Shown: piece by piece, positions 1 through 64,000 of the stretch | Layout: the number at the start of each line of letters is the position of its first letter | How positions within the stretch are numbered: position 1 is the stretch's first letter | From: Candidatus Omnitrophota bacterium | GTDB lineage: Bacteria; Omnitrophota; Gorgyraeia; Gygaellales; Profunditerraquicolaceae | DNA: 64,000 bases | Assembly (NCBI GenBank): GCA_041663665.1 | Contig: JBAYMG010000001.1 | Location: 1,482-65,481 of the forward strand | Direction of reading: 5' to 3' | The notes under the pieces: generated by a model | What the model was told of the DNA's origin: nothing | Databases searched by the model: none | Seen by the model: the letters and a program-made list of their open reading frames with translations, nothing else | Program-made: the position numbers and the translations under genes

Positions 1-253
1 TTTGGATATGTCAGGTTTTGAAGGAAGAGACCCGGTAGATGATTATAAGAATATAAATTTAGAATTAAAAAATTATAGCCAAGAAGTTTACCGGAAGAAG
101 CAAATTATCTGCGCAAATAAAATGGATTTACCGGGAGCTGAGAAGAATTTAAAGCGATTTAAGAAATTAGTCAAGAAACCGATTCTTGCAATCTCAGCTT
201 TAGCGAAAACGAATTTAGGAGAGCTAGTTGATGCAGTCGCGAAAAAATTATAA
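1..253 (+). CDS. obg: GTPase Obg/CgtA, C-terminal fragment (gene starts upstream of window)
   Basis: The translation carries the G4 NKxD motif (CANKMDL) and the G5-like SAL motif (ISALAKTNLGEL) typical of the Obg C-terminus. The ORF is open to the window edge. Confidence 0.75.
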   Translation, partial: LDMSGFEGRDPVDDYKNINLELKNYSQEVYRKKQIICANKMDLPGAEKNLKRFKKLVKKPILAISALAKTNLGELVDAVAKKL

Positions 254-998
254 ACGAATTGTAATTAAAATCGGTTCAAGTATATTTGCTAAGGGCAAAA
301 ATAATCTTGATACCGCTTTGATTAGTAACATTGCAAGCCAGATTTATGATTTATTAAAACAAAACAAAGAAATAATCCTAGTTTCTTCAGGCGCGATTGC
401 TCTAGGTATGTCAATTTTAAAACTTAATAACCGGCCTAAGGATTTAGAGCATCTGCAGGCAACTGCCGCTATCGGCCAGCATGAGTTAATGCATGTTTAT
501 AAAATTGCCTTAAAGAAATACAGTTTAAATTGCGCACAATTACTTTTGACCTGGGATGACTTTAGAGAGAAACGCTATCTTAATGCTAAGCAGACATTAA
601 ATACTTTACTCAAACTAAAGTGTGTTCCGATCATTAATGAAAATGATACCGTGGCTACCGAAGAAATAAAATTTGGCGATAACGATAAGCTTTCGGCACT
701 AGTTTCAATATTAGTTGATGCACAGCTTTTAATTATTCTTTCCGACGTTGACGGTTTATTGGACAAAAATAAGAAGGTTATCCGTTCGGTGGATAGAATT
801 ACTCCGGGAATAAAGTCCTTGGCTTGCCCGAGCAGCAAAAAAACCTGCGTCGGAGGCATGATTACAAAATTGGATGCGGCGCAGATTGCGACAAGTGCCG
901 GAATTCCCTGCGTAATTGCTAACGGTAGTAAAAAAGGGATCATCGCTAAGATTGCAACTAATCCCTGCAGTGAAGGGACTATATTTTTACCTAAATAA
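228..998 (+). CDS. proB: glutamate 5-kinase
   Basis: 256 aa. The amino-acid-kinase fold N-terminus (RIVIKIGSS) and a PUA-like C-terminus are present, and the gene lies immediately upstream of proA as in the conserved proBA operon. Confidence 0.85.
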   Translation: MMQSRKNYKRIVIKIGSSIFAKGKNNLDTALISNIASQIYDLLKQNKEIILVSSGAIALGMSILKLNNRPKDLEHLQATAAIGQHELMHVYKIALKKYSLNCAQLLLTWDDFREKRYLNAKQTLNTLLKLKCVPIINENDTVATEEIKFGDNDKLSALVSILVDAQLLIILSDVDGLLDKNKKVIRSVDRITPGIKSLACPSSKKTCVGGMITKLDAAQIATSAGIPCVIANGSKKGIIAKIATNPCSEGTIFLPK

Positions 999-999
999 A

Positions 1000-2262
1000 A
1001 TGGCCGCACTTCTATTTAAGAAACTTGAAAATATTGCTAAACTTGCCCAAAGTTCATCGCGCAAGTTAGCTTTGCTTTCCTCAGATGCCAAAAATATGGT
1101 GTTAGAGGATATGGCTTGCGCTTTATTGACTAATCAGGCTGCAATTCTTAAGGCCAATAAAAAAGACATTTCAGCGGCTAGCAAGGCCAAGAAGAATAGG
1201 GCTTTTATTGACAGGTTGTCTTTAGATGAAAAAAGAATTAAACAGATGGCATCTCAATTGCTTGAAGTTGCCAGGTTAAAAGACCCGGTTGGCCAGACTA
1301 TCAGTGCCTGGGATGTTCCCAGCGGTTTAAAGATTGAGAAGGTGCGCACGCCAATCGGGGTAATCGCTATTATTTATGAATCCCGTCCGAATGTTACCTC
1401 GGATTGTATCGGTTTGTGTTTTAAATCCGGCAACAGCGTGATTTTACGGGGCGGCAGCGAGTCGTTAAATTCGAATCTGGCAATTTTTAATATTTTAGAG
1501 AGCGTTGTACTTAAGGCCGGGCTGCCCAAAGGCACAATCAATTTAATTGATACTACCGAACGCCTGGCAATTGACCTATTGCTTAAGATGAATAATTACA
1601 TTGACCTGGTTATGCCTCGCGGCGGTGAAGAGCTAATTAAAAAGGTAATCAAAGTTTCGCGCATACCGGTAATTAAGCATTACAAGGGTATTTGCCATGT
1701 TTATGTTGATGAAGATGCGGATTTAAATATGGCTCAAAAAATTTGTTTTAATGCCAAGGTGCAGCGTCCGGGAGTATGTAACGCTATGGAAAGTATGCTG
1801 GTGCATCGCGATGTTGCTGCAAGATTCCTCCCCGGGATGCTTAAGGAATTTAAAGATGCGGGAGTTGAAATTCGCGGTTGTGCCGTAACTCGAAAAATTG
1901 CCAAGTGGGTGAAGCGGGCGACTGAAAAAGATTACCGTACTGAATATTTAGATTTAATTTTATCAGTTAAGGTCGTCGAGGATATCGATCAAGCGATTGC
2001 GCATATTAATGATTATGGTTCGCATCATTCCGACAGTATTGTTACTGATAACCAGGAACAAGCTATAAAATTTTTAAAACAGGTGGATTCAGCCTGTGTT
2101 TATGTTAATGCCTCGACCCGTTTTACTGACGGCAATCAATTTGGAATGGGTGCTGAAATCGGTATCTCAACTGATAAGTTGCATGCGCGCGGGCCGATGG
2201 GCTTAGCTGAATTGACTACTTATAAATACCTGGTTACCGGTGACGGCCAGGTTAGAGTATGA
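1000..2262 (+). CDS. proA: gamma-glutamyl phosphate reductase
   Basis: Aldehyde-dehydrogenase-family sequence with the conserved catalytic Cys region. I set the start at the in-frame ATG directly after the proB stop; the tracker ORF from 916 overlaps proB. Confidence 0.85.
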   Translation: MAALLFKKLENIAKLAQSSSRKLALLSSDAKNMVLEDMACALLTNQAAILKANKKDISAASKAKKNRAFIDRLSLDEKRIKQMASQLLEVARLKDPVGQTISAWDVPSGLKIEKVRTPIGVIAIIYESRPNVTSDCIGLCFKSGNSVILRGGSESLNSNLAIFNILESVVLKAGLPKGTINLIDTTERLAIDLLLKMNNYIDLVMPRGGEELIKKVIKVSRIPVIKHYKGICHVYVDEDADLNMAQKICFNAKVQRPGVCNAMESMLVHRDVAARFLPGMLKEFKDAGVEIRGCAVTRKIAKWVKRATEKDYRTEYLDLILSVKVVEDIDQAIAHINDYGSHHSDSIVTDNQEQAIKFLKQVDSACVYVNASTRFTDGNQFGMGAEIGISTDKLHARGPMGLAELTTYKYLVTGDGQVRV

Positions 2263-2825
2263 AAGTCGGGATCCTTGGCGGAACTTTTAACCCGGTACAC
2301 ATCGGCCATCTGATCTTAGCTGAAGAGGCAAGGGAGAAATTAAAATTAGATAAAATTATTTTTATTCCTACTGCGCTTCCTCCGCATAAGGACAATTTAA
2401 ACATCGCTGCCGCTTGCGATCGTTTATTGATGCTTAAGTTGGCAATTAAAAGTAATAAGTTCTTTTCAGTTTCGGATATTGAAATCAAGCGTTCGGGGCG
2501 TTCTTATACAATCGATACTTTAAATGAATTAAAGGCTAAATATGCGCAGGATGAGCTTTATTTTATTATTGGCTCAGATTTGCTTAAATATTTAAGCGAG
2601 TGGAAAGATTTAAATAAGATAATTCAAATGGTTAATTTTGTGGTGGCTACCCGCCCGGGGTATCCGCTGGAAAAAATACCTCCTTATATGCAGACTATCG
2701 CCATCCGGGCAGTTGATGTTTCAGGTTTTGAGGTGCGTACTTGTATTCAGGAAAATAAATCATTCGGTTATCTAGTTCCGGATAGGGTTTTTGATTATAT
2801 AAAAAAAAGAAAGTTGTATAAATGA
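2259..2825 (+). CDS. nadD: nicotinate-nucleotide adenylyltransferase
   Basis: N-terminal GGTFNPVHIGHL (HxGH nucleotidyltransferase motif) in a 188-aa protein, with an ATGA overlap onto proA. Confidence 0.8.
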   Translation: MKVGILGGTFNPVHIGHLILAEEAREKLKLDKIIFIPTALPPHKDNLNIAAACDRLLMLKLAIKSNKFFSVSDIEIKRSGRSYTIDTLNELKAKYAQDELYFIIGSDLLKYLSEWKDLNKIIQMVNFVVATRPGYPLEKIPPYMQTIAIRAVDVSGFEVRTCIQENKSFGYLVPDRVFDYIKKRKLYK

Positions 2826-3454
2826 TTAAGATAGCTCCGTCAATATTATCGGCAGATTTTAGCAAGCTTGGGAATGAACTTAAGAAAGCCGAGTCTGCCG
2901 GTGCAGATTTAATCCACGTTGATGTTATGGATGGGCATTTTGTTCCTAACATTACTATTGGCCCGGTGGTTGTAAAATATATGCGTAAGGCTACTAAGCT
3001 TGCTTTGGATGTGCATTTAATGATCGAGAATCCTGCTAAATACGTCGATGCTTTTGTTAAGGCCGGAAGCGATATGATCACAGTGCACATTGAGACAGTC
3101 AGCTTGAAAGAATTATCAACTATTGCTGATTTGTTAAAAGCCAGGGGGGTGAAGCTGGGGATCTCTTTAAATCCGGCAACACCTTTAGTTAAAATTAAGA
3201 AAGCTTTAGGGTTAGTTGATTTTGTTTTGATTATGTCAGTTAATCCCGGTTTTGCCGGCCAGGCATTCATACCCGGGGCAATAAATAAAATAAAGCAATT
3301 ACGTGCTGTTTTTAATAAAGATATTTCGGTTGACGGCGGGATTAATGAAATTACTGCAAAGTTAGCAATTGCCGCCGGAGCAAACATTTTAGTTGCCGGT
3401 TCATATATCTTCGGCGCAAAAAATATTAAAAAAGCAATTAACAGCTTAAGATGA
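2822..3454 (+). CDS. rpe: ribulose-phosphate 3-epimerase
   Basis: 210-aa TIM-barrel protein with MKIAPSILSADF, HVDVMDGHFVPN and MSVNPGFAGQ motifs. Confidence 0.85.
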   Translation: MIKIAPSILSADFSKLGNELKKAESAGADLIHVDVMDGHFVPNITIGPVVVKYMRKATKLALDVHLMIENPAKYVDAFVKAGSDMITVHIETVSLKELSTIADLLKARGVKLGISLNPATPLVKIKKALGLVDFVLIMSVNPGFAGQAFIPGAINKIKQLRAVFNKDISVDGGINEITAKLAIAAGANILVAGSYIFGAKNIKKAINSLR

Positions 3455-3512
3455 CACGCCGCGCTTAAAGGAATTGCGCGGGTATGCCTTTTTGGGCAAG
3501 GAGAAAATTAAA

Positions 3513-4901
3513 ATGAGTAATACAGCTTCACAGATTAAGTTTGGTACTGATGGATGGAGAGCAATTATCGCCGACACTTATACTTTGGAAAATGTTAAAA
3601 TTTTAACTCAGGCAGTAGCTGATTACCTGGGTGCCGGAAAAAAAGTCGCAATTGGTTTTGATACACGTTTTATGTCGGAAAAATTTGCGTTAGCCTGCGC
3701 CATAGTTTTTAAAAGTAATAATATCGATGTAATTCTTTCTGACCGTCCCACGCCGACACCGGCGTTGAGCTTTGCGGTTAAATCGCTAAAGTTGGATTTA
3801 GGGATCATGATTACTGCTTCGCATAACCCGGCAGAATATAATGGTTTTAAAATTAAGAACTCAAGCGGAGGCGGGGCAAGCCAGGAGATAACCAAGGCAG
3901 TTGAGTTACTGATTAGCAAAACCCCGGTTAAAGAAAATGTTTTGGCCGGTTCAATTGCGAAAGTTGATATTATCAAAGATTACATAAAGTTTATCCGTAA
4001 TTATATTGATTTGAAGAGAATTAGAAATAAGAAGTTTAAAGTTTTGGTCGATTCGATGTATGGCTCAGGCGATAGTTTTATCGCTCAGGTACTTAAAGGC
4101 ACAAATATAAAATTAGAGTTTATGCGCAATACGATTAATCCATCTTTTGATGGCGGCAGGCCTGAACCGGTTGAAGAAAATTTAAGCGAACTTAAAGCCC
4201 GGGTTAAGAAAGAGAAATTCGATTTAGGTATTGCTCTTGATGGTGATGCCGACAGGATTGCTGCGGTTGCTCCCGGGGGAGTATTTATCCATCCGCAAAA
4301 AATCTTGGGCCTTTTAGCGCTGCATTTAAATCAAGACCGTCATTGGTCCGGCGGTTTAGTTAAAACTATTTGCGGATCTACGATGATGGATAATATCGCG
4401 CAATTTTTAGGAATTAAGCTTTATGAGACGCCGGTTGGTTTTAAATATATTTCTAACCTCATGGAAACTGAAAATATTGTTGCCGGGGGGGAAGAGGCAG
4501 GCGGTATGGGGGTAAAAGGGTACATTCCTGAGCGCGACGGGACTATGGCTGGCTTGCTTTTAATTGAAATGATGGTCTACCGTAACAAAAATATGTTAAA
4601 AATTTTAAATGAAACTGAAAAAAAGTTTGGTAAATTCTATTATGTGCGCCAGGATTTTCATTTGGATAAACGGGTTGAGCCAAAAAAAGAAAATCTGCCG
4701 AACATATTATTAGGCAAGCAGGTTGTGGATATCAAGGATTACGATGGGATAAAGCTTATCTGCGAAGACCAGAGCTGGTTAATGTTCCGCGGGTCAGGCA
4801 CTGAGCCGATTATGCGTTCCTATGCCGAGGCTAAAAGCCTTGCTCAAGCCCAAAAGCTATTAGCTTTAGGTAAGGAAATAATCTTAAAAGCAGGGGTATA
4901 A
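3513..4901 (+). CDS. phosphoglucomutase/phosphomannomutase (alpha-D-phosphohexomutase family)
   Basis: Contains GTDGWRA and the active-site phosphoserine loop TASHNP. I chose the ATG at 3513 because it follows an AGGAGA ribosome-binding site. Confidence 0.75.
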   Translation: MSNTASQIKFGTDGWRAIIADTYTLENVKILTQAVADYLGAGKKVAIGFDTRFMSEKFALACAIVFKSNNIDVILSDRPTPTPALSFAVKSLKLDLGIMITASHNPAEYNGFKIKNSSGGGASQEITKAVELLISKTPVKENVLAGSIAKVDIIKDYIKFIRNYIDLKRIRNKKFKVLVDSMYGSGDSFIAQVLKGTNIKLEFMRNTINPSFDGGRPEPVEENLSELKARVKKEKFDLGIALDGDADRIAAVAPGGVFIHPQKILGLLALHLNQDRHWSGGLVKTICGSTMMDNIAQFLGIKLYETPVGFKYISNLMETENIVAGGEEAGGMGVKGYIPERDGTMAGLLLIEMMVYRNKNMLKILNETEKKFGKFYYVRQDFHLDKRVEPKKENLPNILLGKQVVDIKDYDGIKLICEDQSWLMFRGSGTEPIMRSYAEAKSLAQAQKLLALGKEIILKAGV

Positions 4902-5097
4902 AATTAATAAGTTTTATGCTTTTGAACAAATTCGCGAGGAAAGGGGGAGCCGAATCATGGAATTTTGCTCATGATTTTGGCTGGTTCAAATTATTTTAAA
5001 AATAATGAAATAAAACCGGATTGCTTCAAGCACTTTTAAGCGCTTAGGCAATGATGAAAGTTAAAAAAATAAAAATAAAGAAAGGAAGTAATTTAAA

Positions 5098-6642
5098 ATG
5101 TCAGATGCTACTAGAGCAGAATTAGAACAGTTGTATAACCAAAGTATTAAAGTTTTAAAAGAGGGGCAGGTAGTTAGCGGTAAAATTGTTGGAATTAAAA
5201 CTAAAGAGGTCTTAGTAGATGTTGGTTTTAAGTCCGAAGGTATTGTCGCAATTACCGAATTTAGTACCGGCGATTTAGAAATCGGTAAAGAGATGGAATT
5301 TCTACTTGAGACCATGGAGAATGATGCCGGGGTCATGACTTTGTCACGTGAAAAAGCCATGCGTATGCAGGGCTGGGATAAAATTGTTAAATTATCCAAT
5401 GACGGCACCTTGGTTGAAGGACGCCCGGTTAAGAAAGTTAAAGGCGGATTCTTGGTCGACATTATGGGAATTGAAGGATTCCTTCCGAGTTCACTTTCTT
5501 CTTTCCGTAATATTGCTGATAAGGATATTTTATACAAAGTATTTAAATTCAAAATTGTTAAAGTTAACAACCTTCGTCGTTCGATAATTGTCAGCCGTCG
5601 TGAGGCAGTGCAGGCAGATCGAGATGTAGCTAAAGGCAAAATCTGGGGAGAACTAAAGATTGGAAATATTTATCCCGGATTGGTTAAAGCGATTACTGAT
5701 TTTGGCGCATTTATTGATTTAGGCGGAGTCGACGGGCTATTGCATATTACGGATATGTCTTGGTCAAAGATCAGCCATCCTTCCGAGATAGTAGCCATTG
5801 GAGATAAAATCGAGGTTATGATTTTAAATCTTGATCAGGCTTCGGGAAAAGTTTCCTTAGGATTAAAGCAAAGATTATCTGATCCTTGGAAAGATATCGA
5901 AGGCAAATTCACGATTGGCGCAAAAGTAAAAGGTAAGGTAGTAAATATTCTCCCTTACGGAGTTTTTGTAGAATTAGAAAAAGGCATCGAGGGCTTAATC
6001 CATGTTTCAGAGATTTCCTGGACTAAGCGTGTAAATAACCCGGGCGAAATGTTTGCCGTCGGAGATACTGTTGAGACGCAAATCTTAAGCGTGGAAAAAG
6101 ATTCGCGCAGGATTTCGCTTAGCTTAAAACAGTTAGAAGCTAATCCCTGGTTGGAAGCAGAAGCAAAATATCCGGTTAGTTCAACGATCTCCGGTAAAGT
6201 GCGCGGATTTACTGAATATGGTGCATTTGTCGAGCTGGATTCAAACTTAGAAGGTATGATCCATGTTTCTGATATTTCCTGGACCAAGAGAATCGGGCAT
6301 CCTCAGGATGTTTTGAAAAAAGGACAGAAGATAGATGTTTCAGTGCTTTCAGTTGATTCAAGTAACCGCAGGATTGCTTTAGGACTAAAGCAATTACAGG
6401 AGAATCCGTGGGTGAAAATAGCTGAAAATTATCCTCTGGACACTCAGCTAGAAGTTGAAGTCTCAAGCTTAACTGAGTTTGGCGTATTTGCTAAAATTGA
6501 CGCTGATCTGGAAGGTTTAATTTACTCCAGCGAAATTGAAAAAGAAACAGTTGCCAATTTAAAGCCCGGAGATAAAATTAAAGTTAAAGTAATTAAAGTT
6601 GATGTTGAACAAGCTAAGATTGGATTAACTGCCAGATTATAA
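5098..6642 (+). CDS. rpsA: 30S ribosomal protein S1
   Basis: 514 aa built from repeated S1 domains, each with recurring G-x-V and GLxHxS(E/D)ISW motifs. Confidence 0.85.
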   Translation: MSDATRAELEQLYNQSIKVLKEGQVVSGKIVGIKTKEVLVDVGFKSEGIVAITEFSTGDLEIGKEMEFLLETMENDAGVMTLSREKAMRMQGWDKIVKLSNDGTLVEGRPVKKVKGGFLVDIMGIEGFLPSSLSSFRNIADKDILYKVFKFKIVKVNNLRRSIIVSRREAVQADRDVAKGKIWGELKIGNIYPGLVKAITDFGAFIDLGGVDGLLHITDMSWSKISHPSEIVAIGDKIEVMILNLDQASGKVSLGLKQRLSDPWKDIEGKFTIGAKVKGKVVNILPYGVFVELEKGIEGLIHVSEISWTKRVNNPGEMFAVGDTVETQILSVEKDSRRISLSLKQLEANPWLEAEAKYPVSSTISGKVRGFTEYGAFVELDSNLEGMIHVSDISWTKRIGHPQDVLKKGQKIDVSVLSVDSSNRRIALGLKQLQENPWVKIAENYPLDTQLEVEVSSLTEFGVFAKIDADLEGLIYSSEIEKETVANLKPGDKIKVKVIKVDVEQAKIGLTARL

Positions 6643-6647
6643 AAATC

Positions 6648-6695
6648 GGGGACGCTCCTATTTAATTTCAACCGTAAATAAATAGGAGCGTCCCG
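6648..6695. repeat. Perfect palindromic element, copy 1: GGGACGCTCCTATTT(A)-16-nt loop-AAATAGGAGCGTCCC. Sits just after the rpsA stop and may act as a terminator-like hairpin.
   Basis: A 15/15 inverted-repeat stem at 6649-6663 pairs with 6680-6694. The same arms recur at 11409-11450 and as half-sites at 13485-13559. Confidence 0.7.
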
Positions 6696-6715
6696 GATTT
6701 ACTACTTAGGCTATT

Positions 6716-7885
6716 ATGAATATTGATGAGCAATTAGGCATTATCAAGCGCGGAGTTGTTGAGATAATCTCTGAAGAAGAGCTTCGTAAGAAGCTCGAAA
6801 AGAGCATTGCCTCCGGGCGCCCCTTAAAAATAAAAGCCGGTTTTGACCCGACTGCTCCGGATCTGCATTTAGGCCATACTGTACTTTTGCGTAAACTGCG
6901 ACAATTCCAGGATCTGGGCCATGAAGTTTATTTCTTGATTGGTGATTTTACCGCTCAGATTGGCGATCCTACCGGACGCTCTGAAATTCGCAAGCAGCTG
7001 ACCAAGCAGGAAGTAGCCAAAAACGCCCAGACCTATAAAAAACAAGTGGCTAAAATTCTGGACGTCCGCAAACTAAAAATAGTTTTTAACAGTAATTGGT
7101 TTGAGAAAATGTCCGGAGTCCAGATGCTGGGCCTTACAACGCATGCTTCAGTTTCTCAGATGCTTACCCGGGATGATTTTAAAAAACGTTACACAGGGGG
7201 AGAAAATATTTCTATTTTAGAGTTTGTTTATCCGTTGATGCAGGGATATGATTCAGTGAAATTAGAAGCAGATGTCGAAATTGGAGGTACTGACCAGATC
7301 TTTAATTTATTAGTCGGCAGGCAATTCCAAAAAGACTATAATCAAGCTCAGCAGGTAGTTTTGACTATGCCATTATTAGAAGGTACTGATGGTATCCAGA
7401 AGATGAGCAAGTCTTATGGTAATTATATAGGAATTAGCGAATCAGCAAAAGAAATGTTTGGTAAAGTTATGTCGATTTCTGATGAGTTAATGCTTAAATA
7501 TTATGAGTTGCTTACTGATGAGGATTTAGGAAAAGTTAAAGCAATGCATCCTAAAGAGGCAAAAGTAAATTTAGCTAAAATTATTATTACGCAATATCAT
7601 TCAGCTTTAGATGCGCAAAAAGAAGCTGATGAATTTACGCGGGTTTTTACTCAAAAAGAAGTTCCTCAGGATATGCCTAAGTTTAAAACCGACGGCAAAA
7701 AAAATATTCTACTTATCTTAACTGAGAGCAAGTTAGTGGCAAGCGGCAATGAAGCTCGTCGGTTGATTAGACAAGGCGCAGTGAGTTTTAATGATCGAAA
7801 AATAGAAAAAGATGATTTTGTCCCCAATGAGCCTGGCATCCTTAAGGCCGGTTCACGCAGGTTCCTGAAAATTGCACTCTCGTAG
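6716..7885 (+). CDS. tyrS: tyrosyl-tRNA synthetase
   Basis: HIGH motif (DLHLGHTV), KMSKS motif (KMSKSYGN) and a C-terminal S4-like domain. Confidence 0.9.
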
Positions 7886-8004
7886 ACAGTTTACGTAACC
7901 CCATATTTCCCATCCATATCTGTAAGAAATGTTTCCCATCTAAAATAAATACGGTTAGATTTTTCTCTCCTTTACGTCAATTATAGTAGGAGGAGGGGAA
8001 GGCT

Positions 8005-8691
8005 ATGCCATCATATGCGCGTAAGCATCAACTGCAACAGTCGTTATTGTATCATGCCTTTAGCCGAAGCAATGGACGCAGGGTGATTTTTCAAGAACCA
8101 GGGGATTTTGATCATTTTAAGAAATTAATCGGAGAGTATAATGATAAATTTAATTCAAAAATATATCATTGGGCAATTATGCCGAATCACTACCATCTTG
8201 TAATTGAGCTTGAATGCCCGGAATTAATTTCGAAATTTATGGCAGGATTGCATAGGGCGTATAGCCATTATTACCATAATCAATATAACGCGGTGGGTTT
8301 TTTATGGCAAGGCAGGTTCAAATTGCAGCCGATACAAAAAGAATTATATTTGAAGAGTTGTGGAAGATATGTCGAGAGAAATCCGGTGCGTGCGGGAATA
8401 GCTGCGGAAGCTTTTGAATATGCATATAGCAGCGCGCGATTTTATTGTTTAGGTCAAGAGGATGGCATAACGCGAGTCAGTCCTGATTTTGATGATTTTG
8501 GGAAAGAGGCTACTGGGCGGCAGGTGGCTTATAAGAAATTTCTTAGAGATTTTAACAGTAAAGAAGATGCTTTTTTCTCGAATATAGAGGCTCCTTGTGG
8601 TGATCCGGATTTTATACGGAAGTTGGTGAAAATAGGAAAACATTATTTCCCCAGGAGGAAAGGCCGGAAAGCCAGAATATTTGTTTTGTAA
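8005..8691 (+). CDS. IS200-like Y1 (HUH) transposase, possibly RAYT-like given the 228-aa length
   Basis: HUH motif (MPNHYHLVIE) and conserved downstream Tyr region. A strong ribosome-binding site (GGAGGAGGGGAAGG) precedes the ATG. Confidence 0.7.
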   Translation: MPSYARKHQLQQSLLYHAFSRSNGRRVIFQEPGDFDHFKKLIGEYNDKFNSKIYHWAIMPNHYHLVIELECPELISKFMAGLHRAYSHYYHNQYNAVGFLWQGRFKLQPIQKELYLKSCGRYVERNPVRAGIAAEAFEYAYSSARFYCLGQEDGITRVSPDFDDFGKEATGRQVAYKKFLRDFNSKEDAFFSNIEAPCGDPDFIRKLVKIGKHYFPRRKGRKARIFVL

Positions 8692-8733
8692 CTACCTATC
8701 ATTAATAGGATTGCGTAAACTGTCTATACTATA
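8672..8733 (+). repeat. ~60-bp IS-end-like repeat, copy A (right end of the transposase element)
   Basis: GCCAGAATATTTGTTTTGTAACTACC...ATTGCGTAAACTGTCTATACT. Its 5' box encodes the last transposase residues (ARIFVL*). Confidence 0.6.
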
Positions 8734-8771
8734 TATACATATAAAGATATGTATGATAGTATTGACATTAT

Positions 8772-9083
8772 ATGAGGGATATGTTATATTCTAATCGGAA
8801 CGACAAAATTCATGGAAGCTTTATCTGGGATATTAAGCGTGAGCTAGCAAATATATATAAGCATGGAGTAGGTTTTGCTATTGCTACAGAAGCGTTTAAA
8901 GATCCCAGGAGAAAGATTTATATTGATTCAAAACACAGCTTAGATGAAGAGCGGCTATTTTGTATTGGTAAAGTGGCAAAAAAGATTGTGACTGTAAGAT
9001 TCACTTATAGGGATGGTAAAATAAAGATTTTTGGAGCTGGATATTGGAGGAAAGGAAAGGCCTATTATGAAAAAGAAGATTAG
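8772..9083 (+). CDS. brnT: BrnT-like ribonuclease toxin (DUF497)
   Basis: 103 aa carrying the DUF497 signature FIWDxxKxxxNxxKHGVGFxxAxEAFKD. Its partner gene overlaps the 3' end. Confidence 0.65.
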   Translation: MRDMLYSNRNDKIHGSFIWDIKRELANIYKHGVGFAIATEAFKDPRRKIYIDSKHSLDEERLFCIGKVAKKIVTVRFTYRDGKIKIFGAGYWRKGKAYYEKED

Positions 9084-9306
9084 AGATTCAGAGATGCCTA
9101 TTGGTGGGCTCGCGAGGATTAAAGATTTTCTTCCTTCTCCGGAGGAATTGGTAAATACCGAGAAGACAGTTAAAGTTACTATATCACTTAAAAAAAAGAG
9201 CGTTGATTTTTTTAAACACAAGGCAGGGCAATATCATACAAAATATCAAAAAATGATACGCGAGCTTTTGGACAAATATGCAATGCAATATTCTCAGATT
9301 TCTTGA
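9067..9306 (+). CDS. brnA: BrnA-like antitoxin
   Basis: 79 aa with the KDFLPSPEEL...TVKVTISL...DFFKHKAG...GYQT-like pattern of BrnA-family antitoxins. The gene overlaps the brnT stop. Confidence 0.6.
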   Translation: MKKKIRDSEMPIGGLARIKDFLPSPEELVNTEKTVKVTISLKKKSVDFFKHKAGQYHTKYQKMIRELLDKYAMQYSQIS

Positions 9307-9330
9307 GCTATATAAGTAGTCTGTAAAAAA

Positions 9331-9392
9331 GCCACAATATTTGTTTTGTAACTATCTAAGCTCCATAAAATTACGTATACTGTCTACAGTAT
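9331..9392 (+). repeat. ~60-bp IS-end-like repeat, solo copy B, upstream of the SemiSWEET gene and followed by an extended -10 (TGTGATATAAT at 9393-9403)
   Basis: GCCACAATATTTGTTTTGTAACTATC...ATTACGTATACTGTCTACAG. The first 25 nt match copy A at 23/25. Confidence 0.6.
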
Positions 9393-9411
9393 TGTGATAT
9401 AATATTTTATT

Positions 9412-9669
9412 ATGCTTTGGACATTAATTGGCGCAATCGCTGCAACCCTTACCTCACTTTCCTTTATTCCGCAAATAGCCAGGTCTATAAGAACTAAATC
9501 GGTACAGGATGTCAGTTTGATTACTTTATGCCAATTTCTTTTAGGCGTTTTGCTTTGGATGATTTACGGTATTTCCAAGCGTGATCCGATAATAATCAGC
9601 GCCAATTTTGTAAGCGTTATAACCTTAGTCGTGCTTATTTCTTTATATTTTAAATATAAAAAGAGGTAA
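9412..9669 (+). CDS. SemiSWEET-type small sugar transporter (PQ-loop, 3 TM)
   Basis: 85 aa with three hydrophobic helices and a PQ motif in TM1 (SFIPQIARSIRTKS). No Shine-Dalgarno sequence is visible before the ATG. Confidence 0.55.
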   Translation: MLWTLIGAIAATLTSLSFIPQIARSIRTKSVQDVSLITLCQFLLGVLLWMIYGISKRDPIIISANFVSVITLVVLISLYFKYKKR

Positions 9670-9672
9670 AAA

Positions 9673-10539
9673 ATGAAAGGAATTATCCTTGCAGGTGGTA
9701 AAGCTACGCGGCTTTATCCGATAACTAAAGGCGTCTGCAAACAGATGCTGCCGATTTATGATAAGCCGATGATTTATTATCCTTTGTCGGTTTTAATGCT
9801 GGCGGGAATTAAAGATATTCTGGTTATCTCAACTTCAAAAGATGTTCCAAGGTTTAAGGATTTACTGGGTGATGGTGCAAGCATAGGGATTAAGCTTTCA
9901 TATGCGATTCAGCCTGAGCCCAAAGGGATAGCTCAGAGTTTTATTATCGCTGAGGATTTTATCGGCAAAGACAGTGTCAGTCTTATTTTGGGGGACAATA
10001 TTTTTTACGGTTTTAATTTAAGCGAGCTACTACAACGTTGCGCTAAACTCAAAAACGGAGCAGCGATCTTTGGTTATTATGTAAAAGATCCTCACCGGTA
10101 TGGTGTGTTAGCATTTGATAAAAAGTGTAAAGTAACTTCAATTGAAGAAAAGCCTTTGAAACCAAAATCTAATTGGGTGGCTTCCGGGTTATATTTTTAC
10201 GATAACAATGTGGTTAAAATTGCTAAAAATATTAAGCCTTCTAAACGAGGGGAGCTTGAAATTACGGGTGTGAATAATGAATATATTAAAAAAGGTAAAC
10301 TTCACGCAGAGTTTCTTGGCCGCGGGTATGCCTGGCTTGATACCGGTACTTATGAGTCGTTGATTGACGCTTCAATCTTTATTAAGACAATTGAGGCGCG
10401 GCAAGGGCTAAAGATTGGTTGTATTGAAGAAGTGGCTTATCGTATGGGGTATATTAATAGCAAACAATTGCTTAAGCTAGCTTCTGCTATACCGACTAGT
10501 TATGGCGAATATTTAAAGGATTTGCTTAAAAATGAATAA
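9673..10539 (+). CDS. rmlA: glucose-1-phosphate thymidylyltransferase
   Basis: [44 protein letters not shown] is near-canonical for RmlA. Confidence 0.9.
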
Positions 10540-11353
10540 AAATATCTTAATTCTGGGGAAAGGTTTTATTGGCCAGCGCCTGCAAAAAGAGTTTGGCTGT
10601 AAAATAGACGGCTCCTTGATAAATTGTTTTACGGACGCCTGGAAACTGGTTAAAAAATATAACCCTAAAATAATTATTAATTGCATCGGTACGACCGGTA
10701 AAAACAATGTTGACGGATGTGAACTGGAAAAGGATGCAACCTTGTTAGCGAACAGTTTTATTCCGGTCATATTAGCTGAGGCGGCCCTGCGCAATGATAT
10801 TAAGTTGGTACATATTTCAAGTGGTTGTATTTTTAATTTTGATTATAAAAAAGATAAACCGATTGAAGAATCCGGCCAGGATTATTTTTTTAAGTTGTTT
10901 TATAGCCGGAGCAAGATTTATTCTGAAAGAGCGCTTGAAGTATTGGCAAGAGACTATAATATTTTAATCGCCAGGATTAGAATTCCTTTGCTTAATGCCA
11001 AGCATCCTAAAAATGTCCTGGATAAACTTCTTAAATATAAAAAGGTTATTGATTTGCCTAATTCTGTAACCTATATTCCTGATTTCATCCAGGCAATCAA
11101 GCATTTGATAAAAATTGACGCCCGCGGAATTTATAACGTGGTCAATAGGGGCGGTTTGCGTTATCCTGAACTTATGAATATCTATCAGAAGTATGTTCCG
11201 GAATTTAAATATAAAGTTATTGATTTGGCCGAGATTGGTTTAGAGAGGACTAATTTGCTTTTGTCGACCAGTAAACTTGAGAAATCTGGTTTTAAAGTCA
11301 GGAATATTAACTCGGTGCTTGAAGAATGCGTAAAAGAATACCTAAAATCCTAG
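10532..11353 (+). CDS. rmlD: dTDP-4-dehydrorhamnose reductase (SDR fold)
   Basis: 273-aa Rossmann protein ([13 protein letters not shown]) sitting between rmlA and rmlB, with a C-terminal substrate-binding half like RmlD. Confidence 0.65.
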
Positions 11354-12348
11354 TCACCGGGGGCGCAGGTTTTATCGGCAGTGCTTTTCTTCGCCAGCTA
11401 ATAAATCCGGGACGCTCCTATTTGTTTTCTAAAACAAATAGGAGCGTCCCCGTTTTAATTGATTGCCTTACATATGCAGGGGATCTTAAGCGCCTTGAAG
11501 AAGTAAAAGGCAAATTTAAATTCTATAAAACCGATATCTGCGATAAGAAGAAAATCGAATCAATTTTTGCCAAAGAGAAGCCAGATATTGTAGTTCACTT
11601 TGCCGCTGAAAGCCATGTTGACCGCAGCATTAATGATGCCACGCCGTTTATTGAAACTAATATTAAGGGGACGCAAATTCTTATTGATGCCAGCCGTAAA
11701 TATCATGTAAATAGATTTATTTATATTTCTACTGATGAGGTTTACGGGGAAATAGCTAATGGTAAATTTAATGAAAATTCTCCGATAAGGCCTAACAGCC
11801 CTTACGCAGCTTCTAAAGCCTCAGCCGATCTTTTGGTCCAGTCATATATTCGTACTTATCAATTTCCGGCAATAATTATCCGGCCGTCGAATAATTATGG
11901 GCCTTGGCAGTATCCTGAAAAATTAATTCCATTAGCTATTCTTAAAATATTAAGCGGTGAGAAAGTTCCGGTTTATGGTAAAGGTCTAAACGTGCGCGAA
12001 TGGCTTTATGTTGATGATTGCGTACAGGGTATCATGGCGATTATGCACAAGGGTAAAATCGGAGAGACGTATAATTTAGGCAGCGCTTGCGAGAGTAAAA
12101 ATATTGATACAATAAAATTACTGTTAAAAACTCTGGAAGCCGGACAGGATAGATTTGAGTTTGTTAAGGATCGTTTAGGCCACGATATAAGATATAGCCT
12201 TAACTTTAAAAAAACTACCAGGGATCTTGGCTGGAAGCCGAATATTAAGCTTGCGCAAGGCCTAAAGCTTACCGTAGATTGGTCGCTTAAGCATCAGGAT
12301 TGGCTTAAGAGTAAATTGGGTGAGATAAATAAACTTTATATAAAGTAG
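11326..12348 (+). CDS. rmlB: dTDP-glucose 4,6-dehydratase carrying an in-frame palindromic insertion
   Basis: TGGAGFIGS...DCLTYAG...HFAAESHVDRS...YAASKASADLL are canonical RmlB motifs. An extra ~15 aa (PGRSYLFSKTNRSVP) is encoded by the palindrome at 11409-11450. Confidence 0.9.
   Translation: MRKRIPKILVTGGAGFIGSAFLRQLINPGRSYLFSKTNRSVPVLIDCLTYAGDLKRLEEVKGKFKFYKTDICDKKKIESIFAKEKPDIVVHFAAESHVDRSINDATPFIETNIKGTQILIDASRKYHVNRFIYISTDEVYGEIANGKFNENSPIRPNSPYAASKASADLLVQSYIRTYQFPAIIIRPSNNYGPWQYPEKLIPLAILKILSGEKVPVYGKGLNVREWLYVDDCVQGIMAIMHKGKIGETYNLGSACESKNIDTIKLLLKTLEAGQDRFEFVKDRLGHDIRYSLNFKKTTRDLGWKPNIKLAQGLKLTVDWSLKHQDWLKSKLGEINKLYIK
11409..11450. repeat. Palindromic element copy 2 (GGGACGCTCCTATTTG-loop-CAAATAGGAGCGTCCC), located inside the rmlB reading frame without breaking it
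   Basis: 16-nt perfect arms with a 10-nt loop. The arms are identical to the copy after rpsA. Confidence 0.75.
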
Positions 12349-12364
12349 CGCGTTTTTTGGTTTA

Positions 12365-12420
12365 CTATATTTCTTCTGTAATTATTAGTTATTAAAAGGG
12401 TTACGTACACTGTCTACACT
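12365..12420 (+). repeat. ~60-bp IS-end-like repeat, solo copy D, ending 9 nt before the 12429 start codon
   Basis: ATTTCTTCTGTAATTATTAG...GGGTTACGTACACTGTCTACACT. Confidence 0.55.
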
Positions 12421-12428
12421 ACAAACAT

Positions 12429-13478
12429 ATGGCGATTGTGATTGTTACAGGTTCTTGCGGATTGGTTGGTTCAGAAACAGTTAGTTTCTTCGCGCAAAAA
12501 GGGTTTGATATCGTCGGTATTGATAACAATATGCGCCAAAGTTTTTTCGGCGCAGACGGCTCAACCTTTTGGAATCAAAAACGCCTTCAGAAACTGTACA
12601 AGAATTATCATCATTATTCCGTAGATATCCGCAATCAAAGTAAAATAAATTCCATATTTAAAAAATATAACAAAGACATAGCTTTGGTGGTGCATGCTGC
12701 TGCTCAGCCGTCTCATGATTGGGCGGCCAAAGACCCAGTAGTTGATTTTACCGTTAATGCCCAGGGTACATTAATTATGCTGGAAGCTTTTCGCCAATTT
12801 TGTCCTCAAGCCGTTTTTATTTTTACTTCAACCAATAAAGTTTACGGTGATACTCCTAATCGACTGCCGCTAGTTGAACAAGAAAAACGTTTTGAGATTT
12901 CTCCAGATCATCAATATGGTAAGGGTATAGACGAAGCAATGAGTATTGATCATTCTTTGCATTCAGTTTTTGGCGCTTCCAAGGCTGCTGCAGATATTAT
13001 GACTCAGGAATACGGAAAGTATTTTCATCTGCGTACCGGGATTTTCCGCGGCGGCTGTTTAACCGGGCCGGCGCATTCCGGAGCTGAGCTGCATGGATTT
13101 TTATCTTATTTTATCAAATGCGTGATTACCGGGCGCAAATATGTAATTTACGGCTATAAAGGCAAGCAGGTGCGCGACAATATTCATTCTTATGATTTGG
13201 TTAATGCCTTTTATCATTTTTTTAAATCACCGCGTTGCGGCGAAGTTTACAACATAGGCGGCGGCAGATTTGCTAATATTTCTATTTTAGAAGCAATTGA
13301 ACTTTGCCAGAAAATAACCGGCAAGAAACTAAATTTTGAATATATTGAAAGAAATCGCATTGGCGATCATATTTGGTGGATTTCAGATGTTTCTAAATTC
13401 AGGTCCCATTATCCTGATTGGAATTACAAATTTGGCATAGAGGAGACAATTAAACAGATATTTGATGCACAAGCATAA
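12429..13478 (+). CDS. NAD-dependent CDP-sugar epimerase (CDP-paratose/tyvelose 2-epimerase family, RfbE-like)
   Basis: Extended SDR protein whose motifs [11 protein letters not shown], DNxxRxxFFGxDG, [10 protein letters not shown] and [12 protein letters not shown] match the paratose-epimerase family. Confidence 0.6.
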
Positions 13479-13484
13479 TTTATA

Positions 13485-13559
13485 AATAGGAGCGTCCCCA
13501 GATTATAATTGCGCGGTGGGGATAATTGGAAGGTTACAGAAATAAATAGAAACGTCCCC
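13485..13559. repeat. Two degenerate right-arm half-copies of the palindromic element (AAATAGGAGCGTCCCC and AAATAGAAACGTCCCC)
   Basis: Direct sequence match to the right arm of the 6648 and 11409 copies. No left arms are present. Confidence 0.5.
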
Positions 13560-13574
13560 GCAGGGAGGTAGCGT

Positions 13575-14428
13575 ATGAAAAATAAAATTCTTGAAATAAC
13601 GTCCAGGGGTGAAATTGTCATCTATAGGGCTAAAAACAAAAAATACAGCTTGAGGTTAAACTGGAGCATGAGACTGTTTGGCTAACCCAAAAACAAATGG
13701 CTGATTTGTTTACTAAGAACATCCGAACAGTTAACGAACATATACAGAACGTATTTAAAGAAGTGGAGTTAAAGAAAAGTTCAGTTATCCGGAATTTCCG
13801 GATAACTGCCGCTGATGGTAAAAGTTATGAAACCAATTTTTATAATCTTGATGTAGTAATTTCGGTAGGTTATCGTATCAAATCTCAGAATGGCACTCGG
13901 TTTCGTATTTGGGCAACAAATGTTCTTAAACAGCATCTAATTGATGGATATACATTAAATGAGAAACGCCTAAAAGAACAAGCTCAAAAACTTCAGGCCT
14001 TACAGCGAGCAGTGAAGTTAATTAGCAGTATGAAAGATCGCAAGCAACTTGAATATAAAGAAGCTATGGGGTTGCTTGAAGTTATCAGCGACTACAATTA
14101 CGCGCTTGGATTGTTGGATGATTATGATTATAAGCGGCTCAAAATAAGCCAAATCTCTAAAAAGGAAAGGTTTATCTTAAGCTACAAGTTTGCAATAGAA
14201 GCCGTTAATAAGCTTAAAGAAAGAATTAGTAGTTCAAATCTTTTTGGTGTAGAGCGCGATAAATCATTTAAAAGTTCTGTATCCTCAATTTATCAAACAT
14301 TTGACGCAAAGGAATTATACCCAAGCATTGAAGAAAAAGCGGCGAATCTCCTTTATTTTATTTCAAAAATCATTCATTCGTTGATGGCAATAAGCGAATT
14401 GCAGCCTCGATATTTATATGGTTTTTAG
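13575..14428 (+). pseudogene. rhuM: RhuM-family (virulence/DNA-binding) gene with a frameshift in its N-terminal region; the intact ORF begins at 13697
   Basis: The ORF from 13697 carries the RhuM N-domain (ETVWLTQKQMADLF...IRNFRITAADGKSYETNFYNLDVVISVGYRIKSQNGTRFRIWATNVL). The expected first ~25 aa (MKNKILEITSRGEIVIYRAKNKK) lie in another frame, and the switch is at the A-rich tract at 13632-13643. Confidence 0.5.
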
Positions 14429-14629
14429 AGAAAAATGGTATCTTGCATAAGGAAGACGGCTCAAAGGGGATTGCCGATAATGCTTTAGTTGCTCTGATTT
14501 TAATGATTGCAGAAAGCAAGTCCAGCGAGCGAGAGATCATTGTTACACTGGTTGTGAATTTAATAAATAGAAATAATTGAAGTTAATCGAATAAGCTTTA
14601 ATTGTTTTGTTGATAACTGGTAGCGGATA

Positions 14630-14688
14630 GTAGTATTTCTTTTGTAACTGTTTAGATTCAATTAGGTTGCGTACACTGTCTATTAAGC
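14630..14688 (+). repeat. ~60-bp IS-end-like repeat, solo copy C, ending 2 nt before the ATG at 14691
   Basis: ATTTCTTTTGTAACTG...GGTTGCGTACACTGTCTATTA. Confidence 0.55.
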
Positions 14689-14690
14689 CT

Positions 14691-15437
14691 ATGATTAAGC
14701 CAAAGAAAACCCTGCATAAACGTTTTATCGCCGCAGAATCTGACACCCTCGTAATTGAAACAATCCAAACTGAAAGTTTAACTAATCACCAGAGTTTAAG
14801 AATACTCAAGCTTAAAGGCACTTGGCATGCCAATGAATATAACGAACTTGTATTTGAAGCCATTTTGCGTAAAGGGCCTCCGGAAAATTATACTTTTAAA
14901 GGAAGTTGGAAATTAAACGATAACCAGCAAATTGAATATGCTTCCGTCGATGGTCTGGATACTTTAACTTTCAAAGGTTATTGGCAACTGCGTTCAGAAG
15001 ATCGCTTAGTCTATATTTTCGAAGGTAATTCAGATTCGCGTTTTGAATTTAAGGTCCAGCTTGAATCTTCCACGCTTTATCCTAAGAAAGGCCAGATTCG
15101 TTATCGCATTGGCGTAGGTATGCGCCAAAACCGTTTGAAGTCAGCTGCTCAGGTAATTATTTTATATGGAGAATGGAAGTTTGGCCGCAATTTAGGGTTA
15201 TCTTTCCAAATGGATTATGGCCAGGGAGTAATCAAGTCGATTGAGTTTCAAGCAGTGGTGACCTTTGGCAGGAATAAAGTTATTTTTGCGCTTAAAGATG
15301 AGGTAGGCAAGCCTTTGGGAATAACTTTAACTATGACCTATAAATTTCTAAAGTCTTCTGATGCTGAAGTATTTATCAGGCTTAAATCCCGCAGAAATCA
15401 ACAAAGCATTGAGGCCGGAATAAGCATTCCATTTTAG
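14691..15437 (+). CDS. hypothetical beta-repeat protein (about four units of KG-x-W-x-L...L-x-F)
   Basis: Internal repeats KGTWHANEYNELVFEA, KGSWKLNDNQQIEYAS, KGYWQLRSEDRLVYIF and YGEWKFGRNLGLSFQM. No signal peptide. I use the ATG at 14691; the tracker's 14667 start is a TTG inside the repeat. Confidence 0.45.
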   Translation: MIKPKKTLHKRFIAAESDTLVIETIQTESLTNHQSLRILKLKGTWHANEYNELVFEAILRKGPPENYTFKGSWKLNDNQQIEYASVDGLDTLTFKGYWQLRSEDRLVYIFEGNSDSRFEFKVQLESSTLYPKKGQIRYRIGVGMRQNRLKSAAQVIILYGEWKFGRNLGLSFQMDYGQGVIKSIEFQAVVTFGRNKVIFALKDEVGKPLGITLTMTYKFLKSSDAEVFIRLKSRRNQQSIEAGISIPF

Positions 15438-15446
15438 GGAGAATAA

Positions 15447-16196
15447 ATGAAAAACAAAAAATTTGATTATAGTTATGGTTGGGTTCCGGATGCTCCGGAC
15501 CAGAGGGATTTTCTGTACAAAGCGATTAAGCCTAAAGTGCGGTTAAAGAGGGAGGTAGATTTGAGCAATATTTGCTCGGCTGTTGAGCAGCAGGGCAGGC
15601 TTGGCAGCTGTACGGCACAAGCTTTGGCGGGGAATTTAGAATTTCTAGATAATAAGCTAGACGGTGGATATACGGATGTCAGCCGGTTGTTTATTTATTA
15701 TAATGAACGCATGTTGGCAGATACAATGGAGTATGATTCAGGTGCATCTTTACGCGATGGTATTAAAACGCTAAAAAATAACGGAGCTTGTGCTGAAAAG
15801 CTCTGGCCATATGTAATAAAGCGGTTTGATCAGGTGCCTCCGCTAAATTGCTACAAAGAGGCAAGGGAGCATAGGATTGTTTCCTATCATCGGCTTAAGG
15901 GGGTTCCAGAATTGTTAGCATGTCTGACTGAGGGGTATCCATTTGTATTTGGTTTTACAGTTTATGAAAGCTTTGGAAACGCTAAGGTAACCAAGACTGG
16001 AGTGGCCGAGATGCCTAAAAAGAATGAGCGCGTTGTTGGAGGGCATGCAGTAATGGCGGCAGGATATTCTCAAAAAGAGGAGCGATTTCTAGTGCGTAAT
16101 TCCTGGGGAAAAAAATGGGGTATGGAAGGTTATTTTACCATGCCGTTTAAGTACATAGAGACGCTGGCATCTGATTTTTGGACGATACGAAAATAA
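15447..16196 (+). CDS. papain-like cysteine peptidase (C1A family) without signal peptide or propeptide
   Basis: Catalytic triad contexts are present: QGRLGSCTAQAL (Cys), VGGHAVMAAGY (His) and NSWGKKWGMEGYF (Asn/Trp). Confidence 0.7.
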   Translation: MKNKKFDYSYGWVPDAPDQRDFLYKAIKPKVRLKREVDLSNICSAVEQQGRLGSCTAQALAGNLEFLDNKLDGGYTDVSRLFIYYNERMLADTMEYDSGASLRDGIKTLKNNGACAEKLWPYVIKRFDQVPPLNCYKEAREHRIVSYHRLKGVPELLACLTEGYPFVFGFTVYESFGNAKVTKTGVAEMPKKNERVVGGHAVMAAGYSQKEERFLVRNSWGKKWGMEGYFTMPFKYIETLASDFWTIRK

Positions 16197-16310
16197 ATTA
16201 AAACCCTTAAAAAACTTGTTTTTTTCCGTATAATGAGCTAAAATATTATTTCATGCTTAAGTGGTTATTTTTGATGGAGTTAGCAACATTATGCATACGG
16301 AGAAAACAAA

Positions 16311-17138
16311 ATGAAGGATACCAATATGAACCAATTAAATCAGCAAAATTGTGAAGAAATAGAGATCGATTTAAGGGAATATATAAATGTAATTATTAAG
16401 CACAAAGCTATAATTATAACCACATTCTTCTTATCAATTATTGTTGCTTTTATTCTTAGTTTTTTAAGCCCAAAAGTTTTCGAAACGCATGCCATTATAA
16501 GGCTTGGCAGCATTTCTACAGTATTAATCTCAAAACCTAATGCAATGGCAGAATTGCAGGGCCAAGGATTAATGAATTTAGTCTTGAAGGAAAACAATTT
16601 AAATAATGATAAGGGAGAATTTAGCTCAAAAAAAATATTAAAAGTAGAGGATACTAAAGATACAGAATTTCTTAAAATTACAGTAAGAAATTCTAGTCCT
16701 ATCTTATCCGAGACTATTTGTAATGCCATCGCCAGTAAGTTTGTTTCCGAAAAGAAAGAATTATTTAAGAAGAATATTTTATTTCTAAATGAGCAAATTA
16801 ATGAATTCCAAAAAAGATATCAAATAGTTGTAACCGAGATAGATAATTTTAATAAGAAAATATTAGATTTTACAGTGAATCCCAACTATCCTTTACTTCA
16901 GAATACTATAACTAATTATGAAAGTATTTGTTTTAGTTTAAGAGAAAGAGTCTTCTCACTTAAAGAACAAGAACTTAAATCTCAAGATTTTGAAGTCTTT
17001 GAGCCTGCAGTTATTCCAGGATTTGCTATAAAGCCAAGTGTGCGTAAAAATGTTGCTGTAGCCGGAGCGATTGGGTTAATTTTTAGTTTGTTTTTGGTTT
17101 TTATTATTGAATATTGGAGAAAACTAAATCAAAAATGA
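16311..17138 (+). CDS. wzz: polysaccharide chain-length determinant (Wzz/PCP family)
   Basis: TM helices at the N- and C-termini bracket a coiled-coil-rich periplasmic domain. The 3' end overlaps gmd (ATGA). Confidence 0.6.
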
Positions 17139-18277
17139 AAAAAGCTCTCATTACCGGTATAACTGGCCAAGATGGCTCATATTTAGCAGAATTTTTACTT
17201 TCTAAAGGCTATGAAGTTCATGGGATAAGACGGCGTGCCAGTACTTTTAATACTGGGCGAATCGATCATATATATGTGGATCCTCATGATCCTAACGCCA
17301 AGCTTTTTCTTCATTTTGGTGATTTATCCGATGCCGAACAAATTAATGATTTAGTTTACAATATCAAGCCGGATGAAATTTATCATTTAGCTGCCCAGTC
17401 TCATGTGCGTGTGAGTTTTGATATTCCTGAATATACCGGTAATGTTACAGCTCTGGGTACTGTTCGTATTTTGGAAGCCATCCGTCGTAGCGGACACAAA
17501 ATAAAATTCTATCAAGCGTCCAGCAGTGAAATGTTTGGCGCAGCTCCTGCTTCGCAATCCGAAGCTACTGCTTTTCAACCACAAAGCCCGTATGCTTGCG
17601 CAAAAGTTTATGCCTATTGGATGGTAAAAAACTATCGCGAAGGTTATGGGCTTTTTGCTTGCAATGGCATTCTTTTTAATCATGAAAGCCCCCGCAGAGG
17701 TGAGACGTTCGTTACAAGAAAAATTACTCGTGGCCTGGCTGGTATAATTTCTGGTAAGCAAAAGAAACTTTATCTAGGTAACTTAGAGGCAAAACGCGAT
17801 TGGGGTTTTGCTCCAGAGTATGTCGAGATGATGTGGTTAATGCTTCAACAGAATAAACCCGATGATTATGTTGTTGGCACGGAGGAAACTCACTCGGTTA
17901 AGGAATTTGTTCAAAAAACTTTTGAATATGCAGGAATAAAAATCTCTTGGCAAGGTAAGGGTGTTGAAACCAGAGGGATTATTGAGTCTTTGAGTTTACA
18001 TCTGCAAAGATCTGCATTTTTAAAAAAAGGAGATACTGTCATTGAAGTTGATCAGCGATATTTTAGGCCTAATGAAGTAGATTGTTTGTGCGCAGATATC
18101 GCTAAAGCGAAAAAGCAGCTTCATTGGCAACCAAAAGTTAAATTTGATAGCCTGGTTAAAATTATGGTTGATTATGATTTAAGTGCTGCCGGGATTGAGC
18201 CCCCAGGTGAAGGGGTTAAAATTTATAAACAAAAAGAATTTAGTTTTTTATCAGAAGATTTTTGTGTTAAAGGGTAG
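17135..18277 (+). CDS. gmd: GDP-mannose 4,6-dehydratase
   Basis: [37 protein letters not shown] and [20 protein letters not shown] are canonical Gmd motifs. Confidence 0.9.
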
Positions 18278-18280
18278 CCA

Positions 18281-19537
18281 ATGTTTAAAGAAATTAAAAA
18301 ATGTCTAATCTGTGGTAATAAAAATTTAGTACCAATTCTTAATTTAGGCATGCAATCTTTAACAGGCGTGTTCCCAAAACGGAAAAATATGCTGGTTGAG
18401 CAAGGTCCATTGCAATTGGTAAAATGTGAAGAAGGTCGTAATGGAAAAAATTGTGGTTTAGTTCAGATGCGACATATTTATGATTCAAGGAATTTATATG
18501 GGGAAACATATGGGTACCGCTCGGGTCTAAATGATTCGATGGTTAAGCATTTACACCTTAAAGTAAAACGAATTTTAAAAAAAGTAAAACTGAGTCCTAG
18601 GGATGTTGTGATTGATATTGGTAGTAATGATAGTACCCTTTTACAGGGCTATTCTGGTAAAACTCTTAGACTTTTTGGTATAGATCCGCTTGGTGAGAAA
18701 ATGCGTAAATACTATCCTTCTCATATTCATTTGGTTGCAGATTTTTTTAATAAGAAAGTATTAGAGCAATACATTGGTTCTCAAAAAGCAAAGATTATTA
18801 CCTCTATATCAATGTTTTATGATTTGGCGGATCCACTTGCGTTTATGCAACAGGTTTATGAATTATTATCAGATAATGGCGTGTGGGTTTTTGAACAAAG
18901 CTATATGCCGACAATGCTTGCGATGAATTCATATGATACGGTTTGTCATGAACATTTGGAATACTACCGTTTAAAACAAATTAAGTGGATGACTGATCGG
19001 GTGGGATTTAAAATTATTGATGTGGAATTTAATAAGATTAATGGAGGCAGTTTCTCAGTGATGGTCGCTAAGCAGGGTTCTTCTTACTGTGAGGCCCAGG
19101 TTCTTGTATCGCGAATTTTAAAAACCGAAGAGAAGCTGGGATTAGATACGCTGGCACCGTATCGGGCTTTCCGGAAAAAAGTATCGCAGCATAAGAAAAA
19201 GTTTCAAATACAAATTCGGAAACTAAATAAAAGCGGAAAAAAAGTTTTTGGATATGGTGCTTCTACTAAAGGTAATGTTATTTTGCAGTACTGTGGTTTA
19301 AGGGAAAAGGATATTCCCTTTATTGCTGAAGTTAATGTAGATAAATTTGGTGCTTATGCTCCTGGTACTCGAATTCCGATTATTTCGGAGCAAGATGCAA
19401 AAGCTATGAAGCCGGATTACTTTGTAGTCTTGCCTTGGCATTTTAAGGATAATATAATTTTGCGCGAAAAAAGGTTCTTAAAGGAAGGCGGGAAACTATT
19501 GTTTCCTTTGCCGTACCAGGAAGTCGTGAAATCATGA
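18281..19537 (+). CDS. SAM-dependent sugar methyltransferase with N-terminal Zn-ribbon (TylC3/TcaB9-like C-methyltransferase architecture)
   Basis: N-terminal CLICGN...C Zn-ribbon followed by a class I methyltransferase core (VVIDIGSNDS) and a C-methyltransferase-like C-terminal domain. 418 aa. Confidence 0.5.
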   Translation: MFKEIKKCLICGNKNLVPILNLGMQSLTGVFPKRKNMLVEQGPLQLVKCEEGRNGKNCGLVQMRHIYDSRNLYGETYGYRSGLNDSMVKHLHLKVKRILKKVKLSPRDVVIDIGSNDSTLLQGYSGKTLRLFGIDPLGEKMRKYYPSHIHLVADFFNKKVLEQYIGSQKAKIITSISMFYDLADPLAFMQQVYELLSDNGVWVFEQSYMPTMLAMNSYDTVCHEHLEYYRLKQIKWMTDRVGFKIIDVEFNKINGGSFSVMVAKQGSSYCEAQVLVSRILKTEEKLGLDTLAPYRAFRKKVSQHKKKFQIQIRKLNKSGKKVFGYGASTKGNVILQYCGLREKDIPFIAEVNVDKFGAYAPGTRIPIISEQDAKAMKPDYFVVLPWHFKDNIILREKRFLKEGGKLLFPLPYQEVVKS

Positions 19538-20505
19538 AGCGAGCGATTATTGTTGGCGTTGGTGGTCAAGATGGTCAATTACTTTATGAGTTGTTAACGA
19601 AGAACCGGTATTTGGTGATAGGAATTGATAAAAATAAAATTCAATCTTCTTTCAAAGTTTTATTTAAGCAAGTTAATATTTTGAATTTTATTGATGTCGC
19701 GAATCTTATTAAGAAATTTCAGCCTCAGGAGGTTTATTATTTAGCGGCTTTTCATCATTCAGCAGAAGATTTACCAATTGAAAATGCTGAACTTTTGCAA
19801 CGTAGTTATAATGTCCATGTTGTTGGACTTGTGAATTTTTTAGAAGCCATAAAAAAATTCTCTCTAAAATCGCGGATTTTTTATGCAGCTTCATCACATA
19901 TTTTTGGTGAGACAAAAAATGATATTCAGGATGAAGATACGCCGATTAATCCTAACGGTCTGTATGGCATTACTAAGGCGACTGGGCTAGCTCTTTGTAG
20001 ATTTTATCGCTCTAATTATGATATTTTTGTTTCGGTAGGCATACTTTATAATCATGAATCTGCTTTTCGGACTGGAAATTTTGTTTCTATGAAAATCATT
20101 CAAGGAGCGATTAATATCAAAAAAGGGAAACAAAAGCAACTATTTCTTGGGGATTTGGATGCGGTAATTGACTGGGGGTATGCTCTGGATTATGTTCGGG
20201 CGATGCATCTTACGCTAAAAAGCAGGAAGCCCGATGATTTTATTATTGCTACAGGTAAGCGACATACAGTTTTGGATTTTATTAAAGTAGTTTTTAAAAC
20301 ACTTCAATTGGACTGGAAGTTATATATTAAAGAGGATGGCTCTATTGTGCGTAAACAGAGTTTTTATCGTATTGGTAATTCTGCTAAATTAAGAACTAGC
20401 ACTGGGTGGGGGCCCGAATTTAGTTTTAAAGAAATGATAAATAGGATGATAGAAATGAATTTGGAAAAGTTTTCGCTTAATTCAAAGAACAAAATTAAAA
20501 GGTGA
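19534..20505 (+). CDS. Gmd-paralogous SDR, probable GDP-4-keto-6-deoxyhexose reductase (Rmd/Gts-like)
   Basis: Carries GQDG and a Gmd-like C-terminal half (ILYNHESAFRTGNFVSMKII...LGDLDAVIDWGYALDYV) but lacks a dehydratase-type N-terminus. Confidence 0.5.
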   Translation: MKRAIIVGVGGQDGQLLYELLTKNRYLVIGIDKNKIQSSFKVLFKQVNILNFIDVANLIKKFQPQEVYYLAAFHHSAEDLPIENAELLQRSYNVHVVGLVNFLEAIKKFSLKSRIFYAASSHIFGETKNDIQDEDTPINPNGLYGITKATGLALCRFYRSNYDIFVSVGILYNHESAFRTGNFVSMKIIQGAINIKKGKQKQLFLGDLDAVIDWGYALDYVRAMHLTLKSRKPDDFIIATGKRHTVLDFIKVVFKTLQLDWKLYIKEDGSIVRKQSFYRIGNSAKLRTSTGWGPEFSFKEMINRMIEMNLEKFSLNSKNKIKR

Positions 20506-20507
20506 GA

Positions 20508-21485
20508 ATGAATAAAACAGTTTTAGTAACAGGTGCCGGAGGTTTTATTGGCAGTCATTTAGCTGAGAAATTATCTTCTTCCGGATACAGGGTAAAGGCT
20601 TTTGTGCATTATAACTCCAAGAATTCCTGGGGCTGGCTGGACGCATCTAAATGTAAAGAACGCATAGAAGTAATTTCTGGCGATATTAGGGATGCGGATA
20701 TTGTCCGGTATGCGATGCGTGATGTTGAAATAGTTTTTCATCTTGCCGCTTTAATTGGTATTCCTTATTCATATCATTCTCCCGAAGCTTACGTTGATAC
20801 AAATATTAAAGGAACTTTAAATATCTTGCAGGCAGCAAAAGATTTGGGTGTTAAGAAGACTGTCATTACATCTACTAGTGAAATTTACGGCACTGCTCAG
20901 TTTGTCCCAATTACCGAAGCTCATCCGATTAATCCCCAATCTCCATATGCAGCAACTAAATCCGCCGCAGATCTTCTTGCGCTGTCTTTTTACCGGTCTT
21001 TTAATTTACCCGTAGCTATTGTCCGGCCTTTTAATACTTATGGACCGAGGCAGTCTGCGCGGGCGGTTATCCCTACGATTATTACTCAGATACTTAATGG
21101 TAAAAAAAAGATAAAACTTGGGGTGATATCTCCTACCCGTGATTTAACCTACGTAGAAGATACGGTTAATGGGTTTATCTGTGCAGGTAAATGCCCGAAA
21201 TCAGTAGGAGAAATTATTAATCTTGGCACTCATTCAGAAATTTCAATTGGTGACTTAGCTCGGTTGATTTCTAAATATCTTAATAAAAATATAGAAATTG
21301 AATCTGAAAAAGATCGAAAAAGGCCGGTCAAGAGTGAAGTTGAGCGGTTGATGGCGGATAATACTAAAGCCAAGCGGATATTGAATTGGGCTCCAGAATA
21401 TAGCTTAGAAAAAGGCCTAAAGATGACGATTGAATGGTTTAAGAAAAATAAAGATATCTATAAATCAGAAATTTATAACGTGTAG
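20508..21485 (+). CDS. legB: NAD-dependent nucleotide-sugar 4,6-dehydratase (LegB-like)
   Basis: Extended SDR (VTGAGGFIGSHL, YAATKSAADLL) immediately upstream of a legC-ptmE-legH-legI-legG run. Confidence 0.55.
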   Translation: MNKTVLVTGAGGFIGSHLAEKLSSSGYRVKAFVHYNSKNSWGWLDASKCKERIEVISGDIRDADIVRYAMRDVEIVFHLAALIGIPYSYHSPEAYVDTNIKGTLNILQAAKDLGVKKTVITSTSEIYGTAQFVPITEAHPINPQSPYAATKSAADLLALSFYRSFNLPVAIVRPFNTYGPRQSARAVIPTIITQILNGKKKIKLGVISPTRDLTYVEDTVNGFICAGKCPKSVGEIINLGTHSEISIGDLARLISKYLNKNIEIESEKDRKRPVKSEVERLMADNTKAKRILNWAPEYSLEKGLKMTIEWFKKNKDIYKSEIYNV

Positions 21486-21490
21486 GTGTT

Positions 21491-22663
21491 ATGAAAAATA
21501 TCCCACTTTCTGTGCCTAATTTAAACGGTAGAGAATTGCAGTACATTAAAAAATGCATTGATACTAATTGGATTTCTTCTTCCGGCAAGTTCGTTGTCGA
21601 TTTTGAAGATAAAATCTGTAAATATACTAAAGCTAAATTTGCTGTTGCTTGTGTAAATGGCACATCCGGTTTACACATTGCTTTAAAGGTTTGCGGTGTT
21701 TCCAGGGGTGATGAAGTTATCGTCCCGACTCTTACGTTTATTGCTCCGGTTAATGTAGTTAAATATGTAGGAGCTGAGCCGGTTTTTATGGATTGTGATA
21801 ATTATATGAACATTGATCCTGTTAAGCTGCGGGAATTTTGTTCTAAGGAATGCCGAATTACAAGATCGGGTTTAAAAAATAAAAGAACAGGAAGGATTAT
21901 CCGGGCGGTAATTCCAGTCCATATTTTCGGCAATCCTTGTGACATGGAAGAAATTATGAGTATTGCCCGGCAATATCATTTTAAAGTAATTGAAGATGCA
22001 ACTGAGAGCCTGGGTTCGTATTACACAAGAGGAGCCTATAAAAATAAATTTACCGGTACGGTATCTGATGTTGGAGTTTATTCATTTAATGGCAATAAGA
22101 TAATTACTGCCGGCGGCGGCGGGATGATTGTGACGAATAGCAGGGTCATGTCGGATAAAGCCAGGTATTTGACTAATCAGGCTAAAGATGATCCTGTGAG
22201 GTATATTCATAATGAAATTGGGTATAATTTCCGTTTGACCAATTTACAGGCGGCACTGGGTTTGGCGCAGCTAGAGCAGTTAAAAGGTTTTATTAAAACT
22301 AAGAAGTATAATTATGAATTATATAAAAAGCTTTTAAGTGGCATTCGTGGAATTAATATACTGGATCTCCCAGCAGGTACTGCTCCGAATTATTGGTTCT
22401 ATTCGTTGATTATGGAAAAAAATGAATTTGGTATGAACAGAGATGGTGTTATGGAACATTTACAAACAAAAGGCATCCAAGCAAGGCCGGTATGGTATTT
22501 GAATCATCTTCAGAAGCCGTTTAGAAAGAACCAATCATATAAAATTGAGAAAGCGGCGTGGTTTTGGGAAAGAGTTTTAAATTTTCCTTGTAGTACAAAT
22601 TTAGAAATAAAGCAGGTAAAATATATAGTTTCAGTAATTCGAAATTTACACGGAAATAACTAA
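21491..22663 (+). CDS. legC: DegT/DnrJ/EryC1-family PLP aminotransferase (LegC-like)
   Basis: DegT-fold protein with the catalytic Lys context YSFNGNKIITAGGGG. Confidence 0.7.
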   Translation: MKNIPLSVPNLNGRELQYIKKCIDTNWISSSGKFVVDFEDKICKYTKAKFAVACVNGTSGLHIALKVCGVSRGDEVIVPTLTFIAPVNVVKYVGAEPVFMDCDNYMNIDPVKLREFCSKECRITRSGLKNKRTGRIIRAVIPVHIFGNPCDMEEIMSIARQYHFKVIEDATESLGSYYTRGAYKNKFTGTVSDVGVYSFNGNKIITAGGGGMIVTNSRVMSDKARYLTNQAKDDPVRYIHNEIGYNFRLTNLQAALGLAQLEQLKGFIKTKKYNYELYKKLLSGIRGINILDLPAGTAPNYWFYSLIMEKNEFGMNRDGVMEHLQTKGIQARPVWYLNHLQKPFRKNQSYKIEKAAWFWERVLNFPCSTNLEIKQVKYIVSVIRNLHGNN

Positions 22664-22667
22664 TACT

Positions 22668-23726
22668 ATGGAAAAACTTAAGAAGATACTTATAAATCCT
22701 GAGCAAGCTATTAAACATGTTTTAAAGCACATGGATGCAGTTGGAGAGAAAACCATGTTTGTGGTTGATAAAGAAAATAAGCTTTTAGGTACCGTTACAG
22801 ATGGTGATATCAGGAGATGGATATTAAAGGGGAGAAGTTTATTGGATAATGTCTCAAGCGTTATGAATTGTAAGCCGATAAGCTTAAGCAAGGAGTTCAA
22901 ACAGGAGCAAGCTAAAGTAGTAATGATTAAGAAGGAGCTTGGGTGTTTGCCGGTTATAGATAATGAAGGGAGTGTTGTTTCTGCTGTTTGGTGGGTGGAT
23001 CTTTTTAAAAATAAGTTAAAGAAGCAGAAATCTCTAAAATTACCTGTAGTGATTATGGCCGGAGGTGAAGGCGCCCGTTTACACCCCTTTACTAAGATTC
23101 TTCCTAAGCCATTGATGCCAATAGGTGATAAGCCGATTATCGAATTAATTATAAATAAATTTTTTGATTATGGCTGCCAAGATTTTTACCTCTCTTTGAA
23201 TTATAAATCTAATATAATTAAAGCATACTTCAGCGATTTTGAGCATAAATATAAAATCAATTATATTTTAGAGAATAAGCCTTTAGGCACAGCGGGAAGC
23301 CTGCATTTTCTAAAGAATAGGATCAAAAAGACATTTTTTGTTAGTAACTGCGATATTCTTATTGAGGCAGATTACGCGGATATATTAAAATTCCATCACC
23401 AGCGGAAGAATAAAATTACTTTGGTTAGTTCAATGAAAAATTTCACTATTCCTTATGGTGTATGTAAAATTCAAAATGGTGGAATTTTAAAGAATATCCG
23501 GGAAAAGCCGGAATATGATTTTTTAGTTAATACCGGTATGTATATTTTGGAAGCATCAGTTCTTGTAGATATACCCAGGAATCAATTCTATGATATAACT
23601 GATCTTATAAATGATTATCTTAAAAAAGGCGAAAAAATCGGCGTTTATCCTGTTTCGGAAAAATCATGGCTGGATATGGGGCAGTTTGAGGCTCTTCAGG
23701 AAACATTGAAAAAATTTGAGGTTTAA
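22668..23726 (+). CDS. ptmE: CBS-domain sugar-phosphate nucleotidyltransferase (PtmE-like GlcN/GlcNAc-1-P guanylyltransferase)
   Basis: Tandem N-terminal CBS domains followed by an NTP-transferase domain (VVIMAGGEGARLHPFTKILPKPLMPIGDKP). Confidence 0.65.
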   Translation: MEKLKKILINPEQAIKHVLKHMDAVGEKTMFVVDKENKLLGTVTDGDIRRWILKGRSLLDNVSSVMNCKPISLSKEFKQEQAKVVMIKKELGCLPVIDNEGSVVSAVWWVDLFKNKLKKQKSLKLPVVIMAGGEGARLHPFTKILPKPLMPIGDKPIIELIINKFFDYGCQDFYLSLNYKSNIIKAYFSDFEHKYKINYILENKPLGTAGSLHFLKNRIKKTFFVSNCDILIEADYADILKFHHQRKNKITLVSSMKNFTIPYGVCKIQNGGILKNIREKPEYDFLVNTGMYILEASVLVDIPRNQFYDITDLINDYLKKGEKIGVYPVSEKSWLDMGQFEALQETLKKFEV

Positions 23727-23735
23727 GCTAATTTT

Positions 23736-24383
23736 ATGAAACATAAAATATTACTTATTGGGGCAGGCGGGCATTGTAAGGTAATTTTGGATTTGTTTTT
23801 ACAGATTAAGAAATATGAGATATCCGGTATACTTGATTTGAAAGAGAATCTGGGTAATAAGATTCTGGGAGTTTCGGTTATTGGTACTGATGCAGATTTG
23901 CCGCGTTTTTTTAAAACAGGTATTAAATATTGTTTTATTTCAGTAGGAAGCGTAGGTAATCCCCGTTTGCGTATTAAATTGTATAATTTTGCTAAGCAGT
24001 CAGGGTTTTTGTTTCCGAATTTAATCAGCCCTAATGCTCAGGTGTCTTCGCATGTTATTCTGGGAGAAGGTAACTATATTGCCCCGGGAGTAATTATAAA
24101 TGCCGGAACTCAAATCGGCAATAATTGTATTCTTAATACCGGAGCAATTATTGAGCATGATTGTAAGATCGGTAATTTTGTTCATCTTTCTCCGGGGTCA
24201 GTGTTAAGCGGCGGCGTAAACATAGGTGATAATTGTCATGTTGGGACCGGAAGCGTAGTAATTCAGGGTGTTCAGATTGCCGGGCAAACGATTATCGGAG
24301 CTGGAAGCGTGGTTACGAAAAACATTCTTAAAGGAATGATTGCTTACGGCAATCCGTGTAAAGAAAGAAGAACAAATGGATAA
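23736..24383 (+). CDS. legH: NeuD/PglD-family hexapeptide N-acetyltransferase (LegH-like)
   Basis: N-terminal Rossmann-like KILLIGAGGHCKV followed by left-handed beta-helix hexapeptide repeats. Confidence 0.7.
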   Translation: MKHKILLIGAGGHCKVILDLFLQIKKYEISGILDLKENLGNKILGVSVIGTDADLPRFFKTGIKYCFISVGSVGNPRLRIKLYNFAKQSGFLFPNLISPNAQVSSHVILGEGNYIAPGVIINAGTQIGNNCILNTGAIIEHDCKIGNFVHLSPGSVLSGGVNIGDNCHVGTGSVVIQGVQIAGQTIIGAGSVVTKNILKGMIAYGNPCKERRTNG

Positions 24384-25380
24384 GGTGTTTATTATCGCTG
24401 AAGCCGGAGTCAATCATAACGGTTATCTTAAAATTGCGAAGAAAATGGTAGATGCGGCGGCAGAATCCGGAGCTGATGCAGTTAAATTCCAAACGTTTAA
24501 TGCTGAGTCGCTGGTTTCTAAGTATGCACCTAAGGCTGCATATCAGAAGAAAAATACGGACAAAGGCGAAAGCCAGTTGGAAATGATCAAAAAGCTGAGG
24601 CTAGATTTCAATGCCCATAAGGAATTGATAAGATATTGCCGAATAAAGAAAATTATGTTTCTTTCCTCGCCATTTGATTTAGAGAGTATTGATCTTTTAT
24701 CCGGGCTTGGCCTGGAAATATTTAAAATACCATCTGGAGAAATAACTAATTTGCCTTATTTGCGTAAAATAGGTTCTTTGAGGAAGAAAATTATACTTTC
24801 AGCTGGAATGGCGGATCTTAAAGAGATAGGCATTGCTTTAGAGATTTTAATCTCTTCAGGCACTAAAAAAAGCAACATAACTGTTTTGCATTGTAATACT
24901 GAATATCCTACGCCTTTAGAAGACGCTAATTTAAGGGCTATGCTGACGATCAGAGATAAGTTTAAGGTTAAGGTGGGCTACTCCGACCATACCTTGGGTG
25001 TTGAAGTGGCTATTGCCGCTGTTGCTATGGGTGCTTCGATCATTGAAAAACATTTTACTTTAAATAAAAAAATGGCTGGGCCGGATCATAAGGCCAGCCT
25101 TGAGTGTGATGAATTAAAACAGATGGTTACTTTAGTCAGGAATATCGAAAAAGCGATTGGAAGTGGGATAAAAGAGCCTTCTAAATCAGAAGTTAAGAAC
25201 ATTAATCTTGTAAGAAAAAGTATCGTTGCGGCAAATAATATTAAAAAAGGCGAAAGATTTAATAAAAATAACATTACCGTAAAGAGGCCGGGATTTGGTT
25301 TAAGTCCGATGCTGTGGGACGCAGTTGTTAATAAAAAAGCCAAACAGGATTTTAAGGCAGGCGATTTAATAAAAACATGA
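24376..25380 (+). CDS. legI: N-acetylneuraminate-synthase-family enzyme (legionaminic acid synthase, LegI/NeuB)
   Basis: VFIIAEAGVNHNG opens the NeuB TIM barrel, and a C-terminal SAF/antifreeze-like domain is present. Confidence 0.85.
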   Translation: MDKVFIIAEAGVNHNGYLKIAKKMVDAAAESGADAVKFQTFNAESLVSKYAPKAAYQKKNTDKGESQLEMIKKLRLDFNAHKELIRYCRIKKIMFLSSPFDLESIDLLSGLGLEIFKIPSGEITNLPYLRKIGSLRKKIILSAGMADLKEIGIALEILISSGTKKSNITVLHCNTEYPTPLEDANLRAMLTIRDKFKVKVGYSDHTLGVEVAIAAVAMGASIIEKHFTLNKKMAGPDHKASLECDELKQMVTLVRNIEKAIGSGIKEPSKSEVKNINLVRKSIVAANNIKKGERFNKNNITVKRPGFGLSPMLWDAVVNKKAKQDFKAGDLIKT

Positions 25381-26546
25381 AGAAAAGAATATGGGTAGTA
25401 ACTGGTTCAAGAGCAGAATATGGTTTATTGAAACCTTTAATTAAAAATATAATTGAAGACGGCAAATTTGCCCTTGAAGTAATTGTTACAGGCCAACATT
25501 TAGACAGCCGGTTTGGTTTGACATTTAAGGATATTGAGAAAGATGGTATTAGAATAAGTAAAAAAGTAAGGATGCTTGCTGATGGTGATTCTCAGTATTC
25601 TATTGCTCAATCCGTAGGTTTGGGTATTTCAAAATTTGGAGCAATTTTCGCTAAAGAGAAGCCTGATCTTTTAATTGTGCTTGGAGATAGGTTTGAGATT
25701 TTTGCTGCTACAAGCGCTGCCTTTATTTTCAAAATCCCAATTGCCCATTTACATGGAGGGGAGCTGACTTCCGGATCGATGGATGATGTTTTTAGGCATG
25801 CGGTTACTAAAATGAGCATACTGCATTTTGTCTCTACTTCCGAGTACAAAAGAAGAGTGGTGCAATTGGGGGAGGATCCGCAAAGGGTGTTTAATGTCGG
25901 GGCCATAGGAATAGATAATATTAAACAGGCAAAACTATTACCGATTTTAGAGCTAGAAAAAGAACTTAAGTTTAAACTAGGTAAAAGAAATATTTTGGTT
26001 ACATTCCATCCTGCAACATTAGAGGAAGATAAGTGCGTATCTTCATTTAATCAGCTGCTTTTGGCTTTGGATGATTTTAAGGATGTAAAAATAATTTTTA
26101 CTAAGCCCAATGTTGATATCGGGAGCCTTGAAATCGGTAAGATGATTGATGATTATGTAAAACGAAATGAGGATAGGGCAAAGGCATTTGTTTCTTTAGG
26201 GACATTAAAATACCTTTCATTGATAAAAAACGTAGATGCGGTAATTGGAAATTCGTCTAGCGGAATAATCGAAGTTCCGTCATTTGGTAAGCCTACGGTT
26301 AACATTGGTAATCGGCAAAAGGGCAGAATTAGGGCAAAAAGTGTGATTGATTCTAAGTCGCAAATGAAACAGATTTCAAACTCGATCAAGAAGGCGCTTT
26401 CTCCTGAGTTTGCGGAGTTTTGTAAGTCAGTAAATAATCCCTATGGTAATGGAAATACCGCTAGAAAGATTTATAACTTGATTAAAAGAGATATTAATAC
26501 CTTGAGCAATCTTCAGAAGATTTTTTATACGATGGGAGAAAAATGA
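25377..26546 (+). CDS. legG: hydrolysing UDP/GDP-N-acetylglucosamine 2-epimerase (LegG/NeuC)
   Basis: VVTGSRAEYGLL...GDRFEIFAATSAAFIFKIPIAHLHGGE match NeuC. Confidence 0.85.
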   Translation: MKKRIWVVTGSRAEYGLLKPLIKNIIEDGKFALEVIVTGQHLDSRFGLTFKDIEKDGIRISKKVRMLADGDSQYSIAQSVGLGISKFGAIFAKEKPDLLIVLGDRFEIFAATSAAFIFKIPIAHLHGGELTSGSMDDVFRHAVTKMSILHFVSTSEYKRRVVQLGEDPQRVFNVGAIGIDNIKQAKLLPILELEKELKFKLGKRNILVTFHPATLEEDKCVSSFNQLLLALDDFKDVKIIFTKPNVDIGSLEIGKMIDDYVKRNEDRAKAFVSLGTLKYLSLIKNVDAVIGNSSSGIIEVPSFGKPTVNIGNRQKGRIRAKSVIDSKSQMKQISNSIKKALSPEFAEFCKSVNNPYGNGNTARKIYNLIKRDINTLSNLQKIFYTMGEK

Positions 26547-27313
26547 ATTACAAATCACTTTTTGATTTAAATAATAAAGTAATAGTTGTGGTTGGCGGAG
26601 CCGGATTAATCGGCAGCGAAATCGTAAAGGGCTTAAGGGATTTTGGGGCAGATGTGTATATTGCTGATACTAACGAGGAAACCGGAAAGAAAATAAAAAC
26701 TAAAGGCACTAAGTTTGTTTATTTAGACATAACTTCCGAAGGTTCTATCCATAAGGCTTTAAAACAAATTTGTAATGACACAAAGAAAATTGATGTATTA
26801 ATTAATTGTGCATATCCCAGAACCAGTGATTGGGGATTAAAAATGGAAAAAGTTACTTTTGATTCCTGGAAAAAAAATGTAAATAATCATTTGGGTGGAT
26901 ATTTTCTCTGCTCTAAAGTTACGGCAGAATTGATGAAGAAAGAATCAAGAGGGGTTATTATAAATTTTGCTTCAATTTACGGTGTAGTGGCACCGGATTT
27001 TGATATATATAAAGGCACCAAAATGACAATGCCGGTAGCTTATTCCGCGATAAAGGGAGGAATTATAAATTTTACTAAATATTTGGCTACCTATTATGCA
27101 AAATACAACATTAGGGCTAATGTTGTATCTCCGGGAGGAGTTTTTAATCAGCAATCTGCTTCGTTTCTAAAAAAATATGCCAGTAAAACTCCGCTTAAGC
27201 GGATGGCAAAGCCACAGGATATTGTCGGGGCAGTGATATATCTTTGTTCAGAAGCCTCTTCTTATGTTACCGGCCAGAACATTTTAGTAGACGGCGGATG
27301 GAGTGTCTGGTAA
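26543..27313 (+). CDS. short-chain dehydrogenase/reductase (PtmA-like)
   Basis: Classical SDR with GGAGLIGSEI and YSAIKGG. The position matches ptmA in Campylobacter legionaminic-acid loci. Confidence 0.5.
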   Translation: MNYKSLFDLNNKVIVVVGGAGLIGSEIVKGLRDFGADVYIADTNEETGKKIKTKGTKFVYLDITSEGSIHKALKQICNDTKKIDVLINCAYPRTSDWGLKMEKVTFDSWKKNVNNHLGGYFLCSKVTAELMKKESRGVIINFASIYGVVAPDFDIYKGTKMTMPVAYSAIKGGIINFTKYLATYYAKYNIRANVVSPGGVFNQQSASFLKKYASKTPLKRMAKPQDIVGAVIYLCSEASSYVTGQNILVDGGWSVW

Positions 27314-28251
27314 TGAAAATATTGCTTGTCGGCTGTGGGTCTATTGGTAGAAGACATCTAGAAAACTTAAATCAACTATCTGAAGTCAGCCAGATATTTG
27401 TTTATTCTAAAGTTAAGCATTGCTTAGATTGCCTAGAAGATAAGCATAAAGTTTCAATGGTAAAGTCTTTGAATGCTATTCAGCCCGATGTAGCTATTAT
27501 TGCTAATGAGACTAATAGGCACATAAATACAGCGGTAATTTTAGCAAAAAAAGGAATTCATTTATTTGTCGAAAAGCCGCTTGCGCATAATTTATCCGGC
27601 AAGCTTGAGCTGTTAAAAAAAATTATTAAATTAAAAAAAATAAAGCTTGGGGTTGGATATAATTTAAGATTTTTGGGAGCGTTTGAATTTATTAAAACCA
27701 AACTTTCTCAAGGTGCTATCGGCAAAATATATTTTGCCAAGATCGAAGTTGGACAGTATCTACCTTTTTGGAGAAGTAAATGTGATTATAGCATTTCTTA
27801 TAGCGCTTCAAAAAAACGCGGTGGAGGCGTGGCTTTAGATTTATCGCATGAAATAGATTATATGCGTTTTCTTTTTGGCGACCCTAATTCATGTAAAGTA
27901 GCCAAAGCTAAAGTGAGCAGTCTAAAAATTGATTCAGAGGACGTATTCGAAGGAATTTACGTTTACGATAATTTTATCTGCAATGTCCATATGGATTATT
28001 TGCAGAAAAACAAAAAAAGAGTTATCAGAATAGAAGGTGAAAAGGGGGAGCTTATTTGCGATCTAATCAATAAGAAAATAGTAATAGATGTTTTAGGTAA
28101 GAAAACGATAGTTTCTGATAAAAAACTTTTTGATCTGGATAAAACGTACAAAGATGAAATCTTTAGTTTTATAAAATCAGTAAAATTTAATCGTAAGCCA
28201 GCAGTTACTTTTGAAGACGGAGTAAAAGTGCTCAAGCTTATTGAGGCTTAA
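27313..28251 (+). CDS. Gfo/Idh/MocA-family oxidoreductase (PtmF-like)
   Basis: KILLVGCGSIGRRHL Rossmann N-terminus followed by a GFO_IDH_MocA C-terminal domain. Confidence 0.5.
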   Translation: MKILLVGCGSIGRRHLENLNQLSEVSQIFVYSKVKHCLDCLEDKHKVSMVKSLNAIQPDVAIIANETNRHINTAVILAKKGIHLFVEKPLAHNLSGKLELLKKIIKLKKIKLGVGYNLRFLGAFEFIKTKLSQGAIGKIYFAKIEVGQYLPFWRSKCDYSISYSASKKRGGGVALDLSHEIDYMRFLFGDPNSCKVAKAKVSSLKIDSEDVFEGIYVYDNFICNVHMDYLQKNKKRVIRIEGEKGELICDLINKKIVIDVLGKKTIVSDKKLFDLDKTYKDEIFSFIKSVKFNRKPAVTFEDGVKVLKLIEA

Positions 28252-28252
28252 A

Positions 28253-28969
28253 ATGTATAAAAATAAAAAAATAGTTTGTATTATTCCGGCTAGAGGCGGA
28301 TCAAAAGGTTTGCCCGGCAAAAATATTAAAATGCTTCTTGGTAAGCCGTTGATTGCTTATAGCATCCGGCAGGCTAAGCAATCTGAGTTGATTGATAGAG
28401 TTATCGTTTCTACGGATGATAAAAAGATTGCGAAAATATCAGAAAAGTATGGTGCTGAAGTTCCTTTTATCAGGCCGAAGTCTTTAGCACAAGATAAAAG
28501 CAGCACAATGGATGTTTTATTGCATGCTATGGAGTGGCTTAAGAAAGATAACTATTCGTTTGATGTCCTGGTTTTATTGCATGCAACAGCACCATTAAGA
28601 TTGGTAGGAGATATTAATAATAGTATTAAATTGTTATTCAATAAGAATGTGTCCAATGTTTTTTCTGTTACCGAGGCGCATAGGAATCCTTATTTTAATA
28701 TGGTGGAAGTAAAACGGGGTAGAGTCAAGCTTGTTAAAAAAAGCTGTTTTACCGCCAGGCAAGCAGCACCCGAGGTTTATGATATGAATGCTTCAATATA
28801 CGTCTGGTGGAAGGATGTTTTAATAAAAGGGAAAGGGGTATTCTTAAGCAACAGCCGTATCTATGTTATGCCCAAGAGAAGATCTATTGATATTGATGAT
28901 TATATAGATTTCAGAGTAGCGGAAATACTAATGATTGAACAAAGCATAATAAGGAGAAATAAAAAATGA
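28253..28969 (+). CDS. legF: CMP-nonulosonic acid synthetase (acylneuraminate cytidylyltransferase family, LegF-like)
   Basis: IVCIIPARGGSKGLPGKNIK is the CMP-NeuAc synthetase P-loop. Confidence 0.8.
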   Translation: MYKNKKIVCIIPARGGSKGLPGKNIKMLLGKPLIAYSIRQAKQSELIDRVIVSTDDKKIAKISEKYGAEVPFIRPKSLAQDKSSTMDVLLHAMEWLKKDNYSFDVLVLLHATAPLRLVGDINNSIKLLFNKNVSNVFSVTEAHRNPYFNMVEVKRGRVKLVKKSCFTARQAAPEVYDMNASIYVWWKDVLIKGKGVFLSNSRIYVMPKRRSIDIDDYIDFRVAEILMIEQSIIRRNKK

Positions 28970-29865
28970 AACAAATTCTTAAGGATACAATCCGCCGGAT
29001 ATTTCACATATTTGGTGTTCATCTGTCCCGCTACCCGTTAAAACACAAAACACCTGTTCTTAATAACGTTTTTGGTCATACAGTATTCCAAAATACCCAA
29101 GATATTGGTACAGCCTATGGACGACTCGCTAATGTCGATATTCATGGCCTCGGCAAACTTTGGGAAGACGGCGAAATCAACTTTATTGTCAACGCAGTCA
29201 AGCAGGGAAATACTGTAATTGATATCGGTGCCAACATCGGTATAGTTACGCTCCTATTGGCGAAATTAGTTGGACCAAAAGGGCGCGTGGTGTCATTTGA
29301 ACCAGGGCCGATGAGTTTTGCTTTGTTGACCACAAATGTTCTTGTTAACAACTATAAAAACATCACACTTGTGAATAACGCAGTATCTTCTATAAGTGGT
29401 ACGGAACAACTCTTTATCTGTCCTAGTGGCGAGAGCGACAATCAAGTATCTAAATTGCCTTTGGATTGGGAAGAAGACCGAATCAGTATTCCCTGTCACA
29501 CAGTTAGTTTGGATGATTACTTCAGCAGGGGGGGCAATGATGGAGCAATTGATTTTATCAAGATAGACACGCAAGGGGGAGAGTACAAAGCGTTATTGGG
29601 TATGAAAAATCTTCTTGCCAGGAATAAGAACATCCGGCTGACAGTTGAATATGCGTCATATCTTCCTCTGTGGTTGGAATCAGAAAAGCATGAATTTTTT
29701 GACTTAGTGCGTTCGTTAGGATTTTATATATACGATCTTAAATCTGTAACTCCAAAACTGGTAAGCGAAAAGGATCTTCTGGAAATGTATCCTCGCAACA
29801 CCTATAGATCCACAGGATCCGGTCTATGTACGACTTTGCTTTTGCAAAGAGATAGAAACATCTGA
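28966..29865 (+). CDS. FkbM-family SAM-dependent methyltransferase
   Basis: IDIGANIGIVTLLLAKLVGPKGRVVSFEP is FkbM motif I. Local GC rises from this gene onward. Confidence 0.65.
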   Translation: MKQILKDTIRRIFHIFGVHLSRYPLKHKTPVLNNVFGHTVFQNTQDIGTAYGRLANVDIHGLGKLWEDGEINFIVNAVKQGNTVIDIGANIGIVTLLLAKLVGPKGRVVSFEPGPMSFALLTTNVLVNNYKNITLVNNAVSSISGTEQLFICPSGESDNQVSKLPLDWEEDRISIPCHTVSLDDYFSRGGNDGAIDFIKIDTQGGEYKALLGMKNLLARNKNIRLTVEYASYLPLWLESEKHEFFDLVRSLGFYIYDLKSVTPKLVSEKDLLEMYPRNTYRSTGSGLCTTLLLQRDRNI

Positions 29866-29985
29866 CCCAGTGCAAATATTTTCTCCCTTACCTGGAAGTA
29901 TATAGGGAGATAATATCTGACACACAAGAGGTCTATTTTGGGCATAGAGATATTGATTTTAAGTAGCAGAAATGTTGATTAAAAG

Positions 29986-30843
29986 ATGACTAAAAATATA
30001 CGAATCATCCCTAGGCTTGATATTAAAGGGCCTAACCTTGTTAAAGGTATTCATTTAGAAGGATTACGTGTTCTTGGTAAACCGGAAGATTTTGCCAGGT
30101 TCTACTATGAAAATGGGGCCGATGAGCTTATTTATATGGACGTTGTTGCTAGTTTATATAATCGAAACAGCTTGCACGATATAATTAATAAAACCGCGCA
30201 GGAAATTTTTATTCCTTTGACAGTTGGGGGAGGGTTAAGAACCATAGAAGATATTCGTAGCGTTTTGCGGGCTGGTGCGGATAAGGTTTCTTTGAATACT
30301 GCGGCTATTAGAAATCCTAACTTTATTCATGAGGCATCGCGTATATTCGGCTCTTCCACAATTATTGTTACTATTGAAGCAATTAAGCAGCCTAACGGAG
30401 AATATTTTGCATATATTGATAATGGCAGGGAATATACGGGGATAGAAGTTTCTTTCTGGGCAAAACAGGTAGAGCAGTTAGGAGCTGGTGAAATATTGTT
30501 GACATCTGTAGATCGTGATGGAACAGGAGCAGGATACGATCTTGATCTGGTGAAAACCGTATCCGAATTAGTATCTATTCCCGTGATTGCCTCCGGCGGA
30601 CCAGGAAAAATTGAGGATATTAAACAAGTCGTAACCGAAGGCTATGCTGATGCTGTGGCAATCGCCTCTATGTTGCATTATGATGCTATCAAGTACTTAG
30701 AATCTAATTTAGATTCGTTTGTCGAAGGGAATGTCGAATTTCTTAAGAGCGGCCGTATTCTTACTAAATTTGAGCCTGTATCGCTACCGAGTATAAAAAA
30801 ATATCTTGTTAATCAAGGTGTTCAATGCCGTTTCGCTAATTGA
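29986..30843 (+). CDS. HisF-like cyclase subunit (WbuZ-type) for acetamidino-sugar synthesis
   Basis: (beta/alpha)8 HisF motifs ([18 protein letters not shown]) found in a glycan locus next to HisH-like and amidotransferase genes. Confidence 0.75.
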
Positions 30844-30847
30844 AATA

Positions 30848-31543
30848 ATGCTTATGTTTAATTTAGATGAGAATCAGGTAGCGATTATTGATTATGGCAT
30901 GGGTAATTTGTTTAATGTTCAACGAGCTTGTGCCAAGGTTGGATTACGCAGCGTTATTACCGCGGATAAGAATGTTATTATGCAATCAAACGGCGTAATT
31001 CTTCCCGGGGTAGGAGCATTCGGAGATGCCATTGCTAATCTAAAACGATTGGATTTGATTGGTTTAATAAGAGAGCAGATTAGCCGGAACATACCTTTTT
31101 TGGGGGTTTGTCTGGGAATGCAATTATTAATGACTGAAAGTGAAGAATTCGGCGGGCATAAAGGTTTTGATATTATCAGGGGCAGAGTTGTTAAGTTTAA
31201 TAACTCTGATCAGAGAAATCCAATGATTAAAGTTCCTCATGTTGGCTGGAATCGGATACTTTTTAAAAAAAATCAATCTATGAATTTAGGCGATTCTGTT
31301 TTGCAGGATATATCTAATGGTGAGTATATGTATTTCGTGCATTCCTATTATCCTGTACCTGAGGATGACGCGGTTACTGTTACGACGACCTGTTATGAAG
31401 GCATTGAATACTGTTCATCGTTATCTAGGGGGTCGGTTTTTGCTGTGCAGTTTCATCCTGAAAAAAGCGGATTAGAAGGTCTTAAGGTCTATGAGAATTG
31501 GGCAAATAAGGTGAATCAATATGAGGAGTTGAAACACAAATGA
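30848..31543 (+). CDS. HisH-like glutamine amidotransferase subunit (WbuY-type)
   Basis: Class I GATase with the GVCLGMQ catalytic Cys and a His-Glu pair (FHPEKS). Confidence 0.75.
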   Translation: MLMFNLDENQVAIIDYGMGNLFNVQRACAKVGLRSVITADKNVIMQSNGVILPGVGAFGDAIANLKRLDLIGLIREQISRNIPFLGVCLGMQLLMTESEEFGGHKGFDIIRGRVVKFNNSDQRNPMIKVPHVGWNRILFKKNQSMNLGDSVLQDISNGEYMYFVHSYYPVPEDDAVTVTTTCYEGIEYCSSLSRGSVFAVQFHPEKSGLEGLKVYENWANKVNQYEELKHK

Positions 31544-32760
31544 GCGAAAAATTAGAAGTTAAGTATGGATTGCCGGAAGAAGTCAGGTTTTGTAACCGTT
31601 GTGTTATGTCCAATCAAAGGCCTTCTTCTGCTGTAGAATTTAAACATACAATAAATAGCAAAAAAAATACGCTAAATATCGGAAAAGATGGTGTATGCGA
31701 TGCATGCATGCAGGCAGAAAAAAAAGAAAAAATTGATTGGAAAAAGAGGGAAGAGGAACTTGTTCAATTATTGGATAAACATCGGCGTAACGACGGTTAC
31801 TACGATTGCATTGTCCCTGGAAGCGGCGGTAAAGATAGCGCCTTTCAATCACACATTTTAAAATATAAATATGGGATGCATCCCCTGACAGTAACTTGGC
31901 CGCCAATCATTTATACGGATTATGGATATAAAAATTTTAGGAAATGGATTGAAGTTGGCGGGTTTGACAATTTAAGTTTTAATCAAAATGGGCGGGTTAT
32001 GAAGTTATTAACTCGTTTATCTATTGAAAATTTACTACATCCATTTCAAACGTTCATTTTAGGGCAAAAGAATCTGGGGCCGAAGGTTGCTTTGAAATAT
32101 GATATTCCTTTAATTTTTTACGGTGAAAATGAGGCAGAATACGGAAATCCGATTGCGGATAATGCGACATCGCTGCGTGATAAATCATATTATAGTATGA
32201 AGAATATTGATGAAATGTATCTGGGGGGTGTTTCTGTTAGGGAGCTAAGAGATAAGTATGATATTGATTTAATTGATTTAATGACATATTTGCCTGCGCC
32301 GCATGAACAGTTGGAGAAATCCAAGATTGAAGTACATTATCTTGGCTATTATTTAAAATGGACACCGCAGGAAGTTTATTATTATGCTGTTGAAAATACC
32401 GGTTTTGAAGCTAGGCCGTTTAGAACTCAGGGCACTTACAGTAAATATAATAGCATCGATGACAAAATTGACGATCTCCATTATTATACAACATTTATTA
32501 AGTTTGGTATTGGGCGGGCTACTTATGATGCTTCTCAAGAGATAAGAAATAAGCATCTGACGCGTGAGGAAGGTGTCGCTCTGGTAAAGAAATTTGACGG
32601 AGAGTTTCCGGATAAATATTTTAAAGAAATTATGGATTACATTAGCATCGATCCTAATTATTTTATAGAGCTTTGTGATAAGTTCCGGTCGCCGCATTTA
32701 TGGAAGGAAGAAAACGGTGAATGGAAATTAAGGCATGCAGTTTGGCATGATCAGATCTAA
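31540..32760 (+). CDS. N-acetyl sugar amidotransferase (LfnA/WbuX/PseA-type PP-loop ATP pyrophosphatase)
   Basis: PP-loop SGGKDS (VPGSGGKDSAF). The gene follows the hisH/hisF-like pair exactly as in acetamidino-sugar clusters. Confidence 0.7.
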   Translation: MSEKLEVKYGLPEEVRFCNRCVMSNQRPSSAVEFKHTINSKKNTLNIGKDGVCDACMQAEKKEKIDWKKREEELVQLLDKHRRNDGYYDCIVPGSGGKDSAFQSHILKYKYGMHPLTVTWPPIIYTDYGYKNFRKWIEVGGFDNLSFNQNGRVMKLLTRLSIENLLHPFQTFILGQKNLGPKVALKYDIPLIFYGENEAEYGNPIADNATSLRDKSYYSMKNIDEMYLGGVSVRELRDKYDIDLIDLMTYLPAPHEQLEKSKIEVHYLGYYLKWTPQEVYYYAVENTGFEARPFRTQGTYSKYNSIDDKIDDLHYYTTFIKFGIGRATYDASQEIRNKHLTREEGVALVKKFDGEFPDKYFKEIMDYISIDPNYFIELCDKFRSPHLWKEENGEWKLRHAVWHDQI

Positions 32761-32811
32761 GCTGATGTTTTAATCGGTTTAGGTATAATTTAAAAAAGAG
32801 GGGCCTGTTCA

Positions 32812-33618
32812 GTGTATCAACGAACAATTCAAGATAAATTTATTTCGGGATTCAATGGCATCAGGTATTCGATATCCGAACCTATATTCTTACGCATAGT
32901 ACGTGCCCTATACGAACATCATTATTCTGATTCCCAAGAAACACCTCTCGTATCAATTGCCATTCCGACTTACAACAGGGGAAAATTGTTGGTTGAACGG
33001 ACCCTGCCGTCGATATTTGCGCAGACGTATAAAAATATAGAAATAGTAATTGTTGGTGATTGTTGCCCGGATGATACTGTAAAACTTCTCAGGAAAGTTG
33101 AAGATTCCAGGCTAAGGTTCTTTAATCTTTCCCAACGAACCAAATATCCAAATGACCCCGCATGCAGATGGTTCATTTCAGGATTGGTGCCTCTTAACAA
33201 AGGAATGGAGTTGGCACGCGGGAAATGGATCGCTTATTTTGATGATGATGATATTATGGCACCTGACCATGTTGAAAGCCTGTTGCGGTTTGCTCAACAT
33301 GGGAATTACGAATTTGTAGCTGGACTTTATGAAGAAGAGCGCGATGGCCAAAAACATATTTTAGGGCAAAAAAATGCAGACTATCCTGAGTTCGGCGGGC
33401 ATGGCACGTCGCTATACCGAAGTTACTTGCGTTGTTTTAAGTATAACATAAACAGTTGGCGCAAAGTTTACAATAGACCTCAAGATATCGATAGGCAGCT
33501 CAGGTTGAGGTGTGCAGGAGTTAGAATGGAACTTCTAGAAAAGGTTGTGAGTTGTGTTGCACCAAGGCCGGGATTGAATACGGTTGGATTAGCTGCCAGG
33601 ATGATAAAACCTGAATAA
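32812..33618 (+). CDS. family 2 glycosyltransferase
   Basis: VSIAIPTYNRGKLL...DCCPDDT...DDDD is GT-A/GT2. GTG start after an AGAGGGG ribosome-binding site. Confidence 0.6.
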   Translation: MYQRTIQDKFISGFNGIRYSISEPIFLRIVRALYEHHYSDSQETPLVSIAIPTYNRGKLLVERTLPSIFAQTYKNIEIVIVGDCCPDDTVKLLRKVEDSRLRFFNLSQRTKYPNDPACRWFISGLVPLNKGMELARGKWIAYFDDDDIMAPDHVESLLRFAQHGNYEFVAGLYEEERDGQKHILGQKNADYPEFGGHGTSLYRSYLRCFKYNINSWRKVYNRPQDIDRQLRLRCAGVRMELLEKVVSCVAPRPGLNTVGLAARMIKPE

Positions 33619-33649
33619 CTAAGATTTTTTCCTATTGGAGGTTTATTTA

Positions 33650-34831
33650 ATGATTCCTTTGATGAAAAGCGCTTTTTTTAATGAACGGGATACAAAAAAA
33701 GCGTTATCAAAATTAATTTTAAAAGCAAAACGTTTAAGCATGGGGGAACAGGTTGAAGCTTTTGAGGAGGAATTCGCTTTGTTTCAAGGCGCAAAGAATG
33801 CAATCCTCGTGAACAGCGGAGGAAGTGCTAATCTTGCCATGCTCCAGGTGCTTAAAAATCTTGGCCGGCTGAAAGATGGGGATAAAATTGGTTTTTCTGC
33901 GTTAACTTGGTCTACAAATGTTATGCCTATTCTACAGCTTGGAATGCAACCAGTACCTGTTGATTGCGATAGAAATACTCTCAACGCCATGGCATATCAG
34001 CTTAAACACCGGCTTAATAAGACAGATCTTAAGGCGTTTTTTATTACCAATGCACTTGGTTTTTCCGGCGATCTTGATAAAATTCGTGAGATTTGTAATG
34101 AATCTAAGATTATTCTTATTGAAGATAATTGTGAGGCATTGGGAACGGAATTACCTTCCGGTAAAACCGGTAGTTTTGGGCTAATGTCGTCTTTTTCCTT
34201 ATTTGTCGCGCATCATATGTCCACTATTGAAGGTGGAATAATCTGTAGTAGTGACGGAGATATCGAAGAAATGCTTAAGATTGTTCGAGCTAATGGGTGG
34301 GATCGGAATTTAAAAAAATATCAACAACTTAAGTGGCGCAAAAAACATTGTATTGATTCCGAATTCGAGTCTAAGTATACTTTCTACGATCTTGGTTACA
34401 ATATACGGCCAACAGAAATAACAGGGTTTCTTGGACGTAATCAACTTAAATATCTAAAGCGGAATATAGTGATAAGGGAGAAAAATTATTTAACTTTGGA
34501 AGCCTGTGTGCAGGATAACGCTGATCTAATAAAACTCGACAGATCGCATATTTCACTGCTTTCAAGTTTTGCGTTCCCTGTTCTATGTAAGTCGCCTAAA
34601 CTGAAAAGCAGATATATGGACCGGTTTTTTAGGGCGGGAGTCGAGATCCGCCCTATGATCGCCGGCAACATCCAAAGGCAGCCTTTTTATAAAAAATATG
34701 TAGCAACTTTCTACGAACTTCCGGATACTGATTTCATCAATGAATGCGGATTCTACTGCGGTAATTATCCCGAATTAAGCAAGCCGGATATTAAAACCAT
34801 AATCGGCTGTCTTAGGGGGGATCGATCATGA
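33650..34831 (+). CDS. PMP-dependent nucleotide-sugar 3-dehydratase (ColD / E1-DdhC family)
   Basis: DegT fold in which the Schiff-base Lys is replaced by His (SFSLFVAHHMSTIEGG). LIEDNCEALG and RANGWDRNL match ColD-type dehydratases. Confidence 0.7.
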   Translation: MIPLMKSAFFNERDTKKALSKLILKAKRLSMGEQVEAFEEEFALFQGAKNAILVNSGGSANLAMLQVLKNLGRLKDGDKIGFSALTWSTNVMPILQLGMQPVPVDCDRNTLNAMAYQLKHRLNKTDLKAFFITNALGFSGDLDKIREICNESKIILIEDNCEALGTELPSGKTGSFGLMSSFSLFVAHHMSTIEGGIICSSDGDIEEMLKIVRANGWDRNLKKYQQLKWRKKHCIDSEFESKYTFYDLGYNIRPTEITGFLGRNQLKYLKRNIVIREKNYLTLEACVQDNADLIKLDRSHISLLSSFAFPVLCKSPKLKSRYMDRFFRAGVEIRPMIAGNIQRQPFYKKYVATFYELPDTDFINECGFYCGNYPELSKPDIKTIIGCLRGDRS

Positions 34832-35637
34832 TCATCGTTAGATTGATAGGGGGGCTCGGGAATCAACTGTTTCAGTATGCCGCCGCGCGGCAGTTATCTA
34901 AAATTCATCAAACAGGGCTAAAGATCGATATTTCGGGATTTAAAGAATATAAAAACCATAGATATTCGTTGACGCACTTTAGTATAATCGAAGATTATAT
35001 TTCTAAAGAAGAGACTTTCGGGATCGAAGAAATAAAGGCAAAATATTTTCATTTCGATCCTGAATTTAGGGAAATACCAGATAATATTATTTTAACTGGT
35101 TATTGGCAGACAGAAAAATATTTTATCGGAATATCGGAAATTATCAGAGATGAGTTTACTGTGAAGTATCCATTGAAGGATAAAGATCTTGAAATCTCCC
35201 GATTGATCAAAGATTCTAATTCTGTCAGTATGCACATCCGGCGCTGTGATTATCTCCCTGGCACGTTCAAAGATCAAATTTTCGATTGTTTAAGCCCGGA
35301 TTATTATATTAATGCGGTTAAACGCTTATCCGAAGAAGAGAGTAATTTAGTGTTTTTCATATTTAGCGACGATCCGGAATGGTCCAAAGACAATATTAAA
35401 TTAGAATATCCATGTATATTTGTAGAACATAATACAGCTGATACAAATTATGAAGATCTTCGTTTAATGAGCCTGTGTAAGCATAGTATCATCGCTAACA
35501 GTTCCTTCGGTTGGTGGGGAGCCTGGTTAAATAAAAACCAAAATAAAAAAGTTTATGCCCCGAAAAGATGGTTTAATTCTAATGTCAGGAATTTAGACCC
35601 AAAAGATATCATACCTTCTGCCTGGATTAAGATATGA
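34828..35637 (+). CDS. GT11-family alpha-1,2-fucosyl(-like) transferase
   Basis: N-terminal MIIVRLIGGLGNQLFQYAAA is the GT11 signature. Confidence 0.7.
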   Translation: MIIVRLIGGLGNQLFQYAAARQLSKIHQTGLKIDISGFKEYKNHRYSLTHFSIIEDYISKEETFGIEEIKAKYFHFDPEFREIPDNIILTGYWQTEKYFIGISEIIRDEFTVKYPLKDKDLEISRLIKDSNSVSMHIRRCDYLPGTFKDQIFDCLSPDYYINAVKRLSEEESNLVFFIFSDDPEWSKDNIKLEYPCIFVEHNTADTNYEDLRLMSLCKHSIIANSSFGWWGAWLNKNQNKKVYAPKRWFNSNVRNLDPKDIIPSAWIKI

Positions 35638-37631
35638 AAAAAAAGTATAAAGATAAAGAACCTCTAAAGAAAATCAAAATTCAGGCAGTGCAATTTAATA
35701 ATTCGTACGATAAGAATGTGTTTATTCCCTATAGTGTGGGTGTATTGCAGGCTTTCAGCCAGAAGTACCGGCGGATCAAGGAGCATTTTGAGTTTTTGCC
35801 GTATTTATACCGACGGGGAGCTGTTGAGGAACTTGCGAAAAAAGCCAGTGGTGCGGATATCCTGTGCGTTTCTTGCTATATGTGGAACTGGAAATTGAAT
35901 ATGGCTTTACTCGCACGGGTCCGCCGGCTCAATGAACGCTGCCTTATTATTGTCGGTGGCCCCCAGGTCCCGGACGAAGCGGAGAACTTGTTTAAAGAAC
36001 ACTCGGAGATAGATATTGCTATTCATGGTGAGGGTGAGGAAACATTTCATGAGATCCTCAATACGTATCTTCAGAGGGGGGATTTTCGCGGAGTCAAGGG
36101 GATGTCTTACCATGACCGTCGAACCGGGGAGTTCTTTTATGGAGGAATGCGGCCGGAGATAGCTCGGCTTGATGATATTCCGTCTCCGTATCTAACGGGA
36201 GTTTTTGACCGGTTGATGGCCGATGACAAAGCCGATTGGGTTGCTTCCTGGGAAACCAACAGAGGGTGCCCTTTCTCCTGCACGTACTGTTATTGGGGGC
36301 GGCGCTCGCAGACATTACGCAATTTCAGTATGGACCGGTTGTTTGCGGAGATTGAATGGTTTGGTCAGAACGATATCCCTTTGATCTTTGGCTGTGATGC
36401 CAATTTTGGGATATCGAAACGGGATTTGGACCTGGTGAAACGGCTGGCCGGGACCAAGAAAAAACACGGTTATCCGCAAACCTTCAGGGTTTGCAATATG
36501 AAAAACAGCAATGATGTTGTTTTTGACGTCGAAAAAGTACTGCACGAATCCTGTATGTCTAAAGGGACATCGATAAGTTTCCAGAGTCTTTCTCCGAAAG
36601 TCCTGCATAATGTAAAACGTAAGAATATCCGTATAGATTTATTTCATACACTGCAGAAACGTTATATGAAAGCGGGAATGCCGACCTATACGGAAATAAT
36701 CATTGCCTTACCGGGCGAGACTTATGAGACATTCGTTAACGGCATCAATACCTTGCTGGAGAATGGCCAGCATAGCCAACTTCATCTTTATAATTGCACG
36801 ATTCTTGTGAATTCCGAAATGGGACAGGAAAGTTATTTGAAGAAATACGGGATAAAAACAGTCGAAGGCCCTATCTTTCAACAGCATGTGACGCCGGATA
36901 CATCCGTGGATCGCGTAACTGAGTATGAGAAAATCGTTGTGACCACTGATGCCATGTCTTTAGCTGACTGGCGACGAACTTATGAATTTGCCTGGGCCGT
37001 ACTCTGTTTTCATTGTTTGGGCATATTTCAGATGATTTCGGTTCTCATTTATGGGCGATATAGGATTTCTTACCGCGTGTTTTATGAATCATTAGTCATT
37101 TTTGCAAAAAGTAACCCGAAGAGCCTTATTGGCCGGGAACTCATCGCGCTTAACGATATCCTGGACAATGTTCTTAAGGGGATAGGTTTTGATCAATTCC
37201 TGCCGGAGTTCGGCGAAGTGAACTGGCCTTCTGAGGAGGCCACCTTTTTACGATTATCTAATGGTATTGATTTGTTATACGGGGAATGCAGGCAGTTTCT
37301 TAAATCTTTTTTTAAGGCGCAGCATATAAAACCGGATTTAGATATTCTTAACGATCTTTTAAAATATCAAAGGCAGCGGCTAGTGCATTATGACGACGAT
37401 TATAACTCTGATCATGTCTTTGTGCTTAATTTCAATATCGTAGAATACATTAATGCCGTTATGCAAGGAGAGTCCTGCTCTCTACGCCGCGGGAAAAAAT
37501 GGTATCGCATCGTACGTGATCAGAATTTTAATGGCGATAAAAAGCGATTCGCTCGGGAAGCCGTTTGGTATGGTCGCAAAGGCGGGAAATTTTTGTATGC
37601 GGTTTATTCCATTGCGAAACCGGTAAAATAA
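35634..37631 (+). CDS. cobalamin-binding radical SAM enzyme (class B-like), 665 aa, with an uncharacterised ~300-aa C-terminal extension
   Basis: N-terminal B12-binding-like Rossmann region followed by CxxxCxxC (RGCPFSCTYCYWG). It sits in a GC-richer block. Confidence 0.7.
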   Translation: MKKKYKDKEPLKKIKIQAVQFNNSYDKNVFIPYSVGVLQAFSQKYRRIKEHFEFLPYLYRRGAVEELAKKASGADILCVSCYMWNWKLNMALLARVRRLNERCLIIVGGPQVPDEAENLFKEHSEIDIAIHGEGEETFHEILNTYLQRGDFRGVKGMSYHDRRTGEFFYGGMRPEIARLDDIPSPYLTGVFDRLMADDKADWVASWETNRGCPFSCTYCYWGRRSQTLRNFSMDRLFAEIEWFGQNDIPLIFGCDANFGISKRDLDLVKRLAGTKKKHGYPQTFRVCNMKNSNDVVFDVEKVLHESCMSKGTSISFQSLSPKVLHNVKRKNIRIDLFHTLQKRYMKAGMPTYTEIIIALPGETYETFVNGINTLLENGQHSQLHLYNCTILVNSEMGQESYLKKYGIKTVEGPIFQQHVTPDTSVDRVTEYEKIVVTTDAMSLADWRRTYEFAWAVLCFHCLGIFQMISVLIYGRYRISYRVFYESLVIFAKSNPKSLIGRELIALNDILDNVLKGIGFDQFLPEFGEVNWPSEEATFLRLSNGIDLLYGECRQFLKSFFKAQHIKPDLDILNDLLKYQRQRLVHYDDDYNSDHVFVLNFNIVEYINAVMQGESCSLRRGKKWYRIVRDQNFNGDKKRFAREAVWYGRKGGKFLYAVYSIAKPVK

Positions 37632-37651
37632 CTTTAGCTAGCGGTAGGTAT

Positions 37652-38692
37652 ATGATGAAAAGTAAGCTTAGATGGGGGATTCTTGGTACAGGGAATATCG
37701 CTCGAATCTTTGCTAAAGGTATAGCTGATTCCAGTACTGGTCAGCTTTTTGCGGTTGCCAGCCGGAATTTATCTGATGCTCAAAAATTTGGTGAAGAGTT
37801 TGACGTGCCGGTCCAATATGGCAGTTACGAGGCTCTCATCGCGGATCCCAGAGTTCAGGTAGTCCATATTGCGCTTCCGCATGTTTTTCATGCTGAATGG
37901 GCTATCCGTTCCGCCTATGCAGGAAAACATATCCTTTGTGAGAAGCCTCTCGCTATAAATTATGCTGAGGCCAAAACAATTATCGATGCAGCCAGTCGTA
38001 ATGATGTTTTTTTAATGGAAGCTCTTATGTACCGCTGCCATCCTCAAACCGTGAAGCTTATTGAATTGCTTCGTTCCAAAGTGATAGGAGATATTAGAAT
38101 CATTCAGGCCACATTCAGCTTCCAGGCGGATCGAAATTTTAACAACCGTGCATTGAGCAATGATTTTGGGGGCGGAGGCATCTTGGATGTCGGTTGTTAT
38201 CCGGTTTCTATGGCTCGATTAATTGCTGGAATAGCGCTTAACAAAGAATATGCCGAACCAGTTGAGGTCTATGGTGTGGGGCATGTTGGTTCCGAAAACC
38301 TGATAGATGAATGGGCGATTTGTTGTTTAAAGTTTCCTAATGATATTCTTGCCCAAGTCGCTGCAGGCGTATATCTTGCTCAAGAAAATGTCGTGCGTAT
38401 TTTCGGTTCAGAGGGGCATATATTTATTCCTTCGCCGTGGGTTCCGGGAGGGCGTGAGCCGGGAACCACGAGAATTATTGTATACAAACGTAGTGAAAAT
38501 AAACCTCAAGAGTTCATTACCGAAACCGCGATGGGTTTGTATTCGCTTGAAGCGGATATGGTTGCAAATAATATAAAGATGCGCCAGGCTCCTGTAATGA
38601 AATTGGAAGATAGTCTGGGAAACATGAGAGCGCTTGATCGTTGGAGACAATCCGTAGGTGTAGCCTATCCGCGGGATGGGCAGGTGAGGTAA
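37652..38692 (+). CDS. Gfo/Idh/MocA-family NAD(P)-dependent sugar oxidoreductase
   Basis: WGILGTGNIARIFAKG...EKPLA motifs. Confidence 0.7.
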   Translation: MMKSKLRWGILGTGNIARIFAKGIADSSTGQLFAVASRNLSDAQKFGEEFDVPVQYGSYEALIADPRVQVVHIALPHVFHAEWAIRSAYAGKHILCEKPLAINYAEAKTIIDAASRNDVFLMEALMYRCHPQTVKLIELLRSKVIGDIRIIQATFSFQADRNFNNRALSNDFGGGGILDVGCYPVSMARLIAGIALNKEYAEPVEVYGVGHVGSENLIDEWAICCLKFPNDILAQVAAGVYLAQENVVRIFGSEGHIFIPSPWVPGGREPGTTRIIVYKRSENKPQEFITETAMGLYSLEADMVANNIKMRQAPVMKLEDSLGNMRALDRWRQSVGVAYPRDGQVR

Positions 38693-38693
38693 T

Positions 38694-39608
38694 ATGCGCA
38701 TAACTAAGAATAGTGAGCTTGTTTTAACAGCTGAGTTTAAAAAAACTATCGCTAAAATAGTTAATGATTCTTTAGATAAGAATGCAATCGACGGCGCATG
38801 GCTTACTAATGCCGATCGTTTGTGCCGGAAAATTTTAACCTGTGATCCCGGGGATTTCCTGCAATGGGATGTGATCCTTAGAACAATGGTTGTTGGTAAC
38901 GCTAATTTTGTCCGCGATGAGTTAGATTTTCTCCAGGCTCTTCCTGATTGGGAAAGTCGGTGGAAAGACGCCATTGAAGAATCTTCAGTGGGTAATCCAA
39001 CCTATTACGATGAGTTTCCTTCTAGTAGCGGAAATCTAATCCATCTTGCTTACCATCTGGCGCAGTTTGAGAAGAAAACGGGAATAGATATTAACCGCGC
39101 GGGTTTTATTCTCGAATTTGGCGGCGGTTATGGGGGCATGTGCAGGTTAATCCATAAATTGAATTTTAAAGGCAGGTATATTATTTTTGATCTGCCGCCC
39201 TTGTCCGCCTTGCAGCATTTTTTTATTAATATGAATGGTATACCGGTCGGGTATTATAATAAATTTCTGGAAAAAGATTCAAACGGGGTAATTTGTGTGT
39301 CTGATTTTGCGCATTTAGGAGCCGTTGTTTCTGATTATCCGAACATTGATAATGCCGTATTTCTTGCAACCTGGTCGCTGAGCGAGACGCCGATCAGTTT
39401 GCGGCAGTCTATTTTATCTCTGGTAGAACCATTTAAAGCTTTTCTCCTCGCATACCAGGGATATTTCGGTAATATAGACAATTCAGGATTTTTTTTAGAA
39501 TGGGCTGATGCGATGAATGATATTGAATGGCATAGCTGGAAAATCAAACATCTGCCAAATAAATTATACCGGGATAACTATTATCTGATGGGGAAGAGAA
39601 TATGTTGA
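38694..39608 (+). CDS. hypothetical protein, possible SAM-dependent methyltransferase
   Basis: Contains a motif-I-like EFGGGYGGMCRL, but no other confident motifs. Confidence 0.3.
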   Translation: MRITKNSELVLTAEFKKTIAKIVNDSLDKNAIDGAWLTNADRLCRKILTCDPGDFLQWDVILRTMVVGNANFVRDELDFLQALPDWESRWKDAIEESSVGNPTYYDEFPSSSGNLIHLAYHLAQFEKKTGIDINRAGFILEFGGGYGGMCRLIHKLNFKGRYIIFDLPPLSALQHFFINMNGIPVGYYNKFLEKDSNGVICVSDFAHLGAVVSDYPNIDNAVFLATWSLSETPISLRQSILSLVEPFKAFLLAYQGYFGNIDNSGFFLEWADAMNDIEWHSWKIKHLPNKLYRDNYYLMGKRIC

Positions 39609-40561
39609 AAGTGAGGAACCCAATGGATAAAAAAGATCGCGTATACGTTGCTGGCCATAGAGGTATGCTGGGATCAGCGATCGTGCGTTTACTCAAGAAA
39701 AATGGGTTCGAGAATCTTATTTTATGTAGTCATCGGGAACTTGATTTGAGAGATTTTCGTGCGGTTAAAAATTTCTTCGTGGCGCAAAATCCGGAAATAG
39801 TTATTCTTGCAGCAGCACGGGTCGGGGGGATCCAGGCGAACCTTGAGCATCCCGCGGAATTTCTCTATGACAATCTGGCAATCCAGAATAATGTAATACA
39901 GCAATCATTCTTGAATAAAATCAAAAAGTTTTGTTTCGTTGGCAGTTCCTGCATTTACCCGCGTGAATGTCCACAGCCCATGAAAGAACAGTATTTGCTA
40001 ACGGGGTTGTTAGAGCCGACAAATGAGGGGTACGCGCTGGCAAAGATCGCCGGACTGAAGATGGTTGAATATTACCGCAGGCAATACGCTTTTGGCGGAA
40101 TCAGCGTTATGCCCTGTAATTTGTACGGCACCAATGATAGTTTCGACCCTTTGCACTCGCATGTGCTGGCTGCCCTTATCAGGAAATTTGTTAACGCTGT
40201 AGACACAGGAACAGAAAATGTTACCGTTTGGGGTACAGGTTCGGCAAGGCGGGAGTTTATGCATGTAGATGACGCCGCTCAAGCTATTCTTTTTCTGATG
40301 GATAATTATAATGAACCTGAATTCATTAATATCGGCTGGGGCATCGATATTTCGATCCGTGATTTAGTGGAATTTATAGCCCGAAAGACAGGCTATAAAG
40401 GCTCTATAAATTGGGATACCGCAAAGCCCGATGGAATGCCGCGTAAATGCCTGGATGTTTCAAGGTTAAATGCTTTGGGATATACTCCAAAAATATCATT
40501 AGAAGACGGAATAAAGAAGACGATAGAAGAATATAAAACAGTAGCTTTGCCACTAAAGTAA
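39602..40561 (+). CDS. fcl: GDP-L-fucose synthase family enzyme (Fcl / ColC-like 3,5-epimerase-4-reductase)
   Basis: VYVAGHRGMLGSAI, AAARVGGIQAN and VGSSCIYP are Fcl/WcaG family motifs. Confidence 0.7.
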   Translation: MLKVRNPMDKKDRVYVAGHRGMLGSAIVRLLKKNGFENLILCSHRELDLRDFRAVKNFFVAQNPEIVILAAARVGGIQANLEHPAEFLYDNLAIQNNVIQQSFLNKIKKFCFVGSSCIYPRECPQPMKEQYLLTGLLEPTNEGYALAKIAGLKMVEYYRRQYAFGGISVMPCNLYGTNDSFDPLHSHVLAALIRKFVNAVDTGTENVTVWGTGSARREFMHVDDAAQAILFLMDNYNEPEFINIGWGIDISIRDLVEFIARKTGYKGSINWDTAKPDGMPRKCLDVSRLNALGYTPKISLEDGIKKTIEEYKTVALPLK

Positions 40562-42067
40562 ATGAATCAACTGCGTAATCGGCTTCGTATAATTAAAGAT
40601 GTATTGTATTGCAGCGCTAGCGCATTTGCATCACAGGCCATAGGCCTAGTTGCGGGTTTTTGGGTTGCCCGTTTGCTGGGGCCGCATGATTATGGTATTT
40701 GGAATGCGGTTTCATTAGTTTTAACATATGGGGCTTATACGGAATTTGGCGTACTTGCAGCGATGGGGCGTGATCTACCTTTGTATTTAGGACAAGGAAA
40801 TTTCCAAAAAGCTGCGGCTGCTGATGGTGCGGCTCGGTATACTACAGTTTATGGAGCTATTTTTGCATCTATGGTCGTGCTCGTGTTTTCTTTTTTTTCG
40901 GTCCATTCATCAATGATGGCCTTGGGACTGCGAGTTATGGCAGTTGTTTTGGTTCTGCAGCAAGTTTATACGTATCAACGAATCGTACTGCGATCTCATA
41001 ATCATTTTAAGGAGTTAGGTCAACAGCAAGTTTTATTTGCCATAGCTAGCGCAGGACTGGCAGTATTGTTTGTGGTTTTTAGTGGTTTGAAAGGTCGGCT
41101 AATCGCCGCAATCCTAGCTCAGGCGGTAATTATAATGTACGCTTTATATCGTAATCCCTGGCATCCAGTGCCGAAGTTCAACTTGCCTTTTTCATGGTCA
41201 TTAGTGTGTGTAGGTACACCGATCATACTTTCAGGCTTGATAATAACCATGTTAACATCCGTTGATCGACTTATGGCTATAACTTTCTTGGGCGAGACAC
41301 AATTAGGTTATTTTGGATTGACTCTTTTGTTAGTAAGTGTAATATCTCTGGTACCGGCAATGGCAAGCCAGGTATTGTATCCCCGAATCAACTATCATTT
41401 TGGAAATACAGGAAAGAATATTGAGGCGTTGCGTTCGTATATTCTCATCCCACCTATGGTTTTAAGTTCTTTATTACCTTTGTTAATAGGCCCGCTGTAT
41501 CTAATTCTCCCCTTTGTTGTTAAGACTTTTCTCCCAGCTTATACTCCTGGTATTGTTGCTGCTAGGATTGTTGTTGTAGGAATTTTCTTTTACGGCATCT
41601 TGGGTTTAACCGATTACTTCTTAGTGACTACCGGCAAGTTGAAGCAATATGCTCTTTTTGGCGGTATTGCGCTTGTAATTAACATAATACTGGATTTTCT
41701 GTTTATCCGTATGGGTTATGGGATCGTGGGAATAGCTGTTGGCGGGACCCTACTTACTTATTTTTTTTATTCCTGCATCGTGATCGGGTATGCGTTGTCC
41801 CATTACACAAAGAGATGTAAGGATTGGATCCGGTTTTTTACCCAGCTCTGGATACCGTTTGTCTACATGTTGATATTATTATGGTCTGTTGAGAGAATAG
41901 TGGATTATTTTGCTTTTTTCTACACATATACAGACCCGTTGGTGAACGCTAGTCTTAAAGTAATTCTGTATTTACTCGGCTGCCTACCGCTTATGTATAT
42001 AGTAGGTAGAGAATTGAAACTGGATTTTTCACAAGCAAGTTTGGCGCGTTTCGGCATTATGCGTTAA
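40562..42067 (+). CDS. wzx: oligosaccharide flippase (Wzx / MOP superfamily)
   Basis: 501-aa polytopic membrane protein with about 12-14 TM helices. It has the position and topology of Wzx. Confidence 0.65.
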   Translation: MNQLRNRLRIIKDVLYCSASAFASQAIGLVAGFWVARLLGPHDYGIWNAVSLVLTYGAYTEFGVLAAMGRDLPLYLGQGNFQKAAAADGAARYTTVYGAIFASMVVLVFSFFSVHSSMMALGLRVMAVVLVLQQVYTYQRIVLRSHNHFKELGQQQVLFAIASAGLAVLFVVFSGLKGRLIAAILAQAVIIMYALYRNPWHPVPKFNLPFSWSLVCVGTPIILSGLIITMLTSVDRLMAITFLGETQLGYFGLTLLLVSVISLVPAMASQVLYPRINYHFGNTGKNIEALRSYILIPPMVLSSLLPLLIGPLYLILPFVVKTFLPAYTPGIVAARIVVVGIFFYGILGLTDYFLVTTGKLKQYALFGGIALVINIILDFLFIRMGYGIVGIAVGGTLLTYFFYSCIVIGYALSHYTKRCKDWIRFFTQLWIPFVYMLILLWSVERIVDYFAFFYTYTDPLVNASLKVILYLLGCLPLMYIVGRELKLDFSQASLARFGIMR

Positions 42068-42085
42068 ATTATCATCAACTTGAGA

Positions 42086-43714
42086 ATGAAATATACGACG
42101 CAACCAGATTTCCAAGATACGAAAAAAGACAAACCTAAGCTAAATGCTACGGATGCTCTGAATTATTCTGCTTCTTTAGTCGAGAATTTCGGTAGGACTG
42201 AGCTTTCTAACGGAAAAACCCTGGCAGAAATACTTACTGTGGAAGGCATCTCTTTCTGGGATGTGTTTTCTGCCGAATTCGCGCATAGTCATATCCCGAC
42301 TTTATTAGCGTCCGAAGCTTTACCCGAGACCATAATACAGCGGATAAGGCCGGACTTGATACGATTGAAGTATACGGTTAAGGATTTAATTTGTAACCGC
42401 CGTAATACATATGGATGCTCAACGTGGCCAACAGGGCAAACTTTTCTTTGTCTTGGCTTCACTAATCAGATGTATAGGGATGTTCTTCATCCGGTAGTCG
42501 CCCGTCTGGTGCTGCGTGAAGATTGTTACGTAGTGGTGCTGAGCGATCAATATTTGCCTGGCATGAAGCCGTTTTTCTCTGAGAATTGTAAATATCAAAC
42601 ATTATGGCAGCATTGGAATGAACAAGTAAGAAAGCAGGTTTCTGAACTACAGAAATCAATTTACCATATTGAAGCAGATATTCAATTATCGAGCTTTTTA
42701 TCGCGGATAATACCTGATGTTGACCGGCGGCTGGCAACTAATTTCAAAAACCTCTTTGACCGGTTTTTCCGGGCCTATTTACCTCACATTATTCCGCATG
42801 TTGCCGTGGCCCGGCATATTTTAGAGAACCACCGCCCCGCGATGATAATTACGTCTGATACGGCCGATCCCCGGACTAGGGTTTATGCTTTACTTTGTCG
42901 TCTTATGAATATCCCTTGTATGGATGTTCAGTTCGGTCTAGCCGGTGATGAAGGGGTTGAGTGGCGTTTCCTTGCGGCTGATCGCGTTGCCGTTTGGGGG
43001 GATACTTCGAAAGAGTCCATGTTGAAACAGAAAGTTTCCGAAGAGAGAATAATTGTAACAGGTTCGCCGCGTCACGATTGTTTGGTCAATTCGTCTAAAG
43101 CGGAAATAAGGTTAAAACGAGCCATGCTGCGTATTCCGGAAAAAAGCGCACTGGTTGTGATGGCCTCCACTTATCATTTTAAGGTCCATGACAAATACTC
43201 AAATCCGGAACTCTTGCGTTCAATGAAGCGCGCAGTATTCGAGGCGGCCGATAAAACGGAAGGAATATGCCTTGTGGTTAAGCCTCATCCGGTTGAAAAT
43301 GTGCGTGAGACGCGAGCACTGTTGGGAAAATTCCGGAATGTTATTTTTGTTGAACGGCAGTCTGATATCCGGGAGTTGATCAGAGTTTGTGATGCTTTCA
43401 TTTCATTTGGTTCCACAGCGACTATTGATGCGCTTATTGCCGGTAAGCTTACTATTTGTCCCATTTTTCCGAGCTGGGTTTTTAGCGATACTTTTAGAAG
43501 AAGTGGGGCAACTCTTGTTCCTGAATCAAGCGAGGAGATTATAAATATATTCAAGATGATTGCAAGTGGTTCTGATGTTAATACTAAGGCAAGGCTTGAG
43601 TCTGCACGTCAGGATTTTTTAAAGCATTATGTGTATCAGACAGACGGAATGGCTGCCGCCCGCGTTGAAGCGCTGGCATTAAAGATGGTCGATATGAATC
43701 GCGAGCATGGATAA
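42086..43714 (+). CDS. hypothetical GT-B-like transferase (capsule-synthesis / CDP-glycerol glycerophosphotransferase-like); candidate nonulosonic-acid transferase
   Basis: 544-aa soluble protein with a Rossmann-like C-terminal half (VVMASTYHF...VVKPHP...FISFGSTATIDALIAGK) reminiscent of GT-B or Capsule_synth folds. No confident family assignment. Confidence 0.3.
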   Translation: MKYTTQPDFQDTKKDKPKLNATDALNYSASLVENFGRTELSNGKTLAEILTVEGISFWDVFSAEFAHSHIPTLLASEALPETIIQRIRPDLIRLKYTVKDLICNRRNTYGCSTWPTGQTFLCLGFTNQMYRDVLHPVVARLVLREDCYVVVLSDQYLPGMKPFFSENCKYQTLWQHWNEQVRKQVSELQKSIYHIEADIQLSSFLSRIIPDVDRRLATNFKNLFDRFFRAYLPHIIPHVAVARHILENHRPAMIITSDTADPRTRVYALLCRLMNIPCMDVQFGLAGDEGVEWRFLAADRVAVWGDTSKESMLKQKVSEERIIVTGSPRHDCLVNSSKAEIRLKRAMLRIPEKSALVVMASTYHFKVHDKYSNPELLRSMKRAVFEAADKTEGICLVVKPHPVENVRETRALLGKFRNVIFVERQSDIRELIRVCDAFISFGSTATIDALIAGKLTICPIFPSWVFSDTFRRSGATLVPESSEEIINIFKMIASGSDVNTKARLESARQDFLKHYVYQTDGMAAARVEALALKMVDMNREHG

Positions 43715-43831
43715 CAATATTATTCTATATTGGCATACCATATTCAAGCGCATTGTTTTTTTAGATAAATGTTAAGTCTCATTATTAAGTGGTTTTATCT
43801 ATATATTAAAATAAGATAAAGGGGGGGTAGG

Positions 43832-44776
43832 ATGTATGAGAATTTTGATGAACTAAAACAAGCAGAAGCTAGATATTTTGATTATATTGCCGATATACGA
43901 ACTCTTAATGGACATATTCCTATGGAAGCTGATATTCGTCGAGCAACAAAATTTATTCCAAAACGGACAGATGTGAACAGGTTGCCTATGGTTGATCCGG
44001 AAATGGTAGCTATTCTGGATGGATACGCTCGAGATAAATATATTAGCTGGGTTGCGCATAAGCCAGGAGGACGAGTTCTTGATATCTGCTGTGGTTCGGG
44101 GTGGTTGGCGTTGGAATTGGGGAGGCGTGGCCAACACGTTGATGCCTATGATATATCACCGAAAGCTATTGTTCTGGCAAAACGTATGCTTTTAGAGAAT
44201 CCTTACCGTGATGGATTTGGCCAGGTAAATTACTATTTGCAGGATGTTACAAAAGTAGATTTGGGCGTAGAAAAATATGATGCGGTTTCTGGGTGGTCAG
44301 CTTTTCATCATCTTCCTAATTTGCCGGTTTTTATGGAAAAAGTTTTCCGCGCGCTGAAGCCTGACGGGATCGTGGCAACAATGGATGACATGCCAAGAAA
44401 TATGCTAGAAAAGTATCTTGAGTATTTCTTATTGTTAGTTCTGCCAATTTATCCATTATCGTATGTGAAAAAAATTTCTTTTGCTTTTCAATTAGTTATG
44501 GGGAAAAAGCAGTTTCCGGTTGAGTTCTTTACTCCTATGGAGAAGGCAAAACATTCAAGCGTTGATGATATTGATAAGATATGGCATGAGCAATTTGAGA
44601 TTGTTATGAGTGTGCGGCAAAATGCTTTTGCTCCAGCGCCGTCCTCATTTCTTCTTGGTCCGGATAGTTTTCGATATACTACAGCTCGAGTGCTTGTTGC
44701 CCTTGATAGATTATTTTGCCGTCTTGGTATTACCAAAGGTTTTGATCGCAAAATGATTGCACGTAAACGAACTTAA
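43832..44776 (+). CDS. class I SAM-dependent methyltransferase
   Basis: Motif I VLDICCGSGWLALEL and motif post-I DAYDIS. Strong ribosome-binding site. Confidence 0.6.
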   Translation: MYENFDELKQAEARYFDYIADIRTLNGHIPMEADIRRATKFIPKRTDVNRLPMVDPEMVAILDGYARDKYISWVAHKPGGRVLDICCGSGWLALELGRRGQHVDAYDISPKAIVLAKRMLLENPYRDGFGQVNYYLQDVTKVDLGVEKYDAVSGWSAFHHLPNLPVFMEKVFRALKPDGIVATMDDMPRNMLEKYLEYFLLLVLPIYPLSYVKKISFAFQLVMGKKQFPVEFFTPMEKAKHSSVDDIDKIWHEQFEIVMSVRQNAFAPAPSSFLLGPDSFRYTTARVLVALDRLFCRLGITKGFDRKMIARKRT

Positions 44777-44980
44777 AATAAAAGTGCAAAAGGGAGCTAT
44801 GGATAAATCTTACAGAGACAATCCTTTTAACATTATCGCTATATTTGGCAGTGTTCTTGTGGGGGGGATATAAGATTGTTGTTACAAATTAGATCGAATA
44901 CTTGTTTTTTGAATCAGTTTATCTTCTTAACAATGAACTGTGAACAAGTGTTATATATATTATAAAAGAAAGACATTAAT

Positions 44981-46015
44981 GTGAACAAGATCCGTTTATC
45001 CATATGTATAGCTACATATAATCGTGGCAAGTACATCAGTGCAACTTTGGAAAGTATTATTTCGCAAGTGACCGATGAGGTTGAAATTGTTATTGTGGAT
45101 GGAGGGTCGACTGACGATACGAGAGTAGAAGTTGAGCAGTATATTGCGACCGGTAAACAGGTACGCTATATACGACTTCCAGTAAAAGGCGGGGTTGATC
45201 AAGATTATTGTCGTGCGCTTGAATTAGCGCGAGGAGAATATTGTTGGTTATTCACCGATGATGATATTTTAAAATCGGGTGCAATTCAGGCCGTATTGGT
45301 TGCGATGGAGTATGATTATGGGCTGATTCTTATAAATGCTGAAGTAAGAGACATAAATCTTTCTAGGATTCTGAATAGTCGGTTGCTGCATCTTACAAGC
45401 AATATGATTTATCGAAAGCTGGATTTTGAGCGGTTTTTTGTTGATACTGCAGATTATCTATCTTTCATTGGGTGTGTTGTTATCAAACGCTCGCTATGGA
45501 ATGAGCGAGAAAAAGAGAAATATTTTGGAACCGTTTTTGTTCACGTTGGTGTTATTTTTCAAAAACCACTGGATGATAAAATATTAGTAATTGTTGAACC
45601 ATTGATATCAATTAGATATGGAAACGCTTTATGGACATCTAAAAGTTTTGAAATATCCTTTTTCAAATGGCCTGAGTTAATTTGGTCATTTTCCCTATTT
45701 TCTGATATAGCAAAGCGGCAAGTATGTAAACGTGAACCTTGGCGAAGCTACAAAGCTTTGTTAATTTGTAGGGCACGAGGTGTTTTTTCTTTAAAAGAGT
45801 ACCGAATGTTAGTTGAGTCGAATTTGCGCTCTAATATGAAACGTTTATTTGTTTGGATAATTGCACAATTTCCAGGCCACTTGCTTAATTTAAGCCTATT
45901 TATTTATTTTTCTATTTTTCGTAATTTTTATTCTAAATCAAGCATTCGTTTGGATGATTTAAAAAACAGCCGATTTTATTATAAGAACCACATGAATAAA
46001 AAGATTAGAGAATAG
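44981..46015 (+). CDS. family 2 glycosyltransferase
   Basis: LSICIATYNRGKYI...VIVDGGSTDDT...DDD motifs. GTG start. Confidence 0.7.
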   Translation: MNKIRLSICIATYNRGKYISATLESIISQVTDEVEIVIVDGGSTDDTRVEVEQYIATGKQVRYIRLPVKGGVDQDYCRALELARGEYCWLFTDDDILKSGAIQAVLVAMEYDYGLILINAEVRDINLSRILNSRLLHLTSNMIYRKLDFERFFVDTADYLSFIGCVVIKRSLWNEREKEKYFGTVFVHVGVIFQKPLDDKILVIVEPLISIRYGNALWTSKSFEISFFKWPELIWSFSLFSDIAKRQVCKREPWRSYKALLICRARGVFSLKEYRMLVESNLRSNMKRLFVWIIAQFPGHLLNLSLFIYFSIFRNFYSKSSIRLDDLKNSRFYYKNHMNKKIRE

Positions 46016-46056
46016 TTTGTGAATGCAATAGGGCATGGAATAAATTAAATAATTCT

Positions 46057-47076
46057 ATGGATATATGTCACTCAAAATCGAACAAAGAAGATATTGATTT
46101 ATCCATTGTTATTGTAAGCTGGAATTCCTGGATCTATCTGCAGAAATGTATTATGTCTGTTATGGAAAATACTGGTAAATTACAGTATGAAATAATCGTT
46201 GTGGACAATTGTTCTTCTGATAATTCGGTTGAAAATATTATTGGTTGTTTTCCCAATGTAGTATTAATTAAGAATAAGAATAATGTCGGTTTTCCTATAG
46301 CAAACAATCAAGCTTTTAATATTGCCCGCGGCCAATATTTTCTTATGCTTAATCCTGATACTTTAGTCAGGCAGGATACTCTTCAGGAGTCCCTGCGTGT
46401 TTTAAAAAATGATGTTTCTATTGGTTGTGTTGGTGTTAAAACACTTAAGGGTAATGGCGAAGTTTTGTTTTCTTGTGCCAGATCGGTTCCATCGATATGG
46501 AGTACATTCTGGCATCTTTTTTATATTGATATGGTATTTAAGAATTGGAAGTTTTTTGGATCTTCAGATATGCCATATTGGGACCATAATAATAGTTGTG
46601 AAGTAGATTTGCTTCACGGCGGGTATATGATGTTCCCAAATTCTATTTATAAAAAATTAGGCGGATTGAATGAAGAAATACCGATGTTTTATGAAGATGT
46701 CGAATATTGCTGTAGGATAAAGAAAGCTGGTTTTAAAATTTATTATTTGGCAGATGTTGAAATAGTGCATTTTGTAGGGATAAGTTGTTCTAAGGCGGAT
46801 CCAAAATGGATAACAAATTTGTATTTTGAAACCGATTACCTTTATTTTTTAGAGTATGGGGGAGGCAACAAAACAGCTTTATTTTACGCATTGATGATTC
46901 TTTTATGTTTTCCTCTTCGTATTCTATATAGTCCTATTATATGGTTAGGGTACTTAATTAAGAATAGAAAAATTAAAAAAATGACTCTAATAAATTTACA
47001 AATTATAGCTTCAGGCGCATGGGCTGCGAAAAAATTGCAAAGTATTCTGGGTACAAGATTCTCTGTTGAAATCTAG
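46057..47076 (+). CDS. family 2 glycosyltransferase (WbbL/rhamnosyltransferase-like)
   Basis: LSIVIVSWNSWIYL...VVDNCSSDNS...NPDT motifs. Confidence 0.7.
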   Translation: MDICHSKSNKEDIDLSIVIVSWNSWIYLQKCIMSVMENTGKLQYEIIVVDNCSSDNSVENIIGCFPNVVLIKNKNNVGFPIANNQAFNIARGQYFLMLNPDTLVRQDTLQESLRVLKNDVSIGCVGVKTLKGNGEVLFSCARSVPSIWSTFWHLFYIDMVFKNWKFFGSSDMPYWDHNNSCEVDLLHGGYMMFPNSIYKKLGGLNEEIPMFYEDVEYCCRIKKAGFKIYYLADVEIVHFVGISCSKADPKWITNLYFETDYLYFLEYGGGNKTALFYALMILLCFPLRILYSPIIWLGYLIKNRKIKKMTLINLQIIASGAWAAKKLQSILGTRFSVEI

Positions 47077-47092
47077 AATTAGAAGGAATGTT

Positions 47093-48097
47093 ATGTCGTA
47101 TAATTTGAAAGAAAAGGAAATATCCTTATTGTCATTTTTAGCCTGTCCTTTGTGCCGGGGAGGATTGACGAGTATTGGGGTTAATCAGATGGAATGTTTA
47201 TCCTGTAAAACGGTGTATCCTGTGGAAGATAGAATTCCGATTATGTTGCCGCCGAAAATGGATAAGTTTAAAACACTTGAGGCTGAGTTTCATTCAAAGG
47301 AAGCTGATGAATTTGTAGAGCGCCACATGAAGCATTCGTACCGCGTTGCCCGATATCTTAATGATTACCTGAAATGTTTTAATGGTTGTCAAAAAGGGGC
47401 TGTTATCCTTGAGGTAGGAGGAGGAGGAGGACTTGAAGCTGTCTATCTGAAAAATATGGGGTTTACACTTATCGAGAGCGATATTTCTGTTGGCATGGTT
47501 AAAACAGGGCGAAGGCGGGCAATTGCTGCTGGACAAAATTCTGCTTCGTTATTTGTTGTTTGTGATGCTGAACAGTTGCCATGTCTGGATCAGTGTCTAG
47601 ATGTAATATTGATCGTGGGGGCGCTTCATCATCTTCCTTCTCCTGAACGTTTTTTTGCAGAAGCTAAACGTGTTCTTAAACCGGGTGGCCGGCTGGTTAT
47701 TGGTTTTGAGCCTAATCGATGGCCTTATCTTACCATTTATCCGGCATTGCGTTTGCTCAGAAAGCTTTTATACCCTAGTAAAGTTGTTGCTGGAGGAATA
47801 TCAATAGGTGATATGGTAAGTACCGGGTTTACTGAGGCAGATTTCGAGCGTTTTCTTAGAATAGCTGGTTTAAAAAAAGTTAGTTTGCAGCGTATTTGGT
47901 ATATTGATGGATTTATACAATTGGCTATGGAGCAAATTAATAGGAGACGGCCGGTTGGACGGTTATTAGACTTACCAGATACATTGCAGCGCGTATTTGT
48001 CGCTGTTGATAATTTCTTGTCGCGAATTCCCCTTTTGTGTAGATTGTGTTGGCATTGGACATTGGTGGCACAGCAGCCTTGTTCGGACTCAGACTGA
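47093..48097 (+). CDS. methyltransferase with N-terminal Trm112-like Zn-ribbon
   Basis: CPLCRGG...CLSCKTVYPVEDRIPIML (Trm112-like) followed by VILEVGGGGGLEAVYL and LKPGGRLVIGFEPN (class I methyltransferase). Confidence 0.55.
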   Translation: MSYNLKEKEISLLSFLACPLCRGGLTSIGVNQMECLSCKTVYPVEDRIPIMLPPKMDKFKTLEAEFHSKEADEFVERHMKHSYRVARYLNDYLKCFNGCQKGAVILEVGGGGGLEAVYLKNMGFTLIESDISVGMVKTGRRRAIAAGQNSASLFVVCDAEQLPCLDQCLDVILIVGALHHLPSPERFFAEAKRVLKPGGRLVIGFEPNRWPYLTIYPALRLLRKLLYPSKVVAGGISIGDMVSTGFTEADFERFLRIAGLKKVSLQRIWYIDGFIQLAMEQINRRRPVGRLLDLPDTLQRVFVAVDNFLSRIPLLCRLCWHWTLVAQQPCSDSD

Positions 48098-48142
48098 TCA
48101 TGAACCTTTTATTTTTAAACATATAGGATTCTGGAGTAATTT

Positions 48143-49348
48143 ATGGATATTCAAAATCATAATCAGTTGAATTGTGCAGGCGAATCAAATGCTATTTTTT
48201 CTTCAAGTTATAATTTTAATAAATTATTTTTTACTATACTTTATTCGCTTTTTCTTGTTTTATCGTTAACTTCTTTTATCTGGGATATTGATACGCTGAT
48301 TAAAGTAAATGCCTTTATTGGTGTGTTTGTCTTTATCCTTTTAAACATCAGGATTAAAAAGGAATATATTCCGATATATGCGTATATCGGAATTCTTATC
48401 GCATCTTTTCTTGTTTCATCATTTTTTGTTGACCGGACAGGATGGCGATTTTTTACTCCGATTATTTTTATTTTGTCTAGTATTGGTCCTGCCATGATCC
48501 TGCTCAAGAGGTATGTTTATAGCTGGGGTGGATATGTGGTGTTTTATAGCTTAACTGGATATTTTTTGATGTTAATGTTATCTGGCGTTGATGGCAATTC
48601 TGCTTTGAGATTCTGCAGCTTTAATGGTATTTCGATTGTTATGCTGATCGCCTGTATCTCTTTATATATTATTTTGAACATGGAAGGTAAAAGAATTGAT
48701 CTAAAACCGGCAGTAATTACTTTTATTATTTTAATTTGGGGAATTGGCCGCTCTGGAATTATTTCAAGTTTTATACTTTTGCTTGGCCTATTGTTTATCA
48801 GGTTTCGGGCTAAGAAAAAATATATTTATATTATGATAATTTGTTTGTCCGCTCTTTTAATTCTCGCCTATTTGCGCTGGGAAACTTTGCTACTGTTTTT
48901 TAGGGATAACTCATTTTTAAAGAATGCGATTGATCATTATTTTAGAAGAGGAGGAGGTTGGGATTCTGTGCGTACGACTATTTGGATGAACTATTTTAAT
49001 AATTTAGATATATTCCGGGTTATGTTCGGCGTTAATGTAGTTACAGATCCATGGCCTGCTGGTGAACTTAACGAATATAATTATCACAATTCGTTTATAA
49101 ACCTTCATTCGCAAACGGGATTTATGGGTCTAGTTACCTTGGGAATAATGATTTTTGCGGCTTTTAAATTTTATAACACTAATAAGGCTTTTTTTATTTT
49201 ATTGTTGGTTCTAATTTTACGTTCTTCTACCGATTTGTTAATTTTCTTCGGCCGTTTTGATTTTATTCCATTTTTCTTTATCTTCTATTTTTTAAAAAAC
49301 CGGTCAGTTAAGGAACCTGCTACAGGAAATAGACTCAATCTAAACTGA
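48143..49348 (+). CDS. polytopic membrane protein, probable O-antigen polymerase (Wzy-like)
   Basis: 401 aa with about 10-11 TM helices and a periplasmic loop near the C-terminus. No enzymatic motifs. Confidence 0.45.
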   Translation: MDIQNHNQLNCAGESNAIFSSSYNFNKLFFTILYSLFLVLSLTSFIWDIDTLIKVNAFIGVFVFILLNIRIKKEYIPIYAYIGILIASFLVSSFFVDRTGWRFFTPIIFILSSIGPAMILLKRYVYSWGGYVVFYSLTGYFLMLMLSGVDGNSALRFCSFNGISIVMLIACISLYIILNMEGKRIDLKPAVITFIILIWGIGRSGIISSFILLLGLLFIRFRAKKKYIYIMIICLSALLILAYLRWETLLLFFRDNSFLKNAIDHYFRRGGGWDSVRTTIWMNYFNNLDIFRVMFGVNVVTDPWPAGELNEYNYHNSFINLHSQTGFMGLVTLGIMIFAAFKFYNTNKAFFILLLVLILRSSTDLLIFFGRFDFIPFFFIFYFLKNRSVKEPATGNRLNLN

Positions 49349-49349
49349 T

Positions 49350-50426
49350 ATGAAAAAAATATTGTTTGCTATCGGTTATTCAGCCCAGCTTGGGGGCGGC
49401 CAAAAAGTATTTGTAACTACTATTAAAGAGTTGTTAAAGATGGGTTGCCAGATTACTGTTATATTGCCTGATAAGTCTTTGGCCTCTTTTTTAAAATCGT
49501 TGGATATAAAAATTTATATCATAGATTTTCGTTCGATAAAATGCCTAGCCTCAATATGTAAAATATTAAAAGAGAGCGATTTTGATATTATTAATACTTA
49601 TCTACCCAAATGTAGCTTGCTTGTTTCGTTTGTTAATTTATTCTATCGCAGGCCTATTTGTTGTACTTTGCTTAATGCCATTATACATGAGAAGTTGAAT
49701 TGGTTTCAGAAGAATATTTATCCTTTATTATATTTTATCCTATCTAAGATGTGTGATGGGTTTATTGTAAATTCAGAGCACAATAAACAACATTTTATGA
49801 AAGTTTCCGGGATAGATGGTAATTTCATTAAAGTTATATATTCCGGAATTGATCTGGATGAATTTATGAATGTTCCTGAAGAAGTAAGGATGAAGGGTAA
49901 GCTCGTTTTAGGTTATGTTGGCCGGCTGTCACCTGAAAAAGGTCCTGATTACTTGTTAAAGTCTCTTGCTTATTTAAAAGATATTAATTATGAATGTTTA
50001 ATAGTTGGGGATGGTCCAATGAGGGGTGAGTTGGAGAAATATGCAGTAGTTAACGGGCTTGGAAGAAGGGTAAAATTTCTAGGCTACCAAGATGAGATTG
50101 CCCGGTTTATCAATAAGATGGATATTGTAGTAGTTCCTTCATTGAATGAAACGTTTGGATTGACTATTATTGAAACCTTTGCTTTAAAGAAGCCGGTAAT
50201 TGCATCTAATGTGGGTGGGATTCCGGAAGTAGTTATTCAAGGAGTGACTGGTTTTCTTTTTCCGGCAAAAGATCCTTTGGCTTTATCTGAGTGTGTGCTT
50301 CGCGCTTATAATAACAAAGAAGAAATTAAGGTAATGGGATCGCGGGCTTACGAATATGTTGTGCAGAACTTTTCAAGTTCAATTATGGCAAAAAATACGT
50401 TTGACTATCTTAAAACATTAGTATAA
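49350..50426 (+). CDS. family 4 (GT-B) glycosyltransferase
   Basis: GRLSPEKGPDYLL...PSLNETFGLTIIETFALKKPVIASNVGGIPEVV is the GT4 E-x7-E region. Confidence 0.75.
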   Translation: MKKILFAIGYSAQLGGGQKVFVTTIKELLKMGCQITVILPDKSLASFLKSLDIKIYIIDFRSIKCLASICKILKESDFDIINTYLPKCSLLVSFVNLFYRRPICCTLLNAIIHEKLNWFQKNIYPLLYFILSKMCDGFIVNSEHNKQHFMKVSGIDGNFIKVIYSGIDLDEFMNVPEEVRMKGKLVLGYVGRLSPEKGPDYLLKSLAYLKDINYECLIVGDGPMRGELEKYAVVNGLGRRVKFLGYQDEIARFINKMDIVVVPSLNETFGLTIIETFALKKPVIASNVGGIPEVVIQGVTGFLFPAKDPLALSECVLRAYNNKEEIKVMGSRAYEYVVQNFSSSIMAKNTFDYLKTLV

Positions 50427-50492
50427 TGGCGTATCTTGATAATTATTAAAGAAATTATAATTTGGTTAAATTGAATAACGGAGACTAATGTT

Positions 50493-51932
50493 ATGAAGAT
50501 ATTGATGTTGAATCCCCCATTTCTTCCTAAATTTTCGCGATTTTCCAGGAGCCCGGCAGTCACTAAAAGCGGAACAATTTATTATCCGATATGGCATGCC
50601 TATGCTACGGGTGTCTTGGAAAAGGAAGGGCATGAGGTGCGGTTAGTTGATGCTCCGGCAGAGAGGTTATCTAGAGAACAGTGTTATCAAATTGCCAAAG
50701 AATTTCAGCCCAAACTGGTTGTTATCTACACATCTACGCCAAGTATATATAATGATATTGAGATAGCCGGCCAGATTAAAGATTTATTAAAAGACAGCTT
50801 TATTGTTTTAACAGGCCCCCATGTTTCAGCTTTACCTGAAGAGTCTCTGAAAATAGATAAGAGGATAGACGCCATAGCGCGGCGTGAATACGATCAGACA
50901 TTAGTTGAATTAGCCGGAAAACTGGAAGCTAGGCAAAGTCTGATTGACCTTCGGGGGCTTACTTTACGGCTTGACCAAGAGATAAAATCAAATCCGGACA
51001 GAGAGTTGATTAATGATTTAGATTCTATTCCGTTTGTATCAGATGTTTATAAACGGCATTTAAAAATTGAAAACTATTTTTATGCTCACTGTAAGTATCC
51101 GGTAGTTTCTATATTTACTAGCCGGGGCTGCAATGCTCAATGTGATTACTGTGTTTATCCGCAGCAAATGTTTGGCAGACAGCAAAGACAAAGAATGCCT
51201 GAAAATATAGTTGCTGAATTTGAATATATTGAAAAAGAATTGCCTCAGATTAAAGAGGTGCTTATTGATGATGATACGTTTTCATTTAATCAAGAATATA
51301 TTATAAAATTTTGCCAGCTTATGCTACAAAAGAAAATTAAGCTTTCTTGGATTGTTGAGTGCCGTGCTAATTTAGGATATAAAACGATGGTGATGATGAA
51401 AAAAGCAGGGTGCCGGTTAATTGTTACCGGTTTTGAAAGCGCTGATAACCAAGTATTAAAGAATATTAAAAAAGGTCTGACGTTCGAAAGAATGAGGCAG
51501 TTTGTTCAGGATGCAAAGAAGGCGAAAATAGCTATTCATGCTTGTTTTATGGCTGGTAATAAGGGTGAAACAAAGGAAACATTGAAGAAATCTTTAAAAT
51601 TTGCCAAAGAAATTAATGCGGATACTTGTCAGTTTTTTCCCCTAATGGTTTATCCCGGTACGGAAGCTTATGATTGGGCAAAGACTAATAATTATTTAAC
51701 AACTGAAGATTTCAGGAATTGGTTAACTAGCGAGGGATTACATAATTGTGTAGTGAGCACTCCTGAGTTAAGTGCTAAAGAATTAGTCGATTTTTGCGAT
51801 CACGCAAGGAAGAATTATTATTTAAGCCTGAAATATATGGTGCATAAGTTTAAACAAGTATTATTTGTTCCGGGAGAATTTAAGAAAACTTTTAAATCTG
51901 CGAAAATATTTTTAAAATATTTGTTTCGTTAG
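50493..51932 (+). CDS. cobalamin-binding radical SAM enzyme (class B-like), 479 aa
   Basis: N-terminal B12-binding-like domain followed by the CxxxCxxC cluster motif (SRGCNAQCDYCVYP). Confidence 0.7.
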   Translation: MKILMLNPPFLPKFSRFSRSPAVTKSGTIYYPIWHAYATGVLEKEGHEVRLVDAPAERLSREQCYQIAKEFQPKLVVIYTSTPSIYNDIEIAGQIKDLLKDSFIVLTGPHVSALPEESLKIDKRIDAIARREYDQTLVELAGKLEARQSLIDLRGLTLRLDQEIKSNPDRELINDLDSIPFVSDVYKRHLKIENYFYAHCKYPVVSIFTSRGCNAQCDYCVYPQQMFGRQQRQRMPENIVAEFEYIEKELPQIKEVLIDDDTFSFNQEYIIKFCQLMLQKKIKLSWIVECRANLGYKTMVMMKKAGCRLIVTGFESADNQVLKNIKKGLTFERMRQFVQDAKKAKIAIHACFMAGNKGETKETLKKSLKFAKEINADTCQFFPLMVYPGTEAYDWAKTNNYLTTEDFRNWLTSEGLHNCVVSTPELSAKELVDFCDHARKNYYLSLKYMVHKFKQVLFVPGEFKKTFKSAKIFLKYLFR

Positions 51933-51948
51933 GTAATAAGGAGGTAGG

Positions 51949-53109
51949 TTGATTCTGCTTGAAATAACTTTTTGGTTTGGTTTATTTTTATTATTTTATT
52001 CCTATATTGGTTATCCTTTGGTACTTATGTTTTTAAATAAAGTACTGGTCCGTAAAATTGCACTTAAGACGGAAACAATGAGGCAATTAACCGTGAGCAT
52101 CCTTATTGCTGCTTACAATGAAGAAGCAGTAATAAGGGGCAAGTTAAATAATTGCTTAGCACTTAATTATCCTTTTGAGCTTCTAGAGATTTATGTTGCC
52201 TCTGATGGTTCTTTGGATAGAACCAATGAAATTGTTAAAGGTTACATTCTGAAAGATAAAAGAGTCAAGCTATTAGATTTTTCTAGAGTTGGCAAAGCCA
52301 ATGTTTTGAATCAGGCAATGCCCAATATAAAAAGCGAGATTGTAATTTTTTCGGATGCTAATACGGAATATCTGCCTGATGTATTAATAAATTTGGTTAA
52401 GCACTTTACGGATGAAAAAGTAGGTTGTGTTTGCGGAAGGCTAATTTATAGAAATCCCGGAGAAATTGTCAGCGGTAAGGGAGAGAGTGCCTATTGGCGC
52501 TATGAAACTACATTGAAGAAGATGGAAAGTAGGCTTGGATATGTTGCTGGGGCTAACGGCGCTATTTATGCAATTAGGAGAGAGTTGTTTGATTCGTTAC
52601 CCTCAAAAACAATTAATGATGATTTTATGATTTCTATGAAAATTGTTGAGAAAGGATTCAAATGCATTTACGATGAAAATGCAGTTGCCTTTGAATATGT
52701 TGCCCCGACTATTGGTGGGGAATTTAAGCGGCATATCCGCGATGGCGCTGGCCACTATCTTGCAATTGGAAATCTTTTAGGGCTTTTAAATCCTTTTTTA
52801 GGGATAAGGGCCTTTATTTTTTGGTCGCATCGTATTCTAAGGTGGCTGGCTCCATTCATTCTTATTGTTCTTTTGTTGGCCAATGTTTTTCTTGCTAGCT
52901 TAAATTTCTATCAACATGTTTTGTATTTACAGGTGTTATTTTATGTTTTAGCTATAAGTGGATTATTGTTGGTTAAATATAAAAAGATTCCATTTATATT
53001 ATATGTGCCATTTTATTTTTGTAGCCTTAATTTGGCTCTTCTTATCGGTTTTGTAAAGGTAATTTCAGGCAATCAGAAGGTAACGTGGGACAGAACCGAA
53101 AGATTATAA
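51949..53109 (+). CDS. membrane-embedded family 2 glycosyltransferase (processive/NodC-IcaA-like architecture)
   Basis: An N-terminal TM helix and C-terminal TM bundle flank a GT-A domain (SILIAAYNEE...ASDGSLD...SDANTEY). TTG start after an AAGGAGG ribosome-binding site. Confidence 0.6.
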   Translation: MILLEITFWFGLFLLFYSYIGYPLVLMFLNKVLVRKIALKTETMRQLTVSILIAAYNEEAVIRGKLNNCLALNYPFELLEIYVASDGSLDRTNEIVKGYILKDKRVKLLDFSRVGKANVLNQAMPNIKSEIVIFSDANTEYLPDVLINLVKHFTDEKVGCVCGRLIYRNPGEIVSGKGESAYWRYETTLKKMESRLGYVAGANGAIYAIRRELFDSLPSKTINDDFMISMKIVEKGFKCIYDENAVAFEYVAPTIGGEFKRHIRDGAGHYLAIGNLLGLLNPFLGIRAFIFWSHRILRWLAPFILIVLLLANVFLASLNFYQHVLYLQVLFYVLAISGLLLVKYKKIPFILYVPFYFCSLNLALLIGFVKVISGNQKVTWDRTERL

Positions 53110-53202
53110 AGATATAAGTTTCTTATGAAATAGTTAATTCCAATTATTTTAGTTAGATCTTGTCTTCTTTTCTGTCTATTGGTAATAGAAAGGAAGGCGA
53201 AG

Positions 53203-53484
53203 ATGAATGATAAAGAGATTTCGATAGAACTATTGGTAACTAAAATTTTGTTGGTGAGAGGTAAAAAAGAAGCGGTAGACGATATGCTCCATATGTCTTT
53301 ACAGAGCAAGGGGTTGCAATGCTCTCAGTAGTTTTGAATTCTGAACGACTTAGCCGAAAAACTCGATGAACTAAACCGTAAATATCAATTGCACGAAACT
53401 GATATTCAAGTAATATCCGAAGCAATTAAGAAATTACTTGAGCCTCCACCTGAACCGCCAAAACCACGCTTTGGATTAAATTAA
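53203..53484 (+). pseudogene. disrupted small ORF (~93 codons) with in-frame TAG (53329) and TGA (53335) inside a 414-bp gap
   Basis: [91 protein letters not shown] all lies in one frame and is preceded by an AAGGAAGG ribosome-binding site. Confidence 0.25.
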
Positions 53485-53523
53485 AAACTAGACGCGTCCC
53501 CTGATTTTTAGTATACTATTTCA

Positions 53524-54084
53524 ATGAAACGTATTATTGATTTAATCACCGCAGTTTTCCTATTGGTATGCTTGAGTTTACCGTTAATTGTGCTTGCCGT
53601 AATTATTAAATTGACCTCCCCTGGGCCGGTGTTATACTGGTCTGATCGCGTTGGAAAGAATAATCAGATATTTAAAATGTGTAAATTCCGTACAATGCGC
53701 ATGGATGCTCCGGCAGTTGCCACCCATCTTTTTAAGGACGCTGAGCATTATCTTACTTTCGTCGGTTCATTTTTACGTAAATTTAGTTTAGATGAACTGC
53801 CGCAATTGTTTAATATAGTATTAGGCAATATGACTTTTGTAGGGCCCCGGCCGGCATTGTTTAATCAGGATGATTTGATAACGTTAAGGACTCAAAAGAA
53901 GGTGCATTTTCTTACCCCGGGAGTTACCGGATGGGCGCAGATTAATGGTAGAGATGAGCTGCCGATTCCTGTAAAAGTTGAATTTGATGAATATTATTTA
54001 AAGAATAAAAGCTTATTTTTAGATGCAAAAATTATAATGCTCACAGTGTTTAAGGTTATAAAAAAAGAAGGCGTAGCTCATTAG
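53524..54084 (+). CDS. small monotopic phosphoglycosyl transferase (PglC/WbaP C-terminal-domain family), initiating enzyme
   Basis: Single N-terminal membrane helix followed by the bacterial sugar-transferase motifs (DELPQLFNVLxGxMSxVGPRP-like: DELPQLFNIVLGNMTFVGPRP). Confidence 0.75.
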   Translation: MKRIIDLITAVFLLVCLSLPLIVLAVIIKLTSPGPVLYWSDRVGKNNQIFKMCKFRTMRMDAPAVATHLFKDAEHYLTFVGSFLRKFSLDELPQLFNIVLGNMTFVGPRPALFNQDDLITLRTQKKVHFLTPGVTGWAQINGRDELPIPVKVEFDEYYLKNKSLFLDAKIIMLTVFKVIKKEGVAH

Positions 54085-54089
54085 TAATT

Positions 54090-55937
54090 ATGAAAAAAGC
54101 TTACAAGGCATTTATATTAAAATATCGCCGCTGGATTATTATATCTACGCATGTGTTTTTGGTGGCATTGTCTTACTATTTCTCTTTTGTTTTACGATTT
54201 GATTGTAATTTACCCGCCGATTATTTCAATGTTTTTATTAAAACATTGCCTTTCTTGCTACTGATTAAACTTTCAATTTTTTATTATTTTGGTTTATTCC
54301 GCGGGCTTTGGAAGTATGTCAGCATGTACGATCTTAAACAAATAATAAAAGCTAATATAATCGCTACTGTGGTTTTTATTTTGGGTGCTGTTTTTCTATA
54401 TGGAACTAGTATTATACCAAGGTTCATCTTTGTAAACGATTTCATTATCTGTTTATTTTTTATCGGCGGGATACGTTTTTTAACCCGCATTATCCGGGAG
54501 CGATACCGCTCTCCGCTTTTAAAAAATGAGCAGATTAATGTTCTTATTGTTGGGGCTGGTGAGGCTGGCATATTGCTTTTGAAAGAATATAAGCGTAACC
54601 CGGCGTTGGGAGAGGTGGTTGGTTTTATTGATGATGATAAATCAAAGCTGAATGAAGCTATCGAAGGGGTGCGGATTTTAGGGAATAGGAATGCTATTTC
54701 CAAGGTGGCTAAGGATTATGATGTAGATGAAATTGTTTTAGCTATTCCTTCAGCCAAGGGCGAGGTAGTTAGGGATTTAATTGCTTGCTGCAATGCGCCC
54801 AATATTAAGTTAAAAATTGTTCCGGGTTTAAGTAAAATCATTAGTGGCGAAATAAAGATAAACTTAAGAGAGGTAAGGCCCGAGGATCTTTTGGGCAGGG
54901 AAACCGTAAATATTGATGAGTGTCAGATAGCTAAATATTTAAAAGATAAGAAAGTGCTAGTTACCGGTGCTGCCGGCTCAATCGGTTCGGAGCTGTGCAG
55001 GCAGGTAGCTTTACGTTTCCATCCGGCAGAACTTATTTTAATTGATCATAATGAAAATAATCTTTATTTTTTAATACTTGAGCTTAAAGCTAAGTTTAAG
55101 GATTTAAACATCAAATCAGTTATCGGAGACATCACTGATATCGGCCTCTTAAAGAAAGTTTTTTCTGAATGCAAGCCTCAGGTAGTTTTTCACGCCGCAG
55201 CTTATAAGCATGTGCCGCTGATGGAGGAAAATCAGATATCCGCGGTAAGGAATAATGCTTTGGGTACCAGGAATATGATTTATGCAGCGCATCACTATAA
55301 GGTGGATAGATTTGTTTTGATTTCAACTGATAAAGCTGTAAATCCGGTAAATGTGATGGGATTAACTAAAAGATTAGCCGAAATATTCCTGCAGGCCAAA
55401 GCCCGGAACAGCAAAACTAAATTTATGGCAGTGCGTTTTGGCAATGTTTTGGGTTCTGACGGAAGCGTTGTGCCTTTATTTAAAAAACAAATAGAAGCCG
55501 GCGGGCCGATAACTATTACCCATCCGGATACTACGCGTTATTTTATGAGTATAAAAGAAGCCGTGCTTTTGGTGCTGCAGGCAGGAGCCATTGGAGTAGG
55601 CGGTGAGATATTTATTCTGGACATGGGAGAGCAAATTAAGATCCTTGATTTAGCCCGCGATTTAGTTTCGTTGTCCGGGTTAGAGCTGGGTAAAGATATT
55701 GGTTTAGAGTATATCGGTTTGCGCCCGGGAGAAAAAATCCGGGAGGAACTATTACTGGATAGGGAAAAGGACAAAGTTACAAAGCATAATAAGATTTATG
55801 TCAGCCAAGCTGATGAGCTTGATGTTGTTGCTTTAAGGAAACAAATGAAAGAATTAGAGGGGTATGTTAATTTAACAGATGTCGAGAAGGCTGTTAAGAA
55901 AATGAAAGAAATAGTCGGCAAAAGCCATGTTAAATAA
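54090..55937 (+). CDS. membrane-anchored UDP-HexNAc 4,6-dehydratase (PglF/CapD/WbpM family)
   Basis: Four N-terminal TM helices and two Rossmann domains (VLIVGAGEAG; VLVTGAAGSIGSEL...YKHVPLME). Confidence 0.8.
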   Translation: MKKAYKAFILKYRRWIIISTHVFLVALSYYFSFVLRFDCNLPADYFNVFIKTLPFLLLIKLSIFYYFGLFRGLWKYVSMYDLKQIIKANIIATVVFILGAVFLYGTSIIPRFIFVNDFIICLFFIGGIRFLTRIIRERYRSPLLKNEQINVLIVGAGEAGILLLKEYKRNPALGEVVGFIDDDKSKLNEAIEGVRILGNRNAISKVAKDYDVDEIVLAIPSAKGEVVRDLIACCNAPNIKLKIVPGLSKIISGEIKINLREVRPEDLLGRETVNIDECQIAKYLKDKKVLVTGAAGSIGSELCRQVALRFHPAELILIDHNENNLYFLILELKAKFKDLNIKSVIGDITDIGLLKKVFSECKPQVVFHAAAYKHVPLMEENQISAVRNNALGTRNMIYAAHHYKVDRFVLISTDKAVNPVNVMGLTKRLAEIFLQAKARNSKTKFMAVRFGNVLGSDGSVVPLFKKQIEAGGPITITHPDTTRYFMSIKEAVLLVLQAGAIGVGGEIFILDMGEQIKILDLARDLVSLSGLELGKDIGLEYIGLRPGEKIREELLLDREKDKVTKHNKIYVSQADELDVVALRKQMKELEGYVNLTDVEKAVKKMKEIVGKSHVK

Positions 55938-57195
55938 AGATAAGATTTTTTTATATCTAGATTGGGCAATAATCGCTTCTTTGTGTATTTTGTTTTTTTG
56001 CCTGCCATTTGCAAAGGCCGGAGCCGAAAGTTTTACTCTGCTTGCCTTTTTCTTATGGATAATAAAGAAGATATTAGGGTACCGCGTCGAGGCACTATGG
56101 GGGATGTTGCCTAGAACTGAATTAAACAAAGTTTTGGCGATATTTATCGCAGCTAACGCGTTATCAGTGATTTTTAGTTCTCATCTGGGTTTATCTTTGC
56201 GGGCATTTTTCGGTAAAGAATTGAAATTTCTAGCTATATATTTTATGTTGGTTGAAGTTATTAATAGTAAGAAACGCCTTAAAGTTGTTTTAATTACAGT
56301 TATTGTTTCTGCGCTATTGTTAGTTCTTGATGCCGGTGTGCAGTATTCTAGAGGATTAGATTTTTTAAGAGGTTTCCCGTTAAACCGGCTTACTGCTTCT
56401 TTTCAAACCGCGAACGGTTTTGCTGGTTGGTTAATTGTAGTTATTTTATTGTTTTTAGGCCTGTTAATTTCAGATAAAATTATAGGTAAGGGATTAAAGG
56501 TTCTATTATTAATGTTAATCCCGTTGTTAGGGGGTTGCTTATTAGGAACTTACGCGCGTGGTGCCTGGTTGGGTTTTGCAATCGGAGTTTTTTTCATAGT
56601 TGTATACGCTTTTAAAGGTTTTTCATTCAAAATTAAGTTATTATGCGTATCTATTAGTGTGTTTTTTTTAGCTACCTGTTTAATTTTTCCGCAGGCTTTG
56701 TTGTCTAGGGTTAAGGCTCTTGGCCGGATTAATTTTAAATCCAGCGAAACAGTTAATGCACGAGTAAAATCAACATTAAAAATTGATGCAGGCTCAACCC
56801 CGATTAGATTAAAGCTCTGGAAGGAAGCTTTGAGGATAACCAGGGATTATCCTCTCTTTGGCTGTGGATTAAATACTTATTCTAAAATTGGGCCAAAGTA
56901 CAAAAGTTTTGATTGGGGAGGAGTGTATCCGCATAATTCTTATTTGCAGATGTCAGCGGAAATTGGTTTAATCGGTTTATTTGCTTTTCTTTGGGTTTTG
57001 TTTAGTTTTTTTAAGGTAGGGCTGCGGCATTTTAACCAGAAAAAAGATTATCTGGCTTTGGGGCTTTTAGCCGGTATTTTAGCATTTTTAGTACATGCTT
57101 TTTTTGACACACATCTTTATTCTTTACAATTAGTAGTTTTATTTTGGTATATGCTTGGATTGACGGTTGCAGTGATTAAGCTAAATCTTGAATAA
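55927..57195 (+). CDS. O-antigen ligase family (Wzy_C domain) membrane protein
   Basis: 422 aa and polytopic, with a large periplasmic loop before the last TM helices, which is typical of WaaL or Wzy_C proteins. Confidence 0.5.
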   Translation: MLNKDKIFLYLDWAIIASLCILFFCLPFAKAGAESFTLLAFFLWIIKKILGYRVEALWGMLPRTELNKVLAIFIAANALSVIFSSHLGLSLRAFFGKELKFLAIYFMLVEVINSKKRLKVVLITVIVSALLLVLDAGVQYSRGLDFLRGFPLNRLTASFQTANGFAGWLIVVILLFLGLLISDKIIGKGLKVLLLMLIPLLGGCLLGTYARGAWLGFAIGVFFIVVYAFKGFSFKIKLLCVSISVFFLATCLIFPQALLSRVKALGRINFKSSETVNARVKSTLKIDAGSTPIRLKLWKEALRITRDYPLFGCGLNTYSKIGPKYKSFDWGGVYPHNSYLQMSAEIGLIGLFAFLWVLFSFFKVGLRHFNQKKDYLALGLLAGILAFLVHAFFDTHLYSLQLVVLFWYMLGLTVAVIKLNLE

Positions 57196-57226
57196 AGAGA
57201 TTATCTATGGTTTAAAAAAAAGTATT

Positions 57227-57955
57227 ATGAAAAAAATAAAACCGAATCATTTGCTTGAAGCAGTAGTTAATATTTTTGCCAATCTTCCAAGAGGTAAGGT
57301 ATTAGATTTAGGTTGTGGTGATGGAGATTATGCCAAGAGATTAAAAGATCTGGGTTTTGATGTTATTGCAGGCGATATCGATTTAGATAGGTTTAAATAT
57401 AGAAATGATATCGAATTTAAGCTTTGCGACATAACCAGGGAAATGCCGTTTGTTGCTAATTATTTTGATTATGTTTTATTAATGGAGGTCGTAGAGCATT
57501 TAAGAAATCCGTATATAGTTATTCCTGAGATTAATAGGATTATTAAGAATAACGGCTCCTTGGTTTTATCAACTCCTAATATATTAAATCTTAAATCAAG
57601 GTTTCGTTTTCTCTTTGAAGGTGCTTATGAGTATTTTAGAGAGCCGCCGTTAGATCAAGCGAAAAACAAAAAAGAAGTTATTTTTAATTTACATCTTGTC
57701 CCATATAGATATCAGGAATTAGAGTATTTATTGTCGGTGAGCGGATTTAAGGTTTATAAAATTTTTACTAGTATCTATGAATGGTTTGGTTTAGGGTTTG
57801 TTCTTCCAATTATTTTTTTCCAAGCCTGGATAAAAGAAAAGCGAGCAATAAAAAAAGGCGGTATAGATTATAAAAGAATAAATAAAAATTTATTATCCAA
57901 GGAGTTGCTTTTTGGCAGGCATTTAATTGTGCAGTCCAAGAAATATTCGGTTTAA
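57227..57955 (+). CDS. class I SAM-dependent methyltransferase
   Basis: VLDLGCGDGDYAKRL and DVIAGDID motifs. I chose the ATG at 57227; the tracker's TTG start at 57188 overlaps the preceding stop. Confidence 0.55.
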   Translation: MKKIKPNHLLEAVVNIFANLPRGKVLDLGCGDGDYAKRLKDLGFDVIAGDIDLDRFKYRNDIEFKLCDITREMPFVANYFDYVLLMEVVEHLRNPYIVIPEINRIIKNNGSLVLSTPNILNLKSRFRFLFEGAYEYFREPPLDQAKNKKEVIFNLHLVPYRYQELEYLLSVSGFKVYKIFTSIYEWFGLGFVLPIIFFQAWIKEKRAIKKGGIDYKRINKNLLSKELLFGRHLIVQSKKYSV

Positions 57956-57972
57956 AATTATCGGAGGCACTA

Positions 57973-58749
57973 ATGAAAGTTGTAATTTTAGCAGGCGGCA
58001 GGGGCACGCGGATTAGCGAGGAAACAGAGGTTTTACCAAAACCGATGGTTGAAATCGGCGGCAAGCCGATGCTTTGGCATATTATGAAGATATATTCCAG
58101 TTATGGATTTAATGAATTCATAATTTGCCTAGGCTATAAAGGTTACCTGGTAAAAGAATATTTTTCCCATTATCTTATGCATATGAGCGATATTACGATC
58201 GATTTATCTAAGAATAAAACTGAGATTCATTCTACTGTTTCTGAGCCTTGGAAGATAACTTTAGTAGACACGGGGTTAGATTCTATGACCGGCGGAAGGT
58301 TAAGAAGAGTTCAAAAATATATCGGCAATGAACCGTTTTTGCTTACCTATGGCGATGGTTTGTCGGATGTGAATATAGGCAAACTGGTTGATTTTCATAA
58401 AGAAAGTAATAATTTAGCTACTTTAACTGCAATACAGAATGCCGGAAGATTTGGCGTATTAGACCTGGATTCGAAAGCTAAAGTTACTTCGTTTCTTGAG
58501 AAGCCAAAAGATGAAAGCGGGTGGATTAACGGTGGATTTTTTGTTTTAGAGCCTAAGGTTTTTGATTTTATTCCTAATAGCGATTCTGTTGTTTGGGAGA
58601 GAGAGCCATTGGAAAATCTAGCTAAGCAGGGCAAGCTAAACGCTTTTAAACACAATGGTTCTTGGAGCTGCATGGATACTTTAAGAGATAAAATTGAATT
58701 GGAGCGGACTTGGCAATCCGGCCAGGCTTTCTGGAAAGTTTGGGAATGA
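57973..58749 (+). CDS. rfbF: glucose-1-phosphate cytidylyltransferase
   Basis: MKVVILAGGRGTRISEETEVLPKPMVEIGGKPMLWHIMKIYS is canonical RfbF/DdhA. GGAGG ribosome-binding site. Confidence 0.85.
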   Translation: MKVVILAGGRGTRISEETEVLPKPMVEIGGKPMLWHIMKIYSSYGFNEFIICLGYKGYLVKEYFSHYLMHMSDITIDLSKNKTEIHSTVSEPWKITLVDTGLDSMTGGRLRRVQKYIGNEPFLLTYGDGLSDVNIGKLVDFHKESNNLATLTAIQNAGRFGVLDLDSKAKVTSFLEKPKDESGWINGGFFVLEPKVFDFIPNSDSVVWEREPLENLAKQGKLNAFKHNGSWSCMDTLRDKIELERTWQSGQAFWKVWE

Positions 58750-59738
58750 TAACTATCAATAAAGAGTTTTGGAAGAATAAAAAGGTTCTGATAACTGGTT
58801 TTGAGGGTTTCTTGGGTTCGCATTTGACCAAAGTGATACTTAAGACCGGCGCTAAAGTTGTCGGTTTGGATATTAAAACCTGCCGTAAACAAACCATTTT
58901 TACTCCCCAAGATTATAAGAAAATAACTATTTTTAAAGGGAGCGTTGCAAATCGTAAGTTTGTTCGCGGTATCTTAGCTAAGCAGCCAATTAATATAATT
59001 TTTCATTTGGCTGCTGAAGCTATAGTCAGCCGGAGCCAAGAGAATCCTCTTGAGGCGTTTGAATCTAATATCTCCGGGACTTGGGAAGTTCTAGAAGCTG
59101 CGCGATTGAATAAAAATATTCTGGCGGTGATCGTTGCTTCAAGTGATAAAGCTTATGGCAGCCATAAAGTGCTTCCTTACCATGAAGATGCTCCGTTAAT
59201 TGCAAACCATCCTTATGATGTCTCTAAAAGCTGCGCGGATTTAATCGCTAAAACATATGCTCATACTTACGGTTTGCCGGTGGCAGTTACCCGCTGTGGT
59301 AACATTTATGGCCCGGGAGATTTTAATTTTAGCCGGTTAATACCTGATGCATTAAGATGTGTAGCTTTAAATAAAAAATTAGAGATACGCAGCGATGGGA
59401 AGTTTGTGCGTGATTATGTATATGTAGATGATATTGTCTCCGGTTATATTCAAATAGCCCAGGAGTTTAAACGGCGCAAGCTTTCCGGGGAAGCTTTTAA
59501 CCTAAGTGATGAGAAGCCGATAACCGTAATTAAATTGTTAAATGAACTTGAGAAATGTGCTTTTGGAGTAAAAAAATTAAATTATCAAATTATGAATACG
59601 GCTAAATATGAAATAAAGAAACAATATCTTGCCTCATCTAAGGCCAGAAAAATTTTGGGCTGGAAGCCTGAGTGCAGCTTAGAAGAAGGCCTTAAAAATA
59701 CAAGCAGATGGTACGCACAATATTTTAAACAAATATGA
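58746..59738 (+). CDS. rfbG: CDP-glucose 4,6-dehydratase
   Basis: VLITGFEGFLGSHL, SSDKAYG, YDVSKSCADLI, RCGNIYGPGD and RLIPDALR all match RfbG/DdhB. Confidence 0.8.
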   Translation: MITINKEFWKNKKVLITGFEGFLGSHLTKVILKTGAKVVGLDIKTCRKQTIFTPQDYKKITIFKGSVANRKFVRGILAKQPINIIFHLAAEAIVSRSQENPLEAFESNISGTWEVLEAARLNKNILAVIVASSDKAYGSHKVLPYHEDAPLIANHPYDVSKSCADLIAKTYAHTYGLPVAVTRCGNIYGPGDFNFSRLIPDALRCVALNKKLEIRSDGKFVRDYVYVDDIVSGYIQIAQEFKRRKLSGEAFNLSDEKPITVIKLLNELEKCAFGVKKLNYQIMNTAKYEIKKQYLASSKARKILGWKPECSLEEGLKNTSRWYAQYFKQI

Positions 59739-60475
59739 AGCTGCATTTTTTAGGGACTAACGGTTGGTATGACACGCAACTGGGTAATACGCTTTCAGTT
59801 TTATTGGATACGGATCAGGCTTATATTGTTTTTGATGCCGGCACCGGATTTTACAAGCTGGATCAGTATGTAAAAGGGAATAAGCCGATAATAGTTTTAC
59901 TCAGCCATTTTCATTTAGACCATATTATTGGCTTACATGCTCTGGCTAAATTTAATTTTGCTCAAGGAATTAAGGTTTTTGGGCCGCCGGGAATAAAGAA
60001 ATTATTTAGCCAGATTATTAACAGCCCTTATTCTATGCCGCTTAATCAGCTTAAGACTAAAGTTACGGTAAAAGAATTTTCGAATAATTTAAAACTGCCT
60101 GTAGATATTCAATATCGGAAGTTACGCCATGTTGGAGTTTGTTATGGATATAAAGTAACAGCGGATAATAAATCAATAGTTTTTTGTACAGATACCGGGC
60201 CATGTAGTAATTTTAACCGGCTAGCTAAAGGCGCGGATATTTTAATAACTGAGTCTTCTTTACCTGCGGGGAAAATAAATAACAAATGGCCGCATCTTAA
60301 TCCGGAACAAGCGGCCAGGTTAGCTAAAATTGCAAAAGTTAAGAAATTATTCCTGGCTCATTTTGATGCCAGTATTTATTTTGATATGGGGGATAGGATG
60401 GATGCGGCAATGGTTGCTCGAGAAATATTTAGAAATACATTGGTAGCAGTTGACGGATTAACTATAAATTTATAA
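59735..60475 (+). CDS. metallo-beta-lactamase-fold hydrolase
   Basis: HxHxDH metal-binding motif (SHFHLDHIIG) in a 246-aa protein. Confidence 0.6.
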   Translation: MKLHFLGTNGWYDTQLGNTLSVLLDTDQAYIVFDAGTGFYKLDQYVKGNKPIIVLLSHFHLDHIIGLHALAKFNFAQGIKVFGPPGIKKLFSQIINSPYSMPLNQLKTKVTVKEFSNNLKLPVDIQYRKLRHVGVCYGYKVTADNKSIVFCTDTGPCSNFNRLAKGADILITESSLPAGKINNKWPHLNPEQAARLAKIAKVKKLFLAHFDASIYFDMGDRMDAAMVAREIFRNTLVAVDGLTINL

Positions 60476-60476
60476 A

Positions 60477-61364
60477 ATGCGGAAAGTAAAAGTAGGCATA
60501 ATTGGAACCGGAAATATCGGTACAGATCTTTTAATTAAAATACAAAGATCGAAGTTTTTAGAATGTGGTATTTTTGTTGGAAGAAATGCTGATTCTGAAG
60601 GGATAAGAAGGGCTGAATTAATGGGGATTAATACTTCTTGTGAATCTATTGAAGCCATTTCAAAAAATCCAGGCTTGTGTGAAATTGTTTTTGATGCTAC
60701 TTCTGCAAGTGTGCATTTAAAAAATGCCCCGATTTTGAAGAAATTGAAAAAATACACTATTGATTTAACTCCTTCAAGGATTGGGAAAATGTGCGTGCCG
60801 GCGATTAATATGAAAGAATGCCTTGATGTTAGCAATATTAATTTAGTCACCTGCGGAGGACAGGCGGCAATTCCAATTATGGTTGCGATTATGAAAGTTC
60901 ACCCGGATACTGAATATATTGAGCTAGTATCTAGCATTGCTTCAAAATCAGCAGGTTCTGGAACAAGATTGAATATTGATGAGTTTACGCAGACAACTAT
61001 AGACGCGATAGAGAGTTTTACGAAAGTTAAAAAGGCAAAAGCAATTATTATTCTTAATCCTGCTGAACCTCCGGTATTAATGCACAATACTATTTATGCA
61101 AATATTAAAAAACCGAATCTAGCGAGATTAAAAAGGGAAGTTAATAAAACTGCGAATGTGATTAAAAAATATGTTCCGGGATATAAAATTACTCTGGGGC
61201 CTGTATTTGAGAATGATAGAGTGACAACTATGATCGAAGTTATTGGCTTGGGTGATTATCTGCCCAAGTATTCAGGAAATCTTGATATTATTACTTGCGC
61301 TGCTGTTAATATGGCCGAGGAATACGCTAAGCGGAAACTATTATCAAAAACTATGAATAATTAG
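60477..61364 (+). CDS. acetylating acetaldehyde dehydrogenase (DmpF/MhpF type)
   Basis: VGIIGTGNIGTDLLIKI, FDATSASVH, VTCGGQAAIP, SKSAGSGTRLNIDEFT and AIIILNPAEPP closely match DmpF. Confidence 0.85.
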   Translation: MRKVKVGIIGTGNIGTDLLIKIQRSKFLECGIFVGRNADSEGIRRAELMGINTSCESIEAISKNPGLCEIVFDATSASVHLKNAPILKKLKKYTIDLTPSRIGKMCVPAINMKECLDVSNINLVTCGGQAAIPIMVAIMKVHPDTEYIELVSSIASKSAGSGTRLNIDEFTQTTIDAIESFTKVKKAKAIIILNPAEPPVLMHNTIYANIKKPNLARLKREVNKTANVIKKYVPGYKITLGPVFENDRVTTMIEVIGLGDYLPKYSGNLDIITCAAVNMAEEYAKRKLLSKTMNN

Positions 61365-61370
61365 AATACT

Positions 61371-62414
61371 ATGAGTGAAATAATATTTTTTGATTCAACT
61401 TTACGCGATGGTTCCCATGCAATAGGCCATCAATTAAGCGCTGGCAATATTAAAGAATATTGCAGGCAAATAGATGATGCCGGTTTGTATACTACTATTG
61501 TTGGCCATGGCAATGGACTGGGAGCCTCATCGCTGCAGGTTGGGCTTTCAGCCATAACTGATAAGGATATGCTTAAATGTGCTCGCAAAGAACTTAAAAA
61601 AACTAAATTAGGCGTATTTTTAATTCCGGGTTTTGGGACTATAAATGATGATATTAATCCGGCTATAGATGTTGGAGTTGATTTATTTTGCGTAGCTACC
61701 CATTGCACAGAAGCAGATGTTACAAGACAGCATATAGAATATTTGAGAAAGAAAAATAAAGAAACTTATGGCGTATTAATGATGTATCATATGACGTCAA
61801 AAGAAAAACTAGTTGAAGAAGCTTTAAAAATGCAAAGCTATGGCGCGCAGGGCGTAATTATTATGGATTCTGCGGGCGCTTCAACTCCAGAAATGGTTTC
61901 TGACACAGTTTCGTATCTTTCCCAAAATATTGAAATCAAGCTTGGATTTCATGCCCATAATAATCTTGGTCTTGCTGTAGCAAATTCATTAATTGCTATC
62001 CAAAACGGAGTTTTAATTATAGATGGGACTTTACGCGGATTTGGTGCGGGAGCGGGGAATTGTCAATTAGAGGTATTGATTGGGCTTTTGTTAAAGATAG
62101 GGATTTCTACTAATCTTGATCTCTATAGAATGATGGATGTAAGCGATAATATTGTTGCAAAAATAATGAAAAAACCGCAGGAAATTTCTTCAATTTCTTT
62201 AATAAGCGGTATTGCCGGAGTATTCTCAGGATTTGCTAATCACGTAAAACAAGCAGCAGAGAGATTTAAGGTTGATCCAAGGGACATTTTTATGGAATTG
62301 GGTAAGCGTAAGATGGTTGCCGGACAAGAGGATTTTATTGTTGATGTAGCGATGTATTTGGCCAGCAAAAAAGGCTCAGAGAAAGAAAGTTATGATATTG
62401 AATCTTTGCTCTAG
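61371..62414 (+). CDS. 4-hydroxy-2-oxovalerate aldolase-type class II pyruvate aldolase (DmpG/MhpE type)
   Basis: DSTLRDGSHAIGHQ, CVATHCTEADVTRQHIEYLR, FHAHNNLGLAVANS, GAGAGNCQLE and RKMVAGQEDFIVDVA closely match DmpG. Confidence 0.85.
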   Translation: MSEIIFFDSTLRDGSHAIGHQLSAGNIKEYCRQIDDAGLYTTIVGHGNGLGASSLQVGLSAITDKDMLKCARKELKKTKLGVFLIPGFGTINDDINPAIDVGVDLFCVATHCTEADVTRQHIEYLRKKNKETYGVLMMYHMTSKEKLVEEALKMQSYGAQGVIIMDSAGASTPEMVSDTVSYLSQNIEIKLGFHAHNNLGLAVANSLIAIQNGVLIIDGTLRGFGAGAGNCQLEVLIGLLLKIGISTNLDLYRMMDVSDNIVAKIMKKPQEISSISLISGIAGVFSGFANHVKQAAERFKVDPRDIFMELGKRKMVAGQEDFIVDVAMYLASKKGSEKESYDIESLL

Positions 62415-62431
62415 CTTTACGGAGGTATTTT

Positions 62432-64000
62432 ATGAGAGTTGCTGATTTCATTTTTAAGTTTTTATCTGATAGGGGAGTTGAGACTATATATATGGTTTCT
62501 GGCGGGCAAGCGATGTTTTTGGTTGATGCCGTTTATCAAAACAAAAAGCTTAAGGCAATATGCACACATCATGAGCAGTCAGCTGGGATGTCTGCAGATG
62601 CATACGGTAGATTAACCGGTAAGTTAGGTGTTGCTTTGGTTACTGCTGGTCCAGGTGCAGTAAATATTACTAATGGCGTAGTTGGGGGCTGGACTGATTC
62701 TGCCCCAATGATGGTTATCTCAGGACAATCTAGTTTGTCCTGTGTCCGGTATCAGCAGGAACATCCTATTCGACAATTTGGTATTCAAGGTATTAACATT
62801 AAGCCGTTAGTGGAAGACGTAACTAAATATTTTGTTACAATAGATGATCCGGCAAAGATTCTTTTCTATATGAGCAAAGCTTATTATTTAGCTTTAAATG
62901 GCAGGCCTGGGCCAGTATGGATTGATGTTCCTCTTGATGTGCAAAAAATGGAGGTTCCTGCCGGATTGTTAGAAGAATACCAGCCTCCTCTAGAAAAAAC
63001 AAATAATGATATTTTAAATAAAGAAGTTGAGGAACTATTGGTAATGCTCTCTAAGGCGAAACGGCCAGTTATATTAGCTGGGCAAGGAGTAAGGTTATCC
63101 CATGCACTTAATGATTTTTTAAACGTTGTTGACAGATTAAAAATCCCTGTTTTAACATCAAGGTTGGGTATTGATTTAATAAACAGTGATAACCAACTGT
63201 ATGTTGGCCGGCCAGGTAATTATGGGGAAAGAGCAGCAAATTTTGCAATTCAAAATTCAGATTTGATTATCTCGATGGGCTGCCGGCTGGCTTCAGCGTT
63301 AGTTGGACATGATGCTAAAAATTTTGGAAAATATGCGAAAAAAGTAGTTGTGGATATTGATAAGGAAGAGCTGGAAAAACCGGGGTTTAAAATAGATTTA
63401 AAAATTAATTTTGATCTAAAAAGAGTTTTGCTTGAAATTCTTAAAACGTTAGATAAAGAAAATATTTTAAAATATAAGAATTGGGTTGATCAGTGTAATC
63501 ATTGGAAATTAACTTATCCGGTAGTTTTGGATAGCTATAAACATGAGAAACCCGTAAATTCGTATTATTTTACGGATAAACTTTCTGATTATGCCACTAA
63601 AGATGATGTGGTTATTGTGGATACCGGCACTTGTTTTCATGTTGCTTGTCAGACTTGGAAGATAAAAAAAGGCCAGAGATTTCTTACTACTGGCGGGTTG
63701 TCTTCTATGGGGTACTGGGCAGCTTCCATAGGTGGTTGCATAGCTAATAATCGGAAAAGAACAGTGGTTATCACAGGAGATGGAAGCCTGCAAATGAATA
63801 TTCAGGAGCTGGCTGTGATCAAGCATAATAACTTACCAATTAAAATTGTTATTTTTAATAATAATGGCTATTTGCTTATTCGCCATACCCAGAAGAATTT
63901 TATGGCAGGCAGGTTGTTGGGGGAAGGGCCGGATACAGGAGTATGGTGTCCGGATTCACTGAAAGTTGCTCAGGCATATGGAATAAAGGGGGTAAGGATT
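62432..64000 (+). CDS. thiamine-diphosphate enzyme of the acetolactate-synthase/YerE type (partial; runs off the 3' edge)
   Basis: It was absent from the ORF track because no stop codon falls in the window. My own translation is open from the ATG at 62432, which follows a GGAGG ribosome-binding site. It carries the Pyr domain (GVETIYMVSGGQAMFL), a central domain and the ThDP-binding GDGSLQMNIQEL...NN motif. Confidence 0.75.
   Translation, partial: MRVADFIFKFLSDRGVETIYMVSGGQAMFLVDAVYQNKKLKAICTHHEQSAGMSADAYGRLTGKLGVALVTAGPGAVNITNGVVGGWTDSAPMMVISGQSSLSCVRYQQEHPIRQFGIQGINIKPLVEDVTKYFVTIDDPAKILFYMSKAYYLALNGRPGPVWIDVPLDVQKMEVPAGLLEEYQPPLEKTNNDILNKEVEELLVMLSKAKRPVILAGQGVRLSHALNDFLNVVDRLKIPVLTSRLGIDLINSDNQLYVGRPGNYGERAANFAIQNSDLIISMGCRLASALVGHDAKNFGKYAKKVVVDIDKEELEKPGFKIDLKINFDLKRVLLEILKTLDKENILKYKNWVDQCNHWKLTYPVVLDSYKHEKPVNSYYFTDKLSDYATKDDVVIVDTGTCFHVACQTWKIKKGQRFLTTGGLSSMGYWAASIGGCIANNRKRTVVITGDGSLQMNIQELAVIKHNNLPIKIVIFNNNGYLLIRHTQKNFMAGRLLGEGPDTGVWCPDSLKVAQAYGIKGVRI

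Follow-up and report, generated by a model that had tools for sequence, protein, structure and literature searches.

A Y1 transposase-like gene is flanked by copies of a bipartite element

The window, that is, the whole 64-kb stretch of Candidatus Omnitrophota DNA that we analyzed, carries next to tyrS a gene for a Y1 (HUH) tyrosine transposase-like protein and, within positions 7882–14683, five copies of a 51-nt bipartite element. The features of this region are listed below, with copy boundaries given as the HMM-defined cores.

7882–7932, minus strand: inverted element copy, left terminal repeat of the transposase unit (pattern search and HMM)
7954–7989, plus strand: conserved stretch before the transposase gene (GTTAGATT...TTACGTCAATTATAGTAG), with the Shine-Dalgarno (SD) sequence GGAGGAGG after it (conservation)
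8005–8691, plus strand: Y1 (HUH) tyrosine transposase-like gene of RAYT/TIRYT type, 228 aa (Pfam, NCBIfam, PDB profile, Foldseek)
8677–8727, plus strand: direct element copy, right terminal repeat of the transposase unit (pattern search and HMM)
8762–8790, plus strand: sigma-70 promoter-like site TTGACA-17-TATATT with upstream TG, outside the element and downstream of copy 8677–8727 (scan, 11/12)
9337–9387, plus strand: solo direct copy between brnA and the SemiSWEET gene (pattern search and HMM)
9395–9403, plus strand: extended -10 (TGaTATAAT) between copy 9337–9387 and the SemiSWEET ATG at 9412 (read from the sequence)
12367–12417, plus strand: solo direct copy between rfbB and a 349-aa epimerase gene (pattern search and HMM)
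14633–14683, plus strand: solo direct copy whose end lies 7 nt ahead of the start codon (14691) of a 248-aa beta-rich protein (pattern search and HMM)

The element consists of a 5' box (RTATTTSTTttgTAAc), an 18-nt spacer and a 3' box (TTaCrTAnACTGTCTAy); in each copy the 5' box is the inner and the 3' box the outer one, and the spacing is fixed. T46, A47 and T51 are near-invariant, and the outer box ends in CTAC, such that the opposite strand starts with the tetranucleotide GTAG; column 57, which completes this terminus, is C in ~70% of copies. Pattern search and HMM confirmed the five copies that an earlier note on this DNA had described, and neither detected further copies in the 64-kb window. 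The 16-nt 3' core has five matches in the window with ≤1 mismatch and six with ≤3, compared to a mean of 1.31 in shuffled sequence, in which 0 of 100 shuffles reached six.

As the note had proposed, the repeats duplicate the end of the transposase unit and also occur as solos. The overlap of the inverted copy with the end of tyrS is confirmed, the TAG stop codon being the reverse complement of the copy's terminal CTA, and the same overlap is present in four other loci (L023, L057, L073, and L128). At the opposite end of the unit, the 5' box of copy 8677–8727 encodes the last transposase codons and the TAA stop (8689–8691), an overlap that recurs in every ortholog at 75–82% identity; in homologs at 62% and 60% identity, the right copy begins just past the stop codon. 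On the 5' side of the solo at 9337–9387, the 3' end of the transposase gene has left a remnant (AAAGCCAcAAT), and the position of the element at 14633–14683 differs between species. Counted from column 57, the direct copies end 44, 24, 11, and 7 nt before the ATGs at 8772, 9412, 12429 (the SD-less epimerase gene), and 14691, respectively, bearing out their described placement just before start codons. By eye, the 20 nt before each of these starts contain no GGAG-type motif, in agreement with the reported lack of ribosome-binding sites, whereas the transposase gene and rfbA do carry such a motif.

The encoded protein is most similar to REP-associated transposases

The 228-aa protein is matched by Pfam Y1_Tnp with 62 bits. 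Its best-scoring NCBIfam model is REP_Tyr_transpos (NF047646) with 59.7 bits, under the cut-off of 80, while the IS200 model reaches only 23.5 bits against a cut-off of 55. A PDB profile search identified TnpA_REP of E. coli (4ER8; E=2.6e-5), and the same structure was the top Foldseek match of the AF2 model (pLDDT 79.5). Across 32 homologs, H62-Y-H64, W101-Q102, and Y122-x3-N126-P127 are invariant, and a helical C-terminal extension of ~85 aa is conserved, with a YSSARFY serine motif adjoining the core; no HTH or Bac_DnaA_C domain was detected by Pfam in these ~85 residues at E≤0.01. Among 3,916 protein homologs at E≤1e-10, the best 120 are mostly 222–234 aa long and lie mostly on one or two contigs, and the gene looks single-copy. 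The order tyrS, element, gene, element is syntenic in five species.

The region at 7954–7989 is also conserved before the genes of homologs with as little as 53% identity and holds a degenerate motif resembling the 3' box; it may be the promoter or operator of the transposase gene itself. An inverted pair of elements surrounds the gene in the window, in L128, L023, L057, and L073, and in the divergent loci L121, L123, and L126; the exceptions are L049 and L114, in which the copy upstream of the gene is direct. The transposase gene is also the commonest neighbor of the element, adjoining 33 of 268 copies in 19 loci, and these loci were chosen by the DNA motif alone. Homologs at 62%, 60%, and 53% identity lie between inverted pairs of the same layout, and their terminal motifs are ACTGTCTAC/G with no changed base, AGCGTCTAC at both flanks with one changed base, and AGCGTCTTG at both flanks with three changed bases, respectively. 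L126 carries two paralogs with different terminal inverted repeat (TIR) families.

The element is dispersed across Omnitrophota as solos and head-to-head doublets

Beyond the window, we identified ~270 copies with fixed spacing and without gaps in many Candidatus Omnitrophota metagenome-assembled genomes and metagenomes (268 copies in 148 loci; 252 after dereplication), demonstrating that the repeats are not merely a local duplication. The 46 seed copies, taken from different species, form a gap-free alignment, and 23 copies that fall outside the search pattern nevertheless keep TATTT.TT and ACTGTCTA. Matches in other taxa lack the 5' box and none were found in viral contigs; the family is specific to Omnitrophota. 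Copies are clustered, with 5–9 within 5–20 kb, and we estimate 10–30 per genome.

All 37 dereplicated doublets, at more than 15 non-orthologous sites, are head-to-head, and their linker lengths fall into classes ~10 bp apart (8, 17, 27, 37, and 56). Spacer identity between doublet arms is 0.38, compared to 0.49 for pairs from the same locus and 0.39 for random pairs, and concordance at variable columns is not raised over controls; therefore, the arms do not behave like the co-evolving arms of a REPIN. Solo copies are co-oriented with genes at 2–3:1, both relative to local genes (49 versus 25 at collapsed positions, p=0.007) and by GC-skew strand (62 versus 21, p=8e-6). A quarter to a third of them point away, including the copy at tyrS, which is conserved in five species.

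Single copies have no detectable RNA structure. In either strand, their folding is no better than that of shuffled sequences (z -1.2 to +2.0), the Watson-Crick fraction equals the shuffled value at every candidate pair, no pair of element columns exceeds 0.32 bits of mutual information, and an Rfam search gave no match. Doublets fold into long hairpins (z -0.3 to -13.6). The intergenic placement immediately upstream of genes in the window would have suited a leader, riboswitch, small RNA or terminator; these null results, together with the occurrence of the element in both orientations, effectively refute that reading, and no conserved RNA structure of the kind that the earlier note had thought worth modeling was found.

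Junctions are filled in some lineages and empty in others

Many copies are retained at orthologous positions in species whose proteins are ~80% identical. The window, L073, and L060 agree in where the element before the epimerase gene lies and how it is oriented; in L128 a copy of opposite orientation lies upstream of this gene, after a two-gene insertion. Other junctions differ. The overlapping rfbD|rfbB junction is intact in four species and contains an element and ~25 nt in L073, and at the SemiSWEET|rfbA junction three species have no element and L023 has one. These differences show lineage-specific insertions. The filled junctions are not clean insertions, as additional sequence comes with the element, and no target-site duplication was defined at them. 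Variable genes (brnTA, ugd together with an epimerase gene, and RhuM) are bounded by element copies; the window, L128, and L057 have the unit of brnTA and an element, L023 and L073 lack it, and toxin-antitoxin modules follow the transposase gene in several lineages. The neighbors of the element are functionally diverse, including tyrS, nadD, lipA, rpe, dus, toxin-antitoxin genes, and small phage-type DNA-binding genes, with sugar-nucleotide genes (epimerase, manC, and rfbA) among the frequent ones. Neighboring genes have taken TAG and TAA stop codons from the outer box.

The repeats are likely the TIR family of the transposase-like gene

We consider it likely that the repeats are a TIR family and the cognate DNA partners of the gene at 8005–8691, i.e. 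that they form a TIRtron. This reading builds on the observed architecture, the phylum-wide distribution, the RAYT-like protein with its invariant catalytic residues, the transposase gene as the commonest neighbor, the co-divergence of repeats and protein, the lineage-specific insertions, and the head-to-head doublets. The unit comprises an inverted 51-bp copy, ~70 nt with a putative promoter and the SD, the 228-aa Y1 HUH gene and a direct copy overlapping its stop. In Omnitrophota it is syntenic and, in this reading, present as one copy and passed on vertically. Additional copies would have spread in trans to intergenic junctions, where they cluster as solos or strictly head-to-head doublets. 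We infer that the repeats are bound and nicked by this protein, probably in single-stranded form at replication forks, which would explain the strand bias of the solos, and that two inverted copies may pair to form the hairpin that is absent from a single copy. Several observations sit less easily with a TIRtron: a single copy has no hairpin, whereas REPs were bound by E. coli TnpA_REP only as single-stranded hairpins (PMC3333891), the arms of a doublet resemble each other no more than unrelated copies do, L049 and L114 have a direct copy upstream of the gene, filled junctions carry extra sequence with no defined target-site duplication, and retention at orthologous positions across species at ~80% identity could also reflect a host function.

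The earlier note proposed portable promoters. In this reading, the TAnACT at columns 46–51 of the 3' box, for example, would act as an outward-facing -10, with transcripts starting near column 58 and leaderless or short-leadered, as the main or an acquired secondary function. The co-orientation of solos fits this proposal, as do the near-invariance of T46, A47, and T51, the purine at column 58 (84% of start-facing copies), the placement of the start codon 1–12 nt past the element in 21 of 80 start-facing copies (17 of these 21 without an SD-like motif), and the lack of space for another promoter between the rfbB stop and the epimerase gene at 12429. Yet only the TA of the supposed hexamer is conserved, the same bases are conserved equally in end-facing copies, and TAnnnT occupies the '-10' position in 33% of start-facing versus 44% of end-facing copies. 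In a sigma-70 scan, in which the total number of sites equaled the shuffled expectation, no -35 at sigma-70 spacing was found within the conserved element and only one copy held a 9/12 site, which uses non-conserved spacer bases. Canonical promoters instead lie downstream of several copies. The site at 8762–8790 was the best in the scan, and equivalent promoter-like sites, read from the sequences, follow the orthologous copies in L094 and L114; likewise, the extended -10 at 9395–9403 recurs in L023 in the same SemiSWEET arrangement (TGTGGTATAAT, 8 nt, ATG), implying that the SemiSWEET mRNA would be near-leaderless from a conventional promoter. Moreover, the element stands before the orthologous epimerase gene in either orientation, and one arm of each doublet, like a quarter to a third of the solos, would send antisense transcripts into a gene 3' end. 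Replication-coupled transposition of single strands would produce the strand bias equally well (PMC3333891), and promoter activity leaves the link with the transposase gene unexplained. We therefore regard the portable promoter as unlikely, and as a main function it is not supported given the diverse neighbors, mixed orientations, and downstream promoters; given the 2–3:1 bias and the SD-less starts 1–12 nt past the element, there may be a secondary outward-promoter activity.

The note's other suggestion, binding sites for a common regulator, is likewise not supported as the main function, as the neighboring genes are functionally diverse, the doublets symmetric, and the orthologous gene preceded by either orientation. 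In a broader form, an immobile site for a host protein (a surface-polysaccharide regulator or nucleoid-structuring protein) with the transposase as a mere neighbor would account for two invariant boxes at strictly fixed spacing without secondary structure, copies kept at orthologous positions, frequent sugar-nucleotide neighbors, and linkers in ~10-bp classes. We find it very unlikely because tyrS, nadD, lipA, rpe, dus, toxin-antitoxin, and phage-type neighbors make no coherent regulon, copies were gained by insertion into otherwise intact gene junctions, the boxes diverge together with the transposase-like protein, and the gene for this protein is by far the commonest neighbor. Alternatively, the element could be a recombination site at which the Y1 protein inserts and excises cassettes such as brnTA or sugar genes, comparable to integron attC: a copy bounds every gene-content difference in the syntenic block, the brnTA insertion brings an extra copy and the remnant of the transposase 3' end, and toxin-antitoxin modules follow the transposase gene in several lineages. 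This we hold to be highly improbable, since the copies around variable genes are of mixed direct and inverted orientation, most copies adjoin housekeeping genes, the element has no attC-like hairpin, and flexible regions generally accumulate mobile repeats anyway. The absent hairpin and mixed orientations also argue against attC identity.

Relation to known systems

TIRtrons were described with their TIR-associated tyrosine transposases (TIRYTs) by Di Nocera, De Gregorio & Rocco 2013 (PMC3733652), and Quentin et al. 2018 (PMC6006769) equated TIRYTs with TnpAY1 subclass 2.1. The published TIRtrons are RAYT-like genes with long flanking TIRs, some overlapping the gene 3' end, and their TIR families are moderately abundant as singles, dimers, and clusters (PMC3733652; PMC6006769). 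The Omnitrophota system matches in its RAYT-like Y1 HUH gene with long, non-hairpin inverted repeats, one overlapping the gene 3' end, in a dispersed, moderately abundant family of singles, dimers, and clusters, and in having different TIR families for different paralogs (two in L126). It differs in that GGGGWSAS, common to many but not all published TIRs (PMC3733652), is absent from the consensus of 247 distinct cores, and in that the element ends in GTAG, as REPs do. Subclass 2.1 proteins are among the longest of the superfamily and have a C-terminal DnaA_C or HTH-type domain (PMC6006769), whereas the Omnitrophota protein is shorter (228 aa) with neither Bac_DnaA_C nor HTH by Pfam.

Compared to REPtrons (REP/BIME/REPIN with RAYT, e.g. 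E. coli yafM, 4ER8; PMC3333891, PMC3479197, PMC3116915), the Y1 gene is similarly single-copy, vertically inherited, and at a fixed locus with inverted flanking repeats, TnpA_REP is its closest solved relative with W-Q and Y-x3-NP conserved, doublets are inverted with discrete linker lengths, and the repeats are presumably mobilized in trans. The GTAG terminus is shared with REPs, and E. coli TnpA_REP requires this tetranucleotide to bind them. However, the unit is 51 nt without a palindrome rather than a 20–40 nt hairpin, copies number tens rather than hundreds per genome, and the protein scores 59.7 bits, below the cut-off of 80 of the curated NCBIfam RAYT model. Although doublets fold, their arms do not co-evolve and are no more similar than controls, and REPIN identity was rejected. 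With IS200/IS605 the system shares the Y1 HUH fold, HUH and catalytic Tyr, and a strand bias consistent with single-strand transposition; it differs in having inverted-repeat ends without subterminal hairpins and a single-copy, syntenic gene for 228 instead of ~130–150 aa. On these grounds and the IS200 score, we rejected this identity and with it the label 'IS200-like'.

MITEs and outward-promoter repeats, such as the Correia elements of Neisseria, are, like the Omnitrophota element, short intergenic repeats tight against genes that can remodel gene ends and might supply promoter activity; they depend on DDE transposases and have short TIRs and target-site duplications. The Omnitrophota element differs in being partnered with a Y1 HUH protein, in that the repeat is the 51-nt unit itself, and in having no defined target-site duplication.

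A more far-reaching proposal, which we consider improbable, is that a domesticated Y1 protein and its 51-bp repeats rewire compact Omnitrophota genomes by combining an outward promoter with cassette recombination. If true, a -10-only promoter in the outer box would let insertions create near-leaderless, SD-less genes and antisense transcription at gene 3' ends, HUH-mediated swapping would exchange toxin-antitoxin and sugar-modifying cassettes in surface-glycan loci, and a REP-type transposase would have a hairpin-independent, integron-like role. As a TIRtron, the arrangement is one already described though little studied, and the Omnitrophota system is likely a further example of a TIRtron/TIRYT; what is new here is the host phylum, the strict bipartite architecture with fixed spacing, and the exclusively head-to-head doublets.

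A two-box repeat family across the Omnitrophota

A repeat search of the window recovered four direct copies and one inverted copy of a 51-nt element, placed as the earlier note had described them, and neither pattern searches nor a profile HMM found further copies in the window's other ~57 kb. The 3' core, TTRCGTAMACTGTCTA, has five matches at ≤1 mismatch and six at ≤3 in the window; shuffled sequences gave a mean of 1.31 matches, and 0 of 100 shuffles reached six.

Copies of the element and the transposase-like gene in the window
7882-7932, minus strand, inverted copy overlapping the tyrS stop and contributing its TAG
8005-8691, plus strand, transposase-like gene (228 aa)
8677-8727, plus strand, direct copy holding the final codons and TAA stop of the transposase-like gene, 44 nt before the brnT ATG
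9337-9387, plus strand, direct copy, 24 nt before the SemiSWEET ATG
12367-12417, plus strand, direct copy, 11 nt before the ATG of a 349-aa epimerase
14633-14683, plus strand, direct copy, 7 nt before the ATG of a 248-aa beta-rich protein

The earlier reading of the solo copies as derivatives of the transposase gene's end was right, and the four downstream genes indeed start without a visible Shine-Dalgarno (SD) motif, while SD motifs are visible at neighbouring genes. In each element, a variable 18-nt spacer separates the 5' box (RTATTTSTTttgTAAc) from the 3' box (TTaCrTAnACTGTCTAy).

That more copies should exist beyond the window had been set beforehand as a test. A scan for the 3' core in one genome per species returned at least 118 loci, for a pattern so degenerate that we estimate about a thousand chance matches in that collection. 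Among the matches listed, the 5' box was present at the identical distance in every Candidatus Omnitrophota MAG hit and in no hit from another taxon; the window itself is an Omnitrophota contig. An HMM built from a gap-free alignment of 46 copies recovered 69 copies in the listed loci, and because TATTT.TT and ACTGTCTA were still invariant in the 23 copies outside the search pattern, the conservation of the boxes is not an artefact of the search. The strict two-box pattern identified at least 120 additional loci in metagenomes and had no match among viral contigs, on which ground a phage origin of the repeats was rejected. We conclude that the repeat family is real and phylum-wide.

The conserved RNA structure that the earlier note had proposed testing for was not found. 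No single copy formed a hairpin better than shuffles when either DNA strand was folded (z -1.2 to +2.0), the highest mutual information between any column pair within the element was 0.32 bits, and Rfam returned no match for the element, its matches being miRNA-like noise on an unrelated palindrome (11395-11465). The sole plausible internal stem, TGTAAC/GTTACR between the boxes, shows no covariation and was rejected, its Watson-Crick fraction at each of the six pairs being that of shuffled sequence. Thus, the element is neither an RNA structure nor a hairpin REP. We also rejected attC-like cassette sites, given the lack of a hairpin and the mixed orientations.

The repeats belong with a RAYT-type gene

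The 228-aa protein encoded between the inverted and direct copies matches Pfam Y1_Tnp. In NCBIfam, it scored 59.7 bits with the REP-associated tyrosine transposase model and 23.5 bits with the IS200 model, both under cut-off. A PDB search with the single sequence gave nothing useful and a family profile was required; with a 32-homolog profile, E. coli TnpA_REP (4ER8) was matched at E=2.6e-5, in an alignment covering the HUH motif, W-Q and Y-x3-NP, and ISDra2 TnpA only at E=0.22. The AlphaFold model (pLDDT 79.5) likewise had 4ER8 as its top Foldseek match. Homologs at E≤1e-10 number 3,916, the best 120 of which are mostly 222-234 aa long and mostly found on one or two contigs, and the order tyrS, inverted element, gene, direct element is kept in orthologs at 75-82% identity. 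These properties are those of a RAYT-type gene (PMC3333891, PMC6006769) rather than of an insertion sequence, and on the profile scores and top structural match the IS200 label used previously is imprecise.

Among the matches listed, from loci chosen by DNA motif alone, the commonest neighbour of the element is the transposase-like gene (33/268 copies, 19 loci). Assuming one gene and two flanking copies per genome, this implies ~16 copies per genome, which agrees with the strict-match density of about 1 per 150 kb on long metagenome contigs. More importantly, homologs with 62, 60 and 53% identity, located in unrelated neighbourhoods, each lie between an inverted pair of the same layout, and the terminal motif of the flanking copies reads ACTGTCTAC/G for the first, AGCGTCTAC on both flanks for the second and AGCGTCTTG on both flanks for the third. 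This shift of the terminal motif with the protein is the decisive result: the gene and the repeats belong together. A 36%-identity paralog (locus L039) has no recognisable flanking copies of the 51-nt family. The L126 contig carries a standard copy (ACTGTCTAC) as well as the variant family (AGCGTCTTG) flanking its 53%-identity homolog (copies at 1379-1434, 1561-1597 and 3279-3311), which suggests two repeat families in that genome and perhaps two paralogous genes.

Two further observations concern the surroundings of the gene. About 40 nt upstream of it (GTTAGATT ... TACGTCTATTATAGTAG; window 7954-7989; also in L121, L123, L126 and L128) are conserved down to 53% protein identity and include a 3'-box-like motif; from its sequence, this region may be a candidate autoregulatory site. 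In addition, toxin-antitoxin modules (BrnTA, ParE-type, Phd/ParE) adjoin or lie near the gene in several unrelated neighbourhoods, recalling certain E. coli strains in which hicAB has taken the place of tnpA_REP (PMC3333891).

Toxin-antitoxin modules near the transposase-like gene
Window, 8772-9306
Locus L123, 10814-11316
Locus L126, 5142-5679
Locus L128, 10785-11289

Mobility and gene ends

In synteny maps, three species have brnTA with one extra copy of the element and two lack this unit. L023 and L073 have additional solo copies, and in L128 copies bracket two sugar genes where the window holds a single copy. In four species, rfbD and rfbB overlap at a conserved junction (rfbD|rfbB); the L073 junction holds the element and a further ~25 nt, and as a consequence of this insertion rfbD ends inside the element and rfbB gains a new N-terminus. 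Synteny and filled versus empty junctions are evidence for mobility of the element. No target-site duplication was definable at the filled junctions, which carry extra sequence. Of 79 gene ends that face the 3' box, 41 have their stop codon inside it, either TAG contributed by the terminal CTA (28) or TAA contributed by TTA (13).

Doublets are exclusively head-to-head

Each of the 37 doublets left after dereplication is head-to-head, so that its 5' boxes lie on the inner side and its GTAG termini on the outer; neither tail-to-tail nor tandem pairs were found within 100 nt. The doublets occupy >15 sites that are not orthologous. Their linkers measure 8, 16-20 (n=21), 26-27, 36-38 or 55-56 nt, i.e. 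classes (8, 17, 27, 37, 56 nt) differing by roughly one helical turn, and differ in sequence (examples in L006, L013, L109, L213 and others). Several 17-18-nt linkers have GGGTAAGAG in common. Doublets can be folded into long imperfect hairpins (z down to -13.6). Because their arms are no more similar than unrelated copies, we rejected co-evolving arms of the REPIN style, and the doublets differ from REPINs in this respect.

Orientation and the promoter question

With doublets included and ORFs ≥90 aa considered, orientation is balanced (61 vs 59). Solo copies alone are co-oriented 2-3:1, both by GC-skew strand (62 vs 21 positions on the G-rich strand, p=8e-6) and relative to flanking genes with small ORFs counted (49 vs 25, p=0.007). 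Because gene direction and GC skew coincide completely in these loci, replication-coupled single-strand transposition, as known for IS608-type elements (PMC3333891), and an expression-related role are not separable as the cause of this bias. GC skew is positive across the window (1-64000; +0.12 to +0.24 per 4-kb window) and every long ORF in the part examined (5-17 kb) is on the plus strand; the entire window is probably leading-strand sequence of one replichore.

We also considered the proposal in the earlier note that the elements are portable, outward-facing promoters. As a primary function this is not supported: a promoter scan found no -35 at sigma-70 spacing in the element, several copies have canonical promoters downstream, the epimerase ortholog is preceded by the element in either orientation, and element neighbours are functionally diverse. 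The hexamer taken for a -10 fares no better, in that a TAnnnT-like -10 occurs in 33% of start-facing versus 44% of end-facing copies. A promoter role is at best secondary; it would fit with the start codon lying 1-12 nt past the element in 21/80 start-facing copies, 17 of these 21 without an SD-like motif, and with TAnACT sitting 7 nt ahead of a usually purine position. An ECF-sigma reading (GTAAC ... CGTA) was rejected on geometry, the spacer counted from the alignment being 21 nt and that of ECF-sigma promoters usually 16-17. Resemblances to sigma-54, SOS-box and T7-like promoters were rejected by eye, and a JUMPstart/ops-like antitermination element of polysaccharide operons was rejected given the diverse neighbours and both orientations.

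Two sites near the copies deserve mention. The region's best sigma-70-like site (8762-8790; TTGACA-17-TATATT with TG) overlaps the predicted brnT ATG at 8772, and the L128 brnT ortholog has 96 aa compared with 103 in the window; either the brnT start is mis-set or the site is fortuitous. An extended -10, TGnTATAAT, followed after 8 nt by the SemiSWEET ATG, is conserved in two species (window 9395-9414; L023 about 5302-5328), an arrangement suggesting that a conventional promoter of the extended -10 type yields a near-leaderless SemiSWEET mRNA.

Other features in the window

The window also has a palindromic repeat family unrelated to the 51-nt element (GGGACGCTCCTATTT ... AAATAGGAGCGTCCC). This second family includes CGTC and may belong to the 'CGTC-tagged' REPs as Di Nocera 2013 uses the term; few copies occur at the other loci (11 matches, 7/250 sources).

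Copies of the second palindrome
6649-6700, full hairpin between rpsA and tyrS
11393-11466, full hairpin in frame within rfbB, situated in a loop variable among orthologs
13484-13499 and 13544-13559, two half-copies after the epimerase gene

The RhuM-family gene (13576-14570) appears fragmented into a short N-terminal ORF, a 243-aa ORF whose Pfam match spans only profile positions 1-109 of 252, and a short trailing ORF. There appears to be a frameshift in an A-run near 13640; a pseudogene or an assembly error is likely. Other species lack the gene at this position.

Relation to known systems

TIRtrons are RAYT-like genes (TIRYTs) with long flanking terminal inverted repeats instead of REPs; the repeat sometimes overlaps the 3' end of the gene, and the TIRs form families of moderate abundance whose members occur singly, as dimers or in clusters (Di Nocera et al. 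2013, PMC3733652). In a systematic survey, subclasses 2.1 and 2.3 had no REP-like sequences around them, and subclass 2.1 was equated with TIRYTs (Quentin et al. 2018, PMC6006769). The Omnitrophota system has the defining features of TIRtrons, whereas the repeat lacks the hairpin of REPs and the system agrees with IS200/IS605 on no criterion. It differs from described TIRtrons in its host phylum, in its bipartite, GTAG-ended repeat without the GGGGWSAS motif and in a protein with no HTH domain detected. We conclude that the repeat family and the gene belong to the TIRtron/TIRYT kind, already described, and are not a new type of system.

To our knowledge, nothing is known about the mode of action of TIRYT-type Y1 proteins. 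These proteins, largely corresponding to subclass 2.1, form the second-largest group of the IS200/RAYT superfamily (PMC6006769). The family described here is an unusually clean set for comparison and provides at least about 250 dereplicated copies from many species, with invariant boxes at fixed spacing, a GTAG terminus without a hairpin, head-to-head doublets, co-divergence of repeat and protein, and filled and empty sites, and opens to direct test a question of long standing, how hairpin-reading single-strand nucleases handle non-palindromic repeats. For the annotation of Omnitrophota MAGs, the family explains odd gene ends: stop codons that come from the repeat, and starts without an SD a few nt beyond it.

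Follow-up and report, generated by a model that had tools for sequence, protein, structure and literature searches.

The window, by which we mean the whole stretch of 64,000 nucleotides from a Candidatus Omnitrophota bacterium, contains an rmlB gene whose coding sequence carries a perfect palindrome in frame, a hairpin with the same arms between rpsA and tyrS, two single arms downstream of an epimerase gene, and a gene for a RAYT-like transposase (Table 1). As judged from its sequence, the host reading frame is a bona fide dTDP-glucose 4,6-dehydratase gene: it scores 413 bits against the NCBIfam equivalog model TIGR01181, above the cut-off of 365, its product matches the solved RmlB structures 6bi4 (E = 1e-90) and 1bxk (E = 1e-86), and the invariant T136/D137/E138, Y160 and K164 are kept. 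The palindrome is translated as ..NPGRSYLFSKTNRSVP.. between the GxxGxxG helix and strand beta2, that is, in the alpha1-beta2 loop, where the protein is ten residues longer than the shortest orthologues (330 aa) and where 6bi4 and 1bxk show an eight-residue gap. In a structure model of moderate confidence (mean pLDDT 74.7) the insert is a coil of pLDDT about 53, placed between helix 16-26 and strand 41-46. This low-confidence coil, together with the gap against solved RmlBs, supports the view, put forward in the preliminary description of this DNA, that the extra segment is tolerated in a surface loop; if the model is followed, the insert would lengthen such a loop at the Rossmann-fold edge and clear of the catalytic motifs.

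Table 1. Features of the window discussed in the text, with their coordinates
Feature	Position	Strand	Remarks
Intergenic copy of the element	6643..6700		between rpsA stop (6642) and tyrS start (6716); core arms 6649-6663 and 6680-6694, 16-nt spacer
Inverted repeat GTAGACAGTTTACGTAAC around the window transposase	7882-7899; 8710-8727	minus; plus	
RAYT-like Y1 (HUH) transposase gene	8005..8691	+	other clade; related to, not identical with, the element's cognate enzyme
rmlB, dTDP-glucose 4,6-dehydratase, 340 aa	11326..12348	+	intact; all invariant family residues kept
Extended imperfect palindrome	11393..11466		36-nt arms, 83 % matched
Core of the element: perfect palindrome, 20-nt arms and 2-nt centre	11409..11450		in frame in rmlB, encodes GRSYLFSKTNRSVP
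Single right arm AAATAGGAGCGTCCC	13484..13498	+	exact; 6 nt past the epimerase stop codon (gene 12429-13478)
Single right arm AAATAGAAACGTCCC	13544..13558	+	2 mismatches; family majority variant GTTTC

The 42 bases of the palindrome read GGGACGCTCCTATTTGTTTT-CT-AAAACAAATAGGAGCGTCCC, and both their perfect symmetry and their in-frame position, as first described, were confirmed. The arms of 16 nt and the loop of 10 nt that had been proposed are correct in themselves; the 'loop', however, is self-complementary, so that the perfect palindrome has the form 20+2+20. Its outer flank, AAATCC/CGTTTT, derives from an AAATCG/CGATTT subfamily, and the exact short-centre version was found in one contig only (a sequence cluster of 1). 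The 74-nt stretch of the extended palindrome is predicted to fold as RNA with -34.3 kcal/mol (z = -8.3). On either strand the palindrome also matches a terminator-like pattern, its tail being CGTTTTAATT; this pattern occurs 8 times across the region against 7.7 in shuffles. With up to three mismatches the arm is matched seven times in the window, where 0.36 matches are expected, and none of 100 shuffles gave seven. Built from the same 15-nt core arms, the hairpin at 6649-6694 begins 6 nt past the stop codon of rpsA, just where the preliminary description had placed it, and its predicted fold is of similar stability (-34.0 kcal/mol, z = -8.6); this copy is missing at most orthologous rpsA-tyrS junctions, the two genes abutting in L232, L235 and L239. 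Arms are likewise present after the epimerase gene, as had been noted, and they represent the family's usual single units, not just degenerate half-sites. All single arms lie on the sense strand in the window, in L229 and in L230.

The repeat family and its transposase genes

A hairpin-pattern search of metagenome contigs gave matches in at least 118 contigs, amounting to at least 124 elements. Those listed are inverted pairs of 15-nt cores separated by a spacer of 2-30 nt, and pairs are far more numerous than singles in the sample (about 139 against about 25). Pairing reaches 7 nt past the core, with a complementarity of 97-64 % at offsets 1-7 that becomes random beyond, and with covarying pairs; the family-wide unit is the core plus about 7 nt, which corresponds to about 11402-11457 in the rmlB copy. 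The hairpins have predicted folds of -34 to -54 kcal/mol, while the region of a single arm has no significant fold (z = -0.09); the arm contains CGTC 2-3 nt inside its outer end and has no GTAG. The variant of the window is found in only 2 of the 124 listed metagenome elements, and identical loops and flanks recur at separate loci and contigs. A search of genome contigs with the bare 15-mer arm gave, among the matches listed, only isolated hits from unrelated phyla that are attributable to chance, and a search of Rfam returned no family, only sub-threshold matches to generic hairpins (miRNA precursors). Sequestration of a Shine-Dalgarno sequence by the arm (AGGAG/CTCCT) was considered and rejected, the majority variant (AGAAAC) being devoid of that sequence.

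Among the listed elements 17 of 124 lie within a long stop-free stretch and the other 107 outside. A stop codon is present within 60 nt of 57 % of them, as compared with 22 % of random non-ORF positions, and the intergenic members, enriched at the 3' ends of genes, are flanked by A-rich DNA on the 5' side and by T-rich DNA on the 3' side; placed preferentially just past stop codons, these copies look like bidirectional terminators. Where the family DNA is translated, it is read as GRSYLF..NRSVP in rmlB, as RDVSIF..KNRNVP in a GT2 gene and as GDVSIF..KIETSP in a DUF2341 protein: the peptide varies with the reading frame among host genes, and the identity of the element therefore lies in its DNA.

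The RAYT gene of the window was considered as the source of the mobilizing enzyme and rejected, its flanks, conserved in four syntenic genomes, carrying a different inverted repeat; a sequence search of the PDB with this RAYT gave no match. Used as a tblastn query against 814 kb of DNA chosen by the arm motif alone, it identified homologues with 32-35 % identity at six loci (L122, L147, L149, L177, L180 and L193), of which L122 and L193 appear to be one and the same sequence. The transposase gene has arms on both sides in L180, L177 and L193; in L149, where the end of the contig cuts the upstream side, an arm is seen only downstream; the L147 gene has another repeat, GGGGTCAGAATTATTTT, around it. 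Three further loci (L236, L237 and L238) were fetched by the transposase protein alone and are in this way unbiased regarding the arm motif: in each of them a left arm precedes the ATG by roughly 50-90 nt, and a right arm stands at the stop codon or shortly after it. The distance from the end of the left arm to the ATG is about 53-57 nt in L236 and L237, and L238 has truncated arm copies further upstream. The arms of L236, GGGACGCTCCTATTT, are identical to the window variant, with the outer flank AAATCG/CGATTT, and the accession of its transposase (MFA6358239.1) comes 1185 numbers after that of the window RmlB (MFA6357054.1). Accession proximity and identical arms are the sole grounds on which we take the L236 gene to come probably from the same MAG as the window; the two sequences, about 85 kb together, hold three hairpins and four singles.

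The clade to which these transposases belong has 1903 members, and nearly all the named ones are from Omnitrophota. The proteins, 223-228 aa long, keep the HUH and WQxR motifs and the catalytic Tyr, and their Y1 domain ends near residue 130-140, leaving a C-terminal extension. Their best NCBIfam model is REP_Tyr_transpos (NF047646), which the RAYTs match with 54-65 bits in all cases, the NCBI cut-off being 80. The arms begin with GGGGACGY, and that of a third clade is GGGGTCAG. The arm unit flanks genes of this clade and probably serves as the terminal inverted repeat of these RAYT/TIRYT-type Y1 (HUH) transposase genes of Omnitrophota.

States of the loop among RmlB orthologues

The alpha1-beta2 loop is extended in 103 of 119 orthologues and without any extension in the other 16. 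A full element with palindromic DNA occupies the rmlB site in L229 and L239, a decayed copy is found in L231, and L230 has the right arm only (KNRSVP) in a protein of 330 aa, the minimal length, equal to that of the empty allele. The site is empty in L234, while other palindromes occupy the loop in L233, in L235 (nested) and in L232, whose rmlB carries a palindrome at a second site as well. The insertion at this site is consequently not specific to one lineage, contrary to what had been surmised; nor do L229 and L239 carry the extra segment as an ancestral loop devoid of palindromic DNA. The loop peptides of the various lineages are unrelated and 8 to 35 residues long, some types, such as GLSPKGTVP, being widespread. 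A stretch of the empty allele, ..GGCATATCTCCTATT.., resembles the left arm, a likeness that was spotted post hoc and may be due to chance.

Between the window and L229 the arms are identical at 30 of 30 positions, as against 79.6 % for the whole gene and 63 % for the third positions of conserved codons, and the centre of the palindrome differs. The palindromes of L229 and L239 are distinguished by four mirrored pairs of changes and by no unpaired change. That the arms are perfectly complementary and match the other copies of the genome points to homogenization or to selection for the hairpin rather than for the peptide. The net gain in length of rmlB is 30 nt in the window and 42 nt in L229, in both cases less than the length of the palindrome, and a simple cut-and-insert event into the 'empty' allele therefore fails to explain the boundaries; when empty, half and full alleles were aligned and the flanks of family members inspected, no direct duplication of a target site was seen, nor did the alignment reveal a cleavage site or a transposition event. 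A neighbour-joining tree of the 119 RmlB proteins, computed without the variable loops, is star-like and does not separate one insertion from many; L229 has L230 as its closest neighbour there.

Origin and upkeep of the rmlB copy

The preliminary description had suggested that a MITE- or REP-like element can land in coding sequence, and this is supported by the existence of a dispersed family, by its association with a clade of Y1 genes that it flanks and by its presence or absence at orthologous sites. Family membership, arm-flanked transposase genes, presence or absence at orthologous sites and in-frame copies in unrelated genes being demonstrated, we consider it probable that the rmlB palindrome belongs to a dispersed Omnitrophota repeat family as one of its non-autonomous copies, and that it resembles a REPIN or a dimer of terminal inverted repeats. 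The element would be a head-to-head dimer of a conserved core of 15 nt, a unit that measures about 24 nt if the less conserved flanks are included, and its copies would be spread, now or formerly, in trans by an arm-flanked transposase, the mobile form being probably single-stranded hairpins, by analogy with REP/IS200-type systems. Arrival of a copy in the alpha1-beta2 loop of rmlB would date back to an ancestor common at least to the L229 and L239 lineages, unless the copy was re-inserted or converted there. It may have survived because its length is divisible by three, because it brings no in-frame stop codon and because it merely makes a surface loop longer; at the level of the protein, the palindrome is presumably a passenger. 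Against this explanation stand the observation that a single arm forms no stem-loop, unlike classical REPs, the net gain that falls short of the palindrome, the place of the window's own transposase in another clade with other flanking repeats, and the scores of the RAYTs, all under the NCBI cut-off.

Several other explanations must be weighed against that of a dispersed element. The preliminary description offered, as an alternative, an mRNA hairpin acting on the translation of rmlB. The intragenic hairpin could be a selected regulatory structure of RNA or DNA, an attenuator, a terminator or a translational brake some 85 nt into rmlB, tuning the rhamnose operon, with an origin as a repeat that would be incidental or co-opted. 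The very stable fold predicted for it invites this interpretation, as do the terminator-like pattern on both strands with its tail, the placement and the A-rich and T-rich flanks of the intergenic members, and the mirrored changes that keep pairing perfect within coding DNA. Yet hairpin-templated repair or conversion from other copies is equally able to maintain pairing, coupled translation normally masks an intragenic terminator, Rfam has no matching family, and the orthologues include 16 without extension beside others with unrelated palindromes, half units or decayed copies; we hold such a regulatory role to be improbable. We give equally little credence to a palindrome formed in place, in which template switching or fold-back synthesis would have turned a single unit, as in L230, into an inverted pair. 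The right arm alone in a minimal protein that is the nearest tree neighbour of L229 would fit, and so would a net gain smaller than the palindrome, a complementarity that takes in locus-specific flanks, and a centre that is unlike between the window and L229. The single unit must still stem from the dispersed family, however; the same loops and flanks occur at separate loci and contigs, as expected of whole hairpins that were copied; the outer flank of the window copy fits the subfamily that flanks the L236 transposase; and L230 is explained equally well by a 42-nt deletion at AA microhomology.

It is very improbable that the added peptide is an adaptive trait of the protein, such as a new surface through which RmlB would interact, maintained by selection on its amino acids. 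The in-frame extension of 103 of the 119 orthologues and the spread of the GLSPKGTVP type might be invoked in favour of such a role, but lineages differ by unrelated peptides of 8 to 35 residues, other genes translate the same DNA in different frames, the model predicts a disordered coil, and the frozen synonymous positions of the arms are a signal at the level of DNA. Still less credible is an artefact in which a chimeric or fold-back join made the palindrome during assembly of the MAG. Assemblers can create or collapse palindromes, and the exact short-centre version is known from a single contig; on the other side, independent assemblies from other samples (L229, L239 and L231) have a family element at the same codon position, the reading frame and 300 downstream codons are intact, and the same arms are found in the other copies of the window.

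We may also consider, as a bolder conjecture that is rather unlikely to hold as a whole, that the palindromes within rmlB are more than inert relics and that core arms track the current variant of their genome while spacer and flank track the locus, so that in-frame homogenization, whether transposase-dependent or hairpin-templated, would be ongoing in an essential coding sequence, and that several repeat families of Y1 transposases would land by preference in the alpha1-beta2 loop of RmlB. If this were true, these would be the first CGTC-type, RPE-like intragenic palindromes linked with a transposase of their own. Palindromic repeats inserted in frame offer a natural experiment of a rare kind on the tolerance of proteins to random peptides and on selfish DNA in essential genes, and here a single well-understood enzyme of an uncultured phylum displays many stages of it: empty, half unit, full, nested, decayed and with a second site. 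The link of the family with a specific Y1 clade makes it a tractable system in which to study RAYT/TIRYT-mediated spread and the upkeep of hairpins in coding DNA. It also explains odd low-complexity loop peptides of Omnitrophota proteins (GLSPKGTVP, GRSYF..NRSVP), which could mislead annotation and alignment.

Known systems compared

In-frame REP insertions, as well as transposase genes flanked by repeat families, have already been described; what is new is the phylum, Omnitrophota, in which the rmlB loop looks like an unusually clear hot spot. TIRtrons, or TIRYTs (Di Nocera et al., 2013, PMC3733652), are RAYT-like Y1 transposase genes whose flanking terminal inverted repeats occur as repeat families too. 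They share with the present family a Y1/HUH transposase of about 225 aa with an extension beyond the Y1 domain, a gene bracketed by inverted arms that are not stem-loops and whose distance from the ATG is roughly constant, and the occurrence of arms elsewhere as singles, dimers and clusters. The Omnitrophota arms GGGGACGY fit the published TIRYT motif GGGGWSAS (PMC3733652) at 7 of 8 positions, and those of the third clade, GGGGTCAG, at 8 of 8. The phylum and the arm sequence are new with respect to TIRYTs, and the Omnitrophota dimers differ in being abundant and present inside genes as well. TIRYTs correspond roughly to TnpA_REP subclass 2.1 of Quentin et al. (2018, PMC6006769), which is marked by a C-terminal domain of HTH type.

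REP/REPIN-RAYT systems (Nunvar, 2010, PMC2817692; Bertels and Rainey, 2011, PMC3116915) resemble the family in the inverted pairing of short units across a variable spacer to make a long hairpin, singlets being found too, in the dispersion of copies that are mostly extragenic and near the 3' ends of genes, in the inverted orientation of the units that flank the cognate Y1 transposase gene, and in arm variants specific to each genome. Unlike a REP, the Omnitrophota unit has neither a palindromic stem-loop nor a 5' GTAG, its CGTC lying 2-3 nt from the outer end; its transposases score under the NCBIfam cut-off for RAYTs, and the rmlB copy is intragenic. As compared with a MITE, the Omnitrophota element is effectively all inverted repeat. 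Dispersed repeats that are terminator-like include the paired uptake sequences of Neisseria. SPRITE of pneumococcus is another example (PMC10969869). The family is like them in the G+C-rich base of its stem, in its A-rich 5' and T-rich 3' flanks and in its position just past stop codons, and unlike them in the length of the stem (20-25 bp), in its AT-rich upper part and in its tie with a transposase.

The Rickettsia palindromic elements (RPE; Ogata, 2000, as reviewed in PMC10969869), of which RPE-4 and RPE-6 are CGTC REPs (PMC3733652), offer the likeness of palindromic repeats inserted in frame into genes of conserved enzymes, where they add 10-30 residues in places that tolerate them, as intragenic REPs also do. 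Some genes are hit twice, different repeats are found at one site in related species, and the ends of the repeats provide TAG stop codons, all features shared with the Omnitrophota family. RPE-1, unlike the element described here, measures about 100-150 bp. For RPE and CGTC repeats no dedicated transposase has been identified (PMC3733652), whereas the Omnitrophota family has its clade of arm-flanked Y1 transposase genes. The hosts are free-living or predatory Omnitrophota in one case and Rickettsia in the other, and the CGTC tetranucleotide is the only shared sequence that we noted.

The palindrome in rmlB and the loop that holds it

The reading frame at 11326-12348 is, by its sequence, a true dTDP-glucose 4,6-dehydratase gene, because its product scores 413 bits against TIGR01181 (cut-off 365) and matches solved RmlB enzymes (6bi4, E = 1e-90; 1bxk, E = 1e-86); it is 100 % identical to MFA6357054.1, from a Candidatus Omnitrophota MAG. 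As the preliminary description had it, the gene contains in frame a perfect palindrome. This reads GGGACGCTCCTATTTGTTTT-CT-AAAACAAATAGGAGCGTCCC, with arms of 20 nt each, and its translation, NPGRSYLFSKTNRSVP, follows the GxxGxxG helix and precedes the VLID strand. The same arms do form a hairpin after rpsA, and the half-sites reported after the epimerase gene are single right arms (see table); altogether 7 matches to the 15-nt core arm were observed in the window, against 0.36 expected. Tolerance of the insert in a surface loop, also proposed, agrees with the AlphaFold model (mean pLDDT 74.7), where residues 27-40 are a coil with pLDDT about 53, flanked by helix 16-26 and strand 41-46. Alignment with solved RmlBs opens an 8-residue gap opposite the insert, and none of the family's invariant residues is missing.

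The hypervariability of the 119 closest RmlB proteins (73-85 % identical to that of the window) falls exactly in this loop, which has 6-7 residues in 16 of them (e.g. KKGISP) and 8-35 in the other 103. In 11-12 proteins a second insertion separates KRL from FYKTD. The loop DNA was read for nine genes, with the outcome tabulated here.

Features of the window and states of the rmlB loop in the nine genes read
Locus	Feature	Position	Strand	Remarks
Window	rpsA-side hairpin	6649-6694	.	same 15-nt core arms; begins 6 nt past the rpsA stop
Window	GTAGACAGTTTACGTAAC motif	7882-7899	-	
Window	RAYT-like Y1 transposase	8005-8691	+	Pfam Y1_Tnp; best NCBIfam model REP_Tyr_transpos
Window	GTAGACAGTTTACGTAAC motif	8710-8727, 9370-9387, 12400-12417, 14666-14683	+	
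Window	rmlB loop	11409-11450		42-nt element
Window	single right arm	13484-13498	+	15-nt core arm match
Window	single right arm	13544-13558	+	15-nt core arm match
L229	rmlB loop			syntenic with window; same codons; canonical 63-nt element AATAAATGGGGACGCTCCTATTTTTCC-GGAATCAAGCCT-GGGAAAAATAGGAGCGTCCCCATT
L230	rmlB loop			right arm alone; gene of minimal length
L231	rmlB loop			decayed copy
L232	rmlB loop			GGGACTGTCCCCGAAGGGGACTGTCCC (GLSPKGTVP) at both rmlB sites; once more in GT2 gene
L233	rmlB loop			perfect 16+2+16 palindrome, related type
L234	rmlB loop			empty
L235	rmlB loop			nested palindrome, 75 nt
L239	rmlB loop			length and flank as L229, spacer nearly so; arms GGGACCGTTTCTATTT / AAATAGAAACGGTCCC

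The insertion is thus not specific to the window genome: relatives carry elements at the same site, and these are palindromic there too, rather than the extra segment devoid of palindromic DNA that would have refuted the proposal. Between the window and its syntenic relative L229, 30 of 30 arm positions are identical, while the rmlB genes are 79.6 % identical overall and 63 % at third positions of conserved codons; the spacer and one outer pair differ, and the window copy matches the subfamily of its own genome. Either repeated hits at the site or homogenisation of copies within each genome would account for this. The arms of L239 and L229 show four differences, every one mirrored in the opposite arm, with no unpaired change. 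The site may have undergone a single insertion or several, conversion, or an inverted duplication in place. A regulatory role of the intragenic hairpin is possible but unsupported: the 74 nt at 11393-11466 that hold the rmlB copy are predicted to fold at -34.3 kcal/mol (z = -8.3), as the 66-nt stretch with the rpsA copy does at -34.0 kcal/mol, and 11409-11450 is picked out on both strands in a scan for terminators, but such sites occur in the region just as often as chance predicts, and Rfam returned no family match.

What the copies share is the DNA and not the peptide, because other genuine genes, verified by Pfam, read the family in other frames, namely a GT2 glycosyltransferase gene in locus L146 (RDVSIFSKKNRNVP) and a DUF2341 protein gene in L176 (GDVSIFSGKIETSP). 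The right arm has a TAG in one frame; therefore just two frames are open.

Other repeats enter the same loop. A second palindromic family, GGGACTGTCCCC-GAA-GGGGACTGTCCC, encodes GLSPKGTVP (L232, 10081-10108, 10177-10204 and 20178-20205); it occupies the loop in 34 of the 119 orthologues and the second RmlB site in 11, and is also present in a GT2 gene. The loop of protein P0055 (KGTVSEL) resembles one half of such a unit. Further recurrent loop peptides, SVIARREAPKQS, ..GILAMTKQ.., RDGSQLKAELSPKKGHFSFGLRTVP and GDCRRGGLNLPYGS (P0043, P0057, P0084, P0089, P0054, P0075), suggest that still more repeat families have settled there.

A dispersed family of paired arms

The pattern GGGACGYTYCTATTT, a spacer of 2-30 nt and AAATAGRARCGTCCC, scanned in metagenome contigs, matched at least 118 contigs and at least 124 elements. 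The arm variants GTTTC (93) and GCTTC (28) dominate among the 124 elements listed, the window's CTCC accounting for 2. In the same elements complementarity extends about 7 nt outside the core (97, 81, 77, 86, 80, 77 and 64 %, random beyond) and 2-3 nt inside its edge; pairs covary, as TA/AT at offset 2 and AT/GC at offset 7, and the flanks are A-rich on the 5' side and T-rich on the 3' side. Spacers are variable; certain of them are shared between different contigs, a recurrence that would be expected of copied elements. About 139 pairs stand against about 25 single arms. The carrier contigs (L111-L228) range from 35 to 70 % G+C, with a median of 58 %, and the AT-rich arm sequence stays conserved across this range.

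Copies are mainly intergenic. Of the 124 listed, 17 lie within a stretch that stays free of stops for 40 codons or more to each side, several of these being spurious ORFs in G+C-rich contigs. At low-GC loci the stop of a long ORF is no more than 60 nt away for 57 % of copies, compared with 22 % for random positions outside ORFs. The arm itself supplies the TAG stop of the upstream gene in places, as for rmlB in L229 (7026-7050) and L230 (1767-1790), where a single right arm, AATAAATAGGAGCGTCCCC, contains the stop; at the end of the window's rmlB (12336-12360) there is just a degenerate remnant, ATAAAGTAGCGCGTTTTTT. Units tend to cluster side by side: the rpsA-tyrS spacer of L229 (1195-1310) has, nested or in tandem, a partial left arm followed by a full hairpin and an extra right arm, and L238 has three truncated left arms in tandem upstream of its RAYT gene.

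The probable cognate transposase and known systems

The RAYT of the window (59.7 bits against REP_Tyr_transpos, under the cut-off of 80) was considered as the enzyme of the palindrome and rejected, because its flanks, conserved in four syntenic genomes, hold a different inverted repeat, GTAGAC(A/T)GT(C/T)TACGTAAC. When its protein was compared by tblastn with 814 kb of loci chosen solely for the hairpin, six loci with homologues emerged (32-35 % identity; L193 is apparently L122 in reverse orientation), far more than a single copy per genome would lead one to expect. Family arms directly bracket the transposase gene on both sides in L180, L177 and L193, and stand downstream in L149, where the contig end cuts the upstream side; they often overlap the stop codon. 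The sixth locus, L147, has a different flanking repeat, GGGGTCAGAATTATTTT. Three clade members on long contigs, L236, L237 and L238, were chosen by protein identity alone and hence without bias for the motif: all three have a left arm roughly 50-90 nt before the ATG (truncated copies in L238) and a right arm at the stop or just past it. The arms of L236, GGGACGCTCCTATTT, with outer flank AAATCG/CGATTT, are of exactly the variant that the window has after rpsA and in rmlB, and its protein, MFA6358239.1, is numbered 1185 accessions past the window RmlB, accession order in the window tracking that of the genes; L236 thus probably comes from the same MAG, as another of its contigs.

This clade counts 1903 members at E <= 1e-10, those named being nearly all Omnitrophota, and conserves HUH, WQxR and the catalytic Tyr. 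A third clade, to which L147 and a further gene of L237 belong, has GGGGTCAGAATTATTTT on its flanks. Each clade thus has arms of its own. We infer that the family copies are mobilised by the transposase their arms flank. Many genes of the family-flanked clade come from contigs no longer than about 1 kb, as though flanking repeats broke the assemblies.

The proposal of a MITE/REP-like element is in this way supported and refined. Di Nocera et al. (PMC3733652) described GTAG- and CGTC-tagged REPs, TAG stop codons contributed by the ends of REPs, and intragenic in-frame REPs, single and dimeric, which code for 20-30 residues and in some cases occupy one and the same site in related species; they also described TIRtrons, RAYT-like genes with flanking inverted repeats that carry a GGGGWSAS motif and also make families of singles and dimers. 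Most TIRYTs belong to TnpA_REP subclass 2.1 (Quentin et al., PMC6006769), and in-frame RPE insertions have been reviewed (PMC10969869). The classical REP unit is a stem-loop with a 5' GTAG, which the present unit is not; the palindrome fits the known kinds as a TIR-dimer or REPIN-like element that belongs to a TIRYT/RAYT-type transposase and whose in-frame copies are RPE-like. CGTC repeats, among them the short RPE-4/-6 of Rickettsia, 'apparently lack a dedicated transposase' (PMC3733652), whereas here a CGTC-containing palindrome family flanks one. No paper found in our literature search linked Omnitrophota with such repeats. The repeat family, the phylum and this association are new, as is so unusually rich a series of states within one loop of one enzyme.

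Other features of the window

Inverted copies of GTAGACAGTTTACGTAAC, a motif that includes GTAG, stand on either side of the window RAYT gene, and extra copies lie 12-45 nt before start codons, one ending 12 nt from the ATG at 12429. The RAYT gene keeps its place between tyrS and a PQ-loop gene in L229, L232 and L235, and is absent from it in L234, L239 and the contig of protein P0006. All three RAYT clades share a leader just before the ATG, GTTAGATT..CGTC.ATT..GGAGG (invariant alignment columns; window 7953-8007 and upstream of the RAYT genes in L229, L232, L235, L236, L237, L238 and L147); that of the window is predicted to fold at -21.9 kcal/mol (z = -2.6), a CU-rich stretch pairing with the Shine-Dalgarno, which is reminiscent of IS200 translational control. 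Two overlapping ORFs (8772-9306) are inserted between the RAYT and PQ-loop genes: a BrnT-type toxin ORF (8772-9083, Pfam BrnT_toxin) and a small one (9031-9306) that probably encodes the antitoxin. L229 has this pair too, whereas it is missing from L232 and L235. Finally, a RhuM-family ORF (13697-14428) contains a perfect 13+1+13 palindrome, CAGTTATCCGGAA-A-TTCCGGATAACTG, at 13782-13808; its sequence bears no relation to the GGGAC family, and on the minus strand it was picked up as terminator-like.

What the first reader, a model, noticed from the sequence alone, without database searches (positions are those of the whole stretch)
17135..20505. gmd followed by a Zn-ribbon C-methyltransferase-like enzyme and a Gmd paralogue: possible GDP-linked 3-C-methyl-6-deoxyhexose branch
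Gmd makes GDP-4-keto-6-deoxymannose. The next gene has the TylC3/TcaB9 architecture of keto-sugar C-methyltransferases, which normally act on dTDP sugars. The third gene is a Gmd-like reductase lacking the dehydratase-type N-terminal region. Together they would make a GDP-3-C-methyl-6-deoxyhexose. C-methyl branched hexoses are rare in LPS.
Basis: inference. Interest (0 to 1): 0.55.

Follow-up and report, generated by a model that had tools for sequence, protein, structure and literature searches.

The report
GDP-sugar C-methylation module: Gmd, methyltransferase, reductase
Three tightly packed genes in a large surface-polysaccharide cluster of an uncultured Omnitrophota bacterium most likely build a rare methyl-branched 6-deoxy sugar on GDP. 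The same cassette is widespread in bacteria but has never been tested biochemically.

Summary
Window 17135-20505 holds three translationally coupled genes:
- a full-length TylC3/TcaB9-type sugar C-methyltransferase (MT);
- a Gmd paralogue (GmdL) that keeps the Rossmann motif, Tyr/Lys and the NHES motif, but has His in place of the catalytic Glu.

- In 80 related genomes from many phyla, 51 have a Gmd-family gene directly next to the MT. In 36 of these it is a Glu-less GmdL immediately downstream.
- Relatives add ManC/PMM.
- In some relatives the GmdL slot is filled by a bona fide Rmd reductase (Azospirillum) or by an aminotransferase.

The most likely product is a GDP-6-deoxy-3-C-methyl-D-hexose, possibly GDP-D-evalose. 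The stereochemistry is unknown.

Caveats:
- All solved relatives use dTDP-sugars.
- MT homologues only 45-47% identical, with the same active-site residues (D181/C222), sit in dTDP contexts. GDP use therefore rests on synteny alone.
- The idea is not new: it was proposed in silico for Coxiella virenose in 2011-2012 and remains untested.

Verdict: a new variant of a known kind, of moderate interest.

The parts
17135..18277 (+). [quoted passage not shown] It supplies GDP-4-keto-6-deoxy-D-mannose.
   Evidence: TIGR01472 at 548 bits, above the 415 cut-off. Motifs SSSEMFG and YACAK are present. The ATG at 17135 overlaps the Wzz stop codon. Gene callers give 380 aa.
18281..19537 (+). MT, a TylC3/TcaB9-type NDP-4-ketohexose C-methyltransferase with three domains: Zn ribbon, SAM domain and C-terminal nucleotide-sugar domain.
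   Evidence: Pfam PF08421, PF13489 and PF08484. PDB matches are MtmC 1e-51 and TcaB9 3e-41. AF2 pLDDT 91 with TM 0.91 to 4RV9. Invariant residues are C8/C11/C49/C58, Y77, D181 and C222-H223-E224-H225.
19534..20505 (+). GmdL, a Glu-less Gmd paralogue and the predicted NAD(P)H-dependent GDP-4-keto-sugar 4-reductase. Public records annotate it as GDP-mannose 4,6-dehydratase.
   Evidence: TIGR01472 at 204 bits, below the 415 cut-off. It has S120-S121-H122 where Gmd has T/S-x-E, and keeps Y144/K148 and N173-H-E-S. This type lies immediately downstream of the MT in 36 of 80 loci. Source annotations are shown.
16311..17138 (+). Wzz-like chain-length determinant, overlapping the Gmd start. It marks the module as part of a surface-polysaccharide operon.
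   Evidence: Pfam Wzz. The same Wzz-Gmd arrangement occurs in the closest relative, L085.
39602..40561 (+). Fcl-like GDP-L-fucose synthase, a second likely consumer of the Gmd product. It is not part of the C-methyl module.
   Evidence: NF047922 at 430 bits (cut-off 500). It has the GSSCIYP motif, and an Fcl-like gene is found near the MT in only 1 of 80 loci. A GT11 fucosyltransferase-family gene lies at 34828-35637.
3474..4901 (+). Phosphoglucomutase/phosphomannomutase, a possible upstream supplier of mannose-1-phosphate. No ManC is present in the window.
   Evidence: Pfam PGM_PMM domains I-III.

Best explanation
The three genes form a cassette that diverts GDP-mannose into a methyl-branched 6-deoxyhexose for the polysaccharide encoded by the surrounding ~50-kb cluster, which carries Wzx- and Wzy-like genes.

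Step 1 (family assignment shown, activity inferred). Gmd converts GDP-D-mannose to GDP-4-keto-6-deoxy-D-mannose.

Step 2 (inferred). The MT binds this keto-sugar. The Glu224/His225 pair removes the C3 proton next to the 4-keto group, and the enolate takes a methyl group from SAM. This is the chemistry of TylC3 and TcaB9.

Step 3 (inferred). GmdL reduces the 4-keto group with NAD(P)H. GmdL kept the cofactor fold, the Ser/Tyr/Lys residues and Gmd's conserved NHES and DWG motifs. It lost the Glu that Gmd needs for 5,6-dehydration.

Product. A GDP-6-deoxy-3-C-methyl-D-hexose. This would be GDP-3-C-methyl-D-rhamnose (D-evalose) if the C3 configuration is retained, or an altro/ido isomer if it is inverted as reported for TylC3. 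An unidentified glycosyltransferase of the cluster then adds the sugar to the polymer. The Gmd product probably also feeds a separate Fcl/GT11 fucose branch.
For: Family assignments.

Translational coupling of Wzz-Gmd-MT-GmdL-LegB.

Synteny in 80 species-level genomes from Omnitrophota, Planctomycetota, Bacteroidota, Patescibacteria, Acidobacteriota, Verrucomicrobiota, Cyanobacteria, Proteobacteria and others:
- 36 have a Glu-less GmdL immediately after the MT (Glu position is H in 19, L in 16, K in 1);
- 19 have a Glu-type Gmd immediately before the MT;
- 7 have all three genes contiguous.

Six have a verified Glu-type Gmd within 3 kb. A seventh has an adjacent 350-aa Gmd-family gene for which no DNA was available.

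GDP-mannose supply genes (ManC, PMM) lie in the same clusters in L087, L094, Phyllobacterium zundukense and Azospirillum oryzae.

The slot after the MT is filled by a true Rmd in A. oryzae (PDB 2PK3 1.5e-46). In L084 and L087 it is filled by a DegT aminotransferase, with a formyltransferase as well in L084. These are alternative ways to process a 4-keto group.

In one Omnitrophota cluster (L093), a D181/C222-type MT sits by GmdL, while a second, TcaB9-signature paralogue sits by a cupin epimerase.

3-C-methyl-D-rhamnose is a known LPS sugar in Phyllobacterium trifolii and Burkholderia andropogonis. A Phyllobacterium plasmid carries this MT type in a PMM-ManC-Gmd/rhamnan-synthesis cluster.
Against: No biochemical data exist for any member.

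Every structurally characterised family member uses a dTDP-sugar.

Homologues 45-52% identical with identical active-site residues (Y77, D181, C222, H223, E224, H225) lie next to rfbA/rfbB/NDP-hexose 2,3-dehydratase or rfbC-like genes in actinomycete natural-product regions. Nucleotide preference therefore cannot be read from the MT sequence.

The window itself also encodes RmlA/RmlB and an RfbF/RfbG-like pair. Other NDP-4-keto-6-deoxyhexoses are therefore available.

Of the 36 MT-GmdL pairs, 29 have no Glu-type Gmd within 6 kb. Two have none within 10 kb.

No ManC and no dedicated glycosyltransferase were identified in the window.

The site of methylation (C3 versus C5) and the stereochemistry are not determined.
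Confidence: 0.65

Rival explanations
1. The MT works on a dTDP- or CDP-linked 4-keto-6-deoxyglucose made by RmlA/RmlB (9673-12348) or the RfbF/RfbG-like pair (57973-59738). Gmd and GmdL then simply make GDP-D-rhamnose around it, and the gene order is coincidental.
For: All solved relatives are dTDP-sugar enzymes. MT homologues 45-47% identical, with identical active-site residues, sit beside rfbA/rfbB and a 2,3-dehydratase. rmlA and rmlB in the window score as true equivalogs.
Against: The MT is wedged between two GDP-family SDR genes, with a 3-nt gap on one side and a 4-nt overlap on the other. In 51 of 80 relatives a Gmd-family gene is adjacent, while a credible RmlA/RmlB pair lies within 6 kb in only one. 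ManC-MT-Rmd in Azospirillum contains no rml genes.
Confidence: 0.1
2. MT and GmdL form a self-sufficient two-gene unit. GmdL, a Gmd that cannot dehydrate, oxidises GDP-mannose at C4. The MT methylates C3, and GmdL reduces C4 again. The product is GDP-3-C-methyl-D-mannose, which is not 6-deoxy and is the sugar found in atypical Helicobacter pylori O-antigen.
For: Of 36 MT-GmdL pairs, 29 have no Glu-type Gmd within 6 kb. L093 and L094 have none within 10 kb, although L094 has ManC and PMM. GmdL keeps the redox residues and lacks only the dehydration base. 3-C-methyl-D-mannose exists in nature.
Against: The window and 7 of 80 loci have a Glu-type Gmd contiguous with the pair. Six of the nine loci viewed at +/-10 kb have a verified Glu-type Gmd within 3 kb, and a seventh probably does. 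A true Rmd, which reduces a 4-keto-6-deoxy sugar, replaces GmdL in Azospirillum. The scheme requires release of a 4-keto intermediate from an SDR, and I know of no precedent for that in this family.
Confidence: 0.08
3. The pathway is GDP-linked as proposed, but the MT methylates C5 rather than C3. NovU does this in noviose biosynthesis (from memory). The product would be a 5-C-methyl (gem-dimethyl) 6-deoxyhexose.
For: Both C3-H and C5-H are acidic next to a 4-keto group. From memory, the family contains C5-methyltransferases. No regiochemical determinant was tested here.
Against: The nearest homologues with interpretable context lie in macrolide or 2,6-dideoxysugar gene sets typical of C3-methylation. 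All solved relatives are C3 enzymes. The known LPS branched 6-deoxyhexoses found here are 3-C-methyl.
Confidence: 0.05
4. GmdL is not the 4-ketoreductase. It could be an inactive or structural partner of Gmd, a 4-epimerase, or a residual dehydratase. Reduction would then be done by the MT itself (MtmC is described as a bifunctional methyltransferase/ketoreductase) or by another SDR of the cluster.
For: The best PDB match of the MT is MtmC, which PMC3539893 cites as having 4-ketoreductase activity. The residue replacing Glu in GmdL is not conserved (H, L or K), so it has no new catalytic role. Some loci have the MT but no GmdL.
Against: GmdL keeps an intact cofactor motif, Ser/Tyr/Lys and NHES, invariant across 23 homologues. 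It is the single most frequent neighbour of the MT. It is interchangeable with Rmd or an aminotransferase in the same position.
Confidence: 0.07

Closest known systems
TylC3/EryBIII-type dTDP-4-keto-2,6-dideoxyhexose 3-C-methyltransferases (mycarose pathway)
   Same: Same three-domain family. Actinomycete homologues in macrolide or deoxysugar gene sets are 45-47% identical and share Y77, D181, C222, H223, E224 and H225 with the window MT. The chemistry is presumed to be the same: SAM-dependent methylation alpha to a 4-keto group.
   Different: Those enzymes sit with rfbA/rfbB and 2,3-dehydratase genes (dTDP, 2-deoxy sugars). The window MT and its >=52%-identical relatives sit with Gmd, GmdL, ManC and Rmd. 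TylC3 and EryBIII themselves could not be retrieved, so this relationship is inferred from context.
TcaB9, KijD1 and MtmC (solved sugar C3-methyltransferases)
   Same: Same full-length fold (TM 0.83-0.92), four-Cys zinc site and SAM motif. TcaB9 Tyr76, Glu224 and His225 are conserved.
   Different: Only 25-28% identical. TcaB9 His181 and Tyr222, both probed by mutagenesis, are Asp and Cys here. The second zinc knuckle has a 6-residue insertion. All three solved enzymes bind dTDP-sugars.
Gmd-Rmd pathway to GDP-D-rhamnose
   Same: Starts with the same Gmd step and ends with a 4-ketoreduction by an extended SDR. In Azospirillum oryzae a true Rmd follows this MT type.
   Different: A C-methylation step is inserted between the two. 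The reductase here is not an Rmd orthologue (2PK3 E 1e-17) but a Gmd-derived paralogue (1RPN E 4e-52) that has lost the catalytic Glu.
Proposed Coxiella burnetii virenose pathway (CBU_0689 Gmd, CBU_0691 TylCIII-like MT, CBU_0688 Fcl-like)
   Same: Same concept: GDP-4-keto-6-deoxymannose is methylated by a TylC3-like enzyme inside an O-antigen region (PMC3539893, PMC3204966). It was still described as not fully characterised in 2026.
   Different: The last enzyme proposed there is an Fcl-type epimerase/reductase. Here it is GmdL. The window's Fcl-like gene is 19 kb away and has the canonical Fcl motif. Orthology of the MT with CBU_0691 was not tested.

Membership tests
TylC3/TcaB9-type NDP-4-ketohexose C-methyltransferase | Three-domain architecture: N-terminal Zn-binding domain, class I SAM domain and C-methyltransferase C-terminal domain | tested here: met
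   PF08421 at 46 bits, PF13489 at 51 bits and PF08484 at 172 bits, all above their cut-offs. The AF2 model (pLDDT 91) superposes on 4RV9, 3NDI and 5T67 over ~417-426 columns with TM 0.83-0.92.
TylC3/TcaB9-type NDP-4-ketohexose C-methyltransferase | Four cysteines ligating zinc | tested here: met
   C8, C11, C49 and C58 are invariant in 28 homologues. They align with the TcaB9 and MtmC cysteine pairs.
TylC3/TcaB9-type NDP-4-ketohexose C-methyltransferase | Residues probed by mutagenesis in TcaB9: Tyr76, Glu224, His225 | tested here: met
   These align with Y77, E224 and H225, which are invariant in the subfamily. The mutant names appear in the PDB titles.
TylC3/TcaB9-type NDP-4-ketohexose C-methyltransferase | TcaB9 sugar-pocket residues His181 and Tyr222 | tested here: not met
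   They are Asp181 and Cys222 here. The same pair occurs in homologues from dTDP contexts, so it marks a clade and not a different nucleotide.
TylC3/TcaB9-type NDP-4-ketohexose C-methyltransferase | dTDP-linked substrate | tested here: inconclusive
   Synteny points to GDP.
TylC3/TcaB9-type NDP-4-ketohexose C-methyltransferase | SAM-dependent C-methylation of a 4-keto sugar | not testable with these tools
   This needs an enzyme assay.
GDP-mannose 4,6-dehydratase (TIGR01472), gene 1 | Score above the equivalog cut-off, with catalytic S/T-x-E and YxxxK motifs | tested here: met
   548 bits against a cut-off of 415. SSSEMFG and YACAK are present.
GDP-mannose 4,6-dehydratase (TIGR01472), gene 3 | Score above the equivalog cut-off, with the catalytic Glu | tested here: not met
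   204 bits against a cut-off of 415. The Glu is replaced by His122, and by H, L or K in 36 orthologous neighbours of the MT. The public annotation as Gmd is therefore doubtful.
Rmd (GDP-6-deoxy-D-lyxo-4-hexulose reductase), gene 3 | Sequence orthology to characterised Rmd (2PK3, 6X3B) | tested here: not met
   E 1.3e-17 and 2.6e-12, against 3.7e-52 for Gmd 1RPN.
Rmd (GDP-6-deoxy-D-lyxo-4-hexulose reductase), gene 3 | Same pathway position as a 4-ketoreductase acting after Gmd | tested here: met
   In A. oryzae the gene directly after this MT type is a true Rmd (2PK3 1.5e-46).
Rmd (GDP-6-deoxy-D-lyxo-4-hexulose reductase), gene 3 | NAD(P)H-dependent reduction of a GDP-4-keto sugar | not testable with these tools
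   This needs an enzyme assay.
Coxiella virenose-type gene set | Gmd and a TylC3-like MT together in an O-antigen region | tested here: met
   The Coxiella gene set is described in PMC3539893.
Coxiella virenose-type gene set | Fcl-type epimerase/reductase as the partner enzyme | tested here: not met
   The partner here is GmdL. An Fcl-like gene lies near the MT in only 1 of 80 loci.
Coxiella virenose-type gene set | Orthology of the MT to CBU_0691 | not tested

The most novel reading that the evidence does not exclude
MT and GmdL are a self-contained two-enzyme device. GmdL, a Gmd that has lost only its dehydration base, oxidises GDP-mannose at C4 without removing the 6-hydroxyl. It hands the keto-sugar to the methyltransferase and then reduces it back. 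The product is GDP-3-C-methyl-D-mannose. This would be a new way to make a branched hexose without 6-deoxygenation, and it would explain the orphan Helicobacter pylori sugar. It is not excluded, because most MT-GmdL pairs have no dehydratase-competent Gmd within 6 kb and two have none within 10 kb.
Probability: 0.08. Interest if true: 0.7.

Novelty: new variant of a known kind. Interest (0 to 1): 0.45.

Why it matters
Methyl-branched 6-deoxyhexoses occur in bacterial surface polysaccharides. Examples are virenose in Coxiella and 3-C-methyl-D-rhamnose in Phyllobacterium and Burkholderia andropogonis. I found no experimentally assigned biosynthetic genes for any of them in the literature I could search. 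The virenose route was still called not fully characterised in 2026.

This cassette gives a concrete, testable three-enzyme route. Cultured, non-pathogenic sources exist: Anaeroselena agilis, Azospirillum oryzae and Phyllobacterium zundukense.

The work also indicates two further points.
- A large set of genes annotated as GDP-mannose 4,6-dehydratase lack the catalytic Glu and are probably reductases.
- The genes for such sugars occur across many phyla, including Patescibacteria and Omnitrophota. These sugars may be less rare than the chemical record suggests.

Tried and rejected
1. I first treated D181/C222 (TcaB9 H181/Y222) as a possible marker of GDP specificity. I rejected this. The same residues occur in Streptomyces griseofuscus and Pseudonocardia homologues that sit next to rfbA, rfbB and a 2,3-dehydratase.

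2. I considered the Fcl-like SDR as part of the core module, because it lies between Gmd and the MT in L085 and L087 and recalls Coxiella CBU_0688. I rejected this. The window copy has the canonical GSSCIYP motif and lies 19 kb away. Only 1 of 80 loci has an Fcl-like gene near the MT.

3. I looked in the window for an orthologue of the GT2 that follows GmdL in L083, L085, L086 and L088. None was found at E 1e-5, and those GT2s are not conserved among themselves.

4. I tried to read the TcaB9 and Gmd/Rmd structure papers by DOI or PMC id. They are not held. The identity of the residues probed in TcaB9 comes from PDB entry titles. Their role in sugar binding is from my memory of the abstracts.

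5. One literature search was wasted on ambiguous terms.

6. No paper describing a biochemically characterised GDP-sugar C-methyltransferase was found.

7. The CBU_0691, TylC3, NovU, Robbsia andropogonis and P. trifolii sequences could not be obtained.

Full report
**What is in the sequence**

The window comes from a Candidatus Omnitrophota metagenome-assembled genome. The MT protein is 100% identical to an NCBI entry on a 280-kb contig.

From about 9.7 kb to at least 59.7 kb, all genes lie on the + strand and form one large surface-polysaccharide cluster.

The finding's coordinates hold three genes.

- Gene 1, 17135-18277. It reaches 548 bits on the NCBIfam equivalog model for GDP-mannose 4,6-dehydratase, whose cut-off is 415.
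- Gene 2, 18281-19537. It has the three Pfam domains of sugar C-methyltransferases: Methyltransf_13, Methyltransf_23 and Methyltransf_14. No NCBIfam model matches it.
- Gene 3, 19534-20505. It is Gmd-like but reaches only 204 bits on the same Gmd model.

The genes are packed as in a translationally coupled operon.

- The Wzz stop overlaps the Gmd start (ATGA).
- Three bases separate Gmd and the MT.
- The MT stop overlaps the GmdL start (ATGA).
- The GmdL stop overlaps the LegB start (GTGA).

**The methyltransferase**

Against all PDB sequences, the only hits are MtmC (1e-51), TcaB9 (3e-41) and KijD1 (2e-39). Each aligns over residues 5-416.

An AlphaFold2 model built on 28 homologues has mean pLDDT 91. 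It superposes on those three enzymes with TM-scores of 0.83-0.92. The next best matches are O-, N- and other methyltransferases, which cover only the SAM domain at TM about 0.3.

Residue-level comparison gives the following.

- Four cysteines (C8, C11, C49, C58) are invariant in the subfamily.
- TcaB9 Tyr76, Glu224 and His225 align with Y77, E224 and H225. The PDB titles show these residues were probed by mutagenesis.
- TcaB9 His181 and Tyr222 are Asp181 and Cys222 here.

At first that pair looked like a possible signature of a different substrate. It is not. Homologues 45-47% identical carry the same six residues, and they lie next to dTDP-pathway genes.

- In Streptomyces griseofuscus the homologue lies near rfbB, a P450 and a macrolide-type glycosyltransferase.
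- In Pseudonocardia it lies near rfbA, rfbB and an NDP-hexose 2,3-dehydratase.

The window MT therefore belongs to a clade that also contains dTDP-sugar enzymes. From their context these are probably the TylC3/EryBIII type. The MT sequence alone does not reveal the nucleotide.

**The third gene**

GmdL is 29% identical to the neighbouring Gmd. It is much closer to P. aeruginosa Gmd (1RPN, 4e-52) than to the characterised reductases Rmd (2PK3 at 1e-17, 6X3B at 3e-12).

What it keeps:

- GxxGQDG;
- the Tyr-x-x-x-Lys pair;
- the Gmd-typical NHES and DWG motifs. These are invariant in 23 homologues.

What it has lost:

- At the position of the Gmd catalytic Glu (P. aeruginosa T126, E128, Y150, K154, as listed in PMC3539893) it has Ser-Ser-His.
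- It lacks the loop that carries the 'RR' arginines.

Across 36 orthologues that follow the MT, the Glu position is His in 19, Leu in 16 and Lys in 1. The common feature is loss of the base, not gain of a new one. This fits an enzyme that can still move a hydride at C4 but cannot dehydrate. Public records nevertheless name it GDP-mannose 4,6-dehydratase.

**Evidence from other genomes**

One scan of 185,579 species-representative genomes confirmed at least 595 relatives. The 80 best, at 52-61% identity, come from many phyla.

I called ORFs in each locus and compared them with the window proteins.

- 36 loci have a Glu-less GmdL starting within a few bases of the MT stop.
- 19 loci have a Glu-type Gmd ending just before the MT start.
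- 4 loci have both, which is the window's arrangement.
- 3 more loci have the order MT-GmdL-Gmd.
- In all, 51 of 80 loci have a Gmd-family gene directly adjacent to the MT.
- A credible RmlA/RmlB pair lies within 6 kb in only one locus.

Other neighbours are mostly glycosyltransferases and methyltransferases.

I viewed nine further loci at +/-10 kb, chosen only for long contigs.

- Six have a Glu-type Gmd within 3 kb that I verified, and a seventh probably does.
- Two (L093, L094) have none, although L094 has ManC and PMM.

**Variations on the theme**

- Azospirillum oryzae has the order ManC-MT-X. X is a true Rmd (2PK3 1.5e-46), and gmd lies further along.
- In L084 and L087 the MT is followed by a DegT aminotransferase, with a formyltransferase as well in L084, and there is no GmdL. 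This parallels the perosamine-type fate of GDP-4-keto-6-deoxymannose.
- In L093 a D181/C222-type MT sits beside GmdL. A second paralogue with the TcaB9 motif FDQIYDEH sits beside a cupin epimerase and three other SDRs.
- A Phyllobacterium zundukense plasmid carries this MT type (49.6% identical, same motifs). The cluster also has PMM, ManC, a short Glu-type Gmd, a 'rhamnan synthesis F' gene and an ABC transporter.
- The O-polysaccharides of Phyllobacterium trifolii contain 3-C-methyl-D-rhamnose, according to the title of Zamlynska et al. 2015 as cited in PMC5644692.
- The same sugar (evalose), with an axial methyl group, was found in Burkholderia andropogonis LPS (PMC7203242).

**Most likely mechanism**

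1. Gmd makes GDP-4-keto-6-deoxy-D-mannose.
2. The MT methylates the carbon next to the keto group, using SAM.
3. GmdL reduces the keto group.

The product is a GDP-6-deoxy-3-C-methyl-D-hexose.

What is shown:

- the family assignments;
- the residue pattern;
- the gene coupling;
- the cross-phylum synteny.

What is inferred:

- the GDP substrate of the MT;
- C3 as the site of methylation;
- the reductase role of GmdL;
- the sugar's configuration.

PMC3539893 reports inversion at C3 for TylCIII. Evalose would need retention. I therefore leave the stereochemistry open.

The window also has an Fcl-like gene with the canonical GSSCIYP motif and a GT11-family gene. The Gmd product is therefore probably shared with a fucose branch.

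**Rivals**

- A dTDP or CDP substrate is possible. The window encodes RmlA/RmlB and an RfbF/RfbG-like pair, and close homologues work in dTDP contexts. Synteny argues against it.
- A two-enzyme, redox-neutral route to non-deoxy 3-C-methyl-mannose is not excluded by the loci that lack Gmd. It is disfavoured by the Rmd replacement and by the contiguous Gmd in the window.
- C5 methylation cannot be excluded without an assay.
- A non-reductase role for GmdL also cannot be excluded without an assay.

**Novelty**

The concept is already in the literature. GDP-4-keto-6-deoxymannose methylated by a TylC3-like enzyme was proposed in silico for Coxiella virenose (PMC3204966, PMC3539893). A 2026 preprint still calls that pathway not fully characterised.

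I found no report of a characterised GDP-sugar C-methyltransferase. No such structure appears among the PDB matches.

What is new here:

- recognition of a widespread MT plus Glu-less Gmd paralogue cassette;
- the probable misannotation of that paralogue;
- the link to D-rhamnan-type clusters in cultured bacteria.

I rate it a new variant of a known kind, of moderate interest.

Noticed in passing
window 20502-28969: A complete legionaminic-acid-type gene set lies directly downstream. It comprises LegB (TIGR04180, 495 bits), LegC (TIGR04181, 485 bits), a CBS-domain nucleotidyltransferase, a NeuD/PglD acetyltransferase, NeuB, Epimerase_2, a PtmA-like SDR, a GFO/IDH/MocA oxidoreductase and a CMP-sugar synthetase. 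The same pairing of the MT module with Leg genes recurs in L084 and L085.
   Followed up: partly
window 35634-37631 and 50493-51932: Two B12-binding radical SAM enzymes lie inside the polysaccharide cluster. Similar genes occur near the MT in L086, L094 and the P0066 contig. They may methylate unactivated carbons of the glycan. Their function was not examined.
   Followed up: no
window 33635-34831, 34828-35637, 39602-40561: An RfbH/ColD-like PLP enzyme (213 bits, below cut-off), a GT11 fucosyltransferase-family gene and an Fcl-like GDP-fucose synthase (430 bits, cut-off 500; GSSCIYP motif). They suggest an additional fucose or 3,6-dideoxyhexose branch drawing on the same Gmd.
   Followed up: partly
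window 9673-13478: rmlA and rmlB are true equivalogs, but the 'rmlD' between them is very weak (47 bits, cut-off 224). No rmlC was seen, and a fourth SDR follows. The same four-gene block occurs in L085. It probably makes a dTDP-6-deoxyhexose other than L-rhamnose.
   Followed up: partly
window 15447-16196: A papain-family cysteine protease (Peptidase_C1) lies just upstream of Wzz in the polysaccharide cluster, after an unannotated 256-aa ORF. The pair is conserved in the second contig, L002. This is unusual for such a cluster.
   Followed up: no
window 8005-9306 and 13697-14428: An IS200-type Y1 transposase, a BrnT-like toxin with a small partner ORF, and a RhuM-family gene flank or interrupt the start of the cluster. 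They hint at mobility or recombination at its edge.
   Followed up: no
window 29986-31543: A HisF-like/HisH-like (glutamine amidotransferase) pair lies after the Leg genes. Two such pairs occur in the Anaeroselena agilis cluster (L083). From memory, pairs like this are linked to amidino modification of amino sugars. This was not tested.
   Followed up: no
window 57973-62414: An RfbF/RfbG-like pair (nucleotidyltransferase plus 4,6-dehydratase-like SDR) is followed by an MBL-fold protein, a DmpF-like acetaldehyde dehydrogenase and a DmpG/HMGL-like aldolase. This is an odd combination at the end of a glycan cluster.
   Followed up: no
L093 14944-19455 (Omnitrophota GCA_016201795): A second C-methyltransferase paralogue with the TcaB9 motif FDQIYDEH lies next to a cupin sugar epimerase and three SDRs. 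It is in the same cluster as a D181/C222-type MT-GmdL pair. One cluster therefore probably makes two different C-methyl sugars.
   Followed up: partly
L084 11280-13733 and L087 11407-14001: Here the MT is followed by an aminotransferase instead of GmdL. L084 also has NUDIX and formyltransferase genes, and L087 has extra methyltransferases. This suggests 4-amino-4,6-dideoxy-3-C-methyl sugars, possibly N-formylated or N-methylated, made on GDP.
   Followed up: partly
L099 5055-8583 (Leisingera caerulea plasmid): Three consecutive paralogues of this methyltransferase family (about 31% identical to the window MT, TcaB9-like H181/Y222) lie next to rfbF (CDP-glucose pathway).
   Followed up: no
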